64,000 nucleotides of DNA from Candidatus Pacearchaeota archaeon. GTDB lineage: Archaea > Nanobdellota > Nanobdellia > UBA10117 > JAFCGI01. Made by a program: the position numbers and the translations under genes. The notes beneath the pieces were generated by a model that saw only the letters and a program-made list of their open reading frames with translations, was not told where the DNA came from and ran no database searches. The DNA is taken from the NCBI GenBank assembly GCA_017608235.1, contig JAFCGI010000002.1, positions 44,425-108,424 on the forward strand, written 5' to 3'. This document shows positions 1 through 64,000 of the stretch, piece by piece. Within the stretch, counting starts at the first letter, position 1, and the number at the start of each line of letters is the position of its first letter.

Positions 1-57
1 CAATTTCTTATTAATAAACTTCTCAAGATCTTTCAAATTAAATTCAATTATTGGCAT
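1..57 (-). CDS. pheT: Phenylalanine--tRNA ligase beta subunit, first 19 codons only (runs off the window)
   Basis: The minus-strand ATG at 57-55 overlaps the pheS stop (ATAATG). It reads MPIIEFNLKDLEKFINKKL, an MP...DLE..(L/F)I start typical of archaeal PheT. The pheS-pheT gene order supports the call. Confidence 0.6.
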   Translation of the reverse strand, partial: MPIIEFNLKDLEKFINKKL

Positions 58-1574
58 TATACATTAGCACCTCTTAACCACTTCAAATCACTACTAAACA
101 AATACCTAATATCATTAATCCCTTCTTTAATCATAAATAATCTATCTATACCTATTCCCCAAGCTATTACAGGCACCTTAATTCCTAAAGGTTCCGTTAG
201 CTCAGGCCTAAATATTCCAGCAGGCATAACTTCTGTCCATTTCCCAAGTTCCTTAAGATAAATAAATGCCTCCACACTAGGTTCTGTAAATGGAAAATAA
301 CCTGGCAAGAATTTTATCTTATCAACATTTGCAACTTTTTTTGCAAAATTCGCTAGCAATGAAAGTAATTTCCTAAAATTAACATCATCTCCCAAAACAA
401 TTCCTTCAAGTTGATTAAATTCTGTAAGATGAGTAGGATCTACAACATCAGGCCTATAACATCTTGCAACTGCAAAATATTTTCCAGGAATTTTTAAATC
501 AGGAGACATTAACATTCTCGCAGACAATGCTGTACCTTGAGATCTAAGTAATAATCTTTTTGTTATTTGCTCAGAAAAAGGAATTCTCCATCCTAATGAT
601 GCTGTCTTACCACCAGTTTCATGAACTGCCTTAACAGCTGCAATCTCTTTCTTATATTTAGAAAGATCTGCCTCACCCTTAATAAAATAAGCATCATGTA
701 TTCCTCTAGCTGGGTGATCTTGAGGCATAAACAAAGAATCATTATTAAAAAACTCGCACTCTACTAAAGGTCCAGTCATCTCTTCAAAACCCATAGCCAC
801 AAGTTCTCTTTTAACTTTATCTAAAAATGCAAGATAAGCTTGCTTCTTTCCAGCAAAAATCTTTGGCACATTTATAGAAACATCATATCTTCTAAGTTTA
901 TGTTTTTTCCAATCCCCAGTTCTTATTAAACTAGGATTCAAAACTCCAATTCTTTTTTCAGATCCTTTACCTAATAGCTTTACAACTTCTAATCCTAAAT
1001 CTGTAATCTTAAAACTTCTTGATTTTCTTTCAATTTCTTTAACAATTTCTTTTCTCTTCTTTAGTTCTTCATAAGCAAATAATTCTTCTGGCTTTAAAGA
1101 TTCAAAATCTACTTCACCTTGCTTAGATAATTTCTTCAAAAATAACTCTTCCAAACTTTCTTTAGCTCCTTTTCTAACTAGAGATACTATTCCTTTGTTA
1201 ATCTTAATTATTCCCTTACCCCGAAGATATCCAAGACAAAAATTTAATTCATCCTTTTCAAAATCCTTGCTTAAATCTTTCAAAGACAGCTTATCTTTCT
1301 TAAGTAGTTTAGAACAAAAACTCTTTTCTGGGAGTTTACCTTTAGCATATTGTTCTCCTAATTTATCTAAGATAATAAACTTAGAAGCAGATTCTTCGCC
1401 TTCAATTAACCTCTTATTTTCAAGCCACATACCTGCTCTACCAATCTCAATTGCCTGTAACTTAGTAACAGCAATCAATTCTATACCAGATAACTCCTTC
1501 TTAGATTTAAGAGCATTCAAAACCGCTATCTCCGAATCTTGTAAAGTCTCAGCTATCTTTTTAGCATCTGTCAT
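57..1574 (-). CDS. pheS: Phenylalanine--tRNA ligase alpha subunit (archaeal/eukaryal type)
   Basis: 505-aa ORF with a class II core near the C-terminus (FPFTEPSVE, GIGIDRL). It has the long N-terminal helical extension seen in archaeal PheRS alpha. Confidence 0.9.
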   Translation of the reverse strand: MTDAKKIAETLQDSEIAVLNALKSKKELSGIELIAVTKLQAIEIGRAGMWLENKRLIEGEESASKFIILDKLGEQYAKGKLPEKSFCSKLLKKDKLSLKDLSKDFEKDELNFCLGYLRGKGIIKINKGIVSLVRKGAKESLEELFLKKLSKQGEVDFESLKPEELFAYEELKKRKEIVKEIERKSRSFKITDLGLEVVKLLGKGSEKRIGVLNPSLIRTGDWKKHKLRRYDVSINVPKIFAGKKQAYLAFLDKVKRELVAMGFEEMTGPLVECEFFNNDSLFMPQDHPARGIHDAYFIKGEADLSKYKKEIAAVKAVHETGGKTASLGWRIPFSEQITKRLLLRSQGTALSARMLMSPDLKIPGKYFAVARCYRPDVVDPTHLTEFNQLEGIVLGDDVNFRKLLSLLANFAKKVANVDKIKFLPGYFPFTEPSVEAFIYLKELGKWTEVMPAGIFRPELTEPLGIKVPVIAWGIGIDRLFMIKEGINDIRYLFSSDLKWLRGANV

Positions 1575-1607
1575 AGTAATTAAATTAAGAATTCTTCCTT
1601 AAAAAAC

Positions 1608-2048
1608 TTATTCATCTAAGTCAGCAACCAACTTATCTACTAATTCTTTACTTAGCTCGCGAATATAAATACGTTTTTCATGTTTCAAATTATTAGCTAA
1701 ATTATTTAATTTTAAATCTATAAACATTCTTCCTTCAGTGTCTACAATACAAATACCATTTAATTTTGGATCATATTTAGTCTGTGGAGGAAGCCTCAGA
1801 TCATTATATGCTAAAAAAATTTTATGATTATTAGGAACATTACCTCTAGCTAAATAAATTACTCCTTCTTTTAACAACTGCTGATAATTATCTCTTAAAA
1901 AACTACTGGGCACATTTGCAAAATCTGCTAGCTTATCTAAAGGATAAAATTTTCTAGTTGATATAATTGTTCTTGAGTTTCGTAATGCCCTAACTATTGC
2001 ATTTTCTCTTGAATGTCTTATTACAAGCTCTTCTATATCTTCTACCAT
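1608..2048 (-). CDS. Hypothetical protein
   Basis: 146-aa ORF lying 34 nt upstream of pheS on the same strand. I recognise no motif. Confidence 0.45.
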   Translation of the reverse strand: MVEDIEELVIRHSRENAIVRALRNSRTIISTRKFYPLDKLADFANVPSSFLRDNYQQLLKEGVIYLARGNVPNNHKIFLAYNDLRLPPQTKYDPKLNGICIVDTEGRMFIDLKLNNLANNLKHEKRIYIRELSKELVDKLVADLDE

Positions 2049-2072
2049 AAAATTTAATTAAAGTCAGGAAAA

Positions 2073-2183
2073 TGAGCCCGCTGAGATTTGAACTCAGGAC
2101 CTCTCGATATCCAATAGAATTGGTCGAGAGAAATACTCCCAGACTTATCAGTCGAGCGCGCTACCAGGCTACGCCACGGGCTC
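2073..2183 (-). tRNA. tRNA-Ile (anticodon GAU) with a 37-nt intron at position 37/38
   Basis: Reverse complement folds as acceptor GAGCCCG/CGGGCUC+A, D arm GCGU-AGCCUGGUA-GCGC, anticodon stem CUCGA/UCGAG with loop CUGAUA(A), and T arm CUGAG-UUCAAAU-CUCAG. There are 37 extra nt between the loop and the 3' half of the anticodon stem. Confidence 0.85.
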
Positions 2184-2207
2184 ATACAATGCATAGACTA
2201 TTAACCC

Positions 2208-2215
2208 TTTAAAAA
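2208..2215 (-). promoter_or_regulatory. Candidate TATA box (TTTTTAAA on the minus strand) for tRNA-Ile
   Basis: It lies 25-32 nt upstream of the tRNA 5' end. The same T-rich box sits at the same distance before all three tRNA genes in the window. Confidence 0.45.
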
Positions 2216-2224
2216 TATTTTCAA

Positions 2225-3439
2225 TTAATCCTTCTTCCTTAAAGCATCAACCGGCTTTAATCCAGCTGCATTTCTTGCAGGCATCACCCCTGAAATTATA
2301 CCTACAACCATAGAAAATAATAATGCGCCTCCTATTAGCCAAGGAGAAGTATAAATACTAAATGTAAATACTTGTAAACTACCTGCATAAAGCTCTACAA
2401 GTTTAGCTAATCCTAATCCAATACTAACTCCCAAAACTCCACCTATAAAACCTAATACAGCTGACTCTATTAAGAAAATAAACAAAATCTGTTTATTAGT
2501 AGCACCAATAGATTTCATTATTCCAATTTCTGTAGTTCTTTCAAGAACATTTGTATACATAGTATTAGTTATTCCAATCCCGCCAATAATTAAAGAAATA
2601 AATCCTATTCCCACAACAACTAAAATAATAACTGAAAACAACTGACTATATACTCTCATCAGTTCTTCAGAAGTTTGCACTCCAAAATCTTCTTCCCCTT
2701 CTTTAACTCCACGATGTTTTCTAAGCTTCGCTTCTATCTCTTCTGCAACATCCGCTACTTTCCTATTTGGTTCAACTTCCACAATAATTGTACTAATCGC
2801 ATCAGGTTCATCAAACAATTCCCGAGCAGTACTTAAAGGAATATACATCTGATTATCATCCTGATTATTTCCAATCGGAGTAAATCTTCCCACAACTTTA
2901 AACTCTCTATTCTCAATCATAATTTTATCTCTCAGAGATATAGCCTTCTTAAATAAACCAGCATCTGTTCCCTGTAAATATCCAATCATTACACTATATT
3001 TATCATTTTTAGTAGGATACTTTCCTTCAAGCAAATCAATAGTTGCAAAAGCTTCCACAAATCTTTCTGCATTCTCAGCAGGTAAACCAATTACCCAAAA
3101 ATATTTAACATCATCTTCATATTCAATTTTTGCAGACTTAAACAACATAGGATCTGCAAAAGCTACACCATTAACTTTTTCCACAACATCCAAATCAGAT
3201 TTATCTAATGTCTGGGTAAATGCTCCTAATGCACTCATATCCTGCCCAGGAAATATAAACAACTTATTGATCCCCATTGCCTCAAACTGATCACTAATAG
3301 TCTTATCCATACCTAATCCAAGAGATAATAAAGAAACAATAGCAGCAACTCCAATAACAATCGCAATGACTGTAAGAAAACTTCTAGTTTTCCTATCCCA
3401 TAAACTTCCTAATGCTAATTTAAAATACTCTCTCATCAC
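2225..3439 (-). CDS. ABC transporter permease, MacB/FtsX family
   Basis: 404 aa with an N-terminal TM helix, a large extracytoplasmic domain and a C-terminal FtsX-type TM bundle. It overlaps the upstream paralogue by 4 nt. Confidence 0.85.
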   Translation of the reverse strand: MMREYFKLALGSLWDRKTRSFLTVIAIVIGVAAIVSLLSLGLGMDKTISDQFEAMGINKLFIFPGQDMSALGAFTQTLDKSDLDVVEKVNGVAFADPMLFKSAKIEYEDDVKYFWVIGLPAENAERFVEAFATIDLLEGKYPTKNDKYSVMIGYLQGTDAGLFKKAISLRDKIMIENREFKVVGRFTPIGNNQDDNQMYIPLSTARELFDEPDAISTIIVEVEPNRKVADVAEEIEAKLRKHRGVKEGEEDFGVQTSEELMRVYSQLFSVIILVVVGIGFISLIIGGIGITNTMYTNVLERTTEIGIMKSIGATNKQILFIFLIESAVLGFIGGVLGVSIGLGLAKLVELYAGSLQVFTFSIYTSPWLIGGALLFSMVVGIISGVMPARNAAGLKPVDALRKKD

Positions 3440-4659
3440 TCATACCTCAATGAATCCATAGGATTAAGTTTTGCTGCCTTATATGCAGGCAATGATCCTG
3501 AAACCATACCTATACAAAATGAAAACAATAAAGATCCAAATATTAACATTGGCGAAAAAACTGCACTTAACAAAGTTATTCCATAGACTATAGCTCCAAC
3601 CTGAACAATAGCATAACTCATACCAATCCCAAGTAACAAACCTAGTATTCCTCCACTAAGTCCAATCAAACCTGCCTCAAATAAAAAAATACTCATGATA
3701 TGCCAGTTCTTAGCTCCAATCGCTTTCATAATACCTATATCCCTAGTCTGCTCAATTACAGAAGTATACATTGTATTCATTATACCAATTCCACCAACAA
3801 GCAAAGAAATAGCAGCAATCCCTACCAAAATAACCTGGATTAAAGTTATTATTGCAGTAAATCCCTGCACTATATTCTGCGCAAGATCAACTGTAAAATC
3901 TTCATCACCTTCTTCTAGACCATGATCTTTTCTAAGATCTTTTTTTATAGCTTCAGCAACAACACTAGGATCAAATCCTTTCTTAACTTTTACAACAATT
4001 ATAGAAACTTCATCTGGTTCATCAAACAAATCTCTAGCAGTATCTAAAGTTATCCTAAATAATCCATCATGTATAGGACTTCCACTTTTTTGCTGCACAC
4101 CTACAATACTAAACTTAATATCATCTATAAAGATCTTATCTCCTAATTTTATCTCTTTATCAAAAGTAGATCGAGAAGCAGCATATCCTACTATTGCTTT
4201 ATGAGCATCTCCAGGGCCTAGTTGCCTTCCATGTTCAACTTTATAAAAATCTATTTCTTGAAGCTGCTCCCTAATCTCAGATTCAGTAGACGCAGCCACA
4301 ACATTAGCATACTTCACTTGATCTCTATATTTAATTTGTGCAGTTCTCATAAGAATTCCAGTAGCTAACTCTACTCCATTAACATCTCTTACAATTTCAA
4401 CATCACTATCATAAAGCTTAGCAGCAGTAACCTCTGACCCAGAACCCCCTGCAGCAAACCCCCCACCTGGAGTAATAAGAATTTTATCAGTTCCCAAACT
4501 CTTAAACAAATCATCAACTGTAGTCTGCATACCAGATCCTATAGAAATCAAACTTACTACTAATGCTATACCAATAACAATAGAAACAATCGTAAGCCAA
4601 GATCTGAGCTTCCTATGCCTCATCCTTCGGATTGCAAATTTAAAAAAGCTCTCTATCAT
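3436..4659 (-). CDS. ABC transporter permease, MacB/FtsX family (second paralogue)
   Basis: 407 aa with the same architecture as 2225-3439 and a similar conserved C-terminal segment (..IGIMKAIGAKNW.. versus ..IGIMKSIGATNK..). Confidence 0.85.
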   Translation of the reverse strand: MIESFFKFAIRRMRHRKLRSWLTIVSIVIGIALVVSLISIGSGMQTTVDDLFKSLGTDKILITPGGGFAAGGSGSEVTAAKLYDSDVEIVRDVNGVELATGILMRTAQIKYRDQVKYANVVAASTESEIREQLQEIDFYKVEHGRQLGPGDAHKAIVGYAASRSTFDKEIKLGDKIFIDDIKFSIVGVQQKSGSPIHDGLFRITLDTARDLFDEPDEVSIIVVKVKKGFDPSVVAEAIKKDLRKDHGLEEGDEDFTVDLAQNIVQGFTAIITLIQVILVGIAAISLLVGGIGIMNTMYTSVIEQTRDIGIMKAIGAKNWHIMSIFLFEAGLIGLSGGILGLLLGIGMSYAIVQVGAIVYGITLLSAVFSPMLIFGSLLFSFCIGMVSGSLPAYKAAKLNPMDSLRYE

Positions 4660-4690
4660 TTCACTTCTACTCTACTAACTAAAGAAAATT

Positions 4691-5941
4691 TTATTTTTTC
4701 TTCTTATAGTATTTTTTATAATAGAACCATCCGCCAGCTATAGCAATAATGAATATCAAAAAGTAAACTCCATTATAATTTCCCTGAACCAATCCTAGTT
4801 TAGATAATTCACCAGAAGTATATATTCTCAAATTAATATCTTTATAGTCTGTATGAAGCTTATTAAAATTATCTTTATAATTTATTTTAAATCTTATTGG
4901 AATCTCACCCTTAACCTTTCCAATATTTATCTTAAACTCTGCAGTCTCATAATCATCAGAATCTATATTACCAATGTATACTTTATTATTAGACACTAAA
5001 GAATATTGATCTGAATCCAATATTTCCACATCTAAAAAGCTAACTTTAGTAAGACCTTTATTTGATATGCTTAACACAACATCGCCAGTCATGCCCTTAG
5101 TAAAATAACCTTCCGCAGGTTCTAAAGAATACAATAAATCTGGTTGCTCATCAACAACTAATGCTAAATTATCTGATCTTGTAATTTCATTACCTGCAGC
5201 ATCAGAATAAGATACATCTAATGGAATCTTATACACTTGAGATACTGCATTTCCTTCAACAATAATATCAAATACAACATCTCTAGATTCTCCAACAGAT
5301 AATGCTCTAATAGTTTTTTCTGATATTCCATTCAAAGGCGCAAATGGTATATCTTCTCCAGATAAATCCAATGCTAAAGAAATATCTTTTATGTCTGAGT
5401 CTGCATTATTCCTCATAGTAAGTATGATTTTTGCAATATCTCCAGGACTTAACCTTTCTGGTTCATATCTTACAGTAACAAAATCCAAAACAGGATTTGG
5501 AGTAGTTACAGACATAGTAATTGGTATAGATATAATACTTCTGCCACTACTACCTATTTTATATTTCAGATTCAAATCATAATCTCCTTCTAAAGCCTTA
5601 GAATCCACTCTAATCTCATACTCAACCAAAATTTCCTGACTAGGATTAATACTAGAAATTATTTTAGTTCCATTATCCCCAGGATCAAATGAAAAAGGAT
5701 ATTCCTCTTCTAACATTAAATAAACATTATTTAATTGTTTAGAACCTACATTCTTTAACTTAAGCCAAACCTTAACATATTGTCCAGGCTCTGCAGGAAA
5801 AGGCTCATACTTCATCTGTTCTACTTTCAAATAATAATTATATATATATTCATTTGTAGCAGCTAATGCTGGAGTTCCAGCTATCCCAAAAATAAATATG
5901 CTTAACAATATCAGCACACTACTTCGCCTTTCCATAACCAT
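4691..5941 (-). CDS. Secreted/anchored beta-sandwich repeat protein (CARDB / COG1361 S-layer-like type) of the ABC operon
   Basis: Signal/anchor MERRSSVLILLSIFIFGIAGTPALA; repeated modules such as PGQYVKVWLKLKNVGSKQLNNVYL and PGDIAKIILTMRNNADSDIKDISL; C-terminal TM helix plus a KKYYKKKK tail. The start is placed at Met22 of the track ORF, so it overlaps the end of the ATPase gene. Confidence 0.6.
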   Translation of the reverse strand: MVMERRSSVLILLSIFIFGIAGTPALAATNEYIYNYYLKVEQMKYEPFPAEPGQYVKVWLKLKNVGSKQLNNVYLMLEEEYPFSFDPGDNGTKIISSINPSQEILVEYEIRVDSKALEGDYDLNLKYKIGSSGRSIISIPITMSVTTPNPVLDFVTVRYEPERLSPGDIAKIILTMRNNADSDIKDISLALDLSGEDIPFAPLNGISEKTIRALSVGESRDVVFDIIVEGNAVSQVYKIPLDVSYSDAAGNEITRSDNLALVVDEQPDLLYSLEPAEGYFTKGMTGDVVLSISNKGLTKVSFLDVEILDSDQYSLVSNNKVYIGNIDSDDYETAEFKINIGKVKGEIPIRFKINYKDNFNKLHTDYKDINLRIYTSGELSKLGLVQGNYNGVYFLIFIIAIAGGWFYYKKYYKKKK

Positions 5942-6686
5942 TTTTTTCCTTTTCAGCCCAAACAAATTTTTTATATTGCTCTTTACTTTTCCTAATTTTA
6001 CCATCTTTTATATTATATATCTTTTCGTCCTTCGCATAAGTAGCAATATATGGATCATGAGTAACCATAATTATGGTTTTTTTCTGTTCTTCATGCAATT
6101 TAATGAAAATATCCATAATAATCTTACCTGTTCTTGAATCAAGATTTCCAGTAGGCTCGTCCGCTAATATAATCTCAGGGTTATTAGCTAATGATCTTGC
6201 TATAGCAACTCTCTGTCTTTCACCACCACTCATCTCACTAGGTTTATGAGTAATCCTATCCCCTAAATTTACCATCCTCAATAACTCTATAGCTCTTTTT
6301 TCCTTTTCAGTTTGAGGAATCCCTTGAAAAGTCATAGGTAACATCACATTCTCTAATGCTGTTAATGTTCCTATCAAATTAAAAGTCTGAAACACAAATC
6401 CAATTTTTTGTCCACGAATATTTGCTAGATTACTCTCTGTAAGTTTAGATATATCATATCCTTCCAAAAAAACCTTACCTCTTGAAGGCACATCCAATGC
6501 ACCTATTATAGCCATAGCAGTACTCTTTCCACTACCAGATGGCCCCATAATAGCAATAAATTCATTCTTATAAACATCTAAACTAACTCCACGAAGGGCA
6601 TCCACTCTTACATTACCCATCATATAAGTCTTCCAAACATCCCTAAGACTAATTATTGGTTTGCCTCCTCTACTAATATCAGCCAT
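5919..6686 (-). CDS. ABC transporter ATP-binding protein (MacB/LolD-like)
   Basis: Walker A GPSGSGKST, signature LSGGERQRVAIARSL, Walker B ILADEPTGNLD and H-loop VTHD. Confidence 0.9.
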   Translation of the reverse strand: MADISRGGKPIISLRDVWKTYMMGNVRVDALRGVSLDVYKNEFIAIMGPSGSGKSTAMAIIGALDVPSRGKVFLEGYDISKLTESNLANIRGQKIGFVFQTFNLIGTLTALENVMLPMTFQGIPQTEKEKRAIELLRMVNLGDRITHKPSEMSGGERQRVAIARSLANNPEIILADEPTGNLDSRTGKIIMDIFIKLHEEQKKTIIMVTHDPYIATYAKDEKIYNIKDGKIRKSKEQYKKFVWAEKEKNGYGKAK

Positions 6687-6749
6687 TGCCTATAAATCCA
6701 TAAAATAAAGTAATATATAATATTATTCTTTAAAATTTATTCTTTAGAA

Positions 6750-6837
6750 TGGACCGGTCGGGATTTGAACCCGAGGCCTCTTGCTTTTTCGACAAAATAT
6801 GCGAAGCAAGCGATCTACCGAACTGATCTACCAGCCC
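6750..6837 (-). tRNA. tRNA-Ala (anticodon CGC) with a 14-nt intron at 37/38
   Basis: Reverse complement folds as acceptor GGGCUGG/CCGGUCC+A with the alanine identity pair G3:U70, D arm GAUC-AGUUCGGUA-GAUC, anticodon stem CUUGC/GCAAG with loop UUCGCA[UAUUUUGUCGAAAA]A, and T arm UCGGG-UUCAAAU-CCCGA. Confidence 0.85.
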
Positions 6838-6862
6838 ATTACAGTGCATAAACAAACACAAG

Positions 6863-6870
6863 TATTAAAA
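6863..6870 (-). promoter_or_regulatory. Candidate TATA box (TTTTAATA on the minus strand) for tRNA-Ala
   Basis: It lies 26-33 nt upstream of the tRNA 5' end, the same spacing as at the other two tRNA genes. Confidence 0.45.
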
Positions 6871-6984
6871 GTATGCTCTTCTTCTGAAATTTCAAGATGA
6901 GCGAGCTAACACTATCTAAATTAAAAAATTATTCAGCATATTTAGAAATAAAATGGTATAGTGATTGGCCGCCAAAAACAAAAA

Positions 6985-7782
6985 ATGGAAGACAAAATCA
7001 CTTTCCTAGGTACAGGTGGAGGCAGAGTAGTAGTAGCAAACCAAATCCGAGCCACAGGAGGATTTATAATAAATCTTAAAGGACGTCAAATACATGTAGA
7101 TCCAGGACCAGGAGCATTAGTAAGAGCAAGACAATATGGAGTAAAAGCATATCAAACAGATATAATATTTGCTTCACACTCTCATTTAGATCATTGTAAT
7201 GATCTAAACGCAATAATCTATGCCATGACTCTTGGTGGAATCAACAAAAAAGGAATTCTAATTTCTACAGGCGAAGTAATAAATGGAACTCAAAAAGAAC
7301 GTCCTTGGTTGTCAGATTATTATAGAGACAAACTAAAAAACCTAATAGTAGCCTCTGAAAAAGATACTATAAAAATAGGAAATCTAACATTACATACCAC
7401 AAAAACCAAACACGACATAAACACTAATATAGGATTTAGATTAGAGTCTCCAGACCTTACTATTGGATATACATCTGATACAACTTATTTTGATGATCTT
7501 CCTAAAGAATTCAAAAATACAACAGTATTAATAGCAAATATTCTCCGTCCTGGAAATGATAAATGGAAAACCCATCTTTGTGGAGATGACATAGTTAAGT
7601 TAGCTACAGAAGTACGCCCAGAACTAATGATCATTCAACACTATGGAGCTAAACTAATAAAAAGCAGCCCATTATATGAAGCTAGAGAAATTCAACGTCG
7701 CTCAGGCATAAGAACTATTGCAGCAACAGATGGACTTTCTATACCAATTTCTGGATTCAAGAAAAGAATTCCAACAATCTAA
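6985..7782 (+). CDS. Metallo-beta-lactamase fold hydrolase
   Basis: FLGTGGG N-terminus and an HxHxDH motif (SHSHLDHCND). The start is taken at the ATG at 6985 rather than the upstream GTG in the track. Confidence 0.7.
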   Translation: MEDKITFLGTGGGRVVVANQIRATGGFIINLKGRQIHVDPGPGALVRARQYGVKAYQTDIIFASHSHLDHCNDLNAIIYAMTLGGINKKGILISTGEVINGTQKERPWLSDYYRDKLKNLIVASEKDTIKIGNLTLHTTKTKHDINTNIGFRLESPDLTIGYTSDTTYFDDLPKEFKNTTVLIANILRPGNDKWKTHLCGDDIVKLATEVRPELMIIQHYGAKLIKSSPLYEAREIQRRSGIRTIAATDGLSIPISGFKKRIPTI

Positions 7783-7833
7783 ATATTATAAGCTCTAAAA
7801 AGATTTTTAAACTCTAAGAACTTTTGAATTTTT

Positions 7834-8109
7834 ATGGTAACTGAAGAACAATCTAAAGATAAAATAGGTGGAGCATATTCTGATGAAGGCAGAGAAGACG
7901 CAGTAGAATCTGGTGCAATGACTGTAGAAGAAGCTGGATTCGTAGAAGGATACCAAGAAGGAGAAAAAAAAGCAATATGCGCAGAATGTAAAACAGAACT
8001 TTATGAAGAAACAATAGAAAGAGAAATTAATGGGGAATTATATGAGTTTTGTTCAGAAAATCATGCTGAGCTCTTCGCCAAAAGAAAAGAAGCTGAAAAG
8101 AGAATCTAG
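7834..8109 (+). CDS. Acidic small protein with a TRASH/YHS-like zinc-ribbon motif
   Basis: 91 aa with CAEC-x20-CSENH spacing (C-x2-C-x20-C-x3-H) after an acidic N-terminal half. Confidence 0.4.
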   Translation: MVTEEQSKDKIGGAYSDEGREDAVESGAMTVEEAGFVEGYQEGEKKAICAECKTELYEETIEREINGELYEFCSENHAELFAKRKEAEKRI

Positions 8110-8126
8110 ATCCATAATATACATTA

Positions 8127-8657
8127 ATGAAAATATACAAACCAAGAGAAGATTCTAAACTTTTATTGGATTATCTAAACAAGATCTCTTGCTCTAACAA
8201 AACAATCCTAGAAATAGGAACTGGTTCAGGAATAATAGCTGAAACTGCCAAAAGTAAAGGGGCAAAAGTAATTGCCACAGACTTAAATCCAGATGCCTGT
8301 CTCTCTGCAAAATATAAAAACATAAAAACAATCTGCTCAGATCTTCTTAAAGGAATAAATCCAAAAAAGAAATTTGATATAATAATCTTTAATCCACCAT
8401 ACCTTCCAGAATCTCCAAACTCTAATGAAAACTTTCCAGATTTAGTAGGTGGAAAGAAAGGCTACGAGCTAACTCTAGAATTCATAAAGCAAGCAAAACC
8501 ACATCTAACCAATCATGGATTTATTCTTTTTATAGCATCCTCATTATCTAAACCAAAAGAACTTTTAGAAAAAATTAAAAAACTTAAACTCAAATCTCTA
8601 ATTCTAGAAACCCTAAACTTTGACTTTGAGTCTATTTTCTTAATCAAAGTTTGGTAG
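8127..8657 (+). CDS. N5-glutamine methyltransferase, HemK-related archaeal / Mtq2 type (release-factor GGQ methylase)
   Basis: 176 aa with the N-terminal IYKPREDSKLLLDYL signature of the Mtq2/HemK-rel-arch group, SAM-binding ILEIGTGSG and catalytic NPPY (IIFNPPYLP). Confidence 0.75.
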   Translation: MKIYKPREDSKLLLDYLNKISCSNKTILEIGTGSGIIAETAKSKGAKVIATDLNPDACLSAKYKNIKTICSDLLKGINPKKKFDIIIFNPPYLPESPNSNENFPDLVGGKKGYELTLEFIKQAKPHLTNHGFILFIASSLSKPKELLEKIKKLKLKSLILETLNFDFESIFLIKVW

Positions 8658-8692
8658 ATAGCTTTTTAAGCTACTAAAAGCCAATTATTACC

Positions 8693-11062
8693 ATGGAAAA
8701 CATCAGCGGAAAGCAGAAATTTGCTTTACGAAAAACAATCAAAGAATTAGAAAACTATCGAGCTAGACATACTGAGCTCGTTTCTGTGTATATTCCTAAA
8801 GGTTATGCTATCATTAAAATTATTCAACAACTTCAGCAAGAACAAGGCACTGCTGAAAACATCAAGTCAAAAACCACTAAGAAAAATGTTATTAGCGCCT
8901 TGGAAAAGATGATTCAGCATCTCAGAATCTATAAAAAAACTCCTGAAAATGGTCTTGCAGTATTTTCAGGAAATGTCTCAGAAAGAGAAGGTGCTCAAGA
9001 CATAAGAGTTTGGGGAATAGAACCTCCAATGCCTCTAAACATACGTATGTATAAATGTGATCAAATATTCTATCTAGATCCACTAAAAGATATGTCCAAA
9101 CCAAAAACTGCATATGGTTTAATTGTAATGGACCGAAGAGAAGGTGACATAGCACTACTAAAAGGCAAAACTATAATCACATTATCAAGATTAAGGTCTG
9201 CTGTTCCTGGAAAATTTCGTGCAGGAGGTCAATGTTTAACTCAAGATTCTCTAGTACAAATGTCTAATGGAGATATAGTACAAATTAAAGATGTTCATAC
9301 AAATCTCAAATCTGCAGACTTTTTAAACTTTAAACACACAGATACAAAAACTATAGATAAATGGAAGACAGAAAAAAACAATATATATAAAATAATTACA
9401 AAAAATCCAAGGAACGAAATTATTTGTTCCAAAGATCACTTATTTTTTGTAAGAGAAGATAAAATCATACAAAAACCTGCTTCCGAATTAACCACTAAAG
9501 ACCATTTAATATTACCAGAAAAATTAGAAATATTTGGTAAAATTCAAAAAATTAAAACCTATTCTAATAAAAAAATAAAAACTCCTAAAATTCTAAACGA
9601 AGAATTAGCACAAATAGTAGGATATTATCTTAGTAAGGGAAATATCGATGATTCAAGAATATATTTTTCAGAAGGAAATAAAGAATTAGCAGAATACTAT
9701 CTCAATATATGCAAAAATCTATTCAGCGCAAATACAAATATAAGATTTAGAGAAAATAAAAAATATTATGAAATCAAAATATATAGCAGACCAATTGAAA
9801 AATTATTTAGAGAACAATTTCCAAAAAAACAAGGCATACCTACTAAAGTATTAAAATCTCCAAATAATGTCGTTGCTTCATTCTTAAAGGGGTTCTTTGA
9901 TGCCGAAGGATATGTTTCTAGCAGCAGAATAGCATTAGGTATAAATAATAAATTATTAGCAAAACAAATTCAACTTTTATTATTAAGATTTAGAATATTA
10001 GCATCACTTCAAGAATATAACAACAAAAGAAATCTGCATAGTAATAATCCTAGATATACTATAGTACTTTGTGGAAAAGAATCTTTCATTGAATTTCAAA
10101 AGAATATTGGTTTTTCCTTAATCAGTAAACAAAACAAATTACTAAACTTAATTAATAATAAAACAAACATTGATTACACAAGACAAATTTTAATCACAGG
10201 AAGAGAAATAAGAAAAATAATCGAAAATCATGGCTTTAAAATACATAAATTATTACCTAAGATTGCTCCAAGCGGTTTCTTTATAAATAAGAAGAACATG
10301 AGCAAACACATATTCAAAAAACAAATTCTTGATAAGGTACAAGAACATAAGCTCTTATATAAAGAACTCAAAAAAATATATAACAATCCATTTATTCCAG
10401 CTAAAATAAGTAAAATAGAAAAATACAATCAAAATACAAAAATGTTTGATATCTCTACAGAATCAGAAAATTTCATAGCAAATGGAATTTTTGTTCATAA
10501 TAGTGCAGCAAGATTCGCAAGAGTCAGAGAAAACCTAGCCAAAGATTTCTACAAAAAAATTGGCGAAGAAGCAAATAAAGAATTTGCAGAAGTAGAAGAA
10601 CTTCAAGGAATAATCATTGGCGGTCCAGGACCAACAAAAGAGGACTTTGCTCATGGAAACTTTCTAAGCACAAATATAAAAAAGAAAATCCTAGGTATAA
10701 AAAATATCTCATATACTGGAGAATTCGGACTAAAAGAGCTTGTAGATAAAAGTGAAGATCTCCTGGAAAAAGAAGATATTATTAAAGAAAAAAAGATTCT
10801 AAATAGACTATTTGAACTTCTAAGCACACAACCAAATCATGTATCTTATGGAAAAGAGGATATTAAAAAAGCCATAAAAATGGGTGCTGTTGACACACTA
10901 ATCATCTCAGAAAAGCTAGAAACCAAAGAAATAGAAGAACTAATTGATACTGCAGAAGAATTCGGTGGGGAAATAGAAATAGTCTCAGATGAAACTAGAG
11001 AAGGTGTCCAGCTATTAAGCATAGGTGGACTAGCAGCTATTCTAAGATATCCTATAACATAA
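8693..11062 (+). CDS. prf1: Peptide chain release factor aRF1, interrupted by an intein
   Basis: NIKS codon-recognition motif (TAENIKSKTTKKN); GGQ at codons 178-180 (nt 9224-9232); GGQ|intein|SAARFARVRE restores the conserved GGQSAxRFxR. The exteins total 366 aa. Confidence 0.9.
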   Translation: MENISGKQKFALRKTIKELENYRARHTELVSVYIPKGYAIIKIIQQLQQEQGTAENIKSKTTKKNVISALEKMIQHLRIYKKTPENGLAVFSGNVSEREGAQDIRVWGIEPPMPLNIRMYKCDQIFYLDPLKDMSKPKTAYGLIVMDRREGDIALLKGKTIITLSRLRSAVPGKFRAGGQCLTQDSLVQMSNGDIVQIKDVHTNLKSADFLNFKHTDTKTIDKWKTEKNNIYKIITKNPRNEIICSKDHLFFVREDKIIQKPASELTTKDHLILPEKLEIFGKIQKIKTYSNKKIKTPKILNEELAQIVGYYLSKGNIDDSRIYFSEGNKELAEYYLNICKNLFSANTNIRFRENKKYYEIKIYSRPIEKLFREQFPKKQGIPTKVLKSPNNVVASFLKGFFDAEGYVSSSRIALGINNKLLAKQIQLLLLRFRILASLQEYNNKRNLHSNNPRYTIVLCGKESFIEFQKNIGFSLISKQNKLLNLINNKTNIDYTRQILITGREIRKIIENHGFKIHKLLPKIAPSGFFINKKNMSKHIFKKQILDKVQEHKLLYKELKKIYNNPFIPAKISKIEKYNQNTKMFDISTESENFIANGIFVHNSAARFARVRENLAKDFYKKIGEEANKEFAEVEELQGIIIGGPGPTKEDFAHGNFLSTNIKKKILGIKNISYTGEFGLKELVDKSEDLLEKEDIIKEKKILNRLFELLSTQPNHVSYGKEDIKKAIKMGAVDTLIISEKLETKEIEELIDTAEEFGGEIEIVSDETREGVQLLSIGGLAAILRYPIT
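9233..10501 (+). mobile_element. Intein (423 codons) with a LAGLIDADG homing-endonuclease domain, inserted after GGQ of aRF1
   Basis: It starts with Cys (CLTQDSLVQM), has a block B-like SKDH and two LAGLIDADG-type motifs (LAQIVGYYLSKGNID; FLKGFFDAEGYVS), and ends ..NGIFVHN followed by the +1 Ser. Confidence 0.85.
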
Positions 11063-11300
11063 GCATAAGTCCCAAATAAGACTAACACTTACTAATCATT
11101 TCCTAGTAAAAGTTAATTTTTTTGGAAAAGCTTTATATACTCCAAACGAATAATATAAATTAAAACTTCTATATGAGGTGCCGGGAAAAGGCATACCTGG
11201 AGCAGCTATGGACTTCTAACTTTTTTTATTTTTATAGCAATCTTTTTATATATGCCTCGCATTCCAGTTTTAGATTTTAATTAATTTCTAAGGTGAAAAA

Positions 11301-11696
11301 ATGGCTGGTAGAAAACAAGAAGAAATAGGTTCTCTTAAGGTAGGAAGATTCATAATTCTAGATAATCAAGCCTGTAGAATCTCAGACATGCAGAAATCTG
11401 CACCAGGAAAACATGGACATGCTAAATACAGAGTTTCAGCAATAGACTTAATAACTGGACAAAAAAAAGTAATAGTAATAACAGGACATGCAAAGGTAGA
11501 TGTTCCAATAATTGATAAAAAGCCTGCTCAAGTACTATCTGTTTCCGGAAGTAATGCCCAAATAATGGATTTAGAAACATATGAAACCTTTGATGCAGAA
11601 ATCGATGATGAAGTAAAAGGCAAAGTAATAGAAAATGCAGAAGTCACTTATTGGGATATCTTAGGTAGAAAAATCATAAAACAAGTCAAAGGATAA
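11301..11696 (+). CDS. eif5a: Translation initiation factor 5A (aIF5A)
   Basis: Hypusination loop SAPGKHGHAKYR; 131 aa; AAGGTGA Shine-Dalgarno sequence upstream. Confidence 0.9.
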   Translation: MAGRKQEEIGSLKVGRFIILDNQACRISDMQKSAPGKHGHAKYRVSAIDLITGQKKVIVITGHAKVDVPIIDKKPAQVLSVSGSNAQIMDLETYETFDAEIDDEVKGKVIENAEVTYWDILGRKIIKQVKG

Positions 11697-11730
11697 CTTT
11701 TTAAACCCATAAACAAACACAAAAACAAAA

Positions 11731-11910
11731 ATGAAAGTACCTGAAGCAGAAGCAAGATTGTTTAAGAGAGTATTTGTCTGCAGAAAATGTAAAAGTAAAA
11801 TAAAAGCAGATCAATCTAAAATTAGAGCTAGAAAGATCATTTGTAGAAATAAAAAATGTAATTCTAGAGATTTTCGACCTATAAAGAAGGAAAAGAAAGT
11901 TAAAGCCTAG
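11731..11910 (+). CDS. rpl40e: Ribosomal protein L40e (below the ORF-track length cutoff)
   Basis: My translation is MKVPEAEARLFKRVFVCRKCKSKIKADQSKIRARKIICRNKKCNSRDFRPIKKEKKVKA. It has the PEAEAR-x-F N-terminus and the C-x2-C...C-x3-4-C zinc ribbon typical of L40e. Confidence 0.8.
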   Translation: MKVPEAEARLFKRVFVCRKCKSKIKADQSKIRARKIICRNKKCNSRDFRPIKKEKKVKA

Positions 11911-11977
11911 AATTAGTTAATTGAAAAAATATTTAAAACATAAAATATAATATATTAAAAAAGCAAGGAGGGCAAAA

Positions 11978-12172
11978 ATGGTAAAAAGAAAAAAAACAAA
12001 AAGAAAAGCTGCACGAAGAATGCCAGCAATGAGTTCTGACAAAAAATTAGGTGGTTTATTTATCTTAATTAGCATATTAATAGGACTGGCAAATGGCACA
12101 AACAACTATACAGCAATATTACCAATGGGCTTATTCATATTTGGAGCACTAATTTTTTTCAGTAAAAAATAA
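11978..12172 (+). CDS. Small membrane protein with a lysine-rich N-terminal leader
   Basis: MVKRKKTKRKAARR leader followed by two hydrophobic segments; AAGGAGG lies 6 nt before the ATG. Confidence 0.45.
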   Translation: MVKRKKTKRKAARRMPAMSSDKKLGGLFILISILIGLANGTNNYTAILPMGLFIFGALIFFSKK

Positions 12173-12274
12173 TCCCTTTTCATTATTTTATATTTTCTAA
12201 TTCTTCAGCAGATAGCAATTAAATAATTATTTTAAAATAAAAAGAAAAACAAAATTTTAAAAGAAAAAAATTAA

Positions 12275-12562
12275 TTATTCTGAAGTTTCCTCTCCACCAG
12301 AACTTTCTTCACTTCTAGAATCTGATTCTCCAGACTCTTCTCCTCTACTATTTGTGCTTTCATCACTCCCATCAGAATCTAATACAGAATCAGTACCTTC
12401 ATAGATATCCTCTTCTATAATTTCAGTAAACCCTTCTTCATAAAGGCCATCTTCAGTAGAATCATTACTATTTAAATCAGTCAGATCTGTTTGGTTCTCT
12501 TGAGCAGAAACAGCAACCGGTAACAACAATAAAACTAATAATATAAATATAATTTTCTTCAT
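12275..12562 (-). CDS. Secreted acidic Ser/Glu-rich protein
   Basis: Start chosen at MKKIIFILLVLLLLPVAVSA (signal peptide), preceded by GGAGGGAG 7 nt upstream. The mature part is D/E/S-rich low complexity. Confidence 0.45.
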   Translation of the reverse strand: MKKIIFILLVLLLLPVAVSAQENQTDLTDLNSNDSTEDGLYEEGFTEIIEEDIYEGTDSVLDSDGSDESTNSRGEESGESDSRSEESSGGEETSE

Positions 12563-12621
12563 TTTATAGCTCCCTCCAAGCATAATAACTACTCTTAATA
12601 AAATCCTATTATTATTTAAGA

Positions 12622-12900
12622 TCAACTTTTTACTTTTTCTTCAAGATTTTTTCTAAACTCTTCCCAAAAATCCTTTCCAGCCATAGGTATAAACCTATCC
12701 TTAACAAATCCTAAAAAATCCTCAAGATTTTCTTTTGTTAACTCAAAATCTTCCTTATTTTTATAATTTAAAAGTTGTCTAAGCTGACCATTAACAATTT
12801 GGTGATTCAACCAATTATCACCAAGATCATCCCCTATATATATTTTAGATACTCTAAGCAATTGATTGTAATTCATAGTAATCAGAATTCTTGCAATCAT
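12622..12900 (-). CDS. Hypothetical protein
   Basis: 92-aa ORF with no recognisable motif. Confidence 0.35.
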   Translation of the reverse strand: MIARILITMNYNQLLRVSKIYIGDDLGDNWLNHQIVNGQLRQLLNYKNKEDFELTKENLEDFLGFVKDRFIPMAGKDFWEEFRKNLEEKVKS

Positions 12901-12922
12901 AAATAAATAAAAAACTTTTGAA

Positions 12923-12997
12923 TGGGCCCGGCAGGATTCGAACCCACGACTCCTCGCTTAAAAGGCGAGTGCTCTAACCAGGCTGAGCTACGAGCCC
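12923..12997 (-). tRNA. tRNA-Lys (anticodon UUU), no intron
   Basis: Reverse complement folds as GGGCUCG-UA-GCUC-AGCCUGGUUA-GAGC-A-CUCGC-CUUUUAA-GCGAG-GAGUC-GUGGG-UUCGAAU-CCUGC-CGGGCCC-A. Confidence 0.9.
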
Positions 12998-13022
12998 ATA
13001 ATTAAAAATCTAAAATTCTGGC

Positions 13023-13030
13023 TTAAAAAG
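13023..13030 (-). promoter_or_regulatory. Candidate TATA box (CTTTTTAA on the minus strand) for tRNA-Lys
   Basis: It lies 26-33 nt upstream of the tRNA 5' end. Confidence 0.45.
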
Positions 13031-13054
13031 GTTTCTAATAGGTTTTTAATAGAA

Positions 13055-13237
13055 TTATTTCAAGCGTTTCCCTGCTTTCTTATTCTGCCAACCATAACTC
13101 CTTATCTTAGAATCAGGATATCCACAACTCGCACATTTTTTATGAGAAACATGATAAGTATGCTTACCACATCGTCTACATTTTATATGAGTCTTCTTAC
13201 CTGAGTGCTTTCCTTTAGAAGGAGTTCCCTTAACCAT
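13055..13237 (-). CDS. rpl37e: Ribosomal protein L37e
   Basis: [26 protein letters not shown]...CASCGYP zinc ribbon; it lies downstream of the Sm gene, as in many archaea. Confidence 0.9.
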
Positions 13238-13246
13238 TTTAAGTCA

Positions 13247-13471
13247 TCAAGCTGGAGATATCAAAATTATTGTGTCTCCTCTCACAAACACTGTATTAAG
13301 CTTTCGTTTCATTTCTCCGTCTTCTCTTTCCTCTGCATCTTCCAACACAATATTTATGTGTTGATCAAATACTTTTAGTACACCAATTAATTGTTTTCTA
13401 TTTTTTAGCTCTACAATTACTCTTTTACCTTTCGCTTGATTTAATGCATCAAATGCTCTCTCAAAATCCAT
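13247..13471 (-). CDS. Sm-like archaeal protein (SmAP/LSm)
   Basis: 74 aa with Sm1/Sm2 pattern VIVELKNRKQLIGVLKVFDQHINIVLEDAEE...VFVRGDTIILI. Confidence 0.85.
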   Translation of the reverse strand: MDFERAFDALNQAKGKRVIVELKNRKQLIGVLKVFDQHINIVLEDAEEREDGEMKRKLNTVFVRGDTIILISPA

Positions 13472-13518
13472 GAGTATACACCTTAAAAAAATGAATAAAA
13501 GACACTATATAAAACTTA

Positions 13519-13854
13519 CTATATAAATCCATAGCTCACCAACACTAGAAAACCAAAGAAAAAACTCACTCCAAATATTAATTCTACTAAAAAATATCTA
13601 AAAGGAATCCCTACTTCACAATTTCTACATTTTCCCTGTAAAAAAACATAGCTTACTAAAGGAATCAAATCCCTCCACTTAAGAGTCTTCTTACACACAG
13701 GACAGTGAGATCTTGTTAAAAATACAGATTCTTTTCTAGGAACCCTATACATAACTACATTAGCAAAACTCCCTGCTATACTTCCTAATACAAAACTCCA
13801 TATAAGATACGCTAAAAAAATACTCATGTTCATAAAAGAGACTAAACGAAACAT
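13519..13854 (-). CDS. Stand-alone prepilin-peptidase N-terminal (PilD 'DiS-P-DiS') domain protein
   Basis: GSFANVVMYRVP...SHCPVCKKTLKWRDLIPLVSYVFLQGKCRNCEVGIPFRYFLVEL matches the N-terminal zinc/disulfide domain of bacterial-type PilD. No A24 aspartyl protease domain follows. Confidence 0.6.
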   Translation of the reverse strand: MFRLVSFMNMSIFLAYLIWSFVLGSIAGSFANVVMYRVPRKESVFLTRSHCPVCKKTLKWRDLIPLVSYVFLQGKCRNCEVGIPFRYFLVELIFGVSFFFGFLVLVSYGFI

Positions 13855-13883
13855 ATATAAAAGACTTTTCTTAGAATTCTCTT

Positions 13884-14261
13884 ATGTCTATTTGGAAAGG
13901 AAGATCAAAAAGAAAACCTAGTGGTGGAAGATACTGGCCATTTAGGAAGAAAAGAAAATCAGAAATAGGTAAAGATCCAGTCTACACAAAAGTTGGAGAA
14001 ACCAAAAGAAAACAAGAAAGAGTTAGATCTGGAAAGAAAATCACAAGACTTCTTAACGCTGAATTTGCAAACATAATAAAAGATAAAAAAGCTACAAAAG
14101 TCAAAATTCTAAGTGTTAAAGAAAATCCTGCAAATAGACACTTTGTAAGACAAAACATAATCACAAAAGGCGCGATCATAGAAACCGAAACTGGCTTGGC
14201 TAAAGTAACCTCTAAACCAACAAAACATGGACTAGTAAATGCTATTCCACTTAAAAAATAA
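13884..14261 (+). CDS. rps8e: Ribosomal protein S8e
   Basis: The KPSGGRYWPFRKKRKSEIG N-terminus and 125-aa length are typical of S8e. Confidence 0.9.
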   Translation: MSIWKGRSKRKPSGGRYWPFRKKRKSEIGKDPVYTKVGETKRKQERVRSGKKITRLLNAEFANIIKDKKATKVKILSVKENPANRHFVRQNIITKGAIIETETGLAKVTSKPTKHGLVNAIPLKK

Positions 14262-14353
14262 TAATTCTCAAAACACAGGTAAAAACAAAAAGTTTATAAA
14301 CATATATTATGAGCGTTTTTTAAAACTTTCGGTGGATCTGAAAGGTGATGATC

Positions 14354-15607
14354 ATGGCTATAAGAAAACTTTTAAAGAAAAAAATCAAGAAAGTTAGCCT
14401 AAAGAAAAAAACAATTTCTAAAGCTAAAAAAACTATAAGAAAGACTATAAAAGCTAAAAAAGCCGCTTCTAAGAAGACTAAAAAAGTTCTAAGACCTAAG
14501 ACTAAAAAAGTTACTAAAACTAAAAAAGCAGTAAGAAAAGTAACCAAAAAAACAAAACCCAAAACTAGAGCTAAGAAGAAAGAAAGAAGAATTTCTGTTA
14601 AAATCATAAGACCAAAAGAAACTAAGATAGCTGCTATACCAGCACCAATAATACCTGCAGCAACTATTAGCAGTGATATATCTAAAGAAAAATCATTCAT
14701 TAAAAGATGCCCAGAATGTAAAAGCATCAATCTTTCAATCGACTCCAAAAGAGGAGAAGTCATCTGTAAAAATTGTGGATTAGTTCTTGATGAAAATCTA
14801 GTAGATATAGGTCAAGAATGGCGTGAATTCAGCGGAGAAGAAATGGGTAAAAGAAGAGCTGGAGCACCACTAACAATGACCAAACATGATATGGGCACAG
14901 GAACTCAAATAGGAACTTCTGCAGAAATTTACAGCTTGCCAAGCTCACAAAGAAGAAAGATGATGAGACTAAAACAATGGCATGACAGAACATCTACTTC
15001 ACTAGAGCGAAATCTAAAATATGCTCTAGTTGAGCTAAAAAGAATTGCTTCTATCCTAAATATTCCTGTTGCAATCGAAGAAGAAGCAGCAAGAATTTAT
15101 AATCTTGCTGTAAGAAAAGGATTAGTTAGGGGAAGATCTATGGAATCTGTTGTTGTAGGTGCAATCTATATTGCCTCAAGACAATTTAATCTTCCAAGAT
15201 CATTAAATGAAATTTGTAAACTCACAGGAATCAATAAAAGAGAAGTAGGAAAAACATATAGATTTGTTGCAAGAGAACTTGGAATCAAATTACTTCCAAG
15301 CGGACCAGCAGACTATATTCCTAAATTCGCTAACAAGTTAGGATTCTCAGCATCAACACAAACAAAAGCATTAGAAATCATAAAAAAATCCAAAGAAGTT
15401 GAACTTACCTCTGGTAGAGGACCTACTGGATTAGCAGCAGCTGCTCTTTATGTCGCAAGTTTAATGACTGGAGAAAAAAGAACTCAAAGAGAAATCGCTG
15501 ATGTTGTTGGTGTAACAGAAGTAACAATAAGAAACAGATACAAAGAAATCATAGATCGTTTAGAACTAAAAGATGAATTAGAAAAACTCAAAAAAGAAAG
15601 AGAATAA
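14354..15607 (+). CDS. tfb: Transcription initiation factor IIB (TFB) with a ~115-residue lysine-rich N-terminal extension
   Basis: Zn ribbon CPECKS...CKNCGLV, B-reader/linker and two cyclin repeats. It is preceded in the same ORF by KKxxKK low complexity. The start is taken at the ATG 5 nt after GGTGA. Confidence 0.9.
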   Translation: MAIRKLLKKKIKKVSLKKKTISKAKKTIRKTIKAKKAASKKTKKVLRPKTKKVTKTKKAVRKVTKKTKPKTRAKKKERRISVKIIRPKETKIAAIPAPIIPAATISSDISKEKSFIKRCPECKSINLSIDSKRGEVICKNCGLVLDENLVDIGQEWREFSGEEMGKRRAGAPLTMTKHDMGTGTQIGTSAEIYSLPSSQRRKMMRLKQWHDRTSTSLERNLKYALVELKRIASILNIPVAIEEEAARIYNLAVRKGLVRGRSMESVVVGAIYIASRQFNLPRSLNEICKLTGINKREVGKTYRFVARELGIKLLPSGPADYIPKFANKLGFSASTQTKALEIIKKSKEVELTSGRGPTGLAAAALYVASLMTGEKRTQREIADVVGVTEVTIRNRYKEIIDRLELKDELEKLKKERE

Positions 15608-15663
15608 ATCTCTTTTTTATTCTATTCATTTTAATTCTTTCCATTTATTTTAATCCTTTATAT

Positions 15664-16788
15664 TTAAGCCTTTAAATTTTCTATAATATCTACTATATCT
15701 AAAATATCTGCATCTGTTTTGATTCCAGTCTTGCTATAATGAGTTCTAAATGCCTTAAACTTTCTTTCTCGCAAAGCCTCTAAGATCAAATCAAACTTTG
15801 GAATCTTCACTCTATAAATCTTAGCAATCTTATGAATATCAAAAAACCAAGGCTCCTTAACCTCAGATTCTAGATAAATCTGTTTAACTAATTCTTTTGT
15901 ACTATTAATCGCATAAGATCCACTCTCGCTAATAGCACTAAACATCTTTTTAGCAAGAGCTCTATCAAACAAACTGCCAAGCCAAAGCTTTCCTGCTACT
16001 TCCATTCTCTTACCGCAACACTTCTTTTCAAGTTTCTGTTTTGAAGAAAACCTATCCAAACACTTTGGACAATAATAAATATGACCAATATCATCTAGTT
16101 TAGATTTCTTAGAATCCTTAAGATAAACTCTCATATAATGATTAGAACTATGTGCATAAATCGGCCTTAAAGTTCTTCCCATCTTTAAACCAGCCTGCCG
16201 AACTTTATTTGTTAATATCCTCAAACCCGTCTCATACATAAACTCATTCCTCAAAGACAAAGAATTATACTTTCTTAGACAAGCTTTAGGATAAGTTCCG
16301 CACAAAGCAGAAGTATCTGTTGCTGTAACTCCAATAACTCCTCCAAGCCTTAACTTAGAGATAAAGTCTAGAAAACCGATCGGCGTACCAAAAGGATCTA
16401 TATCTATATAATCATACTTTTCTTTCTCAGCTAATAATTCTCTTGCACTTCTTTTAATAATTTCAATATTCCCAACCTTATTCAAATGAGCATTCTCTAT
16501 CATCAACTCAACAGCCTGCAAATTAACATCATTCAGCACAACTTTTTCTGCAGAAGTCTCATTAGCAATCCTTAATCCTCTAACTCCAGAAGCAGCTAAC
16601 AAATCCAAAGCCCTGTTTCTAAAATTCAAACTTTTTAACAATAATACAGAAACATCCCTATTTTTAACCATAACAGGATTATAGAAAACAGGCATCTTAG
16701 AATCTAAATTATATTTAGATGGATCTGGAACTTTCAACTTCAGGGATCCTTCTCTAACACTAATAGTATCAAAATCCAACTTTTCCAT
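15664..16788 (-). CDS. trm1: tRNA (guanine26-N2)-dimethyltransferase
   Basis: 374 aa with a TRM1-family N-terminus (FYNPVMVKNRD), a SAM-binding region and a Cys cluster (CPKC...CCGK). Confidence 0.9.
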   Translation of the reverse strand: MEKLDFDTISVREGSLKLKVPDPSKYNLDSKMPVFYNPVMVKNRDVSVLLLKSLNFRNRALDLLAASGVRGLRIANETSAEKVVLNDVNLQAVELMIENAHLNKVGNIEIIKRSARELLAEKEKYDYIDIDPFGTPIGFLDFISKLRLGGVIGVTATDTSALCGTYPKACLRKYNSLSLRNEFMYETGLRILTNKVRQAGLKMGRTLRPIYAHSSNHYMRVYLKDSKKSKLDDIGHIYYCPKCLDRFSSKQKLEKKCCGKRMEVAGKLWLGSLFDRALAKKMFSAISESGSYAINSTKELVKQIYLESEVKEPWFFDIHKIAKIYRVKIPKFDLILEALRERKFKAFRTHYSKTGIKTDADILDIVDIIENLKA

Positions 16789-16837
16789 TTATTATTATCC
16801 CGATAGCTATATAAATCAGTTTTGCTATATTAACAAA

Positions 16838-18076
16838 ATGGCTAATCCAAAAGATATCAAGGCAAAAGATATAATGAATAAAGACTTCTTAAAAATAGAT
16901 AAAGAAGAAGTAATTTCAAAACTTATTGGAAAGCTAATAAGATACAAAAAAGATGAAGCAGTTATCTTTGACAAAGATAGATTTTTTGGAATCACCAGGA
17001 AATATTATTTAATCAAATCAAAACTAGACCCTACTAAAGCAAAAATATCTACTGTCACATTTAAGCCACCCGTAGTAGAGGAAGATACAGACCTTATGAC
17101 AATAGCAGAACTACTCTTAGGATCAGATCCAACTGCTCTCCCAGTAATCAAAAAAGACAAAGTTCTTGGTTTAATAACAAAAACAGATGTTTTACTAACA
17201 TTCAAAAAAATAAAAGAACTTAGTAATATAAAAATTAATGATATTATGACAAAAAAACCTATCTGTTTTCATAAAGATGACAGGGTAGGTGATGCATTCT
17301 CTATAATGAGAGAGCAAGCAATAGGAAGACTCCCTGTTGTAGATAACTCAGGAAAGTTATACGGTGTACTTTGTTTCGCAGACACACTATTCAAAAATGC
17401 ATTAAAACCAAAAAAGAAACAGCAAGGATCTAACAGCCACACTAAACTACATTTTCCAGAATTCAGTCCAAAATCTATTTTTCTGCTAGATACAAATGTT
17501 GGAGATCTATCAACTAAACCAGTAATAACAATCTCAAAAAGATCCAGCATCAAAAAAGCAATAAAAATAATGGATGAATATAACATCTCAAGCTTAATAG
17601 TAACCGAACAAGATTTCCCAGTAGGAATAGTAACTAAAAAAGATATTCTTGAATCAATTCTAAGATTACAAGAATTCAAACCAGAAGTAATACATATAGT
17701 TGGAATTCAAAATCTAAAACCAATGCAAGCCACAATAGTAAAAGAAATTGCCTCTAGCATGTACTATAAAATTCATAATAACTTCCATAAAGATATAATT
17801 CATATGATTATTCATATCAAACAATACCATGATAAAGCATCTAAACATCAAAAAAAAGTAGGCGAATCAAAATATTCTATAATCATAAGACTTGCTGTAC
17901 CAAGTCATACTTATGTTGCAAGATCTGTTAAATGGACTCTACCTGATGCAGTTGGAGATGCCTTCGACACTTTAGAAAAAGAAATTCGTAATGCTCTAGA
18001 ACACAAAGAAGATCTAAGAAGATTCCCAAAAACAGCATTTAGAATCCCAAGAATCAGACTTTTAAAAGGAAAATAA
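16838..18076 (+). CDS. CBS-domain protein (two CBS pairs) with a C-terminal HPF/RaiA-like module
   Basis: Four CBS-like segments within residues ~10-280. The last ~130 aa read IHIVGIQNL..(helix)..IIHMIIHIKQY...KYSIIIRLAVPSHTYVARSVKWTLPDAVGDAFDTLEKEIRNALEHKED, which follows the beta-alpha-beta-beta-beta-alpha order and the terminal 'd.y.AiD.a.dkLe.ql.k.k' signature of HPF/YfiA. Confidence 0.65.
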   Translation: MANPKDIKAKDIMNKDFLKIDKEEVISKLIGKLIRYKKDEAVIFDKDRFFGITRKYYLIKSKLDPTKAKISTVTFKPPVVEEDTDLMTIAELLLGSDPTALPVIKKDKVLGLITKTDVLLTFKKIKELSNIKINDIMTKKPICFHKDDRVGDAFSIMREQAIGRLPVVDNSGKLYGVLCFADTLFKNALKPKKKQQGSNSHTKLHFPEFSPKSIFLLDTNVGDLSTKPVITISKRSSIKKAIKIMDEYNISSLIVTEQDFPVGIVTKKDILESILRLQEFKPEVIHIVGIQNLKPMQATIVKEIASSMYYKIHNNFHKDIIHMIIHIKQYHDKASKHQKKVGESKYSIIIRLAVPSHTYVARSVKWTLPDAVGDAFDTLEKEIRNALEHKEDLRRFPKTAFRIPRIRLLKGK

Positions 18077-18217
18077 CTTAATTTCCAAAGTAGTAAAGTA
18101 GTATCTCAAAATCTTAATATCCTCTAACCTATAGATTTTTTTTGAAATACTAATACTTAAACAGTAACTTAAATAGAACACTAATACTTAATAGTATTTA
18201 TATCCAATCCTATCAGT

Positions 18218-18922
18218 TTAAACATCTATATATTTAGGTTTAGGCAAGGTAAACTTAAAATCTATCCAATCCCTGCTAGTTTCAGCCCAAATCTGTCCAT
18301 TATATTTTTCAATTACTTTTCTAGCATCTGCTAACTCAAATCTAGGTATTTGATCTCCTTTATAATTACTCCAAATACTAATCAAATACTTATCATTCTG
18401 ATCCTCAATAAAATATCTAGTTTTGCTTTCTCCGTATTTAAGAGCTTTTGATATTAAATCAAACATAATTTTACTTTGAAATTCTCCTGCATTAATACAT
18501 ACAGAAACAGGATCTTCAACTGCAACAGCACGTTCTACATTTATACCTTTATTTTCAAAATCCAAATAATGAATATGAAACATTATATCAATCAAAGACA
18601 CTAAATCTGTCCTTCTCTCCAAACAAGGATCAACATCAAACAAAACATCCTTCATAACTCTTATACTTTCTCGAACCGCAAAATACAAAGATTCACTATC
18701 ATCAAATAAAGGATTCACCTGTCTAAAGGTATTTAATGGATAGATAGCATATCCAAATGCATTAGCAAGCACATGAGACCTTTTAAAAATATTCTTCTTC
18801 AAATTCTCCATTGCGCTAAGCTGTTGATATAACTTTCTAGAAACGCTTCTATTCATAGGACCTCTAATTATACTCTCTAAACCCAAAATTATCTTATTAG
18901 CATCAAACATTAGATCATCCAT
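18218..18922 (-). CDS. Degenerate histidine-kinase-like protein (HATPase_c-like C-terminus)
   Basis: The C-terminus ..IEKYNGQIWAETSRDWIDFKFTLP resembles the G2/lid end of GHKL kinases, ISKALKYG is N-box-like, and RSHVLANAFGYAIYPL is a possible H-box. There is no sensor or TM region and no response regulator nearby. Confidence 0.35.
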   Translation of the reverse strand: MDDLMFDANKIILGLESIIRGPMNRSVSRKLYQQLSAMENLKKNIFKRSHVLANAFGYAIYPLNTFRQVNPLFDDSESLYFAVRESIRVMKDVLFDVDPCLERRTDLVSLIDIMFHIHYLDFENKGINVERAVAVEDPVSVCINAGEFQSKIMFDLISKALKYGESKTRYFIEDQNDKYLISIWSNYKGDQIPRFELADARKVIEKYNGQIWAETSRDWIDFKFTLPKPKYIDV

Positions 18923-18970
18923 AAAAACATAAAGAATAAATAAAATTTTAAAAGTTTCTTAATCTTTCCT

Positions 18971-20074
18971 TTAAAAGTTTCTTAATCTTCTCAATGCAAA
19001 AATCTTTTCCTTCCTATCAAACTTAGCCTGCTTAATAGTTTCTCTAAGCAAATTAATTGATCGATCATAATTTACTCTATCAACAGGATATGGAATCCCA
19101 TCCTTGCCACCATGAGCAAAGCTATATTTACATGGATCCTGCCAAGAAGACTCAGAACCATAAATTAGTTCAGAGATTAAAGCTAAAGCTCTTATTGTCT
19201 TTGGACCCATCCCTTTCAAAGACACTAACTCTTCATAACTCTTAGGCTGATACTCATAAGCCTTCTGCAAAGTTTTGAAGTTTATTCGTCCCATATCTCT
19301 AATTTCATGGCAAGAAGGCATATTTAGAACTTTAACCTTATTTAAAAACAAGTCTAAATCAAGTTGCCCTCCAGACTTCAAATACTTCCTAAGATGTTCA
19401 GGATTATCATTAATCAAATCCAAAGATATTTCCCTTGTGTCTGTACTTCTCTTAGACGTTAAATCTAAAACATTTTTTTCTTTATGATCACTACAAATCG
19501 CAGAGTGTGGTTCATTCACAAAACTCTTCACATCAAAAGACAACCAATGATATCTCCTAGCATACTTAGTATTAGAATTTAACCCTTGTTGAATTACGCA
19601 CCATCTTCCCTTTTCATTAACAAAAAAAACATGATGATACAAGCCATATCCATCCTGTACAAGTGAATTATCAACTTTAGCTGAAAGCTTCGAACTATAA
19701 ACTAAAGACTCAATTTTCTTACTAGAAAAAGAAAACTCATCCCCTACTTTCTCCAGTTCTAAAGGAGTCTTATTTGAAGTCTTGCCCTTACCACCCGTAA
19801 CTCTTACCCCACAGTCCAGGGAATTAACAGACTCCTTCAAGGCTCCACAAACTGTTGTTGTTAAACCAGAACTATGCCAATCAAATCCAAGCACGTTTCC
19901 AAACGCTTGAAACCAATAAGGATCTGAAAGCCTCTTAAGTAACTCATTAGAACCATACTCATGAATAACTATATTACATATTTCCCTAGATAATAATCTC
20001 ATACGCTTAAACAACCAAGCAGGACATTTCCCTGGATGCAAAGGCAAATTAGCAATTCCAGTTCTCATAATCAA
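18971..20074 (-). CDS. DUF763-family protein with a C-terminal helix-hairpin-helix
   Basis: N-terminal LPLHPGKCPAWLFKRM...LSDPYWFQAFGNVLGFDWHSSGLTTT matches my memory of the DUF763 signature. An HhH-like LKGMGPKTIRALALISELIYG lies near the C-terminus. Confidence 0.55.
   Translation of the reverse strand: MIMRTGIANLPLHPGKCPAWLFKRMRLLSREICNIVIHEYGSNELLKRLSDPYWFQAFGNVLGFDWHSSGLTTTVCGALKESVNSLDCGVRVTGGKGKTSNKTPLELEKVGDEFSFSSKKIESLVYSSKLSAKVDNSLVQDGYGLYHHVFFVNEKGRWCVIQQGLNSNTKYARRYHWLSFDVKSFVNEPHSAICSDHKEKNVLDLTSKRSTDTREISLDLINDNPEHLRKYLKSGGQLDLDLFLNKVKVLNMPSCHEIRDMGRINFKTLQKAYEYQPKSYEELVSLKGMGPKTIRALALISELIYGSESSWQDPCKYSFAHGGKDGIPYPVDRVNYDRSINLLRETIKQAKFDRKEKIFALRRLRNF
19350..19370 (+). repeat. 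21-nt direct repeat, copy 1 (inside the DUF763 gene)
   Basis: AAGTCTAAATCAAGTTGCCCT; copy 2 at 20120-20140 differs by one base. Confidence 0.7.
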
Positions 20075-20119
20075 GAAAATACTAAGATATTTTATAAAGC
20101 CTGCGCGTGTAGTTGTCCA

Positions 20120-20140
20120 AAGTCTAAATCAAGTTACCCT
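20120..20140 (+). repeat. 21-nt direct repeat, copy 2 (intergenic, between the DUF763 and MgtC-like genes)
   Basis: AAGTCTAAATCAAGTTACCCT. Confidence 0.7.
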
Positions 20141-20189
20141 AAGTGGTAATAAATAACATTCATAAATGCCTTTTGACTAGTTATTACTA

Positions 20190-21527
20190 ATGGCATCTGC
20201 AGATATTATAGTATTTCAAAATTTCCTAATTGCAATAGCTATAGGTGCACTCCTAGGACTAGAAAAAGAACAATTAATACAAAAATTAAAACTAAAAAGA
20301 TTTAGTGGATTAAGAACATCAATACTAATTGCTTTGTTTGGTGCTATATCAGGCTATCTATCCAAAGAAATTTTCGAATCTATATATATAGTTGCAATAG
20401 CTTTTGGTGGCTTAATAGCCTTAGTAATTGCAGGATATTTTGCTACTTCCTTCATCAAAAAATCAATCGGTGGAACACAAGAAATAGCAACAATTCTAAT
20501 CTTTATGCTGGGATTAATGACTAGTGTAGGTTATGCAAATTTTGCAATAGTGCTTGCAGTAATAATTGCAGCAATAATAGCTTGGAGAAAACCTCTACAC
20601 ACTTTTGCAAAAAAGATCGAATCCTCAGAAATACTTGCTATGGTCAAGTTTGCTATAATTTCTCTTGTAATTTTACCTTTCCTTCCAAATGTAAACTATA
20701 CCCCTTTAGACATCCCATTAATAGGAAGCCTACTTTCAAATATTATATCTCCAGAACTATTAGCACAAATAGACGTCTTCAATCTATATAAAATATGGTT
20801 GATGGTAGTATTTATTTCTGCAATAGGATTTACAGGTTATGTCTTAATGAAATGGATTGGGTCTAGGGGAATTATTGCCACAGGTTTCCTAGGAGGATTA
20901 GTTTCTAGTACAGCAGTTACTTCTGCAATGTCAGATAAAAGTTTAAAAACAAAACTATATGCAAGCGCACTAGCAGCAGCAGTAATTGTAGCAACTTGTA
21001 CAAAGTTTGTAAGAGTATTATTTGAAGTTGCTGTTTTAAATCCCTCATTATTAGCTACTTTAGCTGTACCTATGCTCACTATGCTTGGTACAGGATTAAT
21101 TTCATCCTATTATATAGTAAACAAAGTAAAGAAAAAGCAGGCTACAGTTCAACATAAAGAAATCGATAAACTAAAAAGCCCATTCACAATCACCCCTGCT
21201 TTACAATTTGGTGCATTCTTTGCTGTCGTATTAACCGCAGCAAAAGTAGCACAAGTATTCTTTGGCAACATAGGAATATACTTTGCTGCAGCGCTCTCTG
21301 GATTAGCAGATGTTGATGCCATAACAATTAGTATGGCTAGTCTTTCAAGTCAAGGAGATATAGCAGGAGCTGTAGCAGTAACTGCAATAACAGTAGCAGT
21401 AATCACAAATACAATAGTTAAAAGTGCAATAGCTTATTTATTTGGAGCAAAACAATTCGCAAAGAATGTAATTTTAATCCTAACAATAACCCTAATTGCT
21501 GGAGGATTAAGCCTCTTATTTATATAA
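20190..21527 (+). CDS. MgtC/SapB-like plus DUF4010-type polytopic membrane protein
   Basis: 445 aa with about 12 hydrophobic segments. The N-terminus GALLGLEKEQ...FSGLRTSILIALFGA resembles the MgtC family. Confidence 0.55.
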   Translation: MASADIIVFQNFLIAIAIGALLGLEKEQLIQKLKLKRFSGLRTSILIALFGAISGYLSKEIFESIYIVAIAFGGLIALVIAGYFATSFIKKSIGGTQEIATILIFMLGLMTSVGYANFAIVLAVIIAAIIAWRKPLHTFAKKIESSEILAMVKFAIISLVILPFLPNVNYTPLDIPLIGSLLSNIISPELLAQIDVFNLYKIWLMVVFISAIGFTGYVLMKWIGSRGIIATGFLGGLVSSTAVTSAMSDKSLKTKLYASALAAAVIVATCTKFVRVLFEVAVLNPSLLATLAVPMLTMLGTGLISSYYIVNKVKKKQATVQHKEIDKLKSPFTITPALQFGAFFAVVLTAAKVAQVFFGNIGIYFAAALSGLADVDAITISMASLSSQGDIAGAVAVTAITVAVITNTIVKSAIAYLFGAKQFAKNVILILTITLIAGGLSLLFI

Positions 21528-21593
21528 TTCAACAAAACCGCATACCGCAACACTTTTATTCTTCACACTTCCATTTTTTTATGGGTGAAAACT

Positions 21594-21848
21594 ATGGAAA
21601 AAATAGAAGTAGGAAAAATAACTCACTATTTTTCAAAAATCGGAGTAGCTGTAGTAGAACTCAGCAATGAACTTAAAGAAGGAGATAAAATCTTAATAGA
21701 AGGCGCCACAACAGATATAGAACAAAAAGCAACATCCATGCAAATAGAACATGATAAGATTAATATTGCAAAAGCAGGTCAAGCAATAGGCATGAAAGTC
21801 AAAGACAAAGTCAGAAAGGGAGATACAGTCTACAAAATCATAGAATAA
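21594..21848 (+). CDS. Small EF-Tu domain-2-like beta-barrel protein ('translation elongation factor-like')
   Basis: GKITHYFSKIGVAVVELSNELKEGDKILIEG...AKAGQAIGMKVKDKVRKGDTVYKI; the ATG lies 5 nt after GGTGA. Confidence 0.45.
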   Translation: MEKIEVGKITHYFSKIGVAVVELSNELKEGDKILIEGATTDIEQKATSMQIEHDKINIAKAGQAIGMKVKDKVRKGDTVYKIIE

Positions 21849-21912
21849 TTTTTTTCTTTATTTATCATTCCGAAACACTTAATAGAAATAAACTAGACTA
21901 TCTCTTAAGAAA

Positions 21913-22935
21913 ATGAACCCTAAAGAAAAACTTGAATTAATTAAAAGAAATACTGAAGAAATAATTACTGAAAAAGAACTCGAAAGCCTGTTAAAGAAAA
22001 AGAAACAGCCTGTAGTATATTTAGGCACAGCTATTACTGGCAAGCCACATATTGCCTATTTTATGTTTATTCTAAAATTATCTGATTTTCTTAAAGCAGG
22101 ATTTAAAGTTAAACTATTATTAGCAGATATCCATGGTGCCCTAGATAATACTCCTTGGGAAATATTAGAATACAGATACAAATACTATAATAAAATTATT
22201 CCATTAATGTTCAAAGCCATAGGCATAGATACAAAAAACTTTGAAATAATAAGGGGCTCAGAATTCCAACTAAAAAAAGAATATGTATATGATATACTTA
22301 AAGCATCTACCTATATCTCCATAAATGATGCTAAAAGAGCTGCATCTGAAGTAGTTAAATTTGGAGATAACCCAAGACTTTCAGGACTCATCTATCCCAT
22401 AATGCAAATGCTCGATGAACAATATCTAAATGTGGATATCCAATATGGTGGTACAGATCAAAGGAAGATTTTTATGCTTGCTAGAGAAAATCATCCCAAA
22501 ATAGGCTATAAACCAAGAATTGAAATTATGACTCCAATGCTTCCTGGATTAGCTGGAGCAAAAATGTCTGCTTCAGTAGAAAAATCAAAGATAGATCTTC
22601 TTGATTCAGAGGAAATAGTCAAAGACAAAGTCAAATCTGCATTCTGCCCGCCAGGAGAAATTGAAAACAATGGAATAATACTATTCATAAAACATATAAT
22701 CTTTACACTAAAACAAGATCAAAAAAAGACCTTTATTATCAAGCGTCCAGAAAAATATGGAGGTAATGTTGAATATAAAAACTATAAATCTCTAGAAAAA
22801 GACTATCTAGCAAAGAAAATACACCCTGCAGACCTTAAAACTGCATTTACAGAAGAAATAAACTCTTTACTAAACCCAATAAGAAAAAGTTTCAAAGATT
22901 CCTCTCTAATCAAGAAAGCCTACCCAAAAGCTTAA
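21913..22935 (+). CDS. tyrS: Tyrosine--tRNA ligase (archaeal type)
   Basis: It can be aligned along its whole length to my recollection of M. jannaschii TyrRS (IKRNTEEIITEKELESLL.., YPIMQ.., GGTDQRKIFMLARE, KMSAS, IKRPEKYGG, HPADLK). Confidence 0.9.
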   Translation: MNPKEKLELIKRNTEEIITEKELESLLKKKKQPVVYLGTAITGKPHIAYFMFILKLSDFLKAGFKVKLLLADIHGALDNTPWEILEYRYKYYNKIIPLMFKAIGIDTKNFEIIRGSEFQLKKEYVYDILKASTYISINDAKRAASEVVKFGDNPRLSGLIYPIMQMLDEQYLNVDIQYGGTDQRKIFMLARENHPKIGYKPRIEIMTPMLPGLAGAKMSASVEKSKIDLLDSEEIVKDKVKSAFCPPGEIENNGIILFIKHIIFTLKQDQKKTFIIKRPEKYGGNVEYKNYKSLEKDYLAKKIHPADLKTAFTEEINSLLNPIRKSFKDSSLIKKAYPKA

Positions 22936-22959
22936 AAACCATACAAAGAACAAATTCTT

Positions 22960-23130
22960 ATGGCATATTTCAAAAGTAAACCAATCAGACTAACAACAAG
23001 ACCATTAAAAGCAGTATTTTACCAAGCTGTAAATACTACTAATATGGTAAGTCTACCTTTTGCAGACAAAGGACATGCAGAAAGAATAGCTTTTGTAATT
23101 CAAGGTTGGACTGAAGAACTAAAAGCCTAA
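22960..23130 (+). CDS. Hypothetical 56-aa protein (below the track cutoff)
   Basis: My translation is MAYFKSKPIRLTTRPLKAVFYQAVNTTNMVSLPFADKGHAERIAFVIQGWTEELKA. It fills the tyrS-gltX gap and I recognise no motif. Confidence 0.3.
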   Translation: MAYFKSKPIRLTTRPLKAVFYQAVNTTNMVSLPFADKGHAERIAFVIQGWTEELKA

Positions 23131-23161
23131 ATTTAAATACTATCTTTTCTTATTTTTCTTA

Positions 23162-24835
23162 ATGGCAAATCTTAAGAAAGACATTGAAAAGTATGCTTTA
23201 GCTAATGCATTTCTGCATAATGGGAAAGCCAACTCTGGCGCTGTTCTTGGAAAACTAATCTCTAAAGATTCTTCTATAAAATCTAAAATCAAAAACATAA
23301 TGCCAGACATCAATAAAATCACTTCTAAAGTCAATAAACTTTCAATTAAAGAACAAGAATCCAAACTAAAGAAAATCTATCCAGATTTCTTCAAACCAAA
23401 AGAAGTTGAAGAAAAAGTTCTTCCAGAACTTCCAAACGTTTCAGGCAGAGTTATAATGAGATTTGAACCAAGTCCTTCTGGCCCATTACATATAGGCCAT
23501 GCTTATACTCTTAATTTAAATTCAGAATTTTGTAAAAACTACAAAGGTAAACTTATAATCAGAATCTCAGATACTAATCCAGACAATATCTATCCAAAAG
23601 CATACAAAATGATTCCTGAAGATGCAAACTGGGTAACAAAAGGCAATGTCCAGGAAGTTGCAATACAATCTGATAATCTTAAAAACTATTACAAAGTTGC
23701 AGAAAAACTTTTGAAGATAGAAAAAGCCTATGTTTGTGATTGTGATCCTGAAAAATGGAGAAAATTAATGCTAGATAAAAAATCCTGTGATTGTAGAAAT
23801 CTCAAAGCAAAATCACAATTAACTCGTTGGAGAAAAATGCTCTCTAAGCAAGGCTATAAACAAGGAGAAGCAGTTCTTAGAATTAAAACAAATCTAAAAC
23901 ATAAAAACCCTGCTATAAGAGACTGGCCTGCTCTTAGAATTAATGAAACCAAACATCCTAGACAAGGTAAAAAATATAGAGTCTGGCCTTTAATGAATTT
24001 TGCAGTTGCTGTAGACGACCATTTCATGAATATAACACATGCTGTAAGAATGAAAGAACACAGAGATAACGAATTAAAACAAAAATATATGTACAACTAT
24101 TTAAAATGGAAAATGCCTACTCATCTTTATGTTGGTGCTATAAATTTCATAGGGATCCCTTGTTCATGTTCCAAGGTTCGTCCATTAATTGAAGATAAAG
24201 TTTATTCTGGCTGGGATGATCCAAGAATTCCATTTCTCCGCGCCTTAAAGAGACGAGGCTATCAACCAGAAGCCCTAATCAAATACGCAATCCAAGTTGG
24301 ACCTACAGAAAATGACAAAACTGTCAACGGAGAAGAATTCTATAAACAACTAGATAGCTTAAACCGAGATATAATTGACCTATTAGCAGACAGATATTTC
24401 TTTGTCCCAAATCCAGTAAAAATAGAAGTAAAAGATCTCCCAAAAATAAAAGAAATCACTTTAAAAGTTCATCCAGAAAAAGCAGAAACTAGAAAGGTTA
24501 AACTCTCTGGAAATACATTTTACATAACAAAGCAAGATTTCAAAAAATTCAAAGGAAAAGAAATCAGACTCAAAGACCTAGTCAACATCAAACTAAACAA
24601 GAAATCCAAATTTACCTCAAAAAAGAATAAAGAAATTCCAAAGATCCAATGGGTTTCCAAAGATAACATCTCAGCAGAAATTCTAATGCCCTCAGGAGAA
24701 ACCATCTCTGGATTAGCAGAAATAGCTGCTTCAAAACTAAAACCTGGATCCATAATACAATTTGAGAGAGTAGGTTTCGCTAGATTGGATAGAAAAAAAC
24801 AAGGCAAAATTATTTTTTATTATTTGCATAAGTGA
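23162..24835 (+). CDS. gltX: Glutamate--tRNA ligase (archaeal GluRS)
   Basis: RFEPSPSGPLHIGHA (HIGH region); class I GlxRS core; 557 aa with an archaeal-type C-terminal anticodon-binding barrel. Confidence 0.9.
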   Translation: MANLKKDIEKYALANAFLHNGKANSGAVLGKLISKDSSIKSKIKNIMPDINKITSKVNKLSIKEQESKLKKIYPDFFKPKEVEEKVLPELPNVSGRVIMRFEPSPSGPLHIGHAYTLNLNSEFCKNYKGKLIIRISDTNPDNIYPKAYKMIPEDANWVTKGNVQEVAIQSDNLKNYYKVAEKLLKIEKAYVCDCDPEKWRKLMLDKKSCDCRNLKAKSQLTRWRKMLSKQGYKQGEAVLRIKTNLKHKNPAIRDWPALRINETKHPRQGKKYRVWPLMNFAVAVDDHFMNITHAVRMKEHRDNELKQKYMYNYLKWKMPTHLYVGAINFIGIPCSCSKVRPLIEDKVYSGWDDPRIPFLRALKRRGYQPEALIKYAIQVGPTENDKTVNGEEFYKQLDSLNRDIIDLLADRYFFVPNPVKIEVKDLPKIKEITLKVHPEKAETRKVKLSGNTFYITKQDFKKFKGKEIRLKDLVNIKLNKKSKFTSKKNKEIPKIQWVSKDNISAEILMPSGETISGLAEIAASKLKPGSIIQFERVGFARLDRKKQGKIIFYYLHK

Positions 24836-25135
24836 CTAAATAATCTGTGCCTTGTTCATTTATTTTATATAGCTATGAAGTCATATCAGTTCCAACAAAT
24901 TTTCTTCCATATTTTTCAACTAGACGCAACTTCTATAATTTATTAAAATATCTAACTATTGTATTTGAATCATGTTTTATTATTTTGCTTGCTAAATTTA
25001 TACAGACTAGATAAAAAACAAAAAAAAGCTAACCTTCTACTTTAACCACAAATAATAAGTTTTATAAAGCCCTTTTCATAAAATTCTATTACCCATGAAC
25101 TTAGGTATAACCAATGATAGTGAGGTAAGATAAAA

Positions 25136-25669
25136 ATGATAAAAAAATTCGAAGTATCTGAAGAACTTGCTAATAAAGTCTATAGACTAGTAGAAGAAGT
25201 AAGATCTTCAGGAAAATTAAGAAAGGGAACAAACGAAGTAACTAAAAGTATAGAACGTGGAGATGCTAAATTAGTAATTGTTGCTGATGATATAAATCCT
25301 CAAGAAATAATTATGCATATTCCTATGTTAGCAGATGAAAAGAAAATTCCATTTATCTTTGTACCAAAGAAAGATGAACTAGGAGCTGCAGCAGGACTTC
25401 CTGTAAGCACATCTGCAATAGCAATTCTAAATCCTGGTGAAGGTGCTAAATCACTTAAACAAGTAATTAGCAGCATAGAAAGCTTAAGAAAACCAAAGAC
25501 TATCCCTAAGGAAGAAAAAACTGAGGCAAAAAAAGCTGAACCAGCTGAGACAGAAAAAGCTAAGAAAAAAGAAACCCCTAAAGAATCAGTGAAAGAAGAA
25601 AAGCCAGCTGAAACAGTGAAAGAAGAAAAGCCAGCTGAAACAGTGAAAGAAGAAACCAAAGAAAAATAA
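25136..25669 (+). CDS. rpl7ae: Ribosomal protein L7Ae with a K/E/P-rich repetitive C-terminal tail
   Basis: Core GTNEVTKSIERGDAKLVIVADDINPQEII..IPFIFVPKKDELGAAAG; about 55 extra residues include the tandem VKEEKPAET. Confidence 0.9.
   Translation: MIKKFEVSEELANKVYRLVEEVRSSGKLRKGTNEVTKSIERGDAKLVIVADDINPQEIIMHIPMLADEKKIPFIFVPKKDELGAAAGLPVSTSAIAILNPGEGAKSLKQVISSIESLRKPKTIPKEEKTEAKKAEPAETEKAKKKETPKESVKEEKPAETVKEEKPAETVKEETKEK
25587..25655 (+). repeat. 27-nt tandem repeat, 2.5 copies, inside the L7Ae tail
   Basis: CAGTGAAAGAAGAAAAGCCAGCTGAAA is repeated perfectly at 25587 and 25614, with a partial third copy. Confidence 0.9.
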
Positions 25670-25671
25670 AC

Positions 25672-25947
25672 ATGGCAAAAAAACAACAAAAACCACAAAA
25701 ATCAAGAGAAAAAAAAGCAAGAATTATAGAAATTAGTGATCATGCTTACACTGCAAAAGTAGTTGAACTAATTGGAAGCATTGGTACAAAACAAGGTGGA
25801 ACTCAAGTTCGTTGCAAGGTTCTTCAAGGTCCAGATACAGGAAAAATCATAAGAAGAAACGTTCTCGGCCCAGTAAAAATCAATGATCTCTTAATGTTAA
25901 AAGAAACAGAAATCGAAGCAAACCCACTAAAGGGAAGAAAAAGATAA
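25672..25947 (+). CDS. rps28e: Ribosomal protein S28e with a lysine-rich N-terminal extension
   Basis: AKVVELIGSIGTKQGGTQVRCKVLQGPDTGKIIRRNVLGPVKINDLLMLKETEIEA. Confidence 0.85.
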   Translation: MAKKQQKPQKSREKKARIIEISDHAYTAKVVELIGSIGTKQGGTQVRCKVLQGPDTGKIIRRNVLGPVKINDLLMLKETEIEANPLKGRKR

Positions 25948-25949
25948 AA

Positions 25950-26135
25950 ATGAAATGTTCATTTTGTTCTAAAGAACTTAAAGAAGGCACCGGCAAGCTA
26001 TATATTAGAAAATCTGGAAAAATCAGCTATTTCTGCTCATCTAAGTGCGAAAAAAACATGCTTAAACTCAAGAGAAAACCAGTAAAACTCAAGTGGACCA
26101 AAGAAAAAAAGCAAAATCTGAGAAAAAATAATTAA
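25950..26135 (+). CDS. rpl24e: Ribosomal protein L24e
   Basis: MKCSFCSKELKEGTGKLYIRKSGKISYFCSSKCEKN; it completes the conserved L7Ae-S28e-L24e operon order. Confidence 0.85.
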   Translation: MKCSFCSKELKEGTGKLYIRKSGKISYFCSSKCEKNMLKLKRKPVKLKWTKEKKQNLRKNN

Positions 26136-26201
26136 AAATAATTATTTCTAAATTAAAACAATCCTTTATATATACTTATACTCTTAAATTTTTAGTAGGA
26201 G

Positions 26202-26549
26202 GTGGCTAAAATCAAGCCTTTACTACCAACCTTAAAAGAACGAAAACGTTATATACTCTTTAAAATATATACAGATTCAGAGATCGAGAAAGAAAAAGTA
26301 TCGAGATGCGTTGCGAAGGCGTGTCTGCAATTTCTCGGGGAATTAAATATGGCAAAATCAGGAATACAATTTTTACCTGAAACATTAAATAAAACAGAAA
26401 AAACAGGTATAATAAGAACAAATAACAAATATTTAGACCAAGTAAAAGCAGCTCTGACTCTAATAAAAGACATAGAAGGCAAAAAAACTAGCTTCTCAAC
26501 TATTAAAGTATCAGGATCTCTTGATAAACTAAAAAAAATTCATAATTGA
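26202..26549 (+). CDS. rnp2: RNase P protein component 2 (Pop5)
   Basis: LLPTLKERKRYILFKI...ACLQFLGELNMAKSG...TGIIRTNNKY...IKVSGSLDKLKK aligns with my recollection of P. horikoshii Pop5. The only start is a GTG embedded in GGAGGTG. Confidence 0.8.
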   Translation: MAKIKPLLPTLKERKRYILFKIYTDSEIEKEKVSRCVAKACLQFLGELNMAKSGIQFLPETLNKTEKTGIIRTNNKYLDQVKAALTLIKDIEGKKTSFSTIKVSGSLDKLKKIHN

Positions 26550-26559
26550 GGTGAAAAAA

Positions 26560-27249
26560 ATGGTACAAATGCTTCCACAACAAGTAATGGGTTATGACCG
26601 TGCTATTACAATGTTTAGCCCAGATGGTAGATTATTACAAGTAGAATATGCAAAAAAGGCAGTAAGCCTAGGCTCAATGGCTCTAGGAATTACATGCAAA
26701 GATGGCGTAGTATTAATGGCTGATAAAAGAATAACTGAAAACCTTATCATAAAAGAATCAGTTAAGAAAATATTCATAATAGATAAACAAATCATAGCAA
26801 CAGCTGCAGGGTATATATCTGATGCAAGAGTGCTTGTTAAAAGATGTAGATTATTTGCTCAACAACATAAACTAACTTATGGAGAAAAAATTGATGTTGA
26901 AGGAATAATCAAATATATTTCTGATATGGAACAAGCCTATACTCAATATGGAGGAATACGTCCATTTGGAATATCCTTCTTAATGGGTGGTATTGACAAG
27001 AAAGGATCACAGCTCTTCTTAACAGAACCTTCAGGAATATACTTCAAATACAAAGCAAAAGCTATAGGAATAGGTTCTTCAGATGCAAATAAAATGCTTG
27101 AAGAAAAATATGATCCTAATATAACTACAGAACAAGGACTCAAATTAGCTAAAGACATATTCAAAAAGATACTTGGAAAGAAATACAAAAGTGATAGAAT
27201 AGAAGCATCAATAGTAACAAAAAGTGGTGTTAAAGTAATAAGCGAATAA
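26560..27249 (+). CDS. psmA: Proteasome subunit alpha
   Basis: YDRAITMFSPDGRLLQVEYA signature; the ATG lies 6 nt after GAGGTGA (the track ORF starts at an upstream GTG). Confidence 0.9.
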   Translation: MVQMLPQQVMGYDRAITMFSPDGRLLQVEYAKKAVSLGSMALGITCKDGVVLMADKRITENLIIKESVKKIFIIDKQIIATAAGYISDARVLVKRCRLFAQQHKLTYGEKIDVEGIIKYISDMEQAYTQYGGIRPFGISFLMGGIDKKGSQLFLTEPSGIYFKYKAKAIGIGSSDANKMLEEKYDPNITTEQGLKLAKDIFKKILGKKYKSDRIEASIVTKSGVKVISE

Positions 27250-27250
27250 A

Positions 27251-27970
27251 ATGACTCACCCACAACAAATATATGATAGAGAAAAAGTATCATTCAATCT
27301 GGCTAGATTAAAAAAAGCTGGTGAAACTTTCGAAATTATACTAAAAGATCCAGACTTAGCAATCTCATTAAAACAAGGCTCACCAGAAGATATCAGAAAT
27401 ATTCTTGAATCTGAACAAATTTTCAAAGATGCTAAAAAAGGAGAACTAGCATCTGAAACAAAGCTAAAAGAAATTTTTAAAACAGATGATACTTTAGAAA
27501 TAGCAAAAATAATAATAGAAACTGGAGAAATAAATCTCACAACAGAATATAGAAAAAAAGTACAAGAAAATAAAAAGAAAAAAATAATCGAATACATACA
27601 TAAAAATGCAATAGATTCTAAAACAAAATTACCTCATCCAATCTCAAGAATAGAACTGGCAATGGATGAAGCAAAAGTGCATATAGATCCTTTTAGATCA
27701 ATAAAAGTTCAAAGAGAAGAAATAATTCAAAAACTAAAATCCATACTTCCTTTAAGCTTTGATAAACTTAAAATCAAAGTTACAATACCTGCTAGATATG
27801 CAAGTCATGCTTATGGAATTCTAAAAGGAAAATATGAAATCTTAAATGAAAAATGGGAAAATGATGGATCAATAACCTTTTTACTAGAATCTGCTGCAGG
27901 ACTAAAAGAAGAAATATTCAATATTATAAACAAACTAACTAATGGCGAAGCCAATATAGTAGAAAAATAG
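27251..27970 (+). CDS. SBDS-family ribosome maturation protein (Sdo1)
   Basis: N-terminal FYSH-domain pattern ARLKKAGETFEIILKDPDLA; position between psmA and rrp4 as in the archaeal exosome superoperon. Confidence 0.85.
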   Translation: MTHPQQIYDREKVSFNLARLKKAGETFEIILKDPDLAISLKQGSPEDIRNILESEQIFKDAKKGELASETKLKEIFKTDDTLEIAKIIIETGEINLTTEYRKKVQENKKKKIIEYIHKNAIDSKTKLPHPISRIELAMDEAKVHIDPFRSIKVQREEIIQKLKSILPLSFDKLKIKVTIPARYASHAYGILKGKYEILNEKWENDGSITFLLESAAGLKEEIFNIINKLTNGEANIVEK

Positions 27971-27981
27971 AGGTGAACTAA

Positions 27982-28683
27982 ATGGATAAAATATATGTTA
28001 AAGACAGAGATATAGTTGTACCTGGCGATCTTCTCGCTGAAGGCCTAAATTATCTTCCATCAGGAAAAGCATTTAGAGAGAATGAAAAAATATTCGCTTC
28101 AACTATCGGTCTAATAAATATTAAAGGCAGGGTAATAAAAGTAATTCCTCTTGCAGGAAAATACATGCCTAAAAAAGATGATATTGTAGTTGGAAGAGTC
28201 ATCGGAATTAGCCATCATGGATGGCAAATAGATATAAATAGCGCATATAATGCAGATTTAAATGTAGGCGAAGGTGTTTCTGAATATATTGACTTAAACA
28301 AAACAAATCTAAGCAAATATTTTGATATCGGAGATTATATGCTGGCAGGAATAATCAACATAAGCGAATCAAAATTCGTAAAACTTACTGCAAAAAATCG
28401 TCCATATAAAAAACTAGCTGGTGGAAATATAATAGAAGTTTCACCAACTAAGATTCCAAGAATTATAGGAAAACAAGGAAGTATGATAAAGATGTTAAAA
28501 GAAGAATCTGGATGTAATGTTGCAGTAGGCCAAAATGGTTGGATCTGGATAAAAGGTATACCAGAAAATGAAGCAATAGTTGCAAGAATAATTAAAACTA
28601 TTGAAGCTGAATCCCATACAACAGGATTAACAGATAAAATAAAAGAAACTCTAAAAAAAGAAATCAAAAGAGGTGGTAAATAA
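27982..28683 (+). CDS. rrp4: Exosome complex RNA-binding protein Rrp4 (S1 + KH)
   Basis: VVPGDLLAEG N-terminal domain, an S1 barrel, and KH (IPRIIGKQGSMIKMLKEESGCNVAVGQNGWIWI). Confidence 0.85.
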   Translation: MDKIYVKDRDIVVPGDLLAEGLNYLPSGKAFRENEKIFASTIGLINIKGRVIKVIPLAGKYMPKKDDIVVGRVIGISHHGWQIDINSAYNADLNVGEGVSEYIDLNKTNLSKYFDIGDYMLAGIINISESKFVKLTAKNRPYKKLAGGNIIEVSPTKIPRIIGKQGSMIKMLKEESGCNVAVGQNGWIWIKGIPENEAIVARIIKTIEAESHTTGLTDKIKETLKKEIKRGGK

Positions 28684-29417
28684 TGGGAGGCACAAGTACA
28701 GAAAAACTAGTAATTAAAAACAAAAGACTTGATGGTAGAAAACTTAATGAAATGAGAAAACTATCTATCAAAGCAGGAATAATACCTAATGCTGACGGAT
28801 CCGCAGAACTTGCGCTTGGCGAAACAAAAGTAATCGCTGCAGTATATGGACCTAGAGAAGTACTTCCAAAACATCTACAAAAACAAGACAGAGCATATCT
28901 TGAATGTATATATGATATGGCAAGTTTTTCAACCCCAGAAAGAAACCGGCCAGGTCCATCAAGAAGAAGTGTAGAAATATCCAAAGTTATAACAGAAGGT
29001 TTAGCACCAGCAATCTTTCTAGAAAAGTATCCAAAAACAAAAATAGATATTTACTTAGAAATAACTAATGCTAACGCAGGTACAAGATGTGCAGCAATGA
29101 CAGCTGCTGCAGTAGCGCTAGCTGATGCTGGAATCGAAATGAGAGATTTAGTAGCATCTATTGCTTCTGGAAAAGTAGACGGGCAACTAGCTCTAGATCT
29201 AGCTCAAAAAGAAGATAATTTCGGTGAAGCTGATGTGCCTATCGCAGTAATGCCTAGAACAAAAGAAATAACCTTACTTCAAATGGATGGCGACCTAACA
29301 AAAGAAGAACTACAAAAAATAATACAAATGAATCTAAAAGCTTGCGATGAAATTTACAAAGTTCAAAAACAAGCATTAAAAAACAGCTATAAGGGGGCAA
29401 GTAAAAATGGGGAATAA
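28683..29417 (+). CDS. rrp41: Exosome complex exonuclease Rrp41 (RNase PH fold)
   Basis: RLDGRKLNEMR...ADGSAELALGETKVIAAVYGPRE...ANAGTRCAAMTAAAVALADAGIEMRD. Confidence 0.9.
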   Translation: MGGTSTEKLVIKNKRLDGRKLNEMRKLSIKAGIIPNADGSAELALGETKVIAAVYGPREVLPKHLQKQDRAYLECIYDMASFSTPERNRPGPSRRSVEISKVITEGLAPAIFLEKYPKTKIDIYLEITNANAGTRCAAMTAAAVALADAGIEMRDLVASIASGKVDGQLALDLAQKEDNFGEADVPIAVMPRTKEITLLQMDGDLTKEELQKIIQMNLKACDEIYKVQKQALKNSYKGASKNGE

Positions 29418-30189
29418 AGTAATTAAAAAATATCTCACTGAACTGTTATCCAAAGACAAAAGAGAAGATGGTAGAACACTAGACAGCTACAGAGATATAA
29501 AAATTGAAGTTAATCCAATAATAAGAGCTAACGGCTCTGCGAAAGTAACTATCGGCAAAACTGAAGTTCTAGTAGGAGTCAAATTAGATGTTGGAGAACC
29601 ATTCCCTGATACCCCAAATCAAGGAGTCCTAATATCAAATGCAGAACTGCTGCCTCTAGCATCTCCCAAATTCGAATCAGGACCACCAAGACCTCCAGCA
29701 ATAGAATTAGCAAGGGTTGTAGACAGGGGAATAAGAGAATCCAAGATGATTGACTTAGAAAAGTTATGCATCAAAGAAAAAGAAAAAGTATGGATGGTTT
29801 TCATAGACATATATCCATTAAATGATGATGGAAATTTATTTGATGCATCTGCACTAGGTGCTCTAATAGCTCTAAAAAATGCAAAAATGCCTAAATATGA
29901 TGAAAAAGAAGAAAAAGTAATTTATGAAGAGCTAACAAAAGAGTATCTTCCATTAACAGAAGAACCAGTATTATGCACATTTTATAAAATAGGATCTTCA
30001 ATATTCCTAGATGCAAACAAAAAAGAAGAAAACGAAATAGACTGTAGAATATCAATTGCAGTAACCAAAAAGAATACTATTGCTGCTATGCAAAAAGGCG
30101 AATTTGGAACTTTTACAGAAAAAGAGATAAATAGCCTAATAGAGAAAGCAATTCAAAAAAGCAAAGAATTAAGAAAATTTATAAAGTAG
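29407..30189 (+). CDS. rrp42: Exosome complex component Rrp42
   Basis: REDGRTLDSYRDIKIE...ANGSAKVTIGKTEVLVGVK; an RNase PH-like second subunit that overlaps rrp41. Confidence 0.85.
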   Translation: MGNKVIKKYLTELLSKDKREDGRTLDSYRDIKIEVNPIIRANGSAKVTIGKTEVLVGVKLDVGEPFPDTPNQGVLISNAELLPLASPKFESGPPRPPAIELARVVDRGIRESKMIDLEKLCIKEKEKVWMVFIDIYPLNDDGNLFDASALGALIALKNAKMPKYDEKEEKVIYEELTKEYLPLTEEPVLCTFYKIGSSIFLDANKKEENEIDCRISIAVTKKNTIAAMQKGEFGTFTEKEINSLIEKAIQKSKELRKFIK

Positions 30190-30214
30190 AAAAATCCAAA
30201 ATTCACTAAGAAAA

Positions 30215-30421
30215 ATGCAATACACAAAATATGAAGTAGCAAGAATTATTGGTGCTAGAGCACTACAATTAGCAATGGGAGCACCATTCTTGATAGAAAA
30301 ACCCAAAGAACAATTTGATACAATACAGTTAGCAAAAACAGAATTTGAAATAGGTGTTCTTCCTATAACAATAAAACGCCCTAAACCAGAAAAACTAGAA
30401 TTCAAAGAGGAAGAAGACTAA
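30215..30421 (+). CDS. rpoK: DNA-directed RNA polymerase subunit K (Rpo6)
   Basis: TKYEVARIIGARALQLAMGAP signature. Confidence 0.85.
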   Translation: MQYTKYEVARIIGARALQLAMGAPFLIEKPKEQFDTIQLAKTEFEIGVLPITIKRPKPEKLEFKEEED

Positions 30422-30521
30422 TTTTTATTTTCTTTATCAATTAATTCAGCTTTACCAGATTTAATTCAGTATTAAACACTAGTAGCTAACTTATATAAAT
30501 CTCAAAAAACTAATAATTATT

Positions 30522-31694
30522 ATGCAAATAAAGGATATAAAGGCAATAAAAGTTTTAAACTCCCGCGCCCAAGAAACAATTGCAGTTAGAGTTAAGACTC
30601 GCAGAGAAACTGCATGGGGCTCTGCACCAAGTGGAGCTAGCACAGGTAAATTTGAAACTCCTTCCTACAAAAAAAATCTAAACTATGCTATAAAATTCAT
30701 TAACTCTCAAGCAAAAAAACTTAAAGTAAGTTTTAATCACTTTTCAGATTTAGGAGATATAGAAAAAATAATAAAACCCAAATCTGCTGGGGGAAACCCT
30801 TTAATCGCTCTAGAATTCTCAATATTAAATCTTTGGGCTAAAGAAAATAAAACAGCATTATGGCAGCTTATCAATGATAAAGCTAAAGGTATGCCCAAGC
30901 CTCTTGCTAATGTAATTGGCGGAGGAGCACATGCAGGTCCAAATGCCCCAGACATTCAAGAAATATTAATCTGCCCAAAAAGAAACAAATTCAAGGAAGC
31001 TGCACTAATAAATGCTGAAATTCATAGAAAACTAAAAGACATACTAAAAGAAAAAGATTTAGAATTCAAAGGTGGAAAAACAGATGAAGGTGCCTGGATT
31101 ACAAGCTTATCATGTATAGAAATATTTGAACTAATGAAAGATCTAGCAAAAAAGTACAAAGTAGACCTTGGTATGGATCTTGCAGCTTCACAACTATTCA
31201 AATCTAGATATTCTTGGAAAAACTACTCCAGATATAAACAAAAAATGATGATTGGCAGAGACAAACAAATCAAAATAATTCTAGACCTAATAAAACAATT
31301 CAAATTATTCTATGTAGAAGATCCTCTAAATGAACAAGATTTTGTTGGTTTTGCAGAATTAACAAGAAAGGCTCCAAATACTTTAATTTGCGCAGATGAT
31401 CTTTATGTAACAAATCTAAAAAGAACAAAAATAGGCCAACAGATACGTGCAGCAAATGCAATGATAATAAAACCAAATCAAATCGGCTCTCTACTCAAAA
31501 CCAAAGAAGTATTTGATTTCGCTAAGGAGCATAATATTAAACCAATAATCAGTCACCGCTCTGGAGAAACCCTTGACACCATAATAAGTCATTTAGCAAA
31601 AGCTTGGGAAGCACCATATGCAAAGATTGGAGCTGCAGGCGGAGAAAGAATTGCTAAGATAAATGAATTAATAAAAATTGAATTCTCTGACTAA
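30522..31694 (+). CDS. eno: Enolase (short, divergent)
   Basis: IKAIKVLNSRAQETIAVRV N-terminus, KPNQIGSL and ISHRSGETLDT motifs; the conserved rpoK-eno-rps2 order. Confidence 0.85.
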   Translation: MQIKDIKAIKVLNSRAQETIAVRVKTRRETAWGSAPSGASTGKFETPSYKKNLNYAIKFINSQAKKLKVSFNHFSDLGDIEKIIKPKSAGGNPLIALEFSILNLWAKENKTALWQLINDKAKGMPKPLANVIGGGAHAGPNAPDIQEILICPKRNKFKEAALINAEIHRKLKDILKEKDLEFKGGKTDEGAWITSLSCIEIFELMKDLAKKYKVDLGMDLAASQLFKSRYSWKNYSRYKQKMMIGRDKQIKIILDLIKQFKLFYVEDPLNEQDFVGFAELTRKAPNTLICADDLYVTNLKRTKIGQQIRAANAMIIKPNQIGSLLKTKEVFDFAKEHNIKPIISHRSGETLDTIISHLAKAWEAPYAKIGAAGGERIAKINELIKIEFSD

Positions 31695-31740
31695 TTTTGA
31701 AAAACAAAATATTTAAATACCGTCTTCAAAAGATAAAACT

Positions 31741-32340
31741 ATGGCAGAAGAAGACTTGTTAGTACCACTAGAACAATATCTAGCTGCAGGTATACATATC
31801 GGAACTAAATTCAAAACAAAGAGCATGGGTCCATTTATATACAAAATAAATGCTAATGGACTAGCAATCTTAAATGTTCAAAAAATCGATGAAAGGCTAA
31901 GAATAGCTGCAAAGTTACTAGCAAAATATGATCCTAAAGAAATTCTAGTAATAAGCAGACGTGAAAATGGCTGGAAACCAACAAAACAATTTGCAAAACT
32001 AACAGGTGTAAATTACTATACTGGAAGATATCCTGCAGGTACTATGACAAACATCAAATTAGAAAATTTCATAGAACCAAAAATAATTCTTGTTACAGAT
32101 CCATGGCCAGATAAAAACGCAATACATGATTCTGTACTAATGGGAATTCCTGTCATAGGATTTTGTGATTCTAATAATACTACAAACAATGTTGATCTAG
32201 TGATTCCATGCAATAACAAAGGTGCAAAATCTCTAGCTTTAGTATTCTGGATTCTAGCCAACGAATACATGAAAGAAAGAGGTTTATTGGATAGAGATAA
32301 ACAAATTGATATTTCTTTAGATGATTTCTCTGAACAATAA
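31741..32340 (+). CDS. rps2: Ribosomal protein S2 (uS2)
   Basis: LLAAGIHIGTK, VTDPWPDKNAIHDSVLMGIPVIGFCDSNN. Confidence 0.9.
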   Translation: MAEEDLLVPLEQYLAAGIHIGTKFKTKSMGPFIYKINANGLAILNVQKIDERLRIAAKLLAKYDPKEILVISRRENGWKPTKQFAKLTGVNYYTGRYPAGTMTNIKLENFIEPKIILVTDPWPDKNAIHDSVLMGIPVIGFCDSNNTTNNVDLVIPCNNKGAKSLALVFWILANEYMKERGLLDRDKQIDISLDDFSEQ

Positions 32341-32368
32341 GAAACAATAAGGAATTTCCTATATAATT

Positions 32369-33217
32369 TTAGAACAACAATAAAGCAATTATTAATCCTA
32401 TCATAGAAAACAAAGCAATTGGAGGCAATGCTGGAATTGGTTCTTTAGTTTTTATAATTATATAATAATCAAATAACAATCCTACAAAAGCTCCTGCTAT
32501 AATAAATAAAGAACTAAATATACTATGCTGTAAAGCAGATACTGCAAAAATAATTGGAAAAGTTATATCCCCAGTTCCCAACATAAAGAACTTAGCTCCA
32601 GACTTTTTTCTTTTTCCTTTTTTCTTTTGATACTTAATCTGAGATGCTGTTAAATCTTTAAGTCTCTCTGGAACCACTAAACTCAAAATCACTCCTTTTT
32701 CCATCATTTTGTTAAACATAGTTAACATATGTTTTGTTTTGTATACGGCAATAATATCATAGTAAGATAAAGCAACCAACAAAAATAACACAACTGGAAC
32801 ACTAAACATCAATCCCAAACTAGCTCCAATGCCTGCCACAGTTAATGATATCGCTAAATTCTGTGTTATTATACTTGGTTTTAGATATCTAATTAATACT
32901 ATAAAAATAGCTAAAGCAGTTGCTAAGCCTATAGGAAAATATGCACTAAATACTGTTTGTGTCCCAATAAATATCGCAAATGCAAAGAATAAATGTATAA
33001 ACTTACCTTGCATTATATTAAGAAATAAGAAAATTAAAACAATAGCAATAGCAAACGCAACAAAGAAGCTAATCAAAGAAGTACCTGGTTCTATATACTC
33101 AACCAGTCCTTGATTAAATAATCTATGTCCTACTAAAAGACCTAAGAACTGAGTCATCAAAAATATTAATGCTGTAATTATAAATGCATTCCAAGGCACT
33201 CCCTCCTTCTTAGCCAT
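32369..33217 (-). CDS. Presenilin/signal-peptide-peptidase-like GxGD intramembrane aspartyl protease (A22 family)
   Basis: A polytopic protein with all three signatures in order: YD (LSYYDIIAVY), GxGD (MLGTGDITFP) and PAL (PIPALPPI). Confidence 0.75.
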   Translation of the reverse strand: MAKKEGVPWNAFIITALIFLMTQFLGLLVGHRLFNQGLVEYIEPGTSLISFFVAFAIAIVLIFLFLNIMQGKFIHLFFAFAIFIGTQTVFSAYFPIGLATALAIFIVLIRYLKPSIITQNLAISLTVAGIGASLGLMFSVPVVLFLLVALSYYDIIAVYKTKHMLTMFNKMMEKGVILSLVVPERLKDLTASQIKYQKKKGKRKKSGAKFFMLGTGDITFPIIFAVSALQHSIFSSLFIIAGAFVGLLFDYYIIIKTKEPIPALPPIALFSMIGLIIALLLF

Positions 33218-33295
33218 AGAACATAATTTATAGTTTCTAGAATATAAACCTTTGTTTTAAGAAAACTTAAAAATATTAACTACTTAATATATTAC

Positions 33296-33880
33296 ATGGT
33301 TGAAGTAACAGAAATAACCTTTGGATTAATAAATGGATTTAAAGCAATTTTCACGGCCCCATTTAAAGATATCAACATTTTATGGCTTCTAATACCAATC
33401 CTAGGAATCTGGATCTTCTTAGAAATAACATATTTCTATAAAAAAGAAGAATTAGGCTGGAATAACATTCTAATAAACGGCTTATCCCTATTCTGGATAG
33501 GAGTATTCCTTACCCAATATTTAAGTCAATCTGAATTATCAATAAAACTACTGGTTCCTATTTTATTTATTATATATGGACTTGGAATAACAATATTTGC
33601 AATAAAACAAGAACTGCCAGAAAAAATAACCATGCTTTTAACATCTCCAACAGCAACATACTATTTTGCAAGCATAATAACTCTTTGGACATATAATGCA
33701 TTAAAAATAAACATCTGGGTTTTTATAGACATCATGATTCTTCTTCCAGTAGTGCTAGGAATATTCTTCCTAATAAAGAAAGTACTTCCTGCTGGGGGCG
33801 GAGGAGATATGGGAACTATAGGAAGTATAGAAAAAGAACCAAGCCCACCTTCAGAAGACCTAAAAGACATGAAACTATGA
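33296..33880 (+). CDS. Hypothetical polytopic membrane protein
   Basis: 194 aa with about 5 hydrophobic segments and a G/P/S-rich C-terminal tail. Confidence 0.4.
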   Translation: MVEVTEITFGLINGFKAIFTAPFKDINILWLLIPILGIWIFLEITYFYKKEELGWNNILINGLSLFWIGVFLTQYLSQSELSIKLLVPILFIIYGLGITIFAIKQELPEKITMLLTSPTATYYFASIITLWTYNALKINIWVFIDIMILLPVVLGIFFLIKKVLPAGGGGDMGTIGSIEKEPSPPSEDLKDMKL

Positions 33881-34233
33881 AGATTCTAAATAACAACATA
33901 ATTTTAGCAAACGATATTATTCTATGCAAATCCACACCTTCTAAGATGAAAGGATTAATGTTCCACAAAAAGTTAAAAAATAATCAATGTTTAGTCTTAA
34001 AAAACAATAAAGATTCTTTATATCTATCCACTATTCATACTTTCTTTGTATTTTTCCCATTAGATGTTATTTGGCTAGATTCCAAAAATAAAGTAGTAGA
34101 CATCAAAAAAAATATTCCACCATTTAGCTCAACAATATATCCAAAAAAGCCTGCCTCAATGATACTAGAATTTAGAGCAGGAACAATAAAAAATCAAGTA
34201 AAAACTAATGACAGATTAAAAATAAATTTCTAG
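33877..34233 (+). CDS. DUF192-family protein
   Basis: KMKGLMFHKKL...CLVL....FPLDVIWLDSKNKVVDI...ASMILEFRAGT follows the DUF192 pattern; it overlaps the upstream gene by 4 nt. Confidence 0.55.
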   Translation: MKILNNNIILANDIILCKSTPSKMKGLMFHKKLKNNQCLVLKNNKDSLYLSTIHTFFVFFPLDVIWLDSKNKVVDIKKNIPPFSSTIYPKKPASMILEFRAGTIKNQVKTNDRLKINF

Positions 34234-34271
34234 ATTCAAATAATTTATAAATGTCCTTTTTAATATAATAT

Positions 34272-34496
34272 ATGATTAAAATGGTAGAAAAAGAACCAAG
34301 TAAAGACGAACAAATAGGATTTCATAAAGGAGCAATGAGTACTCTAATAAAAGAGAGACAAGAAATGACAAAAATAATAGGAATTGTAGACTCCCTAATA
34401 AAAATGCATTATGATGCTCTAAAAAAGCTTGGAGTAGACTTAGGAAAAATAGAAAAAGATGCTAAAGACATCAAAGGACTAGAAGAAAACTTATGA
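34272..34496 (+). CDS. Hypothetical small helical protein
   Basis: 74-aa ORF that overlaps the next gene by 4 nt. Confidence 0.35.
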   Translation: MIKMVEKEPSKDEQIGFHKGAMSTLIKERQEMTKIIGIVDSLIKMHYDALKKLGVDLGKIEKDAKDIKGLEENL

Positions 34497-34918
34497 AAGA
34501 AAAAAAAGAGATACTTAAATTAGGATTCATTTTAGAAGATAATAATGAACCTTTTAGCACAATAAATAGAATTCTAAAAAACCTAGAAATAAATGAAAAA
34601 GTAAACCTAAGAATAAATGCACCTCATTTCTCAAATATGAGCGCAGAAATTTCTGAATCCATAAAAAAATTCATAAAAAAACAAGGTTATGATGCTTTAA
34701 TTGACGGACAAACCTTAAATTTAAATCCAGACAACATAAAGAACGCAATCTTTGAATTCGAAGAAATATCAAAAGAAAAAGTTTCTTTTTTTACTCTTTT
34801 TCTATTAAACAAAGGTATAGAAATAAACATAAACATTCCCAGCAAATTCTTTGAAGTAATTGGATCTTCTTTATTTATTAATAAACTAAAAAATCTAAGC
34901 ATGGAAAATAGGAATTAA
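34493..34918 (+). CDS. Hypothetical protein
   Basis: 141-aa ORF in tight series with the RNase J gene (the next gene starts 2 nt after its stop). Confidence 0.4.
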   Translation: MKEKKEILKLGFILEDNNEPFSTINRILKNLEINEKVNLRINAPHFSNMSAEISESIKKFIKKQGYDALIDGQTLNLNPDNIKNAIFEFEEISKEKVSFFTLFLLNKGIEININIPSKFFEVIGSSLFINKLKNLSMENRN

Positions 34919-34919
34919 A

Positions 34920-36245
34920 ATGATTAAAATAAGAGCTATTGGTGGATATGAAGAAGTAGGTAGAAACATGACTTATATAGAATCTGATGATGAAGGAATT
35001 ATCATTGATATGGGCCTTTATTTAGATAGATATCTTGCTGTCATAGATAAAAAAGAACATCCTACAGAAAATGAATTAATAGATGAAGGTGGAATACCAA
35101 ATGACAGAGTTCTAGCAGAAACAAAAAAGAATGTAAAAGCAATAATCCTAGGTCATGGTCATCTCGACCATATAGGTGCAGTAAGATGGTTAGCCTCAAA
35201 ATATAGCTGTCCAATAATAGGATCTCCATATACACTAGAGGTACTAGAACAAATTGCTAAAGACAATAAATTTAAAATAAAAAACAAATTAGTAAGATTA
35301 AATCCAAATTCTATCTATCAACTAACAGACAACATAAAAATAGAATTTATTAATGTCACACATTCTATCCCCCAAACAGTAATAGTAAATGTTCAAACTC
35401 CATATGGAAGTATAGTCTATGCTTCTGATTACAAATTTGATAATAATCCAATCCTTGGAAAGAAAACAAACAAAAAAAGACTAAAACAATTAGCTCAAGA
35501 AAATATAGTTGGTTTAATCATAGACAGCACAAGAGCTGAAGAGGAAAAGAAAACATTCTCTGAAGCAGTAGCAAAAGATATGCTTAGAGATGTCTTACTA
35601 GGCACAGAAAACAAAGGGCATGGTATTATATTCAGTACTTTTTCTTCACATCTAGCAAGATTAAAAAGCGTTATCGACATAGGAGAAGAACTAAATAGAA
35701 AAGTAGTATTTCTTGGTAGATCACTAAACAAGTATATCACTGCTGGAGAAAACCTAGACCTAATTAACTTCTCAGAAAGAGCAGAAATAATTGGATTTGC
35801 TAGCAAAGCAAGAAAAAGACTCAGAGAAATAAATAAAGAGCGAGAAAAATATCTAATTGCAGTAACCGGAAACCAAGGAGAACCAAATGCTATGCTTCCA
35901 AGACTTGCAAGAGATGAACTCCCATTCACTATCTTGCCAGGAGACTTTATTATATTTTCATGTAACACAATCCCTACTCCAGAAATACAAGCTAACAGAA
36001 GACTCCTTGAGAAAAAACTAAAAAACAAAAAAGCTAGAATTTTTAAAGATATTCATGTCTCAGGACATGGAGCTAGAGAAGATCACCGCGACCTAATAAA
36101 AATGATAGCTCCTAAACATATAATTCCTGCTCATGGAGATATGCAAAAACTAAGTGCACTAGCAGAACTCGCTACAGAAATTGGATTCAAACTTGGAGAA
36201 ACAGTACACATTCTACAAAACGGACAAGAAATCAATCTAGAATAA
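34920..36245 (+). CDS. rnj: Ribonuclease J (archaeal beta-CASP metallo-beta-lactamase)
   Basis: GHGHLDHIGA motif, beta-CASP insert, C-terminal HVSGHGAREDH and PAHGD motifs; 441 aa. Confidence 0.85.
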   Translation: MIKIRAIGGYEEVGRNMTYIESDDEGIIIDMGLYLDRYLAVIDKKEHPTENELIDEGGIPNDRVLAETKKNVKAIILGHGHLDHIGAVRWLASKYSCPIIGSPYTLEVLEQIAKDNKFKIKNKLVRLNPNSIYQLTDNIKIEFINVTHSIPQTVIVNVQTPYGSIVYASDYKFDNNPILGKKTNKKRLKQLAQENIVGLIIDSTRAEEEKKTFSEAVAKDMLRDVLLGTENKGHGIIFSTFSSHLARLKSVIDIGEELNRKVVFLGRSLNKYITAGENLDLINFSERAEIIGFASKARKRLREINKEREKYLIAVTGNQGEPNAMLPRLARDELPFTILPGDFIIFSCNTIPTPEIQANRRLLEKKLKNKKARIFKDIHVSGHGAREDHRDLIKMIAPKHIIPAHGDMQKLSALAELATEIGFKLGETVHILQNGQEINLE

Positions 36246-36310
36246 TTCTCCAGAATAAAATAATCAAAATAAAAGATAAAAACAAAATAACTAAAAACAA
36301 AAAAATTTCT

Positions 36311-36799
36311 TTATTTATTAGCCCATGCAATTCCAAATGCACCAAGTATATAAACTATAAAAGTCTCTATTGCCCAAATCATTAATAATGCTGTTGGCAC
36401 TGCTAATAGTAAATACATAGTAAAATACATTGGCACAGCACTAATAAAGAACAATAAAAGTCCATACTCTAATCCCTTCCTAGCCATCTTACCTGGAACA
36501 CTAGATCTAATTACTGTATATATTACAGAAAATAATACACCAATAATTAATGCAAAAGCTATTGATGCAAAAAAGAATTCTGCTCCAGGTGAACCTGCAT
36601 TAGGCATCATCAATTCACTCCACAAAGAAAAGTATTTTGGATCTGTATAAAAACTCATAGTCATCTGTGATGAAATACTATGCACTATTTGAGATATCAC
36701 TGCAAAAATAATACCTCCTAAAAGTGCTTTCCATGGGTTAAACATTCCCTTCTTTCCTTTAACTTTCTTTGTAGTTTTAACTTTTTTTCTTGCTGGCAT
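36311..36799 (-). CDS. Membrane protein with a lysine-rich N-terminal leader
   Basis: MPARKKVKTTKKVKGKKG leader followed by 4 hydrophobic segments. Confidence 0.45.
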   Translation of the reverse strand: MPARKKVKTTKKVKGKKGMFNPWKALLGGIIFAVISQIVHSISSQMTMSFYTDPKYFSLWSELMMPNAGSPGAEFFFASIAFALIIGVLFSVIYTVIRSSVPGKMARKGLEYGLLLFFISAVPMYFTMYLLLAVPTALLMIWAIETFIVYILGAFGIAWANK

Positions 36800-37020
36800 C
36801 GTCTACACTCCTAATAAGTAATTAAAATACTTATTTCCATATTTATAATCTTTTATTCACTTTAAACTATATACTATACTACCACAAAAATAAACCTCTT
36901 AAAGATAGAATTACTATAAAAAACCTAAAAAACATAAAAAACCTAAAAAACCTAAAAATATAAAAATATAAAAACATGTTCACAATAAGCAAACCAATCT
37001 AATAATATAATTTTAAGAAT

Positions 37021-37695
37021 TTAATCAAGCAACAATCTAACACCTTCCCTAACAATCTTTCCAGATTTAATATCTTGTTTTTTCTTCAGAAGATCTCCAA
37101 GAATAATCACACTCTTTGTACTTGCTTTCACACTTAGAACTTTAGAAAACGCTACTAAATCTTTAGGTTTTCTTAAACCATAAGAATCCTTGGCCATGCT
37201 AGTAATCATAATAGGAACTTTATATTTCTGCATAATTCTAATATTTTGCATAACTCTTCCAAGAAGCTTAGCTCGCTTATCATTTTCATACTTTAAAATT
37301 CTTGCAAAATTTATAGCATACACTTGCTTATTTTTGAAAGCATTCTTAGCTATAACTTGATTCACACCACTTCTTCTATAATGAGTATGATCTCTACCTG
37401 TTACAGTAGCTAAATCCAAGAATATGTCTATTTCTTTAGAAGAAACAATAGCATCATTCACATCTTCAGCACCATTGCTCTTCACAACAACCAAATCATG
37501 TTTCTTAACTTTCCTAAGAACTTTCAAATCTGAAGGCTTTTTAACATCCAAAAACAGAGCCCTATTTTCAACTTTCTCAGCTTCTTTAGAAAAATAACTA
37601 TCTTTACCAAACATCCAAACTATATCTTTCCAGCCTAGTTCTTTAGCTCTCTTAGCTATGCTTGCCTGAGATGCATAAAACACTAAATCTATCAT
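37021..37695 (-). CDS. rnp3: RNase P protein component 3 (Rpp30)
   Basis: The C-terminal half (..DKRAKLLGRVMQNIRIMQKYKVPIMITSMAKDSYGLRKPKDLVAF..) parallels P. horikoshii Rpp30 (..[44 protein letters not shown]..) as I recall it. Confidence 0.7.
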   Translation of the reverse strand: MIDLVFYASQASIAKRAKELGWKDIVWMFGKDSYFSKEAEKVENRALFLDVKKPSDLKVLRKVKKHDLVVVKSNGAEDVNDAIVSSKEIDIFLDLATVTGRDHTHYRRSGVNQVIAKNAFKNKQVYAINFARILKYENDKRAKLLGRVMQNIRIMQKYKVPIMITSMAKDSYGLRKPKDLVAFSKVLSVKASTKSVIILGDLLKKKQDIKSGKIVREGVRLLLD

Positions 37696-37734
37696 ATTAA
37701 AATAAAGAAAAAGGTTTCTTTAAAATCTTACTAT

Positions 37735-38334
37735 CTAGTTAGCTTTTCTACCCTTAGCTCTTACTGACGGACGACTCTTGCTAGCTCTCTCACCCTTAAC
37801 TCTTAAGCCCCTAGATTTCCTTCCAGCGGAAGTTAATCCTCTATGAACTCTTCCTTTATGAGTTCTCTTTGAAATCCACTTAATATCCTTGCTCTTCTTA
37901 ATCACAGGATGGCTCTTATCCACTAAAATAACTTCAAACCATTTATGTTTTCCATCTTCACCAACCCAATAAGAATTCAAAACTTCCAAATTAGGATATT
38001 TCCTAGACACCTTCTCTTCAGCAATCATCTGACCAGACTTTCCTGGAGTAAAACCAGTTCTTCCATATCTCTTAGGACGTCTTCCACCAGCCATAGCTGG
38101 CCTTTTAGTTGTACCTTTAGTAACTCTAGATCTAACCATCACATAACCTTGCTTTGCTTTGTATCCAAGGCTTCTAGCTCTATCTAATCTTGTAGGTCTT
38201 TCTATTTTTAGAATAGCTGGTTCTCTTCTAAAAGAAGCTAACCTATCTCTCCAGGCTGTCTCCCCAAGTAATTCATTAATATTTTTCTTAGGTTTCTTCC
38301 AAATTTCTCTTATATGTTGATATAATCCCTTCAT
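37735..38334 (-). CDS. rpl15e: Ribosomal protein L15e
   Basis: [17 protein letters not shown]-terminus; a basic 199-aa protein; GAGGTGA lies 4 nt before the ATG. Confidence 0.9.
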
Positions 38335-38571
38335 ATTATCACCTCTGATTCAGGCTCCCTAGGGTTGGGAGTTATCCACATCTCAGATAATCAAAATCCA
38401 GAAATCTGCTATTATAAATGTTTCTATACTCATTCATTGTTACCTTAGCAGAGGTTTCTGATTAATTTTCTATTGTGTATTATGCATACTTACCCAAAAC
38501 GAAAGATTTAAATAGTATAATGACTATGTATTCATAACTAAAATAAGCCTATAAGGCACGGAGGAATTAAA

Positions 38572-38874
38572 ATGCCACGAGGAGATGGAACAGGCCCTGC
38601 AGGACAGGGAAGCATGACTGGAAGAGGAATGGGTTATTGTGCAGGTTTTAATGCACCCGGATTTATGAACTCTGGATTCGGAAGAGGTTTAGGCATGGGA
38701 AGAGGCAGAGGATTTGGATGGAGAGCAAGAGTTGTTCACGCTATGCCAATACAACAAGTCAAACCTGCAGTTATAACAGAAAAACAAGAAAAACAATTTT
38801 TAGAGCAAGAACTAAGTGCTTTAAAAGAAGAAATGAAAGAAATAGAGAAAAGACTAAAAGAACTAAAGGATTAA
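38572..38874 (+). CDS. DUF5320-family protein
   Basis: The MPRGDGTGPAGQGSMTGRGMGYCAG N-terminus is typical of DUF5320; Gly/Arg-rich middle and a coiled-coil C-terminus. Confidence 0.7.
   Translation: MPRGDGTGPAGQGSMTGRGMGYCAGFNAPGFMNSGFGRGLGMGRGRGFGWRARVVHAMPIQQVKPAVITEKQEKQFLEQELSALKEEMKEIEKRLKELKD
38680..38717 (+). repeat. 38-nt perfect repeat, copy 1 (in the DUF5320 gene)
   Basis: GGAAGAGGTTTAGGCATGGGAAGAGGCAGAGGATTTGG, identical to 39182-39219; it encodes GRGLGMGRGRGFG in both genes. Confidence 0.9.
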
Positions 38875-38881
38875 TTGAACA

Positions 38882-39370
38882 ATGGTAAGACCAAGAAAAG
38901 TAAGAAGAATCTTTTTTCAGCCAGATGTAACTTATTTCAAGCCAGCAGGCATTCCTATGGTTAATCTAAAGGAAACTGTATTGAGCTTTGATGAATTAGA
39001 AGCAATAAGACTAATAGATTCTAAAGGAATGGAACAAAACAATGTTGCTAAAAAAATGAAGATAAGTCAATCTACATTATCAAGATTACTTAGAATAGGA
39101 AGAAAAAAATTAGCTGATGCTATAACTACTGGTCAAGCAATTAAAATTCAAGGAGGTAACTTTAAAATGGCTGTGCCAAGAGGAAGAGGTTTAGGCATGG
39201 GAAGAGGCAGAGGATTTGGTGGCGGAGGTAGAATGGGTGGTCCAGTAGCAGCAGGTCCAGGAGGAGTTTGTAAATGCCCTAAGTGTGGATATGAAGAGCC
39301 TCAAATAAGAGGTCACCCCTGCATGAATAAAAAATGTCCTAAATGCCAAACTCAAATGACAAGAAAATAA
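38882..39370 (+). CDS. DUF134 (UPF0251) putative DNA-binding protein with a Gly/Arg-rich, zinc-ribbon C-terminus
   Basis: MVRPRKVRRIFFQPDVTYFKPAGIPM N-terminus with an HTH (..QNNVAKKMKISQSTLSRLLRIGRKKLA..), then GRGLGMGRGRGFGGGG and CKCPKCG...CPKC. Confidence 0.7.
   Translation: MVRPRKVRRIFFQPDVTYFKPAGIPMVNLKETVLSFDELEAIRLIDSKGMEQNNVAKKMKISQSTLSRLLRIGRKKLADAITTGQAIKIQGGNFKMAVPRGRGLGMGRGRGFGGGGRMGGPVAAGPGGVCKCPKCGYEEPQIRGHPCMNKKCPKCQTQMTRK
39182..39219 (+). repeat. 38-nt perfect repeat, copy 2 (in the DUF134 gene)
   Basis: Identical to 38680-38717. Confidence 0.9.
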
Positions 39371-39397
39371 AATTAAAATAAATTGTAAGGAAGAAAA

Positions 39398-39562
39398 ATA
39401 GTAAAAATAGGTCAGGAGAAATGTTTAGGTTGTGGAGCATGTGTTTCTGCATGTGAAAAAGGGTTTGAAATAAAAAATGGAAAAGCTGAAATTAGGGATT
39501 CAAAAGCTTCTTGTTTAAAAGAAGGTGTTGAGGCTTGTCCCGTTGATGTAATCAGTATTTGA
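39398..39562 (+). CDS. Small 4Fe-4S ferredoxin-like protein, start codon uncertain
   Basis: My translation of the frame open from 39389 is (GRK)IVKIGQEKCLGCGACVSACEKGFEIKNGKAEIRDSKASCLKEGVEACPVDVISI*. It has a CxxCxxCxxxC cluster plus C...CP. There is no ATG, GTG or TTG; the only candidate start is the ATA at 39398. Confidence 0.4.
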   Translation: MVKIGQEKCLGCGACVSACEKGFEIKNGKAEIRDSKASCLKEGVEACPVDVISI

Positions 39563-39575
39563 CTATAAATAAAAA

Positions 39576-39911
39576 ATGTCAACAGTAGAAATAACAACCA
39601 AGAATTTTGAAAAAGAAGTTTTAAATTCAGAGATTCCTGTTTTAGTAGATTTTTGGGCTCCTTGGTGTCAACCTTGCTTAATAATGAGCCCAATTTTAGA
39701 TGAATTATCTAAAGAATTGAAAGATAAATTAAGAATAGGGAAGATAAATGTAGATGAATCTGAAAATCAAACATTAGCTAGACAATATCAAATACAAAGC
39801 ATACCAAACATGAAATTGTTTAAAGATGGAAAAATCACTAAAGAATTTATTGGATTACACCCAAAAGAAGCATTAAAAGAAGAACTTAAAGAAGAAATTA
39901 ATCTAGATTAA
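39576..39911 (+). CDS. trxA: Thioredoxin
   Basis: VLVDFWAPWCQPC active site (WCxPC); 111 aa. Confidence 0.85.
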   Translation: MSTVEITTKNFEKEVLNSEIPVLVDFWAPWCQPCLIMSPILDELSKELKDKLRIGKINVDESENQTLARQYQIQSIPNMKLFKDGKITKEFIGLHPKEALKEELKEEINLD

Positions 39912-39919
39912 TAACAATA

Positions 39920-40258
39920 ATGAAATTACTTATAGCTATAGATGAAGATAAAGGAGAAAACTCTAAACTTAGTGAGCACTTTGGGCATTGCCCCTATTTT
40001 GCTATATATAAATCAAACACAAAAGAACTATCAATTATAGAGAATAAATTAGAACATACAAATCCTAATTTATCTCCTGTAGACCAAATTATGAAGTTTG
40101 AGCCAGATATTGTTTTTTCTTTAGGAATGGGGCAGAGGGCGATAAAACTATTTAATAAAAAAGGAGTAAAACTTAAAACAGGCAATTATAAAATTGTAAA
40201 AGAGGTTATTGATAATATTGATAACCTTAAAGAATTAAATGAAGAATGTGATCATTAA
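39920..40258 (+). CDS. NifX/NifB-type 'dinitrogenase iron-molybdenum cofactor' domain protein
   Basis: SEHFGHCPYFAIY... matches the hFGra.yF.i signature of the family; 112 aa. Confidence 0.65.
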   Translation: MKLLIAIDEDKGENSKLSEHFGHCPYFAIYKSNTKELSIIENKLEHTNPNLSPVDQIMKFEPDIVFSLGMGQRAIKLFNKKGVKLKTGNYKIVKEVIDNIDNLKELNEECDH

Positions 40259-40679
40259 AATGCAAAAATTAAAAGAGGCAACTCTTAAAGCAGGAAAAGG
40301 TTTATGGAAAACTTTTCCTATGATATTAGGAACAATATTACTTATTAGTTTAATTACAACTCTAATCCCAAAATCATTTTACACTTCTATATTTCAGAAT
40401 AATATTTTTATAGATTCATTTATAGGAAGTTTAGTTGGGAGTATATCTGCTGGAAATCCTGTAACAAGTTATATTTTTGGAGGCGAACTTTTAGCTCAAG
40501 GTGTTAGTCTATTTGCTGTTACTGCTTTTTTAGTTGCATGGGTTACTGTTGGACTAATACAATTACCTGCAGAATCTGCGATTTTAGGTAAAAAATTTGC
40601 TCTTCTAAGAAACATTACTGCATTTATTTTAGCAATTATCGTAGCAATAATCACAATACTAATTTTAGGAGTATTTTAA
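40239..40679 (+). CDS. Permease half (split two-component permease, subunit 1)
   Basis: 146 aa with 4 hydrophobic segments. It abuts a second membrane ORF, an arrangement like the two-gene permeases often found beside redox-active disulfide proteins. Confidence 0.45.
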   Translation: MKNVIIKMQKLKEATLKAGKGLWKTFPMILGTILLISLITTLIPKSFYTSIFQNNIFIDSFIGSLVGSISAGNPVTSYIFGGELLAQGVSLFAVTAFLVAWVTVGLIQLPAESAILGKKFALLRNITAFILAIIVAIITILILGVF

Positions 40680-40680
40680 T

Positions 40681-41193
40681 ATGAATATAAGAAACAAGTT
40701 AAAACAAATTTCAGGATCTTGGCATTTCTTAATAATTATCTTATTAGTTTATCTCGGATTATATATTTTTAGAAAAGATATATTTTCTTCAAGTATAATA
40801 TTCTTTTATAATATTCTTTTAAAAATAATCCCTATATTTATTCTTGTTTTTGTTTTAATGAGTTTAACTAATTATTTTATAACACCAAAATTTGTAATGA
40901 AGCATTTAGAAGAGAAAGGAGTTAAAAAATGGTTTTTCATTATTATTGGAGGAATTTTATCTACAGGACCAATTTATATGTGGTATCCTCTTTTAGCAGA
41001 CTTAAAAAATAAAGGTTTAAGTTATGGGCTAATTGCATGTTTCTTGTATAATAGAGCAATTAAAATTCCTTTATTGCCAATTGCTATTTTTTATTTTGGA
41101 TGGGAATACATTTTAGTTTTATCTTTTGTTATGATTTTTATATCTATGGTTCAAGGTATATTAATAAATAAATTAATGGATGTTAAAAAATGA
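40681..41193 (+). CDS. Permease half (subunit 2)
   Basis: 170 aa with 5 hydrophobic segments. It starts 2 nt after subunit 1 and overlaps the next gene by 4 nt. Confidence 0.45.
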   Translation: MNIRNKLKQISGSWHFLIIILLVYLGLYIFRKDIFSSSIIFFYNILLKIIPIFILVFVLMSLTNYFITPKFVMKHLEEKGVKKWFFIIIGGILSTGPIYMWYPLLADLKNKGLSYGLIACFLYNRAIKIPLLPIAIFYFGWEYILVLSFVMIFISMVQGILINKLMDVKK

Positions 41194-41492
41194 AAGTTGC
41201 CATAGCATCAGAAGGAAAAGACGAAAATTCAGAAGTAAGTCAAAGAGGTGGAAGGGCTCCTTATTACCTTATTTTTGAGGACAGAAAATTAATAGAATCA
41301 ATAAAAAATCCTTTTGCAACAGGTTCTGGCGGAGCAGGTTTTTCTGTAGCATATATGTTAGCTGACAAAAAAGTTAATTTAGTAATTGCAGGAAAATTTG
41401 GTGGGAATATGGAATCTGCTTTAAAAGAGAAAGGAATTAAATTTAAGGAAGAAAGCAGAAAAAAGGTAAAGGACATTATTAAAGAGATTTAA
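41190..41492 (+). CDS. NifX/NifB-type cofactor-binding domain protein (second copy)
   Basis: MKVAIASEG...GGRAPYYLIFED...AGKFGGNMESALKEKGI; its 3' end overlaps the transposase gene by 14 nt. Confidence 0.65.
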   Translation: MKVAIASEGKDENSEVSQRGGRAPYYLIFEDRKLIESIKNPFATGSGGAGFSVAYMLADKKVNLVIAGKFGGNMESALKEKGIKFKEESRKKVKDIIKEI

Positions 41493-42414
41493 TTCTACTC
41501 AATTGAATTAACTCTAACCATTTATTATTAGAATTTAATTTTAAATTAGGACAAGCCAATTCATATGGAGCTCTGTTTAGAGCTTGGTGCTTCCTAATAA
41601 AATTATAATAAATTTCTAATCCTCTCATTATCGCATTAGCACTTTCCACACTTCCATAAAAACCTCTCATTGTTTTTGTTCTTCCTCTTATTGAATTATG
41701 TAACCTTTCAATCATAATGTTAAAACCTTCTCCTTTAGAGGCATTAACAACATTATGTTCAACCATGTATTTTCCTAACTTGTTGTTATAACCCCAACTT
41801 TTCTTAACAATATTTCCATAAGCAAGAAGTCCGTCTGTTGTGCAGATTTTAACTTGTTCTCCTGTTTTATCTTTAGCTTTCTTAATAACGAGCTTTAATT
41901 CATTCTTCCCTCTTGCTTTTGTATATTCAGAAGAAACTATGAATCTTGGTTTACAATCAACAGCATCAATAAACCAATTTTTATCAACTCCTTTTTTATT
42001 GTGATATTTTCTTCTATGATATTCCATCTCGTCAACTTATAGTTCTTTTCCAACTTGAAGTTTAAGATCATCTGTAAATTTTGAAATTATTTTTGAATAT
42101 TTAATAATCCATTTGTAGATAGATTTATGAGAAGAATTCTCTGGATAAAATGCTTGAAAATGTTCTTGCACTTTTCTAGTTGAAACTCCTCGATAAAATA
42201 GATCTAAAGCACAAGTTATTTTATTTGGATGATTTCTCATTCTGAAAAAGCCACCGTCATTAGTAAATCTATATTCACAATCTTTACATTTGTATCTTTG
42301 AATTAATCCTCTATTCTGTGTTTTTCTTCTTCCATTCTTTTTGATATTCTTACTTTTACAACTAGGACAGCAAAGTTTTTTATACTTCTTTTCTTTTATA
42401 TTGTTAGGTTTCAT
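41479..42414 (-). pseudogene. IS transposase gene (DDE, IS6/IS240-like with an N-terminal zinc finger) interrupted by one in-frame TAA
   Basis: The two track ORFs (42037-42414 and 41479-42027) are in the same frame, separated only by TAA + GTT GAC GAG: ..LQVGKEL*VDEMEYHRRK... Zn finger CCPSCKS...CKDCEY; DDE-type motifs ..TTDGLLAYGN.. and ERLHNSIRGRTKTMRGF...YYNFIRKHQAL. Confidence 0.7.
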
Positions 42415-42441
42415 TTTATCTTGACGGATTTGATGGAATCT

Positions 42442-42459
42442 GGGGCTCTTCGGAGCCTC
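42442..42459. other. GC-rich 7-bp hairpin with a TTCG/CGAA tetraloop, upstream of the transposase start
   Basis: GGGGCTC-TTCG-GAGCCTC (one G:T pair) stands out in AT-rich flanks. Confidence 0.5.
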
Positions 42460-42592
42460 CCTTATTTACTTAACTAATTAATAATTATATAAGTAAGTTA
42501 AACTTAAAAAATGTTTCGGTAGTAAATTAATAACTAGGTAGTTAATACTTATTAAAGTAAAATTTATAAAGAATAAAATTCTAAAAGATTAT

Positions 42593-42736
42593 ATGGCTGA
42601 GATAAAAATACAGGTAAAGGGATATAAATGCGAACGTTGTGGACATGAATGGATACCAAGGAAAAAGGAATATCCCATCTTATGCCCTAAATGTAAATCT
42701 GCTTATTGGGATAAACCCAAGAAAAAGAGGAATTAA
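42593..42736 (+). CDS. 47-aa zinc-ribbon protein (below the track cutoff)
   Basis: My translation is MAEIKIQVKGYKCERCGHEWIPRKKEYPILCPKCKSAYWDKPKKKRN, with CxxC-x14-CxxC. Confidence 0.4.
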   Translation: MAEIKIQVKGYKCERCGHEWIPRKKEYPILCPKCKSAYWDKPKKKRN

Positions 42737-42864
42737 TTTTTTATCTTTCTTAGCGCCCTTTAAGGTAACAATGAACTATACTCACAAAATTTAAAAACAA
42801 ACAAAACGAAAGCCTTTTATTTATTTACCATCGTAGAATCATAAACTTATCGGAGGTTATATAC

Positions 42865-43131
42865 ATGGCAGCAAGAAAAAAAACAAAAAAGAAAACAGCA
42901 AAAAAAGTAGAAGATGATGATTTAGATTTTGAAGATGATGAAGATGAAGGCTTCACAAAAGATAAAATAATGAAATACTTCAAAGGTGTAATCGGACTGT
43001 TAGTATGTTTAATCGGTCTTTATGGCACAATAATCTTCTGGAATCCTTTTATGCAATTATTAAAAGGTATGATAGGTCCATTCATAATATTAATAGGACT
43101 AATAATTCTATTAATAGCTTGGACAGATTAA
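42865..43131 (+). CDS. Small membrane protein with a lysine-rich then acidic N-terminal leader
   Basis: MAARKKTKKKTAKKVEDDDLDFEDDEDEG followed by two hydrophobic segments; GGAGGT lies 8 nt before the ATG. Confidence 0.45.
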   Translation: MAARKKTKKKTAKKVEDDDLDFEDDEDEGFTKDKIMKYFKGVIGLLVCLIGLYGTIIFWNPFMQLLKGMIGPFIILIGLIILLIAWTD

Positions 43132-43133
43132 TT

Positions 43134-46100
43134 TTATTTTTTATTTTTTTTAGTAATTTTTTTCTTTCTTGTAATTCCTATAAATAAAACTGCAACTAGA
43201 ATAACAATCACTATGCTTACAAACGATAATAGATTAAGATCAAACAAACTAATAAACCCATCAAGAGTTTCTTCAGTTTCCTCTCCACCCAATATTAGTT
43301 TTTTATCAAGCTTAGGCAATACTACTAACTTTGTGGAATTAATTAAATCATCAGACACTTCTTTATTCACAGTATAAATTATTTCTTTATCAACTAAATC
43401 AGAAAAGCTCCATCTTACAACAGGATCATCCTTTACAATTTCATAATCTGCTGTCCTAAAGGTAATTTCACCAGCAGTGCTAGCAATATCTTTTGGTATT
43501 GTCTCCACTATATAGAGCTCTTCAGAAGAATCTAAACTGATAGTCTTCTTAAACATAGTTATTTTTCCTGTGTTTCCAGAAAGATATTTAACATCCAAAA
43601 CCTTAGTATTTACATCTACACTAACTTTATCTTTAAGCCTTGCAGCTTCAGAAACATAATTTTGTTTTTCAGAATCATCTAAACCATCTTTAACTACAAT
43701 ACTTTCAATAGATGCATCTATATCACTATCTTTCACACTCTGCGTAAATTCATCTGTAGAAATAATTTCTGCTTCAACAATTGTAGACTTCTTAATTTCT
43801 GTTAGTCTATTTTGTAACTTAGTAAATTCAAGTTCCTTTTTTGTATCAGAAATGCTTGAACCCTTCAAAGCTTTAAGCGCTGATTCAATAGATGCTATAT
43901 TAGTTTTAGTAAACTTAAGATCACCTTCTATATTCAAATCAGCAACTAAGTTTTTATCAATACTAGATACCTTAGTTAAATACTTATCTATATCATCTCC
44001 CAGATATTCAACACTAGTTATTTCATCATCAATTTCTTCTGTAACCGAAGAATCAGTAGTAGTTGTGCTAGGCGTAACAACTACATCATCCTCTGCAGTA
44101 GTAGTGGTGGTAGTACCTCCGCCACTATTACTAGACTCTTCCTCAATAGTTAGAGTAAAGGTTTCTGAATCAGTAGCACCATGATTATCCTGAACAGTTA
44201 TAGTTATAGAATAACTTCCCTCATCTGAACTATCAGGAGTAAACTCAATATTACCATTACCAGAATTTATATTAAACAAATTAGTATTATCTGAAAATGT
44301 TAAAGTATCTCCAGTAGGATCTGGATCAGTAGCACTAACATCTAAACTAAATTCTTCATTAACAGTTGCAGTTTGAGAACTAATACTACTTATTATAGGA
44401 GGATCATTCGTGTTATTAACATCTATATTCAAGTTCTTACTAACACTATTATAACCATCACTAACTGTAATATTAATAGTATTATTCCCCACATAATCAT
44501 TAGTAGGAGTCCAATTCAATAGCCCAGTACTTGAATTAATAATTCCTGAAATATTAGCACTATAAGTTAAGGTATCTGCATCATCATCACTAGCATTAAT
44601 ATCATACACTATAGCAGAATCCTCATTAACTGTCAGATTATCAAATGCATGACTAAAACTTGGTAGCCAAGGATCAACTACAATCAAAGTCCAAGATACT
44701 GAATCATTAAGACTTCCATCTGAAACTATCAATGTAACATTACGAGTTCCACCATTATGCAAACCAACATCATAAGTTAAATTTTGTTCTGTAGAATTAA
44801 GTTCACCCTCAAAATACCAATTATACAACAAAGTAACATTATCCACATCACTTGCACTTGCATTAAAGAATATTGTATTATTCTCTGTCAGATAAATGGT
44901 TTGATTCGTAGTACTGTTTATTGTAGAATTATCCCAATACCAAGAATCAATTACAGGCGCATCATTAGTATTTTCTATAGTAATAACAAATACCTCACTA
45001 ATATTCACATTACCATCTGTAATATTAATTCTAACTCCCAAACTTCCTACATCATCATTAGTTGGTGTCCAAGTAATAACTCCATTCGAACTAATATTAA
45101 ATTCTGAAACATTATCTAAAAATGTAATATTATCTCCATCAAGATCAGTAACATCTATATCATATGTAAACTCTTGATCTTCTATAGCAGTCTGATCTTG
45201 CAAAGCTGGATTAAAGAAAGGTGCATTATTTGGATCTGTTGAATTTAAAGTAATATCTCTTGTACTAGAAACTCCTAATTTTCCTTCTGTTCTATTTCCA
45301 ATAATTCTATATGTAAAATCTCCAGAAACATCTGTCTTATTAATATACCAATTTTTTAAACTAGAGTTACTCATACTTATATTAGTAGTGCCATCCCATT
45401 CTAACCAAGCTTCTCTTAGATCCCGATCACTCGTAATATTAACAAAAATCCAAGTAGTATTCAATTTACTTTTGTGTGAGGGTGTAGGACTAACAATCAT
45501 AATCTCTGGAGCAAATAAACCAAGAGTGGTTGCATTATCACTAGTCTGATTCAAATTTCCAGCATCATCTGCAGATTTCAAAGTTAAATTATATTCTGTA
45601 TCTGCACTAAGTCCTGTTGCATTATAATAACTAATATTACTTGTTAAATTAACCTTAAATACACTATTCAACCAAACCTCTGTATGATCAAAATCAGTTT
45701 CTGAAGGATTAGTCCAATTCCAATAAATCCAAGTTTCATCTTTTGAGAGTTCTGCTAAACCAGCAGCAGCTGAAGTAGGAGTATCATCTAAAAACTTTAT
45801 TGCTGCCAGAATATCTATTCTCGGAAATACTAGACTATTTTTAGAATCTGTAACATTAACACCTTTATTCTTAAGAACAGTTCTAATCTCTCCAGGGTCT
45901 ATAGTCACGCCTTCTAACCTCTCATGCTGGAAAATAAGTGCTGCAGCTCCTCCAACAAATGGAGCAGCCATAGAAGTTCCACTTCCAGACAAATATCCAG
46001 AACTATGACAATTAGTACATGATCCTGTTGGAACTGTTGAAACAACCTTGCATCCTGGTGCTAATAAATCTAAAATCTCATCACTATTTACAAAATTAGG

Positions 46101-47153
46101 TATATTATCTTCAGTAGTACCTTCAGAACCATCATCAACTGCACCAACAGAAGTAACATTAGCAAGACAGGCTGGATAACTTATACCATCATCAAAACCA
46201 CTATTACCAGATGAAGCCACAACAAAAATACCTGCAGCAGTTGCATTATTTATTGCGCTTGTTGTAGCAGAATATGTGCTTGCAGGACAACTAGAAAGAT
46301 TATGTTCTCCACTATCTCCTAAACTCATTACTATAACAGAAATATTAAACTTACTTGCATTATTCACACACCAATCTATTCCAGATGCTATATTTGAAAA
46401 ATCACCTCTTCCACTAGCATTAAGTGCTTTAATTGCTACAATCTTAGCATCAAATGCTATTCCTTTGTTATTACCAGATATTCCATTTCCAGCTGCAATC
46501 CCTGCAACATGAGTTCCATGTCCATCATCATCAAAAGGATTTGCATCTGGAGTTGTGCATCCTCCTCCATCACTTCCACAAAAATCATAACCACTTATAA
46601 CTTTAGAACAGTTACCAGCCAGAAATTCCTCTTCTGTACAAGAACCAAATTCAGTATGCGTATAGTCAATTCCACTATCTATAACACAAATAGTTTCTCC
46701 TGCCCCAGTAATATTTAAACCCTGAAGATTTCTAAGCCATACATCATCAGCATTAATTAGAGAATTTGCTTCTGCTCTATGAGCTACAGCAATCCCTGGT
46801 TTATATATTCTTAATACATTAGGATCATTAGCTAATTTAGCTAGTCCTTGCGCGCTAACTTTTCCACTAATAGCTTCTACATTAGAAAATTTATACTTTA
46901 ATTCAAAATCTTCTTCCATAAGATCTGAAAGAACATTCTCCTGCTTAACAGCAATAGATGTACTTGCTTCCGAACCACTAGATCCTGATCTTGTTCCACT
47001 AGTATCTTCCTTAAGCATAATAATAACATCTACCTTAGAATTCTTATCTAAATCCTCAAAAACATTATCATCTATACTTGCTGCTATCACTACTTGCAAG
47101 CTCACTAATAAAAAAACACTCATTAATATTAATAGTGTTATTCTCTTACTCAT
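43134..47153 (-). CDS. Membrane-anchored multidomain subtilisin-like serine protease (S8) with FN3, cadherin-like and PKD adhesion modules
   Basis: Signal peptide, I9-like propeptide, and catalytic triad D159 (VIDSGIDYTH), H212 (HGTHVAG) and S394 (SGTSMAAP). These are followed by an FN3-like module, three clear cadherin-like repeats (..ITWTPTNDDVG..NTNDAPVI) plus one degenerate segment, a PKD-like module, a poly-Thr linker, a C-terminal module, a TM helix and a KKKITKKNKK tail. Confidence 0.85.
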   Translation of the reverse strand: MSKRITLLILMSVFLLVSLQVVIAASIDDNVFEDLDKNSKVDVIIMLKEDTSGTRSGSSGSEASTSIAVKQENVLSDLMEEDFELKYKFSNVEAISGKVSAQGLAKLANDPNVLRIYKPGIAVAHRAEANSLINADDVWLRNLQGLNITGAGETICVIDSGIDYTHTEFGSCTEEEFLAGNCSKVISGYDFCGSDGGGCTTPDANPFDDDGHGTHVAGIAAGNGISGNNKGIAFDAKIVAIKALNASGRGDFSNIASGIDWCVNNASKFNISVIVMSLGDSGEHNLSSCPASTYSATTSAINNATAAGIFVVASSGNSGFDDGISYPACLANVTSVGAVDDGSEGTTEDNIPNFVNSDEILDLLAPGCKVVSTVPTGSCTNCHSSGYLSGSGTSMAAPFVGGAAALIFQHERLEGVTIDPGEIRTVLKNKGVNVTDSKNSLVFPRIDILAAIKFLDDTPTSAAAGLAELSKDETWIYWNWTNPSETDFDHTEVWLNSVFKVNLTSNISYYNATGLSADTEYNLTLKSADDAGNLNQTSDNATTLGLFAPEIMIVSPTPSHKSKLNTTWIFVNITSDRDLREAWLEWDGTTNISMSNSSLKNWYINKTDVSGDFTYRIIGNRTEGKLGVSSTRDITLNSTDPNNAPFFNPALQDQTAIEDQEFTYDIDVTDLDGDNITFLDNVSEFNISSNGVITWTPTNDDVGSLGVRINITDGNVNISEVFVITIENTNDAPVIDSWYWDNSTINSTTNQTIYLTENNTIFFNASASDVDNVTLLYNWYFEGELNSTEQNLTYDVGLHNGGTRNVTLIVSDGSLNDSVSWTLIVVDPWLPSFSHAFDNLTVNEDSAIVYDINASDDDADTLTYSANISGIINSSTGLLNWTPTNDYVGNNTINITVSDGYNSVSKNLNIDVNNTNDPPIISSISSQTATVNEEFSLDVSATDPDPTGDTLTFSDNTNLFNINSGNGNIEFTPDSSDEGSYSITITVQDNHGATDSETFTLTIEEESSNSGGGTTTTTTAEDDVVVTPSTTTTDSSVTEEIDDEITSVEYLGDDIDKYLTKVSSIDKNLVADLNIEGDLKFTKTNIASIESALKALKGSSISDTKKELEFTKLQNRLTEIKKSTIVEAEIISTDEFTQSVKDSDIDASIESIVVKDGLDDSEKQNYVSEAARLKDKVSVDVNTKVLDVKYLSGNTGKITMFKKTISLDSSEELYIVETIPKDIASTAGEITFRTADYEIVKDDPVVRWSFSDLVDKEIIYTVNKEVSDDLINSTKLVVLPKLDKKLILGGEETEETLDGFISLFDLNLLSFVSIVIVILVAVLFIGITRKKKITKKNKK

Positions 47154-47170
47154 TTTTTCCTTTTTTTCAA

Positions 47171-47467
47171 TTATTCAGCAAAAACTGCAGCACATTGGTT
47201 ATTCACACATTTACAACTACCATAGCCACAATCTAAAGTGCCAGGTTCACAAATCTGGGTACATGCAACACCAACACAATCTGGTTTATTCTCTATGCTT
47301 ATACATGCAGTAGCATGACAGCAAGAATCTTGCACACAATCAGAATCTGCTTCACAATACAAAGTATCCCTAAACATATCCTTATTTGCATAAGTTGTTG
47401 CAAAGATTATAATAATAGCAAATATTGCTATAAACACTAATACAAACATATTAGATTCTTCATCCAT
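47171..47467 (-). CDS. Anchored 12-cysteine mini-protein
   Basis: N-terminal TM helix (FVLVFIAIFAIIIIFATTYA) followed by 12 Cys within ~57 residues (YCEADSDCVQDSCCHATACISIENKPDCVGVACTQICEPGTLDCGYGSCKCVNNQC). Confidence 0.5.
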   Translation of the reverse strand: MDEESNMFVLVFIAIFAIIIIFATTYANKDMFRDTLYCEADSDCVQDSCCHATACISIENKPDCVGVACTQICEPGTLDCGYGSCKCVNNQCAAVFAE

Positions 47468-47570
47468 TCTTGCTAATTAATCTACAATTCTTATTTAAAA
47501 TAATTTTGATTATCTTAAAATAACTGATCCAAATAAGAAAATAAGAAAAACAATCAAAAATAATATCTGA

Positions 47571-48902
47571 CTATAGATCCTTCCGCTCCTTTTCTTTCTT
47601 CGCCTTACTCTTTCTTCTCACAAAAGAAATCACTATGTAAATAAACAATAACATAAGGATTATACTAATCAAAAATCCAAGACTTATTGCTTTAAATTCA
47701 GTTAAACAATCACCTGGGCAATTTGCATTATTTTCTCCACTCTCACAAACCTTATTACCACAAAATGGCCCTTCTCTAACTGCTTTGTTATCTACTATAG
47801 TATTAGACTCTATCTTATCTATTTCCTTTTTAACAATATAGCTTACTTCAGCAGTAGATCCTTCAGCTAAATTAGCGATATACCATCTTACAATAGGATC
47901 TGCTTGAATTACTTCTGGCTGAATTCCTGGAAATGCAAGTTCTGCTATGCTCGCTGCAACACTTTTTGGAATTACTTCTACAATCTCAACATCCTTCATA
48001 TTTTCTTGAGCAGTAACCACAATTCTTATCTCAGAAACTTTATTTATAGCACCTGTATCTTTACTCTTAACTTCATACACATTCAAATCTGTTTTAATAT
48101 TAACCTCTCCAGATTCTCCTGATGTGATAGCATCTCTGATTTTCTCAAATATCTCTATTGTATTATCATCAGTTACTGAATTAAGCGCATCATCAATATT
48201 TCCTATGGTTACTGTTGTTTCCTTACTTAATTCACCAATCTTAGTAACTTCTACATCTTCAGGAGTTATCTCTTCCATGCCTATAGACCTAGGATCAACA
48301 CCTGCAATAATATCCTCTACCTTATCTTCATCTGTAATAATTTCTTGCTTTGGTTGAATAACCTCTTCCTCTGGCTCTTCAGTTTCATCAATAGGAGCTG
48401 TGCCAGTTGGTGTTGTTACTTCTTCACTACCACCGCCACCACCATTTTCTTCCTCACATGCAGAATCTGTACTATGAGTTTCTCCAGATTCACAGATACC
48501 ATTTCCATTAATCGCAGTCCCTGAAGCTACCAGCAAATCTACTTCAGATATGCCTCCAGGCCTCCAAGTAACACTGCTTGGAGTAGTAGTAGCTAAAGCA
48601 CCTCCAACATAAAACAATATAGCCTTACCTTCATCATCTGATACTGAACTAACAATCAACTTCTGAGTATCAGGATCTGAACCTCCACCATATGCCCCAT
48701 CACTAGTCATAGTAAAACTAGCTTTCTGCTGTCCAGATATTTCAGCAGTTATCTCCACACCACTAGGAACATCACTGGTTCCATGCAGTACAGTTCCATA
48801 AAAAGCATGAGGTAAGACTGGAGGAGAATCAGCATAGACTCCTACTAAAATTATTGAGAACATTAATGAAACAAAGATCATCAAACCAAACAACTTTTTC
48901 AT
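47571..48902 (-). CDS. Anchored surface protein sharing a C-terminal module with the subtilase
   Basis: Signal peptide, an N-terminal beta-rich domain, two C-x-SGE...C motifs, an acidic linker, the module IVEVIPKSVAASIAELAFPGIQPEVIQADPIVRW..., a TM helix and a basic tail. Confidence 0.6.
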   Translation of the reverse strand: MKKLFGLMIFVSLMFSIILVGVYADSPPVLPHAFYGTVLHGTSDVPSGVEITAEISGQQKASFTMTSDGAYGGGSDPDTQKLIVSSVSDDEGKAILFYVGGALATTTPSSVTWRPGGISEVDLLVASGTAINGNGICESGETHSTDSACEEENGGGGGSEEVTTPTGTAPIDETEEPEEEVIQPKQEIITDEDKVEDIIAGVDPRSIGMEEITPEDVEVTKIGELSKETTVTIGNIDDALNSVTDDNTIEIFEKIRDAITSGESGEVNIKTDLNVYEVKSKDTGAINKVSEIRIVVTAQENMKDVEIVEVIPKSVAASIAELAFPGIQPEVIQADPIVRWYIANLAEGSTAEVSYIVKKEIDKIESNTIVDNKAVREGPFCGNKVCESGENNANCPGDCLTEFKAISLGFLISIILMLLFIYIVISFVRRKSKAKKEKERKDL

Positions 48903-48949
48903 TTTACCATCCCTTCTTCTAAATTTCCTTTTCCTTTAAAACAATTTAG

Positions 48950-48984
48950 ATAATAAAAAATACAAAAACAAGGGCTAAGCCCCC
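48950..48984 (-). terminator. Hairpin plus T-run after the giant-protein gene
   Basis: The minus strand reads GGGGCTTAGCCC followed by TTGTTTTTGTATTTTTTATTATCT, starting 13 nt after the stop at 48997. Confidence 0.4.
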
Positions 48985-48996
48985 GAATTTATTTAT

Positions 48997-51900
48997 CTAA
49001 TCACACCTTTGTCCAGTTAGTGTATCTGCTCTTTCCATTAGTACCCAATATCCTTCATACTCATCCATATTACTTCCAGAATCATCTTCATACTTGCTAG
49101 ATGCTTCTAAGTAATAATTTGCATTTGGAGGACTTGGACTCAATATCTTAGACAATCCCTTATAATCATTAGATTCTCCAGATACAACTTCAAGATCATC
49201 TAATGCAGTAGTCCATTTAGTACTAATATTTTCATTTAAACTTACTAAATTCCATCCACTTGTTAGACTTCTTGAAGGATATACACAATTTGGTCCTGGT
49301 GTAGCCTTCTTATAGAAGAATGCAAGCTCATCTGCTTCTGTTATATTTATGTAAATAGCTTCCAATGGATCTAATGTATAATTACTTGTTACCTGTACCC
49401 ATCCATTATCATATGTATACGCAATAGACCAATTCAACCCATCATAATATGCTATTACATCTGACCAAGTACTATTATCAAGCACTCTTGGCGTAGAAAT
49501 TAAATTCCATCCACTACTTAAATCTATATGCTCATCTGGTGCTCCTGTTGAAGTTACTGCTGCTGTTCCCACAGCATTACCTGCATAATCATAGAATTTA
49601 TTAGTTTGCGCACCTAGTGTTGCACTAAATGTTGCAAATCCATCTAAAGTATATACTAAAGTATCATTCGCACTAACTGTTGGATTTCCTGCAACTATTG
49701 ATGCACTACCACCAGCTCCATCAGTATAACTTACAAAGGTTTCATTTATAGTATTTCCAGCAGTTCCAGATCCATCTGAATTATATGTTTTAGTTCCAGA
49801 ATGCACTATATTCTCATTGAAAACCACCGTAACCAAGGTTCCATTTATTGTTACACTAGTTATATTTGGTCCAGTAATATCTATAGTTTGTGAATCTGCA
49901 TTTGTTACATTAGCATCTGTTGGTCCATCATTATTTGATGCTACAAAAACTCCTTCTTCTCCAGCATCATAATCTCCATCGCTGTCCGAATCTATCAAAA
50001 TTGGAATTTGGAACCTTAGAGTTGCACCATCAGTAACACCTGCACCAGTATCTACTGAAACAAATATTCTTAATCCAGATGCAGGAATTGCTTCTGATAG
50101 ACCAGTCCATATCCATCCATTTATTGATGCATCATATGATCCAGTTCCAGCACCTAATGCTGAATCATCTGATCCTGGTTCAAAAACACCATCACCATCA
50201 TCCACCCATGCTTTAACAGTCAATTCAGAACGATCTTGGTCGCCTATATTTTTTACAATAAATACATTCAGCTCATCTTCTGCTTTATCTGTTACATTTA
50301 CATTTGCACCAACATCATTATAGATATCTTCACTGCTATCAAACGTATCATCTTCACTATCATCTACATATTTATAGGTAGTAGGGAAATCACATAAAGT
50401 AGTTCCTGCAGAGATACTATCTCCACCATTTACAACTACAGTATCTGCAATATCTGAGTATGTTAACTCACCTACATGATTTTCTAAAATAATATCTTCT
50501 CCAGTATTCCAATCAGAATTTGTATTTACATCATAGAATACAAGATTTGTGGTATTATCTAATAATGTAATTGTATCTCCTGCACTCATACCACTACAAT
50601 CTACATCTAAACTATCTGCGTCTAGTTTAGTATCTGCTGCAGCACTCCATGTAAACTCTCCAGCATAATTCTCTGTAATAATATCTTCTCCATTATCCCA
50701 TTCATTATTTGAATTTTCATCATTATATACTAAATTTCCAGTACCATCTAATAAAGCTAAAGTTGCTCCATTACTTATTGCACCACCTTCATCTAATATT
50801 TTAGTATCCGCAGTTCCATCAGAATATGTTAAGCCTCCATCAACAACTTCTTTACAAACATCATTAGTTGCAACAAATACTCCAGTACTTGTATGTACTA
50901 ATGGACCATCTGCATTGTTTGCAGTTGTCCAATCTCCATCAAGATCTGCACTACCTGATAAAAATATCGTATCTGTTGACTCTAAAGTAGTGTCTGCATC
51001 TCCAGATGTTTCCTGAATTATTGCTTCTCCAGTTGAATAATCTCCATCATTATTATCATCTGAAAAAGCAAGTCTTCTATCATTACTGCTTGATCCTGCA
51101 GTAAAGTCTAATAGATCACAAGTTCCTGATGTTTCTACTGTATCTCCTGTATTTAATTGTCCAGCAGTTCCACTAACAATTATTGCTTCTGTATTATCAT
51201 ATGCATCATCATGATCGTTGTCACAATATACTGCACTACTATTTAATAAAACTGCATCAATAACATCCCAATCCCCTGTTGCTTTTTGTAATCCTTGTGC
51301 AGTTATTGGAACATTTGCATCATTTGCTAAAGAATTTCCATCTCCCAAATCAATTAGGATTTCATAATCAGTATATGAGCTATCATGATCTCCATCCAAA
51401 TATCCTACTTCAGCATCATTTTGTATTCCTAGACCTGAATCTCCTGCATTCAAAGCACCAGTTCCATCTACTAAAACTTCATCTGCCCCAGCAGAATATG
51501 TGCTACTGCCAGCTGTTTCTTCAATATATAAATCTTCTCCATTATCTAAAAGTCCATCTGCATCAGAATCTACAAAAGCCCATTTATTTGTAACTTTAGT
51601 AGTAGCAGCTGCACTTCCTAACAAATATGTACCATCATTACCACCGTTATCTGTACAATCTTGATTAAGATCTACTCTTATTGCAGTAGGATTACTTAAA
51701 TCATCAGTACATAAATACACTCCATCTGCTGCATCATTATCATCCCAATCAACTTTATTATCTCCCATGGAAACTAAAGCATCCCCTTCACTATGAGAAT
51801 CACAAGTACCTTTATTTGTACTTGTTGAACCATCACAATCTGCTTCTGCATCTGCTGCAGAAGTATATACACCATCTTCATCATCATCTATAAAAATATC

Positions 51901-53223
51901 ATCTGTTCCAGCATCATATTCATTACCGCCGTCAGAATCATCAAACAATATATCGTCTCCTGCTACAAAGTTTTGGAAATCTCCGTCTCCAGATTTTATT
52001 ATTGCACCATTTGAGCTATTCATAATCAGCTCACCATCATCATATGCTCCATTGTTGCTTGACCCACTTTCTATAGCAGCTATTTCATTCGCAAATACTT
52101 TTGTGTCTGCCTCTCCGCTTTTAACAATTTCTCCATCATCCAAGTTACTATCAGAAGAAATAATTATTGATTCTTCCACATCATATGTATCTATACTATG
52201 TGAGTTATGTGTATCAGAATATTTATGATCTGATTGACTAAAAAAGCTAACTAAATCTGCATTCCCATTTACTAACACAGTATCCCAATCATCTAAAGTT
52301 CCATTTGTAGAGTTTATTATTGCTTCTCCAGAATCATACTGGGAATCATGATCATCATCTATCCAATAAATATTTGTAAAGTCAGCACTTAATGCATCTC
52401 CATGGCTTGGAGAATCTGCACCATTATAATAAGAACAATCATCTGCACTTGCAGGCGTATATTTAGAATCATTATCCAAATCTAGAACAATTGCTTCTCC
52501 AGTAGCATACGCTTGATCTCCACCTTCAAGAGAAAGTGTTGGATATGTACTAGTTGGAGCTAAAGGATTTAAAACATCACCAGCAGATTTTGAATCATCT
52601 GCTCCTGGAGAACCAGATGCAGCAGTTGCAGTACCATCTGCATCTACAACTGTATCTGCAGCGCTAGTCCAAACATCATCTCCATCATCATCTATTAAAA
52701 TACAATCTGAATTAACAAATGTTGTATCTGCTCCATTTATAGCAATTCTTTGAGATGGATTCACTGGGAATATATTTAATGCATCTCCAGCACTATATGT
52801 ATCTGAAGACCCACCAGTATATAATACATTATCTGAAGCACTAGTATATACTCCATCATTATCATCATCTACTATAATATCTGAATTTCCTTCTACATAT
52901 CCTGCAGAACAATTACCATCTTGTCTAGCAAACGCCTCTGCATGAATATTACCTAAAGATAAAAATGAAATTAAATCATCCCCAGTCCAAGAGGAAGTAG
53001 CTCCATTATGTATAAGAACATCTGCAGCAGCGCTGCCTGTAGCATTAGGCAATACAATATTTAATACAATTTTATTTGTTTTACTTGCCCCGATAGTATA
53101 TGCACTAACATCTTCTTTAACAACATTTGAAGCCTGAAAAGCAAAAACAAAATTTCCAGAAAAAGCTAAAACCAAAACCATTAATATAGCTATTATAATT
53201 TTTTTGTTTGAAATATCAAACAC
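48997..53223 (-). CDS. Giant secreted acidic repeat protein with many EF-hand/dockerin-like DxDxD...E loops
   Basis: Signal peptide (M)FDISNKKIIIAILMVLVLAFSGNFVFAFQA. At least 9 twelve-residue loops have D/N at positions 1, 3 and 5, an aromatic residue at 8 and Glu at 12 (for example DDDHDSQYDSGE, DNDHDDAYDNTE, DSDSDGDYDAGE), and 4 further loops are of the DDDxDGxYTSA(S/A)D type. There is no C-terminal TM helix. The only start is a GTG inside GGAGGTG. Confidence 0.7.
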   Translation of the reverse strand: MFDISNKKIIIAILMVLVLAFSGNFVFAFQASNVVKEDVSAYTIGASKTNKIVLNIVLPNATGSAAADVLIHNGATSSWTGDDLISFLSLGNIHAEAFARQDGNCSAGYVEGNSDIIVDDDNDGVYTSASDNVLYTGGSSDTYSAGDALNIFPVNPSQRIAINGADTTFVNSDCILIDDDGDDVWTSAADTVVDADGTATAASGSPGADDSKSAGDVLNPLAPTSTYPTLSLEGGDQAYATGEAIVLDLDNDSKYTPASADDCSYYNGADSPSHGDALSADFTNIYWIDDDHDSQYDSGEAIINSTNGTLDDWDTVLVNGNADLVSFFSQSDHKYSDTHNSHSIDTYDVEESIIISSDSNLDDGEIVKSGEADTKVFANEIAAIESGSSNNGAYDDGELIMNSSNGAIIKSGDGDFQNFVAGDDILFDDSDGGNEYDAGTDDIFIDDDEDGVYTSAADAEADCDGSTSTNKGTCDSHSEGDALVSMGDNKVDWDDNDAADGVYLCTDDLSNPTAIRVDLNQDCTDNGGNDGTYLLGSAAATTKVTNKWAFVDSDADGLLDNGEDLYIEETAGSSTYSAGADEVLVDGTGALNAGDSGLGIQNDAEVGYLDGDHDSSYTDYEILIDLGDGNSLANDANVPITAQGLQKATGDWDVIDAVLLNSSAVYCDNDHDDAYDNTEAIIVSGTAGQLNTGDTVETSGTCDLLDFTAGSSSNDRRLAFSDDNNDGDYSTGEAIIQETSGDADTTLESTDTIFLSGSADLDGDWTTANNADGPLVHTSTGVFVATNDVCKEVVDGGLTYSDGTADTKILDEGGAISNGATLALLDGTGNLVYNDENSNNEWDNGEDIITENYAGEFTWSAAADTKLDADSLDVDCSGMSAGDTITLLDNTTNLVFYDVNTNSDWNTGEDIILENHVGELTYSDIADTVVVNGGDSISAGTTLCDFPTTYKYVDDSEDDTFDSSEDIYNDVGANVNVTDKAEDELNVFIVKNIGDQDRSELTVKAWVDDGDGVFEPGSDDSALGAGTGSYDASINGWIWTGLSEAIPASGLRIFVSVDTGAGVTDGATLRFQIPILIDSDSDGDYDAGEEGVFVASNNDGPTDANVTNADSQTIDITGPNITSVTINGTLVTVVFNENIVHSGTKTYNSDGSGTAGNTINETFVSYTDGAGGSASIVAGNPTVSANDTLVYTLDGFATFSATLGAQTNKFYDYAGNAVGTAAVTSTGAPDEHIDLSSGWNLISTPRVLDNSTWSDVIAYYDGLNWSIAYTYDNGWVQVTSNYTLDPLEAIYINITEADELAFFYKKATPGPNCVYPSRSLTSGWNLVSLNENISTKWTTALDDLEVVSGESNDYKGLSKILSPSPPNANYYLEASSKYEDDSGSNMDEYEGYWVLMERADTLTGQRCD

Positions 53224-53391
53224 CTCCTTTTCAACGCTATCTAAGTTACGTTAGTTTTTTCCAAGAAACAGATATATATAAAGATTATTAGTCACTAATA
53301 AATAAGGAAGCAAATAGAGACTCTAGACTATATTTCCAACAATTAATAAAAATTAATAAAAAAATTAATAAAAAAAACAAATAAAATCAAA

Positions 53392-54636
53392 ATGGTAAGT
53401 ACTGCTAAACTCTGTTTAATCTGTAAAGGCTCCCGGAATTTATGTGGTAATAACCCCTGCCCTCTAATGATCAAATATAAGATAAAACCTATGATCCAAG
53501 AACAACTTAGTAAAGAATATTTTGGACCTTCAACCTCTGTCTTCGTAGGCTATTATAATTATCCAAATGTGTTTGTTGGACCAATGGCCTCTCTTGACAC
53601 AGAAAATTTAAAACAAATAGAATCTCCAAATTCCTGGATTTCAAAATCCTATGCTGAAATAATTAAACTTAGATCCACACTGCTAAGATCTAAATACAAA
53701 CAAAATATTTTCTCTAGATCTAGATTTATAGAAGAAAACCAACTTCTAGCTCTTGCTAAAAAGCCAACAGATACAGAACTTAACTTCTTAAGAAAACCAG
53801 TCTTCAAAGCTTCCTTCTCAGACATGACTCAACCACATGGTCCCTCAGCCACACTAAAAAATCTAAGAATCACAGAGAACATTAAAATTTCAAGAAAAGT
53901 TGAAAACATAGTTTTTGATGAATTAAAATCTGCAGACCAAGCTAATCTTCTATACAAAAAAGGCCAAGACATCTACAAAATAACCACAATCCTAAGCTCT
54001 GGAACTCTTGGTTTAACAAGAAACAAAAAGCTAGTTCCAACTCGATGGAGCATAACCGCTGTTGATGATATCTTAACCAAAAAAATGCTTCAAGATATAA
54101 GATACTTCTCAGAAATTTCTGAATACTATGTCTTTGAATCCCAGCACCTTGACAACCATTTTCTTATACTTATGCTTCCTGGAAAGTTTGAATATGAAAA
54201 CTTTGAAGCTTGGGCTCCTGGCTCTACTTGGTATGATCCTGCTCTCGAAATTCTACCAGAAGCAGCTAAAAAGAAAATGACTCAGCCAGTCATCCTAAAA
54301 GAATATGAACCCTTCCAGGGAAGAAAGAAATACGCAGAACTAGAAGGCGGAGGCTACTATGCAGCAAGAATTGCTTGCATCGAACACTTACATAAGATAC
54401 ACAGACAAGCCAGAGTAATAGTTTTCAGAGAGGTCTATGAGGGTTATAATATTCCTTTAGGAGTTTGGGTTGTAAGAGAAACTGCTAGACAGGCTTTCAA
54501 ACATAAGCCTCAAAAATTCCCCTCACTCAATCAAGCTCTAACATATATTAATTCAAAACTCCGCCTGCCCATAGAGAAATACAAAAAGCAAAGCACAATC
54601 CTAAAACAAAAAAGATTGTTTGACTTTCTCAAATAA
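53392..54636 (+). CDS. nreA: Nre-family DNA repair protein (NreA-like)
   Basis: N-terminal Cys cluster CLICKGSRNLCGNNPCPL is typical of archaeal Nre proteins; 414 aa. Confidence 0.7.
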   Translation: MVSTAKLCLICKGSRNLCGNNPCPLMIKYKIKPMIQEQLSKEYFGPSTSVFVGYYNYPNVFVGPMASLDTENLKQIESPNSWISKSYAEIIKLRSTLLRSKYKQNIFSRSRFIEENQLLALAKKPTDTELNFLRKPVFKASFSDMTQPHGPSATLKNLRITENIKISRKVENIVFDELKSADQANLLYKKGQDIYKITTILSSGTLGLTRNKKLVPTRWSITAVDDILTKKMLQDIRYFSEISEYYVFESQHLDNHFLILMLPGKFEYENFEAWAPGSTWYDPALEILPEAAKKKMTQPVILKEYEPFQGRKKYAELEGGGYYAARIACIEHLHKIHRQARVIVFREVYEGYNIPLGVWVVRETARQAFKHKPQKFPSLNQALTYINSKLRLPIEKYKKQSTILKQKRLFDFLK

Positions 54637-54703
54637 ACATGCTCTTTCTCAAATAAATATCCTCTTTCTCAAATAAACATGCTCTTTCTCAAATAAATAT
54701 CCT
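54622..54703 (+). repeat. 20-nt tandem array (4 copies, alternating two variants) that begins inside the last codons of nreA
   Basis: gaCTTTCTCAAATAAACATG / CTCTTTCTCAAATAAATATC / CTCTTTCTCAAATAAACATG / CTCTTTCTCAAATAAATATC; the first copy contains the nreA stop (TTT CTC AAA TAA). Confidence 0.9.
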
Positions 54704-54792
54704 GATTCCCTTTTAGAGAATAATCTGTATTCCTTTGAATCCTTTTATTAGAAGTCCATAAAAACCATCAAAGAGAAAAGTTATAAGATATT

Positions 54793-54832
54793 TCACAAAG
54801 TAAATACAAAAATCACAAAGTAAATACAAAAA
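54793..54832 (+). repeat. Perfect 2 x 20-nt tandem repeat
   Basis: TCACAAAGTAAATACAAAAA occurs twice, in the nreA-polX spacer. Confidence 0.9.
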
Positions 54833-54916
54833 TTTTTTCTAAGAAGTAGCTAAGTAAATTTATAAGTTCTAAATATTATAATAATATAATATATAATAAC
54901 TTAATAACAATATAAC

Positions 54917-56641
54917 ATGAAAAACTTAGAACTTGCTAAGATCTTCAATGAAATTGCAGATATCCTTGAAATTCAAGATATACAATGGAAGCCTCAAGCA
55001 TACAGAAAAGCAGCCAGTTCTATAGCATCTTTAAGCATAGACATTGAAAAAATCTATAAAAAATCTGGATTAAAAGGTCTTGACTCAATCCCTGGAGTAG
55101 GAAAACACCTCGCACTAAAAATAGAAGAATATCTAAAAACTGGAAAAATCAAAGCATATAAACAACTAAAGAAAAAAGTTCCAATCGATCTTGCAGAATT
55201 AACTCATATAGAATTTCTTGGTCCAAAGAAAGCTAAACGTCTCTACAAGGAACTTAAAATAAAAAACATTAAAGATTTAGAAAAAGCTGCAAAAGCAGGA
55301 AAAATCGCAAAACTATCTGGCTTCGGAGAAAAAAGCCAACAAGACATTCTTGAAGGTCTAGGAATGTACAAGCTCGGAAAGAAACGTGCTCTTCTAAACA
55401 TAGCTTTGCCTATTGCTAAAGAAATCATCCAATCCCTAAACAAACTAAAAGAAGTAAAATCTGCAGAATATGTAGGTTCCTTACGCAGAATGAAAGAAAC
55501 CGTTAGGGATATTGATATTTTAGTTATTTCAAATAAACCTAAAAAAGTCATCCAAACTTTCACATCCTTAGATAATGTCAAAAAAGTATTAGCAAAGGGT
55601 CCAACCAAAGCATCAGTAGTCCTAAAAAACAACATGCATTCAGATCTTCGTGTTCTTAAGCCAGAAGAAAAAGGCGCTGGCCTTTTATACTTTATAGGCT
55701 CAAAAGAACATAATATAGCATTAAGAAAAATAGCAATCGAAAAAGGCTATAAACTTAGCGAGTATGGTTTATTCTCTAGGAACACTGGAAAAAGGATTCC
55801 AGGTACATCAGAAAAAGACATTTACAAAGCGCTTAGTCTAAAATATATTCCTCCAGAACTTCGTGAGAATCAAGGCGAGATAGAGGCTGCAAAGAAAGGC
55901 AAAATCCCAACTCTAATCTCCATAAAGGATATCAAAGGCGATTTTCATGTTCATAGTAAATGGAGTGATGGCTCAGATAGCATAAAAGATCTAGCAACTA
56001 CAGCTAAAAAACTTGGTTATCAATATCTTTGTATATCAGATCATTCCAAATCAGAAAAGATAGCTAACGGACTCTCTGAATCCAACTTACTTAAACAAAT
56101 CAAACTAATAAAAAAACTTAACAAAAACTTCAGAGGCTTCAAACTACTGGCAGGTTCTGAAGTAGATATCCTTGCAGATGGTTCTTTAGACTATCCAGAA
56201 AAAATCCTAAAACAGCTAGACATAGTCATTGGCTCAATACATTCCCGATTCAAGTCTTCAAAACAGGAAATGACAAAGCGAATCTGTACTGCCTTAGAAA
56301 ATAAACATCTTAACATTCTAGGTCATCCTACTGGAAGATTAATCAATCAAAGAAAACCCTATAACCTTGATCTTGATCAGGTGTTCAAGGTAGCTTTAGA
56401 AAACAAAAAACATCTTGAATTAAATGCTTTCCCTAACCGCCTCGACCTCTCAGACACAAATCTAAAAGAAGCTATAGAACTAGGACTAAAGATCAGCATT
56501 GGCACAGATGCACATTCTAAAGATCAAATGAATTATATGAAGTTTGGTGTAGCAACTGCAAGACGGGGCTGGTGCCAAAAGAATCATATCCTAAACACAT
56601 TTACACTAAAACAACTTCCAAAATACTTTAAGAAACTCTAA
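54917..56641 (+). CDS. polX: Family X DNA polymerase with a C-terminal PHP domain (PolX)
   Basis: Pol-beta-like HhH N-terminus, nucleotidyltransferase GSLRRMKETVRDIDILV, and PHP motifs DFHVHSKWSDG, ISDHS and GTDAHS. Confidence 0.9.
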   Translation: MKNLELAKIFNEIADILEIQDIQWKPQAYRKAASSIASLSIDIEKIYKKSGLKGLDSIPGVGKHLALKIEEYLKTGKIKAYKQLKKKVPIDLAELTHIEFLGPKKAKRLYKELKIKNIKDLEKAAKAGKIAKLSGFGEKSQQDILEGLGMYKLGKKRALLNIALPIAKEIIQSLNKLKEVKSAEYVGSLRRMKETVRDIDILVISNKPKKVIQTFTSLDNVKKVLAKGPTKASVVLKNNMHSDLRVLKPEEKGAGLLYFIGSKEHNIALRKIAIEKGYKLSEYGLFSRNTGKRIPGTSEKDIYKALSLKYIPPELRENQGEIEAAKKGKIPTLISIKDIKGDFHVHSKWSDGSDSIKDLATTAKKLGYQYLCISDHSKSEKIANGLSESNLLKQIKLIKKLNKNFRGFKLLAGSEVDILADGSLDYPEKILKQLDIVIGSIHSRFKSSKQEMTKRICTALENKHLNILGHPTGRLINQRKPYNLDLDQVFKVALENKKHLELNAFPNRLDLSDTNLKEAIELGLKISIGTDAHSKDQMNYMKFGVATARRGWCQKNHILNTFTLKQLPKYFKKL

Positions 56642-56756
56642 ACAAAAACTTAAGTTATAAGAAAACCTCATATTTAAATCAAAGGAAAACTTTGCAAATC
56701 AAAGATATTCTTAGAAGTTCTAATATCTAAAGTATTAATTAAATCAAAAATAAATT

Positions 56757-57101
56757 CTAAAGTCCTGCAGCAGGCCTATATCCTGCAGCCTCAGCTTCCG
56801 AAGCATTATAGAAACAAAGTCTATTCTGCGGAAGAATTGTTACAGCATACCCAGAATGACATTTATGATAAACATTAGACTCACTAGATCCTACATACAC
56901 AGTTCCTTCAGGACATCCTATATCTATGCAGTCTGCTATATCTTCAGAACTTATTTCATTAGCAGAAGTTCCAGCATCTTCAGTTACATCTAAATAATAA
57001 TATACTAAAAACATAGTACTAATAGCAATAACAACTAAAATAGCAACTACAAATCTTCCTATGTATTCTTTAGGCGCCCCATTAAAAGCATCTGCTAACA
57101 T
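56757..57101 (-). CDS. Anchored small protein with a Cys/His motif
   Basis: N-terminal TM helix, then CIDIGCPEG...YHKCHSGY...LCFYNASEAEAAGYRPA. This resembles the 'YH..C......f.s..eA...Gy.pC' metal-binding motif, but the last Cys is missing. Confidence 0.35.
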   Translation of the reverse strand: MLADAFNGAPKEYIGRFVVAILVVIAISTMFLVYYYLDVTEDAGTSANEISSEDIADCIDIGCPEGTVYVGSSESNVYHKCHSGYAVTILPQNRLCFYNASEAEAAGYRPAAGL

Positions 57102-57109
57102 CTCTTAAA

Positions 57110-57325
57110 TCACCATCTTCCTAATTTTAAACCCATCAAGGCCTTTGCTATTTTCATATATCCAGCACAAGCTAATCCAACAATTATCATAATCAAATAA
57201 ACTCTCCAGTGCAAGAAACTATCTAATATAATAATATCATACAACCATTTACTTGTCCCAACAATCAAGAATATTATTCCTATAGTTTCTATCGCCCAAT
57301 GCTGCTCATCATCAATAAATCCCAT
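57110..57325 (-). CDS. Hypothetical two-TM mini-protein
   Basis: 71-aa ORF with two hydrophobic segments. Confidence 0.3.
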   Translation of the reverse strand: MGFIDDEQHWAIETIGIIFLIVGTSKWLYDIIILDSFLHWRVYLIMIIVGLACAGYMKIAKALMGLKLGRW

Positions 57326-57400
57326 CTAAAATATTATTCAAAGGTCTAATATAAATTTTATCAATAACAAAAATATATTAATTCACTTATCATATGTTGC

Positions 57401-58054
57401 TCAAATTTCAATTTTTGAAAAAGTTTCATAAGAAGCAGAAGGAACAGAAGAAATAGAACTTTCTTTGTAATTCTCTAAAATCTTCTTTCCAATCTTAACT
57501 AATTTTGCCTTATCAGCCATCGTAGTATTTGCTTCTTCATAAGTGTTTCCAGAGTTTGTATATGAAATCTGCACTAGCATCAAATCCTCAGAATAAGCTA
57601 ACATCAAAACTCTTGGATTATATTCATTCTCATAAAAACCTACTTGGCCTCCAACTCCTAAATCTATATATGCAAAATCATGCCAATGCATAAAATTCGC
57701 AGCTCTCTTTATTGCATGATCCATATTATCCTGCGTATCTAAAAACTTAATCCAAATATAGATACTCTCATTCCCATTAGATAATTTCCAATGAGCTACA
57801 TCCTTAACCCCTTGACTAGCTAATGTTTTAGCAATATCTATATCTAACTCAAAAAAGCTCTTGGTTTTATAATCCATCTGCCAACCATCTAATCCAGATA
57901 AATCATCATCAGAAAAAAGAGTATATGCTATATATTTACTGCTAGAACTAGAATTATAAACTTCTGGATTAGACTTATGTATTGTGGATCCTCCAGTAAT
58001 ACAACCACTTACAAAAAACATCATAAGCATTAAACAAATAAACTTATATTTCAT
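57401..58054 (-). CDS. Putative lipoprotein
   Basis: Start taken at MKYKFICLMLMMFFVSGC, a lipobox-like VSGC after a hydrophobic signal. Confidence 0.4.
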   Translation of the reverse strand: MKYKFICLMLMMFFVSGCITGGSTIHKSNPEVYNSSSSSKYIAYTLFSDDDLSGLDGWQMDYKTKSFFELDIDIAKTLASQGVKDVAHWKLSNGNESIYIWIKFLDTQDNMDHAIKRAANFMHWHDFAYIDLGVGGQVGFYENEYNPRVLMLAYSEDLMLVQISYTNSGNTYEEANTTMADKAKLVKIGKKILENYKESSISSVPSASYETFSKIEI

Positions 58055-58120
58055 AGCATTTCTAGAAACTTTCAAATTTAAAAACATTATTAAATCATAT
58101 TACATATTTAAAAACATATC

Positions 58121-58210
58121 AAAAATAGATTAGATATTAAAAATAGATTAGATATTAAAAATAGATTAGATATTAAAAACATATTAGATATCAAAAATAG
58201 ATTAGATATT
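58121..58210 (+). repeat. 18-nt tandem array, 5 copies (4 perfect, 1 variant) plus partial flanking copies
   Basis: AAAAATAGATTAGATATT at 58121, 58139, 58157 and 58193; the variant AAAAACATATTAGATATC at 58175. The array ends ~15 nt before the ATG at 58226. Confidence 0.9.
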
Positions 58211-58225
58211 AAAAACACTAGAAAA

Positions 58226-58789
58226 ATGATATTCACTATCAGAGAAATCCTAGAAATCATAATAACAATCCTTGCATTAGGATATATCTTTTCTATATTT
58301 ATAAAAAGGGAAAAAAGTTATGAAGATGAGTTATTCTCAAATCGATTTTTTGATTGGGAAGATATAAAGTATTCTGCTATTATAACTGCTCCTGCAATCA
58401 TCCTCCATGAGCTTGGACATAAGTTTGTAGCTCTTGGCTTAGGATACCAAGCAATCTATCATATGTCTACATTCGGATTAACAATAGGAATATTCTTAAG
58501 ACTCATTGGCTCAGGTTTTTTATTCTTCATCCCTGGATATGTCTCAGTTTCAGCTCTCACCACTCCCTTAGAAATGAGCATGATAGCATTCGCAGGCCCA
58601 CTAATAAACTTAATTCTTTTCCTAACAACCACAATCCTGTTAAAATACAATCTTTATCCAAAATATACCCGTGCCTTACTTCTCACAAAGCAAATCAATC
58701 TCTGGCTATTCATCCTAAACATGATTCCTTTTCCAGGTTTTGATGGCTATAAAGTCTTTTATGGCTTATTCAAACTAATTGGATTCTAA
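58226..58789 (+). CDS. Minimal site-2-protease-like (M50) intramembrane zinc metalloprotease
   Basis: HELGH in a TM segment (AIILHELGHKF) and a second TM motif NLWLFILNMIPFPGFDGYKV (NxxPxxxxDG); 187 aa. Confidence 0.6.
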   Translation: MIFTIREILEIIITILALGYIFSIFIKREKSYEDELFSNRFFDWEDIKYSAIITAPAIILHELGHKFVALGLGYQAIYHMSTFGLTIGIFLRLIGSGFLFFIPGYVSVSALTTPLEMSMIAFAGPLINLILFLTTTILLKYNLYPKYTRALLLTKQINLWLFILNMIPFPGFDGYKVFYGLFKLIGF

Positions 58790-58831
58790 TTTCAAAATAA
58801 AGAAAGAAAAAGGAGGAAAACAGGCTTTTAT

Positions 58832-59092
58832 TTATCCACCAGGAATGGCTTTAGGAATCGATCTTACAGATTCCTGACTTATTGGAAGTTTAATTTTTAA
58901 TACAGATTCAATAAATGCTTTAAGTTCATCTTTATTTAGAGTTTTATTCAAACCTATAACTCGAAAATAACCATAACCAGCAACAGGTACCTTTACATTA
59001 TTATTAACATTATCTTCTAAAATAGAATAATATTCCTCTGCATCTTTTCTAGTTCGAAGATCAAATATTTTATACATGCTATGCACCCCCAT
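58832..59092 (-). CDS. Hypothetical protein
   Basis: 86-aa ORF with no recognisable motif. Confidence 0.3.
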   Translation of the reverse strand: MGVHSMYKIFDLRTRKDAEEYYSILEDNVNNNVKVPVAGYGYFRVIGLNKTLNKDELKAFIESVLKIKLPISQESVRSIPKAIPGG

Positions 59093-59229
59093 AAATCAAG
59101 AAAAGATATACATATATATAATTTTGCCAAAAATTTTGGTATATATATAACAATAAGACCAAAAACTTTATAATAGACAAAGTATTGGCTGGTATAAACA
59201 TCTCACATTATGATAAGAGGTATCTCAAA

Positions 59230-59805
59230 ATGAGAAAACTAGACAAACAAGAAGAAAAGATTATACGGGAACTCATTCGTAATCCCAGAATAACAGATAA
59301 TCAAGTATCAAAAAGAACTGAAATTCCAGTTATGACAATAAATAGAAAGCGAAAAAAGCTAGAATCTGAAGGTTTAATTCATTATTTAACACATTTAAAG
59401 AGAAGTGATAATGGAATTAGTGTTTTTAATGCAAGACAGCTTTATATTATTAAACTAAGATCTGGTCTAACAGAAGAAAACTTTATGAAACTTTTTGAAG
59501 AAGAAAAAAGAATCAAATCAGAATATGCTAAACATATCAGAGAATCTTATTTAGGTGAAAAAGATGGTCATCTTGCTTTAGTTATGATTGTTGATGGAAA
59601 AAATCCATCTGATATAATTAAGTTTTTTAATGGAAAAATAGTACCAACTCTAAAGAATAGCTTTGGTGAAGATATCATTGTACATATTTTCACTACAAGA
59701 CTTACATTCCAAATAAGAAGACTTTATAATTATATTCCATTCCTAAACTTAGAAAATGGAAAAATCAAAGATAACTGGCTAGATGAATATATTTTTGTTA
59801 ACTAA
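59230..59805 (+). CDS. Lrp/AsnC-like winged-helix transcriptional regulator
   Basis: LDKQEEKIIRELIRNPRITDNQVSKRTEIPVMTINRKRKKLESEGLI HTH; the ATG lies 8 nt after GAGGT (the track ORF begins at an upstream TTG). Confidence 0.6.
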   Translation: MRKLDKQEEKIIRELIRNPRITDNQVSKRTEIPVMTINRKRKKLESEGLIHYLTHLKRSDNGISVFNARQLYIIKLRSGLTEENFMKLFEEEKRIKSEYAKHIRESYLGEKDGHLALVMIVDGKNPSDIIKFFNGKIVPTLKNSFGEDIIVHIFTTRLTFQIRRLYNYIPFLNLENGKIKDNWLDEYIFVN

Positions 59806-59807
59806 AA

Positions 59808-60284
59808 TCAGATTCCCAGCCTCTCTAATGCTTTAGACGCCTTAACATAGAGATCCCATTCTTTATTTTTTATATCTATAGATTCTTGATACTTTTCTAT
59901 AGTAGACCTAACAACATTTCTTGAAATAGATCTTGATTTTTTAGGATTATATTTAGAATCATAATTAAAAATACTATTTATATCTCTGCAAGCTAGATCT
60001 CTAAAATTCTTTCTTCTTTCAACTAATACTTCATGTATTTTCTTTCTTAAGTCATCTTCAGATGCTACATTTAGATATTTAGGTTTGTAATTACAACCTT
60101 TATGATACAATTCATCTTTTTCAAATCTATAATAAAAGCAATATCTACAAGGCCCTGCTCCTTCTTCAGAATATATTCTAAGCCTCATAGGTTTTCTATG
60201 TCCCCAATAATCATATATACTTTCTACATCTTTTTCTAAGTCCATTAAACAAAACTTACTCTCTCTTATTTCTGTATCTTCCAT
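59808..60284 (-). CDS. Hypothetical protein
   Basis: 158-aa ORF with scattered Cys residues (CRYC...HKGC) and no family I recognise. Confidence 0.35.
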   Translation of the reverse strand: MEDTEIRESKFCLMDLEKDVESIYDYWGHRKPMRLRIYSEEGAGPCRYCFYYRFEKDELYHKGCNYKPKYLNVASEDDLRKKIHEVLVERRKNFRDLACRDINSIFNYDSKYNPKKSRSISRNVVRSTIEKYQESIDIKNKEWDLYVKASKALERLGI

Positions 60285-60381
60285 AAAATCTCAATAAGAA
60301 TTAAATTTATAAAATTTCGCTCTCAACATAATATCACTTATAATACAAAAAATTCTTAAATCATAATCTTAAAGATATATC

Positions 60382-61068
60382 ATGGCGCATATAGAAAAAC
60401 TAAACATAAATGGAGATCCTAATATTGGGTTATATGGATTAGCAACAGATAAATTCTGCCTACTTGGAAAATCTGCTCCTAAAAAAATAGTTGACAAAAT
60501 CAGAGAAGCACTAGCTGTTCCAATAATACAAGGCACAATTTATGGTACAGACTTTTTTGGAATATTTGCAGTAGCTAATTCCTCTGTAGTGCTTGTGCCA
60601 GACATAATATTCAACTCTGAAAAAACTTTCCTAAAAAAAGAATTAGCCAAACTTGGAGTAAAATTAGAAACAATAAGTACAGATCATACTGCTCTAAACA
60701 ATAACATAACAACTAATGATAAAAACACAATAATATCTACAATATACAATAAATCTGAAGTTTCAAAAATAAAAAAAATTCTAAAAACCAAAATAAAACA
60801 AACAGACATTGCTAAAACAACAATTCCAGGATCTCTAGCAGTAATAACAAATAAAGGTGCGATCTTAACAACTTATATAGAAGACAGAGAAATCAGATTA
60901 TTAGAAAAATTTCTAGGATTTGAAATAGGCATAGGTACAGTAAACATGGGAAATCCTTTTGTAAAATCTGGAATCATAGCAAATTCTCATGGATTCATAA
61001 TAGGCATACAAACATCAGGATACGAAATAGCAAGAATTGATGAATCTCTAGGATTTATTAAAACTTAG
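60382..61068 (+). CDS. eif6: Translation initiation factor 6 (aIF6)
   Basis: NINGDPNIGLYGLATDKFCLLG and repeated pentein-fold segments; 228 aa. Confidence 0.9.
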   Translation: MAHIEKLNINGDPNIGLYGLATDKFCLLGKSAPKKIVDKIREALAVPIIQGTIYGTDFFGIFAVANSSVVLVPDIIFNSEKTFLKKELAKLGVKLETISTDHTALNNNITTNDKNTIISTIYNKSEVSKIKKILKTKIKQTDIAKTTIPGSLAVITNKGAILTTYIEDREIRLLEKFLGFEIGIGTVNMGNPFVKSGIIANSHGFIIGIQTSGYEIARIDESLGFIKT

Positions 61069-61109
61069 AAACCACAACAAATATATATTTGTTAGTTCTA
61101 AACTATTTT

Positions 61110-61298
61110 ATGGCCAACAAACTAAAACTCTTTATGATTAAGGGATTATTCAGAAAAAAAAGAGTTATGCAGAACTTCCAAATAGAAATTTCAGCTGAAA
61201 ATCAAGAACAAGCACAAGAAAAAACATATTGCTTAATAGGAAGTCGCTACAAGTGTCCAAGACGCTTCATAAAATTAGAAACTAAGGGATTAAAATGA
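61110..61298 (+). CDS. rplX: Ribosomal protein LX (eL20 family)
   Basis: FMIKGLFRKK..QNFQIEISAENQEQAQEKTYCLIGSRYKCPRRFIKLE fits the LX pattern; the conserved order aIF6-LX-prefoldin alpha-FtsY supports it. Confidence 0.65.
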   Translation: MANKLKLFMIKGLFRKKRVMQNFQIEISAENQEQAQEKTYCLIGSRYKCPRRFIKLETKGLK

Positions 61299-61714
61299 AT
61301 CAAGACATTGAAAAACACTATGCAGAATTACAAATGGCTGCAACTCAAATTCAAGAAATAGAAAAAGAACTCATAACTATAGAAACAAAAAAATTAGAAC
61401 TTCTAAAAATAAATGAAAGTTTAGAAAATCTAGATTATATTAGAACAGGAACTAATACTTTCGCTAACATAGGTTCTGGAATCTATGCTCCAGCAAAAAT
61501 AGATAAAATAAAATCACTTCTTGTTAATGTTGGTGCTGGTATCCTAGTAAATAAATCCATTCCTAAATCAAAAGAGATGATTCAAAAGCAAATAAATCAA
61601 GCAGATCTTATAACTCTAAATCTAACAAAAAACATCGAGTTATTAACACGACATGCAGAAGAGCTTCAACAACAAATAGAAAAATTAATGCAAAAAAATC
61701 ATAACCCTAAATAG
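61295..61714 (+). CDS. pfdA: Prefoldin subunit alpha
   Basis: 139 aa built as coiled coil, two beta hairpins (..TFANIGSGIYAPAKI..LLVNVGAGILVNKSI..), then coiled coil; its position in the conserved cluster supports the call. Confidence 0.7.
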   Translation: MNQDIEKHYAELQMAATQIQEIEKELITIETKKLELLKINESLENLDYIRTGTNTFANIGSGIYAPAKIDKIKSLLVNVGAGILVNKSIPKSKEMIQKQINQADLITLNLTKNIELLTRHAEELQQQIEKLMQKNHNPK

Positions 61715-61822
61715 TTAATCACAAATAGTAATTTAAAATAATAATTTATCTTAACTTATTATTTTATCTCTCTAAAACTTCAATTAGCAAAAGTTAAAAA
61801 CCCATTCTACCACTATTATTTT

Positions 61823-63241
61823 ATGTTTGGTAAGCTAAAAAAAGCATTCTCAAATTTTGCAAAAAAACTTGGTGAATCAGACAAAAAAGAAATTGAGAAA
61901 GCTAAAAAAGAAGATAAAATTGATGACATAGCAAAAGAAGTAGAAGCAGAGGTAGCTCAAGAGCTTAAACAAGAACAACCAGCTCAAGCTGAGCCAGAAA
62001 AAGAAGAAATAATAACAAAATCTGTTGATGAACTAATTCCTGAAGAAAAACCCGCAAAAGAACTAGAAAAAACTGAAGAATCAAAAGAAGAAATCAAAGA
62101 ACTAGAAAAGACTAAAGAACTAGAAGAAGAACCTTCTGCTGAGGAAAAAACCTTAATTAAAAAAGCTAAAGCAGAAAAGCCAAACAAAGATAAGAAACCT
62201 GAAGAGAAAAAATTTCTTGGAATATTCAAAAAGAAAGAAAAACCCACAAAAGAACTAGAAAAAACTGAAGAATCAAAAGAAGAAATCAAAGAACTAGAAA
62301 AGACTAAAGAACTAGAAGAAGAAATCAAAGAACCAAAAAAAACTGAAGAATCAAAAGAAGAACCAGAAAAGAAAGAAAGGTTTGGATTCCTTAAAAAACT
62401 TATAGAAACAAAAATCTCAGAAGAACAATTTGAAAAGCTCTTCAAAGACTTGGAACTAGAATTATTACAATATAATATCGCATATGAAATAGTAGAAGGC
62501 ATAAAACAAGAACTAAAAGAAGCTCTTGTTGAAAAATCCTTAAAGAGATCTCAAATAGAAAAAACAATTAGCCAAGAACTTAAACATTATTTACTAAAAA
62601 TTTTAAAAGAATCTAAACAACTAAACTTAAATGAGCTCACAGAAGAACACAAACCTCTAATCATATTATTCCTTGGAGTCAATGGTGTAGGAAAAACAAC
62701 AACGCTAGCAAAATTAGCAAAATGGTTCCAAGAGCATAATAAAAAATGTGTATTCGCAGCATCTGATACTTTTAGAGCTGCAGCAATAGAACAACTCGAA
62801 AATCACGCTAACAACCTTAAAATCAAAATAATTAAACACAAATATGGTGCAGATGCTGCAGCAGTTGCATTTGACGCAATAAAACATGCAGAAGCTCAAA
62901 ATATAGATGTTGTTTTAATAGACACTGCAGGCAGATCTCATGCAAATACAGATTTAATGGATGAGCTAGCAAAAGTAGAAAGAGTTGCCAAACCAGATCT
63001 CAAAATCTTAGTTGTTGACTCATTAACTGGAAATGATGCAGTAGAACAAGCTACATTATTCAATGAAAAGATTGGCATAGATGCTTCAATATTAACAAAA
63101 ACTGATGCAGATGAAAAAGGCGGAGCAATGATTTCTATAGCATATACCACAAAGAAACCAATATTATTCATAGGCACTGGACAAGAATACCAAAACCTAG
63201 AGAAATTTGATCCTGAAAAAATCATAGAAAAGATATTCTAA
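61823..63241 (+). CDS. ftsY: Signal recognition particle receptor FtsY with a ~190-residue K/E-rich repetitive N-terminus
   Basis: NG domain with GVNGVGKTTTLAKLA, DTAGR, TKTDAD and GTGQ motifs. Confidence 0.9.
   Translation: MFGKLKKAFSNFAKKLGESDKKEIEKAKKEDKIDDIAKEVEAEVAQELKQEQPAQAEPEKEEIITKSVDELIPEEKPAKELEKTEESKEEIKELEKTKELEEEPSAEEKTLIKKAKAEKPNKDKKPEEKKFLGIFKKKEKPTKELEKTEESKEEIKELEKTKELEEEIKEPKKTEESKEEPEKKERFGFLKKLIETKISEEQFEKLFKDLELELLQYNIAYEIVEGIKQELKEALVEKSLKRSQIEKTISQELKHYLLKILKESKQLNLNELTEEHKPLIILFLGVNGVGKTTTLAKLAKWFQEHNKKCVFAASDTFRAAAIEQLENHANNLKIKIIKHKYGADAAAVAFDAIKHAEAQNIDVVLIDTAGRSHANTDLMDELAKVERVAKPDLKILVVDSLTGNDAVEQATLFNEKIGIDASILTKTDADEKGGAMISIAYTTKKPILFIGTGQEYQNLEKFDPEKIIEKIF
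62043..62131 (+). repeat. 89-nt direct repeat, copy 1, in the ftsY N-terminal region
   Basis: It matches 62235-62323 with a single mismatch (62054 G versus 62246 A) at an offset of 192 nt, and encodes KP(A/T)KELEKTEESKEEIKELEKTKELEEE. Confidence 0.9.
62235..62323 (+). repeat. 89-nt direct repeat, copy 2
   Basis: See copy 1. Confidence 0.9.
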
Positions 63242-63404
63242 ACCATATATTCTAAATAATAGGAAAAATAAGTCTCTATAAATCAATTATATTCTTCAAA
63301 CACAACCCATATTTTTAAAAATTTCTAATAGTTTTCATTATTTAAATTAATATATATTATATAAGTTCCAATCAAAAAATTCTAAATTATAGAAAAAACA
63401 ATGC

Positions 63405-63998
63405 TTATTGACTTACGCTACCAAAAATATATGATAATACTCTTTCTAGACTTCTTTGATCTTCCCATGATGCTTCATCAATAATCATTTGAGTTTCCTC
63501 AGCAAATTGTCTCTGTAATTTAACTTTTTCAGCATCACTTAAATCCCAATATTGTTTTAATCCTTCTTGTCCACCAAATATATCTATTCCTCGATTTTCA
63601 AAATATATTAACATAACATCCCTTGCCTCCTTATCTTCACAAAAAGTATTCGTGTCTGGATCAAATGCTGGCCTCTTATAAGCTATAATTCCATTTTCAT
63701 GAGCTAGTCCAAGAATAGTTTTATCACTAACAAACTCACTTACATAAACATCAGAAAAAGAAGGAGCTATTACTGGGACTTCTCTTCCTTTTACAGGATG
63801 AGTATGAAAAGATACTCTTGAATTATCTCTTCTATATTTATAATCTCTCTCTAAACCTGTTGCGCTTGTAATGCCTGTTGATAAAACAATTTTCATGTTC
63901 GCTTCTGTCATTGCAATTTCATATGGTAAAGAAAGAAGTAACTTAATCCCCTCTGATGTAATCTTACCCTTAAGCAAAAACTCAAAATATTCTCTTTC
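63405..63998 (-). CDS. Hypothetical protein with a JAB/MPN-like HxH...SxxD motif; 5' end probably outside the window
   Basis: SFHTHPVKGREVPVIAPSFSDVYV resembles the JAMM zinc site with a longer spacer. The reading frame stays open from the track's TTG start to the window edge. Confidence 0.35.
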   Translation of the reverse strand, partial: EREYFEFLLKGKITSEGIKLLLSLPYEIAMTEANMKIVLSTGITSATGLERDYKYRRDNSRVSFHTHPVKGREVPVIAPSFSDVYVSEFVSDKTILGLAHENGIIAYKRPAFDPDTNTFCEDKEARDVMLIYFENRGIDIFGGQEGLKQYWDLSDAEKVKLQRQFAEETQMIIDEASWEDQRSLERVLSYIFGSVSQ

Positions 63999-64000
63999 TG

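Follow-up and report, generated by a model that had tools for sequence, protein, structure and literature searches.

A class 1 LAGLIDADG intein in the GGQ loop of an archaeal release factor aRF1, with a very probably point-inactivated endonuclease

The window, by which we mean the whole 64-kb stretch of DNA that was analysed, carries on its forward strand an open reading frame at 8693-11062 whose translation is a 789-aa precursor of the archaeal release factor aRF1. The whole protein matches the NCBIfam model aRF1_eRF1 (TIGR03676) with an E-value of 1.1e-121 and 406.5 bits against a cut-off of 234.7, and Pfam recovers the three-domain architecture of eRF1 (eRF1_1, eRF1_2 and eRF1_3) within this single frame. 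The decoding motifs NIKS (ENIKSK) and YxCxxxF (YKCDQIF) are present in the translation, and the hydrolysis motif AGGQ is split from SAARF by an insert (Table 1). The N-extein comprises the N domain, which holds both decoding motifs, and the M domain as far as ...FRAGGQ, and the C-extein opens with the serine (Ser+1) of SAxRFxR and spans the remaining M domain and the C domain. The methyltransferase gene lies 35 nt upstream of aRF1 on the same strand; its product contains an NPPY motif and matches PrmC (TIGR03534) more weakly. In eukaryotes, the HemK2/MTQ2 family N5-methylates the glutamine of the eRF1 GGQ motif.

Table 1. Features of the aRF1 locus, in window coordinates.
Feature	Position	Strand	Evidence
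HemK2/MTQ2-family methyltransferase gene, outside the intein	8127..8657	+	TIGR00537 hemK_rel_arch, 128.3 bits (cut-off 87)
N-extein, aRF1 residues 1-180	8693..9232	+	eRF1_1 PF03463, E 2.5e-16; TIGR03676 residues 9-181
Intein, 423 aa, canonical class 1, with nested double-motif LAGLIDADG endonuclease	9233..10501	+	HMMs, PDB sequence matches, Foldseek
Cys1 codon, block A nucleophile (precursor Cys181)	9233..9235	+	Cys in 120/120 homologues
Block B, C-S-K-D-H (S/T-x-x-H motif)	9425..9439	+	Ser246 and His249 in 120/120; Asp248 in 114/120
LAGLIDADG motif 1, block C, LAQIVGYYLSKGNID	9605..9649	+	Alignment of 120 homologues; DNA reading
LAGLIDADG motif 2, block E, FLKGFFDAEGYV	9881..9916	+	Catalytic Glu405 kept
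C-terminal splicing region, blocks F and G, MFDISTESENFIANGIFVHN	10442..10501	+	TIGR01443
C-extein, aRF1 residues 604-789, with stop codon	10502..11062	+	eRF1_2 PF03464, eRF1_3 PF03465

Conceptual removal of the insert yields a 366-aa aRF1 that aligns without gaps, through ...vpgkfraGGQSAarfarvre..., with aRF1 4af1 (E 2.6e-71), aRF1 3agk and human eRF1 1dt9, and the GGQSAxRFxR motif is thereby restored as the preliminary description had proposed. At the joined insertion site the DNA reads, over 60 bp, GTTCCTGGAAAATTTCGTGCAGGAGGTCAA followed directly by AGTGCAGCAAGATTCGCAAGAGTCAGAGAA, and intein-free orthologues read GGQSA or GGQSS at this position. Conservation was assessed in a query-anchored MAFFT alignment of 120 homologous clusters (90% identity) that are 43-58% identical to the query. 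Gly178, Gly179 and Gln180, the last being the -1 residue of the insertion, are found in 120/120 of these homologues, as are Ser604 and Arg607 of the C-extein.

The insert is an open frame of 423 codons that begins with CLTQDSLV, ends with NGIFVHN and is flanked by ...GKFRAGGQ and SAARFARVRE, with the junctions GGQ/C... and ...HN/S, all as initially described. Taken alone, it matches Intein_splicing (PF14890; E 8.3e-21, 74.8 bits, cut-off 35.8) and LAGLIDADG_3 (PF14528; E 5.7e-17, 62.2 bits, cut-off 22.5) of Pfam, and intein_Nterm (TIGR01445; 24.9 bits, cut-off 24.5) and intein_Cterm (TIGR01443; 22.0 bits, cut-off 15.6) of NCBIfam. Its sequence matches in the PDB are VMA inteins (7qsu, 7qss, 7qst), PI-PfuI (1dq3) and PI-PkoII (2cw7). 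These profile matches, together with the motif set, are far above chance expectation. Cys1, the SKDH of block B, the terminal His-Asn and Ser+1 occupy the places first assigned to them, and so do the two LAGLIDADG motifs quoted at that time, LAQIVGYYLSKGNID and FLKGFFDAEGYVS. None of the 120 homologues departs from the GGQ, Cys1, the Ser and His of block B, the Asp of block F, His-Asn or Ser+1, and within blocks F and G the same holds for Asp586, Phe594, His602 and Asn603. The AlphaFold model of the precursor (mean pLDDT 89.8) agrees with the identification of a full-size LAGLIDADG intein immediately after GGQ: Foldseek matches it to the TliVMA intein (7qss; E 1.9e-25, TM 0.74) and to PI-PfuI, PI-PkoII and PI-SceI (1dq3, 2cw7, 1ef0) as well as to the release factors 4af1, 3agk and eRF1 5lzt (TM 0.74). 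A second copy of the intein was not found in the window with an HMM of the intein family. The G+C content of the intein is low (24.4%, as compared with 32.6 +/- 2.2% for 32 open reading frames of the window), and recent foreign origin was considered and rejected as the cause, since its GC3 of 16.3% is within the range of the window frames (19.8 +/- 4.1%); the shortfall is therefore mostly a matter of amino-acid composition.

Following established intein chemistry, maturation of aRF1 would start with translation of the 789-aa precursor, in which Cys1 would attack the carbonyl of Gln180 (N-S acyl shift). The resulting thioester would be handed to the hydroxyl of Ser+1, that is, to the conserved serine of the host motif, and cyclization of Asn423 assisted by the penultimate His would free the intein. 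A final O-N shift would leave a native Gln-Ser bond, at Gln180/Ser181 in the numbering of the mature, spliced protein, and a normal 366-aa aRF1. In the solved eRF1 and aRF1 structures, the M domain reaches into the peptidyl-transferase centre with its tip, the GGQ loop. Because this tip must enter the centre, we infer that the unspliced precursor is unable to release peptides, and that active aRF1 from this gene consequently requires splicing. An extein HMM revealed no second aRF1- or pelota-like frame in the 64-kb window, which makes it plausible that translation termination in this organism depends on splicing.

The splicing half of the element should be intact, and its endonuclease half differs from that of its relatives at one critical place. 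The predicted structure contains the helices 303-315 (motif 1) and 391-405 (motif 2), each followed by beta-strands, and the pseudo-symmetric alpha-beta-beta-alpha-beta-beta-alpha fold of LAGLIDADG endonucleases is indicated by PF14528, by the model and by the matches to PI-PfuI and TliVMA. A catalytic acid closes the second helix only, which ends at Glu405, whereas the first ends at Lys315. The catalytic position of motif 2 is E in 114/120 homologues and D in 6/120, and its neighbours D403, A404 and G406 are invariant. By contrast, motif 1 ends in G-D-G (Gly314, Asp315) in 119/120 homologues and in S-K-G in the window copy alone, opposite which the PDB sequence alignment places the ADG of 7qsu. 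At codons 9632-9637 the window reads AGT AAG (Ser-Lys), as compared with GGA GAT in the nearest relative (L003), and the passage from G-D-G to S-K-G amounts to three nucleotide changes; the S-K-G reading is that of a single assembled sequence, for which a search of public sequencing runs with the gene returned no run. Since motif 1 departs from the otherwise near-universal G-D-G, the endonuclease of this copy is probably dead and very probably unable to make the double-strand break, although its domain is otherwise well kept.

The preliminary description had suggested, from the absence of internal stops, that the endonuclease may be active, and this suggestion is not supported, given the Lys of motif 1 (YYLSKGN) at the position of the catalytic Asp. 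Nevertheless, an enzyme that still cuts both strands, or at least nicks, and an element that is currently mobile would agree with the intact frame, the confidently modelled fold, the preserved Glu of motif 2, the retention of 56 of the 62 conserved endonuclease columns, and the signs of recent horizontal movement across the family. Nickases do exist among engineered LAGLIDADG variants, so that some nicking activity may persist in this copy. However, the residue replaced by Lys is the metal-binding Asp of LAGLIDADG helix 1, and substitutions of Asp218 and Asp326 in PI-SceI abolish cleavage but not binding. Blocks C and E bear the catalytic Asp residues, and the PhoVMA intein, which lacks them, reportedly shows no activity in vitro but regains it once they are grafted in (PMC8966425). 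We therefore regard an active endonuclease in this copy as unlikely. General decay of the whole endonuclease domain was also considered and rejected, as the protein is somewhat divergent in the extein and the splicing domain too, with no clear excess in the endonuclease domain: when columns at least 90% conserved are compared, the copy deviates at 6/62 endonuclease, 4/34 splicing-domain and 7/105 extein positions, and the endonuclease domain departs from the consensus at 4 further conserved positions (of 62) beyond the motif 1 change. The alignment thus shows a generally divergent lineage in which the active-site change alone is diagnostic. Taken together, this copy looks like an early stage of post-fixation endonuclease decay with splicing retained.

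The intein belongs to a large, same-site family in DPANN archaea (Woesearchaeota and Nanoarchaeota, and also Aenigmarchaeota). All 120 of the best homologues, which come from woesearchaeal and nanoarchaeal metagenome-assembled genomes, carry the element at the same aRF1 site, and it is present in about 60 of the best 150 representatives when clustering is done at 50% identity, as compared with the top 120/120 at 90%. Intein-free alleles, whose search in relatives had been proposed, are common among the closest relatives: the spliced extein has as its best 120 matches only intein-free aRF1 proteins of 363-444 aa from the same phyla, with 57-64% identity (BLASTP), and the closest exteins, at 62-64% identity, are among them. 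The allele L004, for instance, lacks the intein but has the same aRF1-aIF5A order as the window. Conversely, P0002, whose intein is the nearest, shares 65% identity with the window protein in the intein but only 49% in the extein, a combination that ranks within the top 0.4% of all 7140 pairs, and 35 changes are required to account for the presence of the intein on the extein tree; both intein and extein trees are simple neighbour-joining reconstructions on distances, and sampling is biased towards the query. Shortened forms occur at the same site: P0284 has a truncated intein of 271 aa, and P0484 a mini-intein of 134 aa. Most members of the family also contain, between the N-terminal splicing region and motif 1, an extra HTH_3 domain that is absent from the window copy. 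A contig search with the whole precursor returned only two weak matches to the C-extein, on one Pacearchaeota and one Promethearchaeota contig. Given the empty alleles, the coexistence of full-size, truncated and mini-inteins, and the incongruence between intein and extein, the family exhibits the pattern expected of elements that spread, or once spread, by endonuclease-mediated homing.

Several known systems resemble the aRF1 intein. First, archaeal LAGLIDADG inteins of the TliVMA type, which are its best structural and best PDB sequence matches, share with it (as do PI-PfuI, PI-PkoII and PI-SceI) a Hint domain into which a double-motif LAGLIDADG endonuclease is nested, Cys1, the block B His, the block F Asp and the terminal His-Asn. 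They differ in that they reside in V-ATPase, RNR or DNA polymerase instead of the aRF1 GGQ loop, in their low identity (about 12-22% over the structural alignment), and, for most members of the aRF1 family but not for this copy, in the extra HTH_3 domain. Second, the PhoVMA intein of P. horikoshii (PMC8966425) is likewise full-size, expected to splice, and deprived of LAGLIDADG acid(s) while its fold persists. In PhoVMA both blocks lack the active-site residues and block E bears a deletion, whereas the aRF1 intein has Lys in place of the block C Asp alone and no deletion; the latter would thus represent an earlier stage of decay, its inactivity being deduced where that of PhoVMA was measured. 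Third, the closest relatives outside aRF1 are RadA, MCM, GlmS, terminase and beta-CASP RNase inteins of uncultured archaea, which show 27-33% identity along most of the intein and have the same pair of PF14890 and PF14528 domains and in some cases an internal HTH_3, but occupy classical exteins of replication, repair and metabolism. Finally, the aIF2/IF-2 (aIF5B) intein also resides in an essential archaeal translation factor, which intein surveys list as a host (PMC4760082), and the NCBIfam model of intein-containing IF-2 (PRK14845) is among the best matches of the intein region (E 2.3e-16); that intein, however, sits in a GTPase P-loop protein and not in a release factor.

The contrast between invariant splicing residues and an endonuclease that is hit in this copy invites the question of whether the intein is kept as a conditional splicing switch, responsive for example to redox state or temperature through Cys1, that tunes the amount of active release factor while the precursor might bind stop codons without release. 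Insertion at the catalytic tip implies that precursor and product differ in activity, this copy, like 23/120 relatives, has a Cys immediately before block B, and conditional splicing is documented for other archaeal inteins such as that of RadA (PMC5790916, PMC11409957). Yet intein-free alleles are common in the closest relatives, so the element is dispensable to the host, its distribution fits a selfish homing cycle, and no sensor feature was identified; such a switch is accordingly distinctly improbable. The precursor retains, in its sequence, an intact stop-codon-reading N domain, and the intein adjoins the catalytic Gln, a putative target of the MTQ2-type methyltransferase encoded directly upstream. 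A model in which splicing gates termination capacity after translation, while unspliced molecules compete at stop codons, and in which dead-endonuclease copies such as this one are retained for that role, is in our estimation highly improbable. Although splicing is read here from sequence and a model, and 64 kb of the genome are covered, a non-splicing lineage-specific domain or a dead gene copy broken by a mobile element is scarcely credible in view of the complete and invariant set of catalytic splicing residues, the 406 bits of the exteins on the aRF1 equivalog model with NIKS, YxCxxxF and GGQ kept, the incompatibility of a permanent 423-aa domain at the GGQ tip with entry into the peptidyl-transferase centre, and the lack of a further aRF1-like frame in the window. 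The element is therefore very probably a class 1 LAGLIDADG intein of a homing family, inserted between the Gln and the Ser of the aRF1 GGQSAxRF loop, whose endonuclease has probably been inactivated in this copy by point substitution.

Inteins are known to insert into the best-conserved catalytic motifs that essential proteins have. The aRF1 element lies one peptide bond away from the universally conserved catalytic Gln of the termination machinery and borrows an equally conserved Ser as its +1 nucleophile. According to surveys, few inteins reside in core translation components (PMC4760082). The initial remark that aRF1/eRF1 are not among the classical intein hosts agrees with the literature: no intein of aRF1, eRF1 or another release factor was found in the publications searched, which included the main texts of intein surveys and reviews. 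The family thus appears to be undescribed, although sequence databases already contain well over a hundred (>100) intein-bearing aRF1 alleles. NCBI names such proteins "helix-turn-helix domain-containing protein" or "LAGLIDADG family homing endonuclease", and since these names omit aRF1, the factor may be counted as missing in intein-bearing genomes. Among the NCBIfam matches, no "exception" model for an intein-containing aRF1 was seen, unlike the case of GyrA and RtcB. Owing to their abundance among aRF1 clusters, aRF1 inteins constitute a natural data set in which every stage of the homing cycle is represented at one site. They also provide a ready-made test of how an aRF1 with a blocked GGQ behaves on the ribosome.

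A separate observation concerns the GGQ motif itself, independently of the intein. Aenigmarchaeota aRF1 orthologues read GGW where the "universal" GGQ is expected, and whole DPANN lineages have GGW, GGF, GGM or GGS in place of GGQ in aRF1. An artefact of gene calling with TGA read as Trp was ruled out for GGW, as the codon is TGG. No GGW release factor was found in the literature searched, and aRF1 proteins devoid of GGQ in DPANN lineages may outweigh the intein in importance.

The gene under study encodes an archaeal class-I release factor, aRF1, which is interrupted in frame immediately after its catalytic GGQ motif. The whole protein is recognized by the NCBIfam aRF1_eRF1 model (TIGR03676; 406.5 bits, cut-off 234.7) and by Pfam eRF1_1, eRF1_2 and eRF1_3. 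Translation places the N-extein at residues 1-180, ending in VPGKFRAGGQ, and the start of the C-extein at residue 604 (SAARFARVRE), and each motif quoted in the preliminary description for the stop-free insert was found in place. As also proposed there, conceptual removal of the insert restores the GGQSAxRFxR loop: the spliced 366-aa product aligns without gaps across this stretch with the aRF1 of Halobacterium (4af1; E = 2.6e-71), the aRF1 of Aeropyrum (3agk) and human eRF1 (1dt9). The insert in aRF1 is not a chance resemblance, and the initial observation is confirmed.

Features of the window and of the GGW-bearing locus L005 (positions of L005 in its own numbering)
Feature	Position	Strand	Remarks
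Rfam tRNA gene, 111 nt	2073-2183	-	no ARAGORN report
Rfam tRNA gene, 88 nt	6750-6837	-	no ARAGORN report
HemK2/MTQ2-family methyltransferase	8127-8657	+	TIGR00537, 128 bits (cut-off 87); NPPY motif
aRF1 precursor ORF	8693-11062	+	789 aa
Intein	9233-10501	+	residues 181-603; 423 codons, no stop; first CLTQDSLV, last NGIFVHN
Subtilase/Ig-domain surface protein, 1338 aa	43134-47153		near the 1407-aa ORF
1407-aa ORF	48997-53223	-	no Pfam match at E<=0.001
GGW aRF1 gene (L005)	4001-5218		ena:ERZ25039515 contig_22876, 1.1 Mb

All sequence and structural attributes of the intein family that were examined were found in the insert. Taken alone, it matches Pfam Intein_splicing (PF14890; E = 8.3e-21) and LAGLIDADG_3 (PF14528; E = 5.7e-17) and scores above the cut-offs of both intein_Nterm (TIGR01445) and intein_Cterm (TIGR01443), four HMM matches that agree with the intein first proposed. 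When 5.8 billion protein clusters were queried with the precursor, 869 matched at E<=1e-10, and the best 120 of them (43-58% identity) all join eRF1 domains with PF14890 and PF14528; their named sources are metagenome-assembled genomes of Woesearchaeota/Nanoarchaeota. When these 120 homologues were aligned with MAFFT, none of the splicing-block residues proved to be missing: the G-G-Q preceding the junction, Cys1 (block A), the Ser and His of block B (S-K-D-H), the Asp of block F, Phe594, the terminal His-Asn, Ser+1 and the conserved Arg after it are each invariant (120/120).

Structure prediction points in the same direction. The precursor was modelled with AlphaFold2 from an alignment of 60 sequences; the model reached a mean pLDDT of 89.8 and fell below 70 in three 10-residue blocks, two at the junctions (171-180 and 601-610) and one in the endonuclease domain (441-450). 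Foldseek searches of the PDB paired the intein half of the model with TliVMA (7qss; E = 1.9e-25, TM 0.74), and further with PI-PfuI (1dq3), PI-PkoII (2cw7) and PI-SceI (1ef0/1vde), and the host half with aRF1/eRF1 (4af1, 3agk and, at TM 0.74, 5lzt). Together, the HMM matches, the invariant splicing residues and the predicted fold bear out a full-size LAGLIDADG intein between GGQ and Ser.

The residues and fold needed for class 1 splicing are present. According to established intein chemistry, splicing would proceed through an N-S acyl shift at Gln180-Cys181, trans-esterification onto Ser+1 and cyclization of Asn423 (intein numbering), and an O-N shift would then yield a native Gln-Ser bond. 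The +1 nucleophile is the host's own invariant Ser, and this double role helps to account for the stability of the GGQ insertion site. In eRF1 and aRF1 structures, the tip of the M domain that reaches into the peptidyl-transferase centre is the GGQ loop. With a 49-kDa domain attached there, release activity should be abolished, making aRF1 function from this gene dependent on splicing. No second aRF1- or pelota-like ORF was found in the 64-kb window.

Intein-free alleles, which the preliminary description had suggested seeking in relatives, proved abundant. With the spliced extein alone as query, the best 120 matches were exclusively intein-free aRF1 proteins of 363-444 aa from the same phyla (57-64% identity). 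At one such empty allele (L004), which has the aRF1-then-aIF5A gene order of the window, the uninterrupted site codes for the same peptide, PGKFRAGGQSAARFARVRE, and shares 46 of 60 nucleotides with the window. On a neighbour-joining tree combining 120 exteins that carry an intein with 120 that do not, intein presence required 35 state changes, compared with 69-80 for shuffled labels; hence the distribution is clustered, yet far from a single origin. Among the aligned exteins, those closest to the window's own (62-64%) are all intein-free, and the host extein of the nearest intein, P0002 (65% identity), is only 49% identical. Over 7140 pairs, intein similarity lies on average 7 points below extein similarity; the window-P0002 pair departs by 3.2 standard deviations in the opposite direction (top 0.4%), and the intein exceeds the extein by more than 10 points in 84 pairs. 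Shorter forms occupy the same site, namely P0284, a 271-aa intein that has lost most of its endonuclease, and P0484, a mini-intein of 134 aa. Empty alleles, patchiness, incongruence and decayed forms together correspond to the stages expected of an intein homing cycle, i.e., invasion, fixation, endonuclease decay and loss.

The intact reading frame had been taken to mean that the endonuclease may still be active, a view not borne out by the alignment. LAGLIDADG motif 1 ends with G-D-G in 119 of the 120 homologues and with S-K-G in the window only, and the window copy thus departs from active LAGLIDADG endonucleases at the motif 1 catalytic residue. The codons at 9632-9637 read AGT AAG versus GGA GAT in the nearest relative, corresponding to three substitutions. 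The acidic residue of motif 2 is kept throughout (E in 114, D in 6). In the model, helix 303-315 has Lys315 at its C-terminal end and helix 391-405 has Glu405, the place where the acidic, metal-binding residues of LAGLIDADG enzymes are found; the ADG of 7qsu, a solved TliVMA variant, aligns with the SKG of the window. According to PMC8966425, the catalytic Asp residues lie in blocks C and E; the PhoVMA intein has lost these residues and shows no activity in vitro, but activity could be regained once they had been grafted back in. The window protein is mildly divergent throughout, beyond the endonuclease domain, in which 56 of the 62 columns of at least 90% conservation are retained. Residual nicking by this endonuclease is conceivable. 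A motif 1 lesion in an otherwise well-kept domain reads as recent point inactivation, and the window copy is likely a splicing-competent intein with a recently inactivated endonuclease. The intein in the GGQ loop stands, with an endonuclease that is likely dead.

The novelty lies in the host and the site, the intein being otherwise of a textbook type, with ordinary archaeal LAGLIDADG inteins as its nearest structures and sequences. Its nearest non-aRF1 relatives (27-33% identity) reside in RadA, MCM, GlmS, a terminase and a beta-CASP RNase. As first surmised, aRF1 is not known as a classical host: no description of a release-factor intein was found in the open-access full-text literature, nor was such a host found in four surveys or reviews (PMC4760082, PMC5784728, PMC5874633, PMC10710043), the first of which notes that inteins are few among core translation components. 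The aRF1 intein is nonetheless widespread in DPANN archaea, and databases contain many copies. Some bear the automatic JGI name 'peptide subunit release factor 1 (eRF1)/intein/homing endonuclease'; others, including P0008, P0013, P0019 and P0025, are named 'helix-turn-helix domain-containing protein' or 'LAGLIDADG family homing endonuclease' by NCBI, so that the release factor may seem missing from such annotations. No 'exception' model for intein-containing aRF1 was present among the NCBIfam matches, unlike for GyrA and RtcB.

An additional XRE-type HTH_3 domain (PF01381; ~70-85 aa) occurs in 87 of the 120 homologues (P0003, P0008 and 85 others) after intein residue ~110, between the N-terminal splicing region and motif 1. 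It is missing from the window copy and 32 others, and its presence changes state about 6 times across the intein tree. Accessory DNA-binding domains of other inteins occupy the same position, and the related MCM inteins likewise contain an internal HTH_3.

The most striking side observation came from the search with the intein alone, in which some intein-bearing hosts read GGW, GGF, GGM or GGS before Cys1 in place of GGQ. Representatives of the GGF, GGM and GGS forms, with HN and SQxRY at the downstream junction, are P0244, P0270, P0272, P0273, P0287, P0297, P0301, P0319, P0321 and P0336. Most of those checked keep NIKS; neither NIKS nor NIKD was matched in P0244, P0273, P0319 and P0336, and N-terminal truncation seems likely for at least two of these four. 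The aRF1 orthologues of Aenigmarchaeota show GGW, in contrast with the 'universal' GGQ. Among the best 120 relatives of one GGW extein (P0396-P0515), 118 are intein-free with GGW (85 GGWSQ and 33 GGWSA), the other two being P0484, whose mini-intein follows GGW, and one GGQ protein. Where sources name the GGW proteins, they call them aRF-1 of Aenigmarchaeota, and TIGR03676 scores them at 463-477 bits. Nothing on a GGW release factor was found in the open-access full-text literature. The Trp codon at L005 is indeed TGG; the gene is situated ~0.6 kb from a ribosomal-protein block (L3, S11, S4, S13), with one PAP2-family gene between.

In the window, aRF1 is followed by aIF5A and preceded, 35 nt upstream on the same strand, by the HemK2/MTQ2-family gene. 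Enzymes of this family methylate the GGQ Gln of eRF1, and the intein's -1 residue is this Gln, the presumed substrate of the adjoining enzyme. This adjacency was not seen at L004 or at L003, the locus of the nearest relative. The G+C content of the intein (24.4%, versus 34.6% for its extein) is lower than that of all 32 long window ORFs (32.6 +/- 2.2%, minimum 27.6%); at third positions (16.3%), it falls inside the window's range (19.8 +/- 4.1%). Finally, the two tRNA genes reported by Rfam only are probably intron-containing archaeal tRNAs.

Follow-up and report, generated by a model that had tools for sequence, protein, structure and literature searches.

What do four consecutive minus-strand open reading frames (ORFs), spread over a 10-kb stretch of a DPANN archaeal genome and all coding for exported or anchored surface proteins, build together on the cell? 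We analysed the 64-kb window, that is, the whole stretch of DNA studied, in which this locus lies; the source archaeon is probably of the Woesearchaeota type. From upstream to downstream, the genes encode a giant protein of 1408 aa (48997..53223, minus strand, GTG start), a 443-aa anchor protein (47571..48902, minus strand), a 98-aa protein with 12 Cys (47171..47467, minus strand) and a 1339-aa S8 subtilase (43134..47153, minus strand). The original prediction took these genes for an operon encoding a host-attachment or invasion apparatus with no described equivalent. ORF analysis, composition and BLASTP reproduced its four genes, their spacers of 94, 103 and 17 nt, the 12 Cys residues and a module shared by two of the proteins, and the share of the window, put at 16%, was found to be 15.8%. 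As to function, our analysis favours another reading, at a probability of about 0.55: the locus would belong to the DPANN cell envelope and consist of two separately conserved pairs that happen to be neighbours, a surface layer of the SlaA/SlaB kind and an envelope proteinase with its partner.

The giant protein and its transcription signals

A TATA-box-like element (TTTATATATAT, 53272..53282, minus strand) was read by eye some 54 nt ahead of the start of the giant gene and, in a genome of only 31% G+C, is weak evidence. Because the sequence GGAGGTG overlaps the annotated GTG, the true start codon of the giant gene is uncertain by a few codons. Directly after the gene lies a 7-bp hairpin with five G-C pairs (48985-48969), followed by TTTTTGTATT; together with its T-runs it occupies 48951..48985 on the minus strand and is likely to be a transcription stop, perhaps a partial one. 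A hairpin plus T-run had been claimed for the first gene only. This holds for the hairpin, the sole intergenic terminator-like one within 42800-53500, but T-runs are present also 3′ of the anchor gene. With these signals between the first two genes, and with the two gene pairs separate in most relatives, an operon is doubtful. An IS-like transposase pair lies just downstream of the locus (41479-42414).

The giant carries a hydrophobic segment at its N-terminus only and no C-terminal helix, which bears out the claim that it has no membrane anchor, and its composition (pI 4.05, 14% Asp, 3% Lys+Arg) is S-layer-like. An iterated repeat HMM resolved about 15 Asp-rich repeats of about 58 aa at residues 110-1116 (49876..52896, minus strand), each with an EF-hand-like Asp-rich loop of 12 residues flanked by hydrophobic strands. 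In the loops, positions 1, 3 and 5 are occupied by acidic or amide residues, position 8 is hydrophobic and position 12 is Glu or Asp. Eight exact loops of the form D-x-[DN]-x-[DNS]-x-x-[YWFL]-x-x-x-[DE] were counted, where shuffling predicts 0.36 and gave at most 4 in 2000 rounds, and looser matches numbered 13 against 2.0 expected. These counts agree with the calcium-type loops proposed originally, and the repeats are probably calcium-stabilised. No relatives of the repeat profile were found in the PDB, and the AlphaFold model of residues 209-1408 was unusable (mean pLDDT 36.7).

Only five homologues of the giant were found in 5.8 billion proteins, two of them with SLH domains and two from Patescibacteria. 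The two bacterial SLH proteins (P0002 and P0003) are secreted, acidic proteins of 1579 and 1671 aa that show 37-44% identity to the giant over residues 214-705 and are true homologues of its signal peptide, first domain and repeats (about 490 residues). They end in three SLH domains, which bind the bacterial cell-wall polymer, whereas the giant has at this position a tandem ‘GWNL...GYW’ (GW) domain (residues 1233-1403; 49015..49527, minus strand), its proposed docking end, and a membrane anchor as gene partner. An HMM of the tandem matched only the window giant, L006_5, L022_0 and L004_0, all encoded directly upstream of module-bearing anchors, and P0004 was judged by eye to have the same C-terminal tandem. 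This is the sole part of the giant conserved in archaea.

Against the NCBIfam profiles, the giant gave no match to the Kustd1514-type S-layer family (NF052345); L006_5, its positional equivalent beside the closest homologue of the anchor, matched the family in part (66 bits, E = 1e-18, far under the cut-off of 1400). The SLH-bearing homologues could be S-layer-associated proteins and not lattice formers. Still, the giant comes part of the way towards an ordinary S-layer protein, the outcome that the original prediction had set against its own reading, because it looks like an S-layer-type protein in its SLH homologues and in the Kustd1514 match of its equivalent. Its N-glycosylation sequons are at chance level (19 versus 19.8 expected), as against 54-131 in giants at the equivalent position in other DPANN, so that the window giant is an atypical member.

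The anchor protein and its pairing with the giant

As originally predicted, the giant depends on a partner to remain at the cell surface, and for this role the best candidate is the 443-aa type-I membrane protein, a candidate stalk or anchor. It is composed of a signal peptide, an N-terminal beta-rich domain, a Cys motif, an acidic linker, the module, a further Cys motif, a membrane helix (residues 399-430) and a basic tail, and has homologues in P0008-P0010. The module, helix and tail were located by AlphaFold and a profile at residues 185-441 (47580..48350, minus strand). BLASTP and the profile placed a second copy, with a helix and a 12-residue basic tail, at residues 1104-1338 of the subtilase (P0029; 43140..43844, minus strand), the two proteins being 26% identical over 166 residues (E = 4e-11). 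The C-terminal anchors claimed for both were borne out by their hydrophobic segments.

AlphaFold modelled residues 181-370 of the anchor as a beta-sandwich with helices (pLDDT 69-95), for which Foldseek returned weak generic beta-sandwich matches only. No Pfam or NCBIfam model matches the anchor module. The PGF-pre-PGF domain (TIGR04213), which in DPANN has the same use ahead of a C-terminal helix, is unrelated to it (hhalign probability 0.3%), and the window proteins gave no NCBIfam match. The module profile matched 1486 protein clusters, beneath many different passenger domains. It is best described, from its distribution, as a general C-terminal DPANN anchor cassette, and because so many clusters carry it under different passengers, a role as the specific docking site of the giant, as first proposed, is unlikely.

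We then considered what precedes such anchors in other genomes, counting as large any upstream protein of at least 750 aa, with the limit lowered to 500 aa for genes whose 5′ end is cut off by the contig. A large secreted unanchored protein is encoded directly upstream and on the same strand for 13 of 19 complete short module proteins of DPANN (14 when L004 is included, which was counted separately as its contig is cut there), at gaps of -23 to +121 nt, and such proteins make up about 6% of the ORFs in those loci. The pairing spans Aenigmatarchaeota, Woesearchaeota, Nanohaloarchaea and Nanoarchaeia, with two consecutive giant and anchor cassettes in the Aenigmatarchaeota loci L002 and L007. 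PGF-pre-PGF precedes the C-terminal helix in other short proteins after giants (L002_1, L054_1 and L082_1), and an S8 protease (L022_4) also ends in it. These gene neighbourhoods indicate that giant and anchor are a conserved pair across DPANN phyla.

Most of the giants encoded ahead of module anchors cannot be aligned with one another. Three anchors share the N-terminal domain of the window anchor (L004_1, L006_6 and L011_5); the giants preceding those of L004 and L006 carry the tandem GW domain, and the C-terminus of the L011 giant resembles it by eye only, with no HMM match. The conserved, lineage-matched parts are the tandem domain of the giant and the N-terminal domain of the anchor, and from their co-occurrence in four loci we infer that the one may dock on the other.

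This arrangement resembles SlaA and SlaB of the Sulfolobales, where a large secreted unanchored protein is likewise followed on the same strand by a protein of about 450 aa that begins with a signal peptide, has a membrane helix at its C-terminus and holds the larger protein. Protein sizes are similar: in S. acidocaldarius SlaA has about 1400 aa and SlaB 475 aa, and the model of M. javensis SlaA extends to residue 1345 or beyond. Pfam, NCBIfam and PDB sequence searches found no similarity between SlaA or SlaB and the locus. The long coiled coil of SlaB has no counterpart in the anchor model, which contains only short helices ahead of the membrane helix and leaves out residues 19-178 with the N-terminal domain. 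SlaA has glycosylated Ig domains, whereas the giant has Asp-rich calcium-type loops, and the lattice that SlaA/SlaB form would be a putative one here. SlaA-like and SlaB-like roles have already been proposed for DPANN proteins, but their genes are not adjacent.

The Cys-rich protein and the subtilase

The 98-aa protein has an N-terminal hydrophobic segment at residues 3-29, which is either an anchor or a cleavable signal peptide, and a domain of about 60 residues with 12 Cys at conserved spacing and no known relatives; a PDB sequence search gave no match. In bacterial members of its family the signal peptide is of the lipoprotein type, and in archaeal members there is a helix at the N-terminus, so the membrane tether is conserved by different means. 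A same-strand S8 gene lies immediately downstream of the homologue in 24 of 58 metagenomic loci, mostly at gaps of -4 to +7 nt and often with overlapping codons. The adjacent S8 gene is absent from the other 34, and elsewhere in these loci S8 genes are almost absent. Because the surrounding archaeal housekeeping genes differ from locus to locus, the two genes form a conserved unit, and gene context thus argues that the Cys protein and the S8 protease are a conserved pair. We found no description of this pairing in the literature.

The window subtilase is most similar to the proteases of these pairs (34% identity over residues 22-729). It begins with a signal peptide, and its helix at residues 1299-1331 is followed by 12 residues (TRKKKITKKNKK). 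The catalytic domain (residues 150-431; 45861..46706, minus strand) matched Pfam PF00082 Peptidase_S8 with E = 7e-41 (140.9 bits, cut-off 21.8), its catalytic triad motifs are intact (DSG-159, HGTH-212 and GTSMA-392), and among solved structures Tk-SP comes closest (3afg, E = 6e-34). Three Ig-like repeats of the Big_9/He_PIG/Cadherin_5/PKD_4 types follow at about residues 640-1003 (44145..45236, minus strand). Of the modules first assigned to this protein, Pfam therefore recovered the protease and the cadherin-like and PKD-type repeats, and did not detect FN3.

Subtilases in comparable settings are known. Staphylothermus marinus reportedly carries tetrabrachion with the protease STABLE, a subtilisin-family enzyme that is said to be a fixed surface-layer component in a peptide-feeding archaeon; by its description, STABLE binds the S-layer stalk non-covalently, whereas the window protease has its own helix and stalk module. 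The lactococcal cell-envelope proteinase PrtP is a multidomain, C-terminally anchored S8 protease for peptide nutrition that is encoded beside a small membrane-tethered partner, the maturation lipoprotein PrtM, which it needs. PrtM is a PrsA-like foldase, in contrast to the 12-Cys domain, and PrtP is anchored by sortase and not by a membrane helix. Cell-envelope proteinases (CEPs) are reviewed in PMC10535647. Together with SlaA/SlaB-type pairs, such S-layer-bound and envelope subtilases make the statement that the locus has no described equivalent too strong.

The protease had also been likened to the SPEARE proteins of Nanohaloarchaeota, which are DPANN surface proteins with a serine protease, adhesion-type domains and a helix near the C-terminus. 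SPEARE proteins have 3,300-8,500 aa, all contain laminin-G, and conservation among them is highest in a type III restriction-enzyme region on the cytoplasmic side (PMC6642349). The window protease, with 1339 aa, a tail of 12 residues, no Pfam match to a type III restriction endonuclease and no laminin-G match at E <= 0.1, lacks these defining features, and we ruled out this assignment.

Surface layer, host-directed machine or fibre

In the reading we prefer, the giant would be exported by Sec and, having no anchor of its own, would form the outer canopy and possibly a lattice, its bulk consisting of the Asp-rich repeats that SLH-anchored surface proteins of bacteria also expose. The tandem GW end would replace SLH and dock on the 443-aa protein at the N-terminal domain of the latter, which would stand on the membrane through the widespread stalk module, the helix and the basic tail. 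The terminator-like hairpin between the two genes fits an excess of canopy over stalk. The subtilase, anchored at its C-terminus and built with Ig-like spacers and a stalk module of the same kind, would be co-expressed with the small membrane-tethered 12-Cys protein, which may control it, either by inhibiting it from its tether or by helping it to mature. Most likely the protease would feed an auxotrophic cell by digesting proteins from outside or from the host, and it may also trim envelope proteins. The gene order is not accidental, because both pairs are conserved. This makes the locus a good but not exotic candidate for the DPANN surface layer; our analysis covers 64 kb, and another S-layer candidate may lie elsewhere in the genome.

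Unlikely, in our judgement, is the proposal that the four genes make one dedicated host-attachment or invasion machine, in which the two module proteins hold the giant, the giant is passed to the host or displayed on it, and the protease either matures the giant or breaks through the envelope of the host. In favour of such a machine, every cultivated DPANN archaeon is an ectosymbiont, and it has been proposed that surface proteases act against the S-layers of hosts (preprint 10.1101/2023.10.27.564410); the exposed part of the giant also speaks for it, swapped between lineages and even domains of life as expected of a host-facing surface. Synteny points both ways: the full four-gene order recurs in L022 and part of it in L054 and L082, although the anchor type differs and in L022 the small Cys-rich protein at the equivalent position is not homologous to the 98-aa protein, but in most relatives each pair recurs without the other, giant and anchor lacking an S8 gene in L006 and in the Aenigmatarchaeota loci and most Cys-S8 pairs lying amid housekeeping genes. 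A generic anchor module in place of a specific dock, and bacterial homologues of the giant that bear SLH domains, also argue against it. It is simpler to read the locus as an S-layer-type envelope plus a surface protease, and the two readings overlap, since a surface layer can also mediate attachment.

It is quite improbable that the giant and the 443-aa protein form a two-partner adhesin or fibre, a long calcium-stiffened stalk on a membrane base present in few copies, with the protease pair as an unrelated feeding neighbour. Calcium-loop repeats are typical of extended adhesins, the sequon density differs from that of other DPANN giants, and the two consecutive cassettes of Aenigmatarchaeota imply that not every such pair can be the single lattice protein. 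The SLH-type homologues and the match of L006_5 to the Kustd1514 family nevertheless point to layers, and the conservation of the pairing across phyla also weighs against a fibre. Finally, four unrelated surface-protein genes that became neighbours through chance or through insertion beside a mobile element are very hard to credit in spite of the nearby transposase pair, a repeat region that, at 44% identity to a bacterial protein, looks as if acquired by horizontal transfer, and the terminator-like signals between genes, as both pairings are far above chance.

Gene layout and predicted products of the surface locus

The locus comprises four minus-strand ORFs, which encode a giant secreted protein of 1408 aa (48997-53223), a 443-aa anchor protein (47571-48902), a 98-aa protein that we call cys98 (47171-47467) and an S8 subtilase of 1339 aa (43134-47153), separated by spacers of 94, 103 and 17 nt. 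The coordinates coincided exactly with the original prediction, and the composition and hydrophobicity of the four products agreed with it. The giant (pI 4.05, 14% Asp) has a single hydrophobic segment, located at its N-terminus. Both the anchor and the protease carry a signal peptide, a C-terminal helix and a basic tail, and cys98 combines 12 Cys residues with one hydrophobic segment, also N-terminal. No Pfam or NCBIfam model matched the giant, the anchor or cys98, and sequence searches with these three proteins and with a profile of the giant's repeats found no PDB structure. The 64 kb that formed the sequence basis for this genome have an archaeal gene content (Nre, PolX, TFB, an archaeal-type RNase J and presumed intron-bearing tRNAs) and ∼31% G+C.

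A hairpin plus T-run had been placed after the giant gene only; it is indeed the sole intergenic site of this kind, although T-runs also occur 3′ of the anchor gene. A scan for sigma-70 promoters returned fewer matches than expected from shuffled sequence, and this promoter type is irrelevant for an archaeon. The annotated GTG start of the giant forms part of a Shine-Dalgarno-like GGAGGTG string (53223-53229, minus strand), with an in-frame ATT downstream at typical spacing from it. Because the GTG falls inside this string, translation may actually begin a few codons further downstream. Just beyond the 3′ end of the locus (41479-42414, minus strand) there is an IS-like pair, formed by an InsA-type zinc-ribbon ORF of 125 aa and a 182-aa fragment of a DDE transposase (DDE_Tnp_IS240).

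The giant protein and its proposed membrane stalk

Eight exact EF-hand-type 12-residue loops were counted in the giant, compared with 0.36 expected from shuffles, so the calcium-type loops noticed originally exceed what composition alone would yield. They are located within ∼15 repeats of roughly 58 aa. A search of 5.8 billion proteins retrieved only five relatives, all of them lacking a membrane helix at the C-terminus. Two, of 1579 and 1671 aa, are bacterial; they have signal peptide, first domain and repeats in common with the giant (37-44% identity over ∼490 residues), and each ends in three SLH domains. One of them sits in a bacterial context. Two others belong to Patescibacteria (40-45% identity), and the fifth, P0004 (2060 aa), shows by eye the same overall build, including a tandem C-terminal 'GWNL...GYW' (GW) domain. 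Since the two bacterial homologues of the giant end in SLH domains, its exposed repeat array is of the type that bacteria fasten to the wall through SLH, whereas in the archaeal protein the GW domain occupies that end. That an archaeal surface protein is 44% identical to a bacterial one with SLH domains, and 40-45% identical to Patescibacterial proteins, points to an exchange of envelope building blocks between domains of life. When an HMM of the GW domain was run over all fetched loci, only three further archaeal proteins were recovered (L006_5, L022_0 and L004_0); in each case the domain forms the extreme C-terminus of a large secreted protein encoded directly upstream of a homologue of the 443-aa anchor. 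The closest relatives of the anchor and of the GW domain suggest a woesearchaeal affinity for the window. AlphaFold gave no usable model of residues 209-1408 of the giant (6-row alignment, mean pLDDT 36.7).

The anchor and the protease had been thought to share a membrane-proximal module that could serve as a dock for the giant. BLASTP confirmed that the two proteins have this module in common (E = 4e-11), but it turned out to be a general stalk cassette and not a dedicated dock. No third copy was found in the window. Close homologues of the anchor are few, and a profile of its C-terminal 250 residues recruited 1486 clusters at 50% identity, most of them with the module at the C-terminus of proteins of 330-500 aa and some at the end of much larger proteins, the protease of the window included. 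The AlphaFold model of the anchor, which leaves out the N-terminal 160 residues, predicts for residues 181-370 a beta-sandwich with helices (pLDDT 69-95) followed by the membrane helix. Foldseek comparison of this model with the PDB yielded only weak, generic beta-sandwich matches (query-normalised TM-scores of at most 0.16), isolated sub-domains gave nothing significant against Pfam at E ≤ 10, and the best Pfam match of the N-terminal domain was CarboxypepD_reg at merely E = 0.017. A relationship of the module with the PGF-pre-PGF domain was rejected, as hhalign showed the two to be unrelated. The module, which has no Pfam or NCBIfam model, would allow surface proteins to be recognized in DPANN genomes. 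The anchor also contains two copies of a G-x-x-x-C-E-S-G-E-x(4-7)-C motif (residues 133-150 and 381-399), which recurs in L004_1 and L006_6; L046_1 has a comparable C-x-x-G-E-N-x-x-N-C-P-x-D-C motif. Surface proteins of this type may typically carry it as a small disulfide or metal motif.

A module scan with one genome per species returned 32 loci, 30 of which are labelled DPANN or merely archaea that are uncultured or unclassified; lineages identified by name comprise Aenigmatarchaeota, Woesearchaeota, Nanohaloarchaea, Nanoarchaeia, Undinarchaeales and Iainarchaeum. In these loci, where genes were called simply as the longest ORFs, 13 of the 19 complete short module proteins (14 with the contig-edge locus L004) are immediately preceded on the same strand by a large secreted unanchored protein, for which the minimum length was 750 aa (500 aa if the contig truncates the gene at its 5′ end). 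Such proteins represent ∼6% of the ORFs in the same loci. The gaps between giant and anchor genes range from -23 to +121 nt. Giants of different lineages mostly could not be aligned to one another, and the 19 N-glycosylation sequons of the giant in the window correspond to chance level, compared with 54-131 in the others. L006_5, encoded beside one of the two closest full-length anchor homologues, partially matches the Kustd1514 S-layer glycoprotein family. In a Rosetta-stone test, large module-bearing proteins shared with unanchored giants only single Ig-like segments, which gives weak support. Some Aenigmatarchaeota have a second giant and anchor cassette, whose anchor carries a PGF-pre-PGF domain instead. 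Two consecutive cassettes are seen in L002 (3-11128) and L007 (1-10699), the first anchor being of the PGF-pre-PGF type and the second bearing the module. Separately, in five loci of the Aenigmatarchaeota type, of which three bear that label and two are listed as uncultured archaeon, the anchor gene is invariably followed by a same-strand ORF of 229-230 aa (L005 4430-5119, L007_4, L012_9, L014_2 and L015_7); the one in L005 is a KaiC/RecA-like ATPase according to Pfam.

The giant and anchor pair resembles SlaA/SlaB, the two-component S-layer of Sulfolobales, in that a large unanchored outer protein precedes a small stalk protein bearing a helix at its C-terminus, the outer protein evolving fast and the stalk slowly. 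According to a 2023 preprint on Nanobdella aerobiophila (10.1101/2023.10.27.564410), no DPANN S-layer protein has been determined so far, and the SlaA-like and SlaB-like roles that it proposes in DPANN concern non-adjacent genes only. A pair that recurs in four DPANN lineages provides concrete candidates for canopy and stalk of a cell surface that is the site of all host contact.

The cys98-subtilase pair and the nature of the locus

The protease combines a complete S8 domain, in which the triad motifs are intact, with three Ig-like repeats (Big_9/He_PIG/Cadherin_5/PKD_4 kind); the FN3 domain expected in it was not detected by Pfam. Its closest solved relative is Tk-SP. The cys98 family is defined by the motif C-x2-DSDCVP-x2-CCHA ... 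PGTLDCG, with 16 invariant positions. Its archaeal members carry a helix at the N-terminus and its bacterial members lipoprotein-type signal peptides, some of the latter proteins being fused to DUF333. A metagenome scan retrieved at least 535 relatives, and 80 loci were kept, with a callable cys98 gene in 68 and a downstream ORF in 58. This ORF encodes a same-strand S8 subtilase with a signal peptide in 24 of the 58, the gap being mostly -4 to +7 nt and a C-terminal helix being present where the protein is complete. Pfam confirmed one partner protease, and the neighbouring genes are archaeal housekeeping genes of various kinds. A bacterial member adjoins an S8 gene in convergent orientation. 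The protease of the window is most similar to the cys98-partner proteases. Six contigs (L044, L055, L062, L063, L078 and L115) have the same housekeeping neighbours ahead of the pair and probably represent one lineage; in L063 these neighbours are a TrmB-type regulator, a TatD nuclease and a tRNA synthetase of class I. We infer that cys98 may act as a tethered regulator of the protease, as either its inhibitor or its maturation factor, a role reminiscent of PrtM/PrtP and of small disulfide-rich subtilisin inhibitors. The pair offers a new, testable protease-partner relationship.

The two pairs are usually unlinked: L006 and the Aenigmatarchaeota loci contain only the giant and anchor, and most cys98-subtilase pairs stand alone. 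The order GW-domain giant, module anchor, small Cys-rich protein and S8 protease is found in L022, and L054 and L082 show the same order with an anchor of the PGF-pre-PGF type. The small Cys-rich proteins at this position in L019 and L022 are not cys98 homologues. Because the four-gene order recurs, a loose functional link is plausible, for instance a protease that would reside within the layer or act on it. The surface layer of Staphylothermus has such a protease.

The most economical reading is that the locus encodes an S-layer-type envelope together with an envelope proteinase and its new partner protein. Two-component surface layers and envelope proteinases are known kinds of system, of which the locus provides a new variant that is poorly annotated. 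Neither gene pair was described in the literature covered, which was incomplete and hence is no proof of novelty. Less probably, the locus is a dedicated invasion apparatus, for which the lifestyle of cultivated DPANN archaea is the only argument. The proposed likeness to the SPEARE proteins of Nanohaloarchaeota was not borne out, as the protease lacks both their defining cytoplasmic nuclease region and laminin-G domains. The module-bearing P0100 (5848 aa), considered as a link to SPEARE, was discarded: its module is followed only by low-complexity Lys/Arg/Glu sequence and hydrophobic helices. A broader extension of the S-layer reading, which we regard as rather unlikely, is that many DPANN envelopes would be built from a common, hitherto undescribed kit. 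Its membrane stalk protein, conserved and existing in two unrelated types (the module and PGF-pre-PGF), would receive a separately encoded giant canopy whose exposed part is exchanged freely; in the window, this part would be the calcium-loop array common to SLH-anchored bacterial proteins and Patescibacteria. Beside the kit, a second unit, likewise undescribed, would consist of an anchored subtilase and the membrane-tethered 12-Cys protein by which it is gated. If true, this extension names long-sought DPANN S-layer components and reveals a new class of protease partners.

Other genes of the window

The aRF1/eRF1 peptide-chain release factor gene (8693-11062, plus strand) contains an intein that includes a LAGLIDADG homing-endonuclease domain, the Intein_splicing match spanning residues 195-603 between eRF1 domains 1 and 2. 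Two tRNA genes of 111 and 88 nt (2073-2183 and 6750-6837, minus strand) were detected with Rfam and missed by ARAGORN, presumably because they contain introns; tRNA-Lys (12922-12998) was the only one found by both. Two abutting plus-strand ORFs of 146 and 170 aa (40239-40679 and 40681-41193) each match the ArsP_1 permease profile in its N-terminal half and may represent a transporter gene that has been split, duplicated or frameshifted. A further surface-associated cluster is formed by a 437-aa CARDB/NPCBM_assoc protein (4691-6004, minus strand) and two adjacent MacB/FtsX-type ABC permease genes (2225-4659).

Follow-up and report, generated by a model that had tools for sequence, protein, structure and literature searches.

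The window analysed here, a stretch of 64,000 nucleotides from a genome which, judging by its sequence, is that of a DPANN archaeon, holds on its reverse strand a gene of 1408 codons plus stop (48997..53223, (-)), with a GTG start as in the mechanical ORF list. This open reading frame is real, and its product, hereafter the giant, is acidic as the earlier note had claimed, with 14.0% D, 9.9% S, 9.7% G, just 3.1% K+R, a net charge of -215 and a pI of 4.05, vs. mostly pI 9-10 for the other ORFs of the proteome. As for the GluRS of the same genome, its best matches (~50% identity) come from Woesearchaeota and Nanoarchaeia. A TATA-like TTTATATATA (53274..53283, (-)), recognised by direct inspection ~50 nt 5' of the start, may act as a promoter, and a Shine-Dalgarno-like GGAGGTG overlaps the GTG, which leaves an uncertainty of up to 14 codons in the position of the start. 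Directly 3' of the stop codon, a hairpin with a T-run (48969..48985, (-)) is likely a terminator. Downstream of the giant lie three co-directional surface-protein genes, one of them coding for an S8 subtilase with Ig-like domains, and two secreted, membrane-anchored proteins encoded there are likewise acidic.

Residues 1-28 (53140..53223, (-)) form a signal-peptide-like segment, with KK, a hydrophobic core and VFA/FQ. They give the sole Kyte-Doolittle peak of the protein, whose single hydrophobic segment spans residues ~4-32; the good signal peptide first reported is a putative one, judged from hydropathy and sequence. No membrane anchor was recognised by hydropathy or motif scan, LPxTG and PGF motifs are both absent, and signals for type 1 secretion or for a sortase were not found, in agreement with the initial reading that a transmembrane anchor and a sorting signal are missing. 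Nineteen N-x-S/T sequons are present. From these features, we infer that the giant is secreted and, since it has no recognisable anchor, it could end up free in the medium.

As a whole, the giant comprises ~17 units (~35-55 residues) of three related types, A, B and C, and four non-repeat modules, instead of being built from loops of two subtypes as first described. An HMM of the type A unit, seeded from a relative, found copies in the giant down to E 1e-16, and HMMs of types C and B did so down to 5e-18 and 1e-16, respectively, so that the repeat is both real and significantly periodic. The tandem duplication of a ~60-residue unit was also recovered (residues ~805-865 vs. 868-928; 52% identity over 61 residues; E 8e-20).

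From the N-terminus onwards, with all features on the (-) strand, residues 29-112 (52888..53139) form a module whose HMM matches 88 of 169 family proteins and which directly adjoins module b, described below, in short ~440-aa relatives; BLASTP with residues 1-190 leads to relatives P0002, P0003, P0005 and P0006. Three type B units follow, at residues 115-149 (52777..52881; DDDNDGVYTSASD ... SAGDAL; type B HMM E 4e-8), 173-218 (52570..52707; E 2.7e-12) and 243-278 (52390..52497; E 5e-8). The first type A unit occupies residues 286-327 (52243..52368; YWIDDDHDSQYDSGEAII ... GNADLVSF; type A HMM E 1e-16; AF2 pLDDT ~90), the second, with a degenerate loop, residues 333-377 (52093..52227; E 3.4e-10; pLDDT 81-93), and the third, with a short loop, residues 388-425 (51949..52062; E 1e-4). 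A hybrid loop (FDDSDGGNEYDAGT; residues 427-440; 51904..51945; type C HMM E 4.6e-6 over 427-465) runs into the fourth type B unit (residues 441-483; 51775..51903; E 1e-16), next to which a Cys-containing module (residues 484-547; 51583..51774) is common to 34 relatives, with tandem copies in P0028 and P0029.

The first type C unit (residues 548-596; 51436..51582; WAFVDSDADGLLDNGEDLYIEE ... TYSAGAD ... AGD; E 5e-18) precedes three more type A units, a partial one at residues 607-634 (51322..51405; E 0.009) and two others at 665-707 (51103..51231; E 3e-16) and 720-762 (50938..51066; E 1e-13). The remaining type C units comprise one whose loop is lost (residues 779-820; 50764..50889; E 1.4e-7) and those carrying copies 1 and 2 of the duplication (residues 831-884; 50572..50733; E 3e-15, and residues 894-942; 50398..50544; E 2e-16). 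A partial unit at residues 951-974 (50302..50373; KYVDDSEDDTFDSSEDIY) has the loop pattern and a weak HMM match (E 0.07-0.4). Beta-rich module b (residues 975-1125; 49849..50301) is present in 153 of 169 family proteins and in most of the homologues retrieved, and is widespread in ~440-aa proteins of CPR type; its AF2 pLDDT is 83-92 for residues 981-1080, and it shows a faint GEVED match (E 0.28-0.35). The spacer at residues 1126-1229 (49537..49848), where AF2 confidence is low, is probably Ig-like, as suggested by a colinear alignment in which Poribacteria relatives have Big_7. Finally, residues 1230-1408 (49000..49536) form a Trp-rich tandem domain with two ...SGWNL[IV]S... halves, colinear with Poribacteria relatives and without a match in a Pfam search, which is a candidate attachment domain. 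For the C-terminal 330 residues, AF2 pLDDT is below 50. No ligand-binding domain was identified in the giant.

All 13 loops quoted in the earlier note, nine of a main and four of a second type, were found in place. Module b carries one more loop, at residues 1078-1089, and the EF-type loops number ~14. The main pattern, D-x-[DNS]-x-[DNS]-x-x-[YWFL]-x-x-x-E, occurs nine times vs. a mean of 0.12 expected (maximum 2-3), and the second, D-x-D-x-D-x-x-[YW]-T-[SP]-A, four times vs. 0.00, in 2000 whole-protein or 100-residue-block shuffles. Some details were looser than first described: the aromatic residue at position 8 holds in eight of the nine main loops, [DA]-I-[IY] follows six of them exactly, and x-[AGHST]-GD-[ATS]-[LIV], whose x-[AGH] form was said to follow most loops, occurs in exact form five times, just three of which lie 15-30 residues past a loop. 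Another motif, G-x-[AGC]-D-[LTF], accounts for the A units. Most units carry the 12-residue loop D-x-[DN]-x-[DN]-G-x-[YFW]-[DSTN]-x-G-E; in several (starts 333, 388 and 779), it is degenerate or missing.

The EF-hand ligand logic proposed for these loops extends beyond one sequence. Across 641 A units from 46 related proteins, D is held at position 1 (98% of residues present), N/D at 3, N/D/S at 5, G at 6, Y/F at 8 (94%), D/S/T/N at 9 and E at 12 (96%), while positions 2, 4, 7 and 10 tolerate variation; the strands and hydrophobic positions are conserved too. By sequence, the ligand pattern of a canonical EF-hand is followed at positions 1, 3, 5, 6, 8, 9 and 12. A scan of the giant with PS00018, the strict PROSITE pattern for EF-hands, suggested earlier as a check, gave no match. 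When a single-unit profile was compared with the PDB, the best matches, all sub-threshold, were only EF-type metal loops, namely engineered lanthanide-binding tags (YIDTNNDGAYEGDEL; 2lr2, 2rpv, 2ktr) and calmodulin/CDPK loops. The tag sequence YIDTNNDGWYEGDELLA is an engineered EF-hand-type loop.

The AF2 model of residues 283-445, covering three units (pLDDT 83.6, pTM 0.74), has four short strands per unit of ~47 residues and no helix in 163 residues; it carries no placed ions, and its loop geometry is a predicted one. Because the predicted loop flanks are beta strands and not helices, the unit would combine an EF-type loop with a strand-loop-strand arrangement and would not be an EF-hand or dockerin domain; of the EF-hand/dockerin likeness proposed initially, the loop therefore stands and the flanks do not. 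For Dx[DN]xDG loops, near-identical Ca2+ binding is known from at least 16 structural contexts, including strand-loop-strand (PMC3123361). A Foldseek search of the three-unit model, also envisaged earlier, gave no analogue in the PDB (E >=3, TM 0.12).

The repeat unit is a previously undescribed repeat, all-beta by prediction: the giant has no match in Pfam, NCBIfam or PDB sequences, nor to S_layer_N/C, SLH or other S-layer family models, so that no characterised repeat or S-layer family claims it. As first judged by eye, the repeat could not be placed among the thrombospondin type 3, RTX, FG-GAP or dockerin families. Dockerin, thrombospondin type 3 and RTX are likewise extracellular Asp-rich Ca2+-binding repeats, but they give no Pfam match here, the patterns D-x-D-x-D-G-x-x-D-x-x-D and G-G-x-G-x-D are absent, and no loop-helix pairs are predicted. 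Compared with the EF-hand, the loops share the 12 residues, ligand positions 1, 3, 5, 9 and 12 and Gly at 6, but they are unpaired, stand outside any helix-loop-helix according to the predicted strand flanks, and have an aromatic residue at position 8 where the EF-hand has I/L/V; Pfam EF-hand models do not match the giant.

By sequence, the closest Pfam family is GEVED (PF20009), matched in part and by relatives only, and the novelty suggested for the scaffold must be narrowed, since this adhesin domain shares the loop-plus-strand half. The definition of GEVED goes back to a fibrillar adhesin of Streptococcus gordonii, CshA, namely to its NR3 region (PMC10952558), and GEVED is an extracellular stalk-type domain of adhesins. 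Both have an aromatic-x-D-x-[DN]-x-[DN]-G-x-[FY]-x-x-G-E-hydrophobic strand segment, and 12 of 38 Poribacteria unit triplets match the GEVED model (best 27.1 bits vs. a cut-off of 24.4; E 7e-6), over the first half of the profile only (positions 4-45 of 78); the giant itself stays well under the cut-off (E 0.28-1.2). Unlike GEVED, a single 78-residue domain with a terminal GEVED motif, the unit here is a 45-55-residue tandem repeat, whose second half (L-D-x-x-D-x-V ... G-x-A-D-L-x-x-F) is particular to it.

Relatives number 244 among 1.84 billion representatives and, being few and uncharacterised, they offer no function that could be transferred to the giant. Mapping them, as the earlier note had advised, indicates a family patchily distributed across bacteria and archaea, and not specific to DPANN. 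Unit counts range from 16 to 33; the Poribacteria relatives, themselves giants with 21-33 units, share the colinear multi-domain architecture although they belong to another domain of life. Relatives swap anchors: three SLH domains are found in P0002, P0003 and a relative placed in Peribacteria, and a C-terminal TM tail in others. In Falkowbacteria, a relative is encoded in a cluster of surface-adhesin genes together with an S8 protease. Single units are also present in three archaeal proteins, namely inside an S_layer_C family member (PF05124, E 6e-27) from Methanofastidiosia, in an AglB of ANME-1, within its extracellular portion, and in a multihaem cytochrome of Thermoplasmata.

The reading that we hold to be moderately probable is that the giant is a secreted, Ca2+-rigidified cell-surface stalk or adhesin. 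Its acidity, N-terminal segment, sequons and surface-gene neighbours, together with the relatives' anchors, were counted for a surface location, and GEVED, as an adhesin stalk domain and the closest Pfam family, for the stalk or adhesin role; the repeat itself, the conserved ligand positions, the EF-type PDB matches and the helix-free model speak for the reading too. Counted against it were the degenerate or missing loops of several units, the want of a recognisable anchor and the failure to identify a ligand-binding domain. Ca2+-rigidified stalk repeats are known from other adhesins, such as the B repeats of SdrD and the BIg repeats of RTX adhesins, e.g. MpIBP and SiiE. The proposed working is shared, with tandem Ca2+-binding beta units forming a stiff extension that holds a distal domain off the cell, but there is no detectable homology (SdrD_B matches faintly in 2 of 38 triplets of relatives), each unit is half as large as an Ig-like domain and the host is archaeal.

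An S-layer protein proper, forming a 2D lattice in which Ca2+ bridges subunits, is rather unlikely, even though the giant's size, acidity, signal peptide and sequons would suit an archaeal S-layer protein, Ca2+-dependent assembly is common among S-layers and the unit is inserted in the Methanofastidiosia protein. SLH domains, in which relatives end, are the usual bacterial S-layer anchor, but they anchor many non-lattice surface proteins too; the S-layer family models have no match in the giant, and long arrays of interchangeable units with swapped anchors resemble stalk proteins.

We regard as improbable a rival in which each unit would be a blade of an integrin-like beta-propeller (FG-GAP/VCBS type), making the giant a chain of propeller lectins or receptors instead of a rod. 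The integrin-like 'calcium blade' is also an extracellular four-strand unit of ~50 residues, two of whose strands are joined by a Dx[DN]xDG-type loop (PMC3123361), the predicted loop connects strands 1 and 2, which is also its place in integrin blades, and the unit starts can be divided into two sets of seven. Among the top Foldseek matches, none of them significant, propellers are enriched (megalin YWTD, Elp2, RACK1, a viral WD protein), a triple-unit profile weakly matches the propeller lectin 5mb4 (E 0.5) and one relative matches FG-GAP_3 (E 0.11). None of these matches is significant, however, and Pfam FG-GAP models do not match the giant; hhalign of the 641 units vs. FG-GAP units of a Falkowbacteria protein gave a probability of 0.3%, the 12-residue loop ends in Glu vs. 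nine residues in integrins, and the relatives' unit counts are no clear multiples of 7.

Still more doubtful is a main role in cation holding, as a surface Ca2+ store, mineral nucleator or trivalent-metal (lanthanide) binder. The net charge and the number of loops would fit, and the loop consensus almost equals the engineered tags, but this likeness is unspecific because all EF loops bind lanthanides in vitro; the conserved strands and hydrophobic positions and the ordered AF2 fold favour a structural repeat, and no metal-uptake or mineralisation genes lie near the giant. That the giant is low-complexity Asp-rich sequence without a true repeat, or no gene at all, is rejected as next to impossible despite the strong compositional bias, since composition-keeping shuffles never came near the observed motif counts, unit HMMs reach E 1e-16 and beyond, the AF2 model is confident, and homologues exist with the same architecture in another domain of life.

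As a Ca2+-rigidified stalk or adhesin, the giant would be exported and remain at the cell surface of the archaeon, its units forming an extended all-beta array between the N-terminal cap (29-112) and the beta-rich domain (975-1125). In most units, the loop would be held by two short beta strands and is expected to bind one Ca2+, through side chains 1, 3, 5 and 12, the main-chain oxygen of 7, and position 9 directly or via water. Extracellular Ca2+ would lock the loops and neutralise the high negative charge, stiffening the array into a stalk, whereas without Ca2+ charge repulsion would loosen it. The stalk may thereby project the Trp-rich tandem domain, or display the array as such, and so serve attachment, likely to the cell envelope, to a partner cell or to both of them.

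The open reading frame at 48997..53223 on the minus strand (1408 codons) encodes a giant protein in which all 13 loops quoted in the earlier note were present where it had placed them. The main loop, D-x-[DNS]-x-[DNS]-x-x-[YWFL]-x-x-x-E, occurs nine times against a mean of 0.12 in 2000 shuffles, and eight times with hydrophobic flanks (mean 0.01), while the second-type loop, D-x-D-x-D-x-x-[YW]-T-[SP]-A, is found four times (mean 0.00, also from 2000 shuffles); shuffling inside 100-residue blocks led to the same outcome. The tandem duplication reported earlier extends over 61 residues with 52% identity (E 8e-20). As for the motifs said to accompany the loops, [DA]-I-[IY] follows six of the nine main loops but not the rest, and GD[ATS][LIV] occurs five times; both rules are looser than the note gave them.

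Since self-BLAST of the giant gave the identity match alone, unit HMMs were used. The relative P0004 (2060 aa) displays the repeat in clean form, and its units served as the seed of an iterated type A HMM, which recovers units in the giant with E-values down to 1e-16 and finds 21-33 copies per long relative. The spacing of A units has a mode of 47-48 residues and a range of about 44-61, with IRYADSNHNGQYDNGEAIINDTGADGILDSGDEIVTSGKADLKSF as consensus. Separate HMMs describe the type B unit (consensus EAVVIDLDADSVYTSAADTLIDADGSTTTGAGSADAISAGDAL) and the type C unit (consensus WAFYDADGDGAYDDGEDIYIENDAGDLTYSAGADTLVYDGGGLSAGDA), so that three unit types replace the two loop subtypes of the earlier note. 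The three HMMs cross-match weakly, and the types are therefore taken as related.

From the N-terminus, the giant is composed of a signal peptide-like segment (residues 1-28), an N-terminal module (29-112; window 52888..53139), B units starting at residues 115, 173 and 243, a first group of A units (starts at 286, 333 and 388), a hybrid loop at residue 427, a fourth B unit (from 441), a Cys-containing module (484-547), a first C unit (from 548), a second group of A units (607, 665 and 720), a later group of C units (779, 831 and 894) and a partial unit at residue 951. These are followed by the beta-rich module b (975-1125; window 49849..50301), with a further loop at 1078, by a probably Ig-like stretch (1126-1229) and by a Trp-rich tandem C-terminal domain (1230-1408). 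In the 64-kb window, the unit HMMs revealed no paralogue, and the giant's modules were found in no other ORF.

The loop was characterised from 641 aligned A units. Position 1 is D in 88% of them (98% of the residues present) and position 12 is E in 96%. Position 3 is mostly N (49%) or D (29%), position 5 N (44%), D (34%) or S (12%), position 6 G (36%), N (20%) or D (12%), position 8 Y (73%) or F (21%), position 9 D (45%), S (14%), T (14%) or N (11%), and position 11 G (43%), whereas positions 2, 4, 7 and 10 are free to vary. After position 12 come A/L, I and I/V in succession. The A units thus display the EF-hand loop of 12 residues, in which positions 1, 3, 5, 9 and 12 provide ligands and position 6 is Gly; the difference from this canonical pattern is the aromatic residue at position 8. 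When the single-unit profile was compared with PDB sequences, the best matches were engineered lanthanide-binding tags (YIDTNNDGAYEGDEL; 2lr2, 2rpv and 2ktr) and calmodulin/CDPK loops, all at an insignificant E of 0.5-3 over a 15-residue stretch. The motif Dx[DN]xDG binds Ca2+ in a near-identical manner in at least 16 structural contexts, including strand-loop-strand, and its archaeal instances are reported to be rare (PMC3123361). At the sequence level, Ca2+ binding by the giant's loops is strongly indicated.

The designation "EF-hand/dockerin-like" holds for the ligand pattern of the loop, but not for its flanks, which are predicted to be beta strands. Residues 283-445 were modelled with AlphaFold2, using an alignment of 37 unit triplets (three-unit fragments) from relatives, with a mean pLDDT of 83.6 and a pTM of 0.74. 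Each A unit is predicted to contain four short strands, with the loop joining strands 1 and 2. DSSP of this model assigned strands only and no helix in the 163 modelled residues; the entering and exiting helices of an EF-hand are absent, as are paired loops. With its flanks predicted as strands, the unit is considered to be neither an EF-hand nor a dockerin domain. The PROSITE PS00018 scan of the giant returned 0 matches and no Pfam EF-hand model matched it, while Pfam EF-hand appeared in 2 of 38 relatives' fragments (E 0.023). Foldseek searches with the three-unit model returned nothing in the PDB at E < 3 and nothing among predicted viral structures at E < 0.6; as far as the model goes, the unit fold would be without solved analogue. 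As for residues 960-1408 (19 alignment rows), the AlphaFold2 model was confident for 981-1080, in module b, only, and its Foldseek search gave no match at E < 0.2.

Concerning known families, the Pfam, NCBIfam and PDB sequence searches yielded no significant match for the giant or its fragments. As in the earlier note, the repeat could not be placed in the thrombospondin-3, RTX, FG-GAP or dockerin families: the giant has neither the D-x-D-x-D-G-x-x-D-x-x-D pattern of thrombospondin type 3 nor the G-G-x-G-x-D nonapeptide pattern of RTX, and no Pfam match to either; dockerin, which consists of two 22-residue loop-helix segments (Pfam Dockerin_1), has no Pfam match in it at E up to 1, and no helices are predicted; the Pfam FG-GAP/VCBS models do not match it. 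Two other candidates were rejected, namely a left-handed beta-helix, represented by a lone phmmer match to LpxA (E 1.1) that is noise, and CHU_C, a type IX secretion signal (E 0.008-0.12), which is below the cut-off and wrongly positioned inside a C unit.

A partial resemblance was found to GEVED (PF20009), which was matched by 12 of the 38 relatives' triplets when these were scanned singly. The best triplet reached 27.1 bits (E 7e-6) over profile positions 4-45 of 78; the matched part corresponds to the loop and the strands that follow it, and ends at position 45. Fragments of the giant itself scored 10-12 bits (E 0.28-1.2), under the Pfam gathering cut-off of 24.4 bits. The giant is regarded as lying outside GEVED; among described families, GEVED is seen as the closest to the unit's loop-plus-strand half. 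The GEVED definition comes from the NR3 region of CshA, a fibrillar adhesin, and the domain is listed as an adhesin stalk domain (PMC10952558).

The features of fibrillar adhesins present in the giant are an N-terminal hydrophobic segment, resembling a signal peptide, and about 17 tandem units. As for an adhesive domain, neither the N-terminal module nor module b nor the C-terminal domain has a family or fold match, residues 981-1080 alone being confidently modelled. The giant has no recognisable cell anchor (TM, LPxTG, PGF or SLH), in line with the earlier note, which had seen neither a TM anchor nor a sorting signal; the Trp-rich C-terminal domain is a candidate for this role. Surface proteins stiffened by Asp-rich, Ca2+-binding repeats are a familiar feature of bacteria, and the SdrD B repeats and the BIg repeats of RTX adhesins are adhesin stalks rigidified by Ca2+; the giant would work in a similar way.

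A HMMER search over 1.84 billion representative proteins produced 244 matches at E <= 1e-3, of which 22 at E <= 1e-30. Most of the 244 fall on module b or on region 430-600, and no functional name occurs among the relatives. When residues 960-1408 were used in a word-indexed search for homologues, a single match came back; an exact-sequence look-up of the giant among contigs retrieved none, and whole-giant scans of GTDB genomes and JGI metagenomes retrieved module-b relatives only. The Poribacteria relatives, of 1.5-2.5 kaa, follow the giant's entire plan: the N-terminal module comes first, then 16-33 A units, then module b and Big_7, and the same Trp-rich C-terminus closes the protein. Three C-terminal SLH domains are carried by the relatives P0002 and P0003 and by a Peribacteria protein; at the end of other relatives there is a TM tail or a tail of another kind. 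In the giant and the long relatives, the entire array sits between the N-terminal module and module b; in the shorter relatives P0082, P0084, P0085, P0095 and P0098 (about 440 aa, CPR type), these two modules adjoin each other near the N-terminus, as if the array had been inserted into one ancestral domain pair.

The degenerate DNA loop pattern occurred over 120 times in GTDB species genomes, and HMM scans of these loci found mainly single units. Arrays of at least three A units were found in Poribacteria, Peribacteria and a Thermoplasmata chromosome, as well as in MAGs labelled uncultured archaeon, uncultured bacterium and uncultured Bacteroides sp. The restriction to DPANN genomes implied earlier is thus contradicted, the units being also present in Poribacteria, CPR bacteria and other archaea; long arrays are rare and phyletically patchy. 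In a Methanofastidiosia MAG (locus L022, 364-3549, minus strand), two to three loop units are inserted in a 1062-aa S_layer_C protein (PF05124, E 6e-27). In an ANME-1 (Methanophagales) MAG (L118, 3795-6437, minus strand), two A-type units (KYYDANGDGRYSKGEAIVADKD...) lie between the core and peripheral domains of the oligosaccharyltransferase AglB. The Thermoplasmata chromosome CP070629.1 (L134, 1049-5662, plus strand) encodes a 1538-aa protein with five A and two C units and multihaem cytochrome c motifs (Cytochrome_C7, GSu_C4xC__C2xCH), which suggests an extracellular electron-transfer protein on a similar stalk. Since it is found in S_layer_C, AglB, cytochrome and array proteins, the unit is viewed as a mobile extracellular module.

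At the gene level, a TATA-like TTTATATATA (53274..53283, minus strand) lies about 50 nt 5' of the giant's start, in a 168-bp divergent spacer shared with nre. A strong Shine-Dalgarno-like AAGGAGGTG (53221..53229, minus strand), with a GGAGGTG element, overlaps the listed GTG, and the true start may for this reason be a few codons downstream. A hairpin and then a T-run stand directly 3' of the stop. The giant contains 14% Asp and 3.1% Lys+Arg (net charge -215, pI 4.05), its sole hydrophobic segment is N-terminal, and it has 19 N-x-S/T sequons. Most other ORFs of the window have a pI of 9-10, so the acidity is a feature of the surface gene cluster and not of the proteome; among the exceptions is the secreted, membrane-anchored pair downstream (pI 4.2-4.4). 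This pair consists of a 443-aa secreted protein (47571..48902, minus strand) and a 1339-aa S8 subtilase with Big_9/He_PIG Ig-like domains (43134..47153, minus strand). They have in common a C-terminal module of about 165 residues (BLASTP E 4e-11), which closes with a TM helix followed by a Lys-rich tail; in the subtilase, N-x-S/T sequons number 47 (3.5 per 100 residues). Between the two genes lies a 98-aa ORF (47171..47467, minus strand) with no Pfam match, whose product starts with a hydrophobic segment and has about 12 Cys in a Cys-rich tail. A relative of the giant, P0006, lies on Falkowbacteria contig JACRNW010000001.1 (L002, ~8001-10640) among six or seven consecutive genes for surface proteins with Big_1, Invasin_D3 and Big_5 domains, after which comes an S8 peptidase that carries FG-GAP repeats. 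As this cluster has an S8 peptidase like the window, the pairing of the family with a subtilase recurs in a bacterium.

The window, with a GC content of about 31%, carries archaeal genes (TFIIB, aRF1 with an intein, Nre, RNase J, FtsY). Its GluRS is closest to Woesearchaeota and Nanoarchaeia genomes (about 50% identity), on which basis the host is a DPANN archaeon. The intein splitting the aRF1 (peptide chain release factor) gene (8693..11062, plus strand) has a LAGLIDADG homing-endonuclease domain. Two Rfam tRNAs, at 2073..2183 (111 nt) and 6750..6837 (88 nt), both on the minus strand, are absent from the ARAGORN output (bacterial mode) and are probably intron-containing archaeal tRNAs. A CARDB match lies in ORF 4691..6004, which, together with its neighbours 2225..3439 and 3436..4659 (404 and 407 aa; all three on the minus strand), may form a second cell-surface gene cluster.

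As a whole, the core idea of the earlier note, a new repeat scaffold of Ca type, survived every test run. The best-supported reading of the sequence features is that of a secreted, surface-associated protein with a Ca2+-stiffened unit array. The giant would be secreted and stay associated with the surface, the Trp-rich C-terminal domain being its likely attachment end. The array would take about one Ca2+ per intact loop, and this binding would turn it into a stiff, charge-neutralised stalk.

That the giant is a true S-layer lattice protein is plausible: some relatives have SLH domains and the unit-bearing Methanofastidiosia protein belongs to S_layer_C, but the giant itself matches no S-layer family (S_layer_N/C, SLH or others). 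Faint hints of a chain of calcium-blade propellers come from a weak PDB profile match, from an FG-GAP match in one relative (E 0.11) and from Foldseek lists that are propeller-rich though insignificant; such a chain is not supported by hhalign, which gave a probability of 0.3% against five FG-GAP units (a thin template), nor by Foldseek, where the three modelled units found no propeller at E < 3, and on account of the hhalign value it is kept as a low-probability rival only. A cation store or lanthanide binder is speculative, and a compositional artefact is ruled out.

Beyond the Ca2+-stiffened surface protein, a bolder proposal, to which we give rather low credence, is that a new fold has its first example in this unit. 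The fold would be a tandem "beta-EF" repeat, built of four-strand units some 47 residues long whose strands hold an EF-type metal loop between them. The module would have moved between ultra-small episymbionts (DPANN and CPR), Poribacteria and several other archaeal lineages, building Ca2+-switched stalks to hold partners or to space envelopes. As a side reading, the loop might be almost identical to lanthanide-binding tags because it really binds trivalent metals at the cell surface.

The analysis thus brings out a near-ideal EF-type loop in a strand-loop-strand repeat for which there is no Pfam model or PDB analogue. The repeat forms tandem arrays in proteins of a DPANN archaeon, of CPR bacteria and of Poribacteria, and archaeal S-layer, AglB and cytochrome proteins carry it singly. 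Confirmation would add a small, naturally occurring beta module for metal binding, in which the aromatic at position 8 would allow straightforward Tb3+ luminescence assays, and a new family model that would annotate thousands of residues of "hypothetical" surface proteins. It would also suggest one way in which very small episymbionts may extend their attachment domains.
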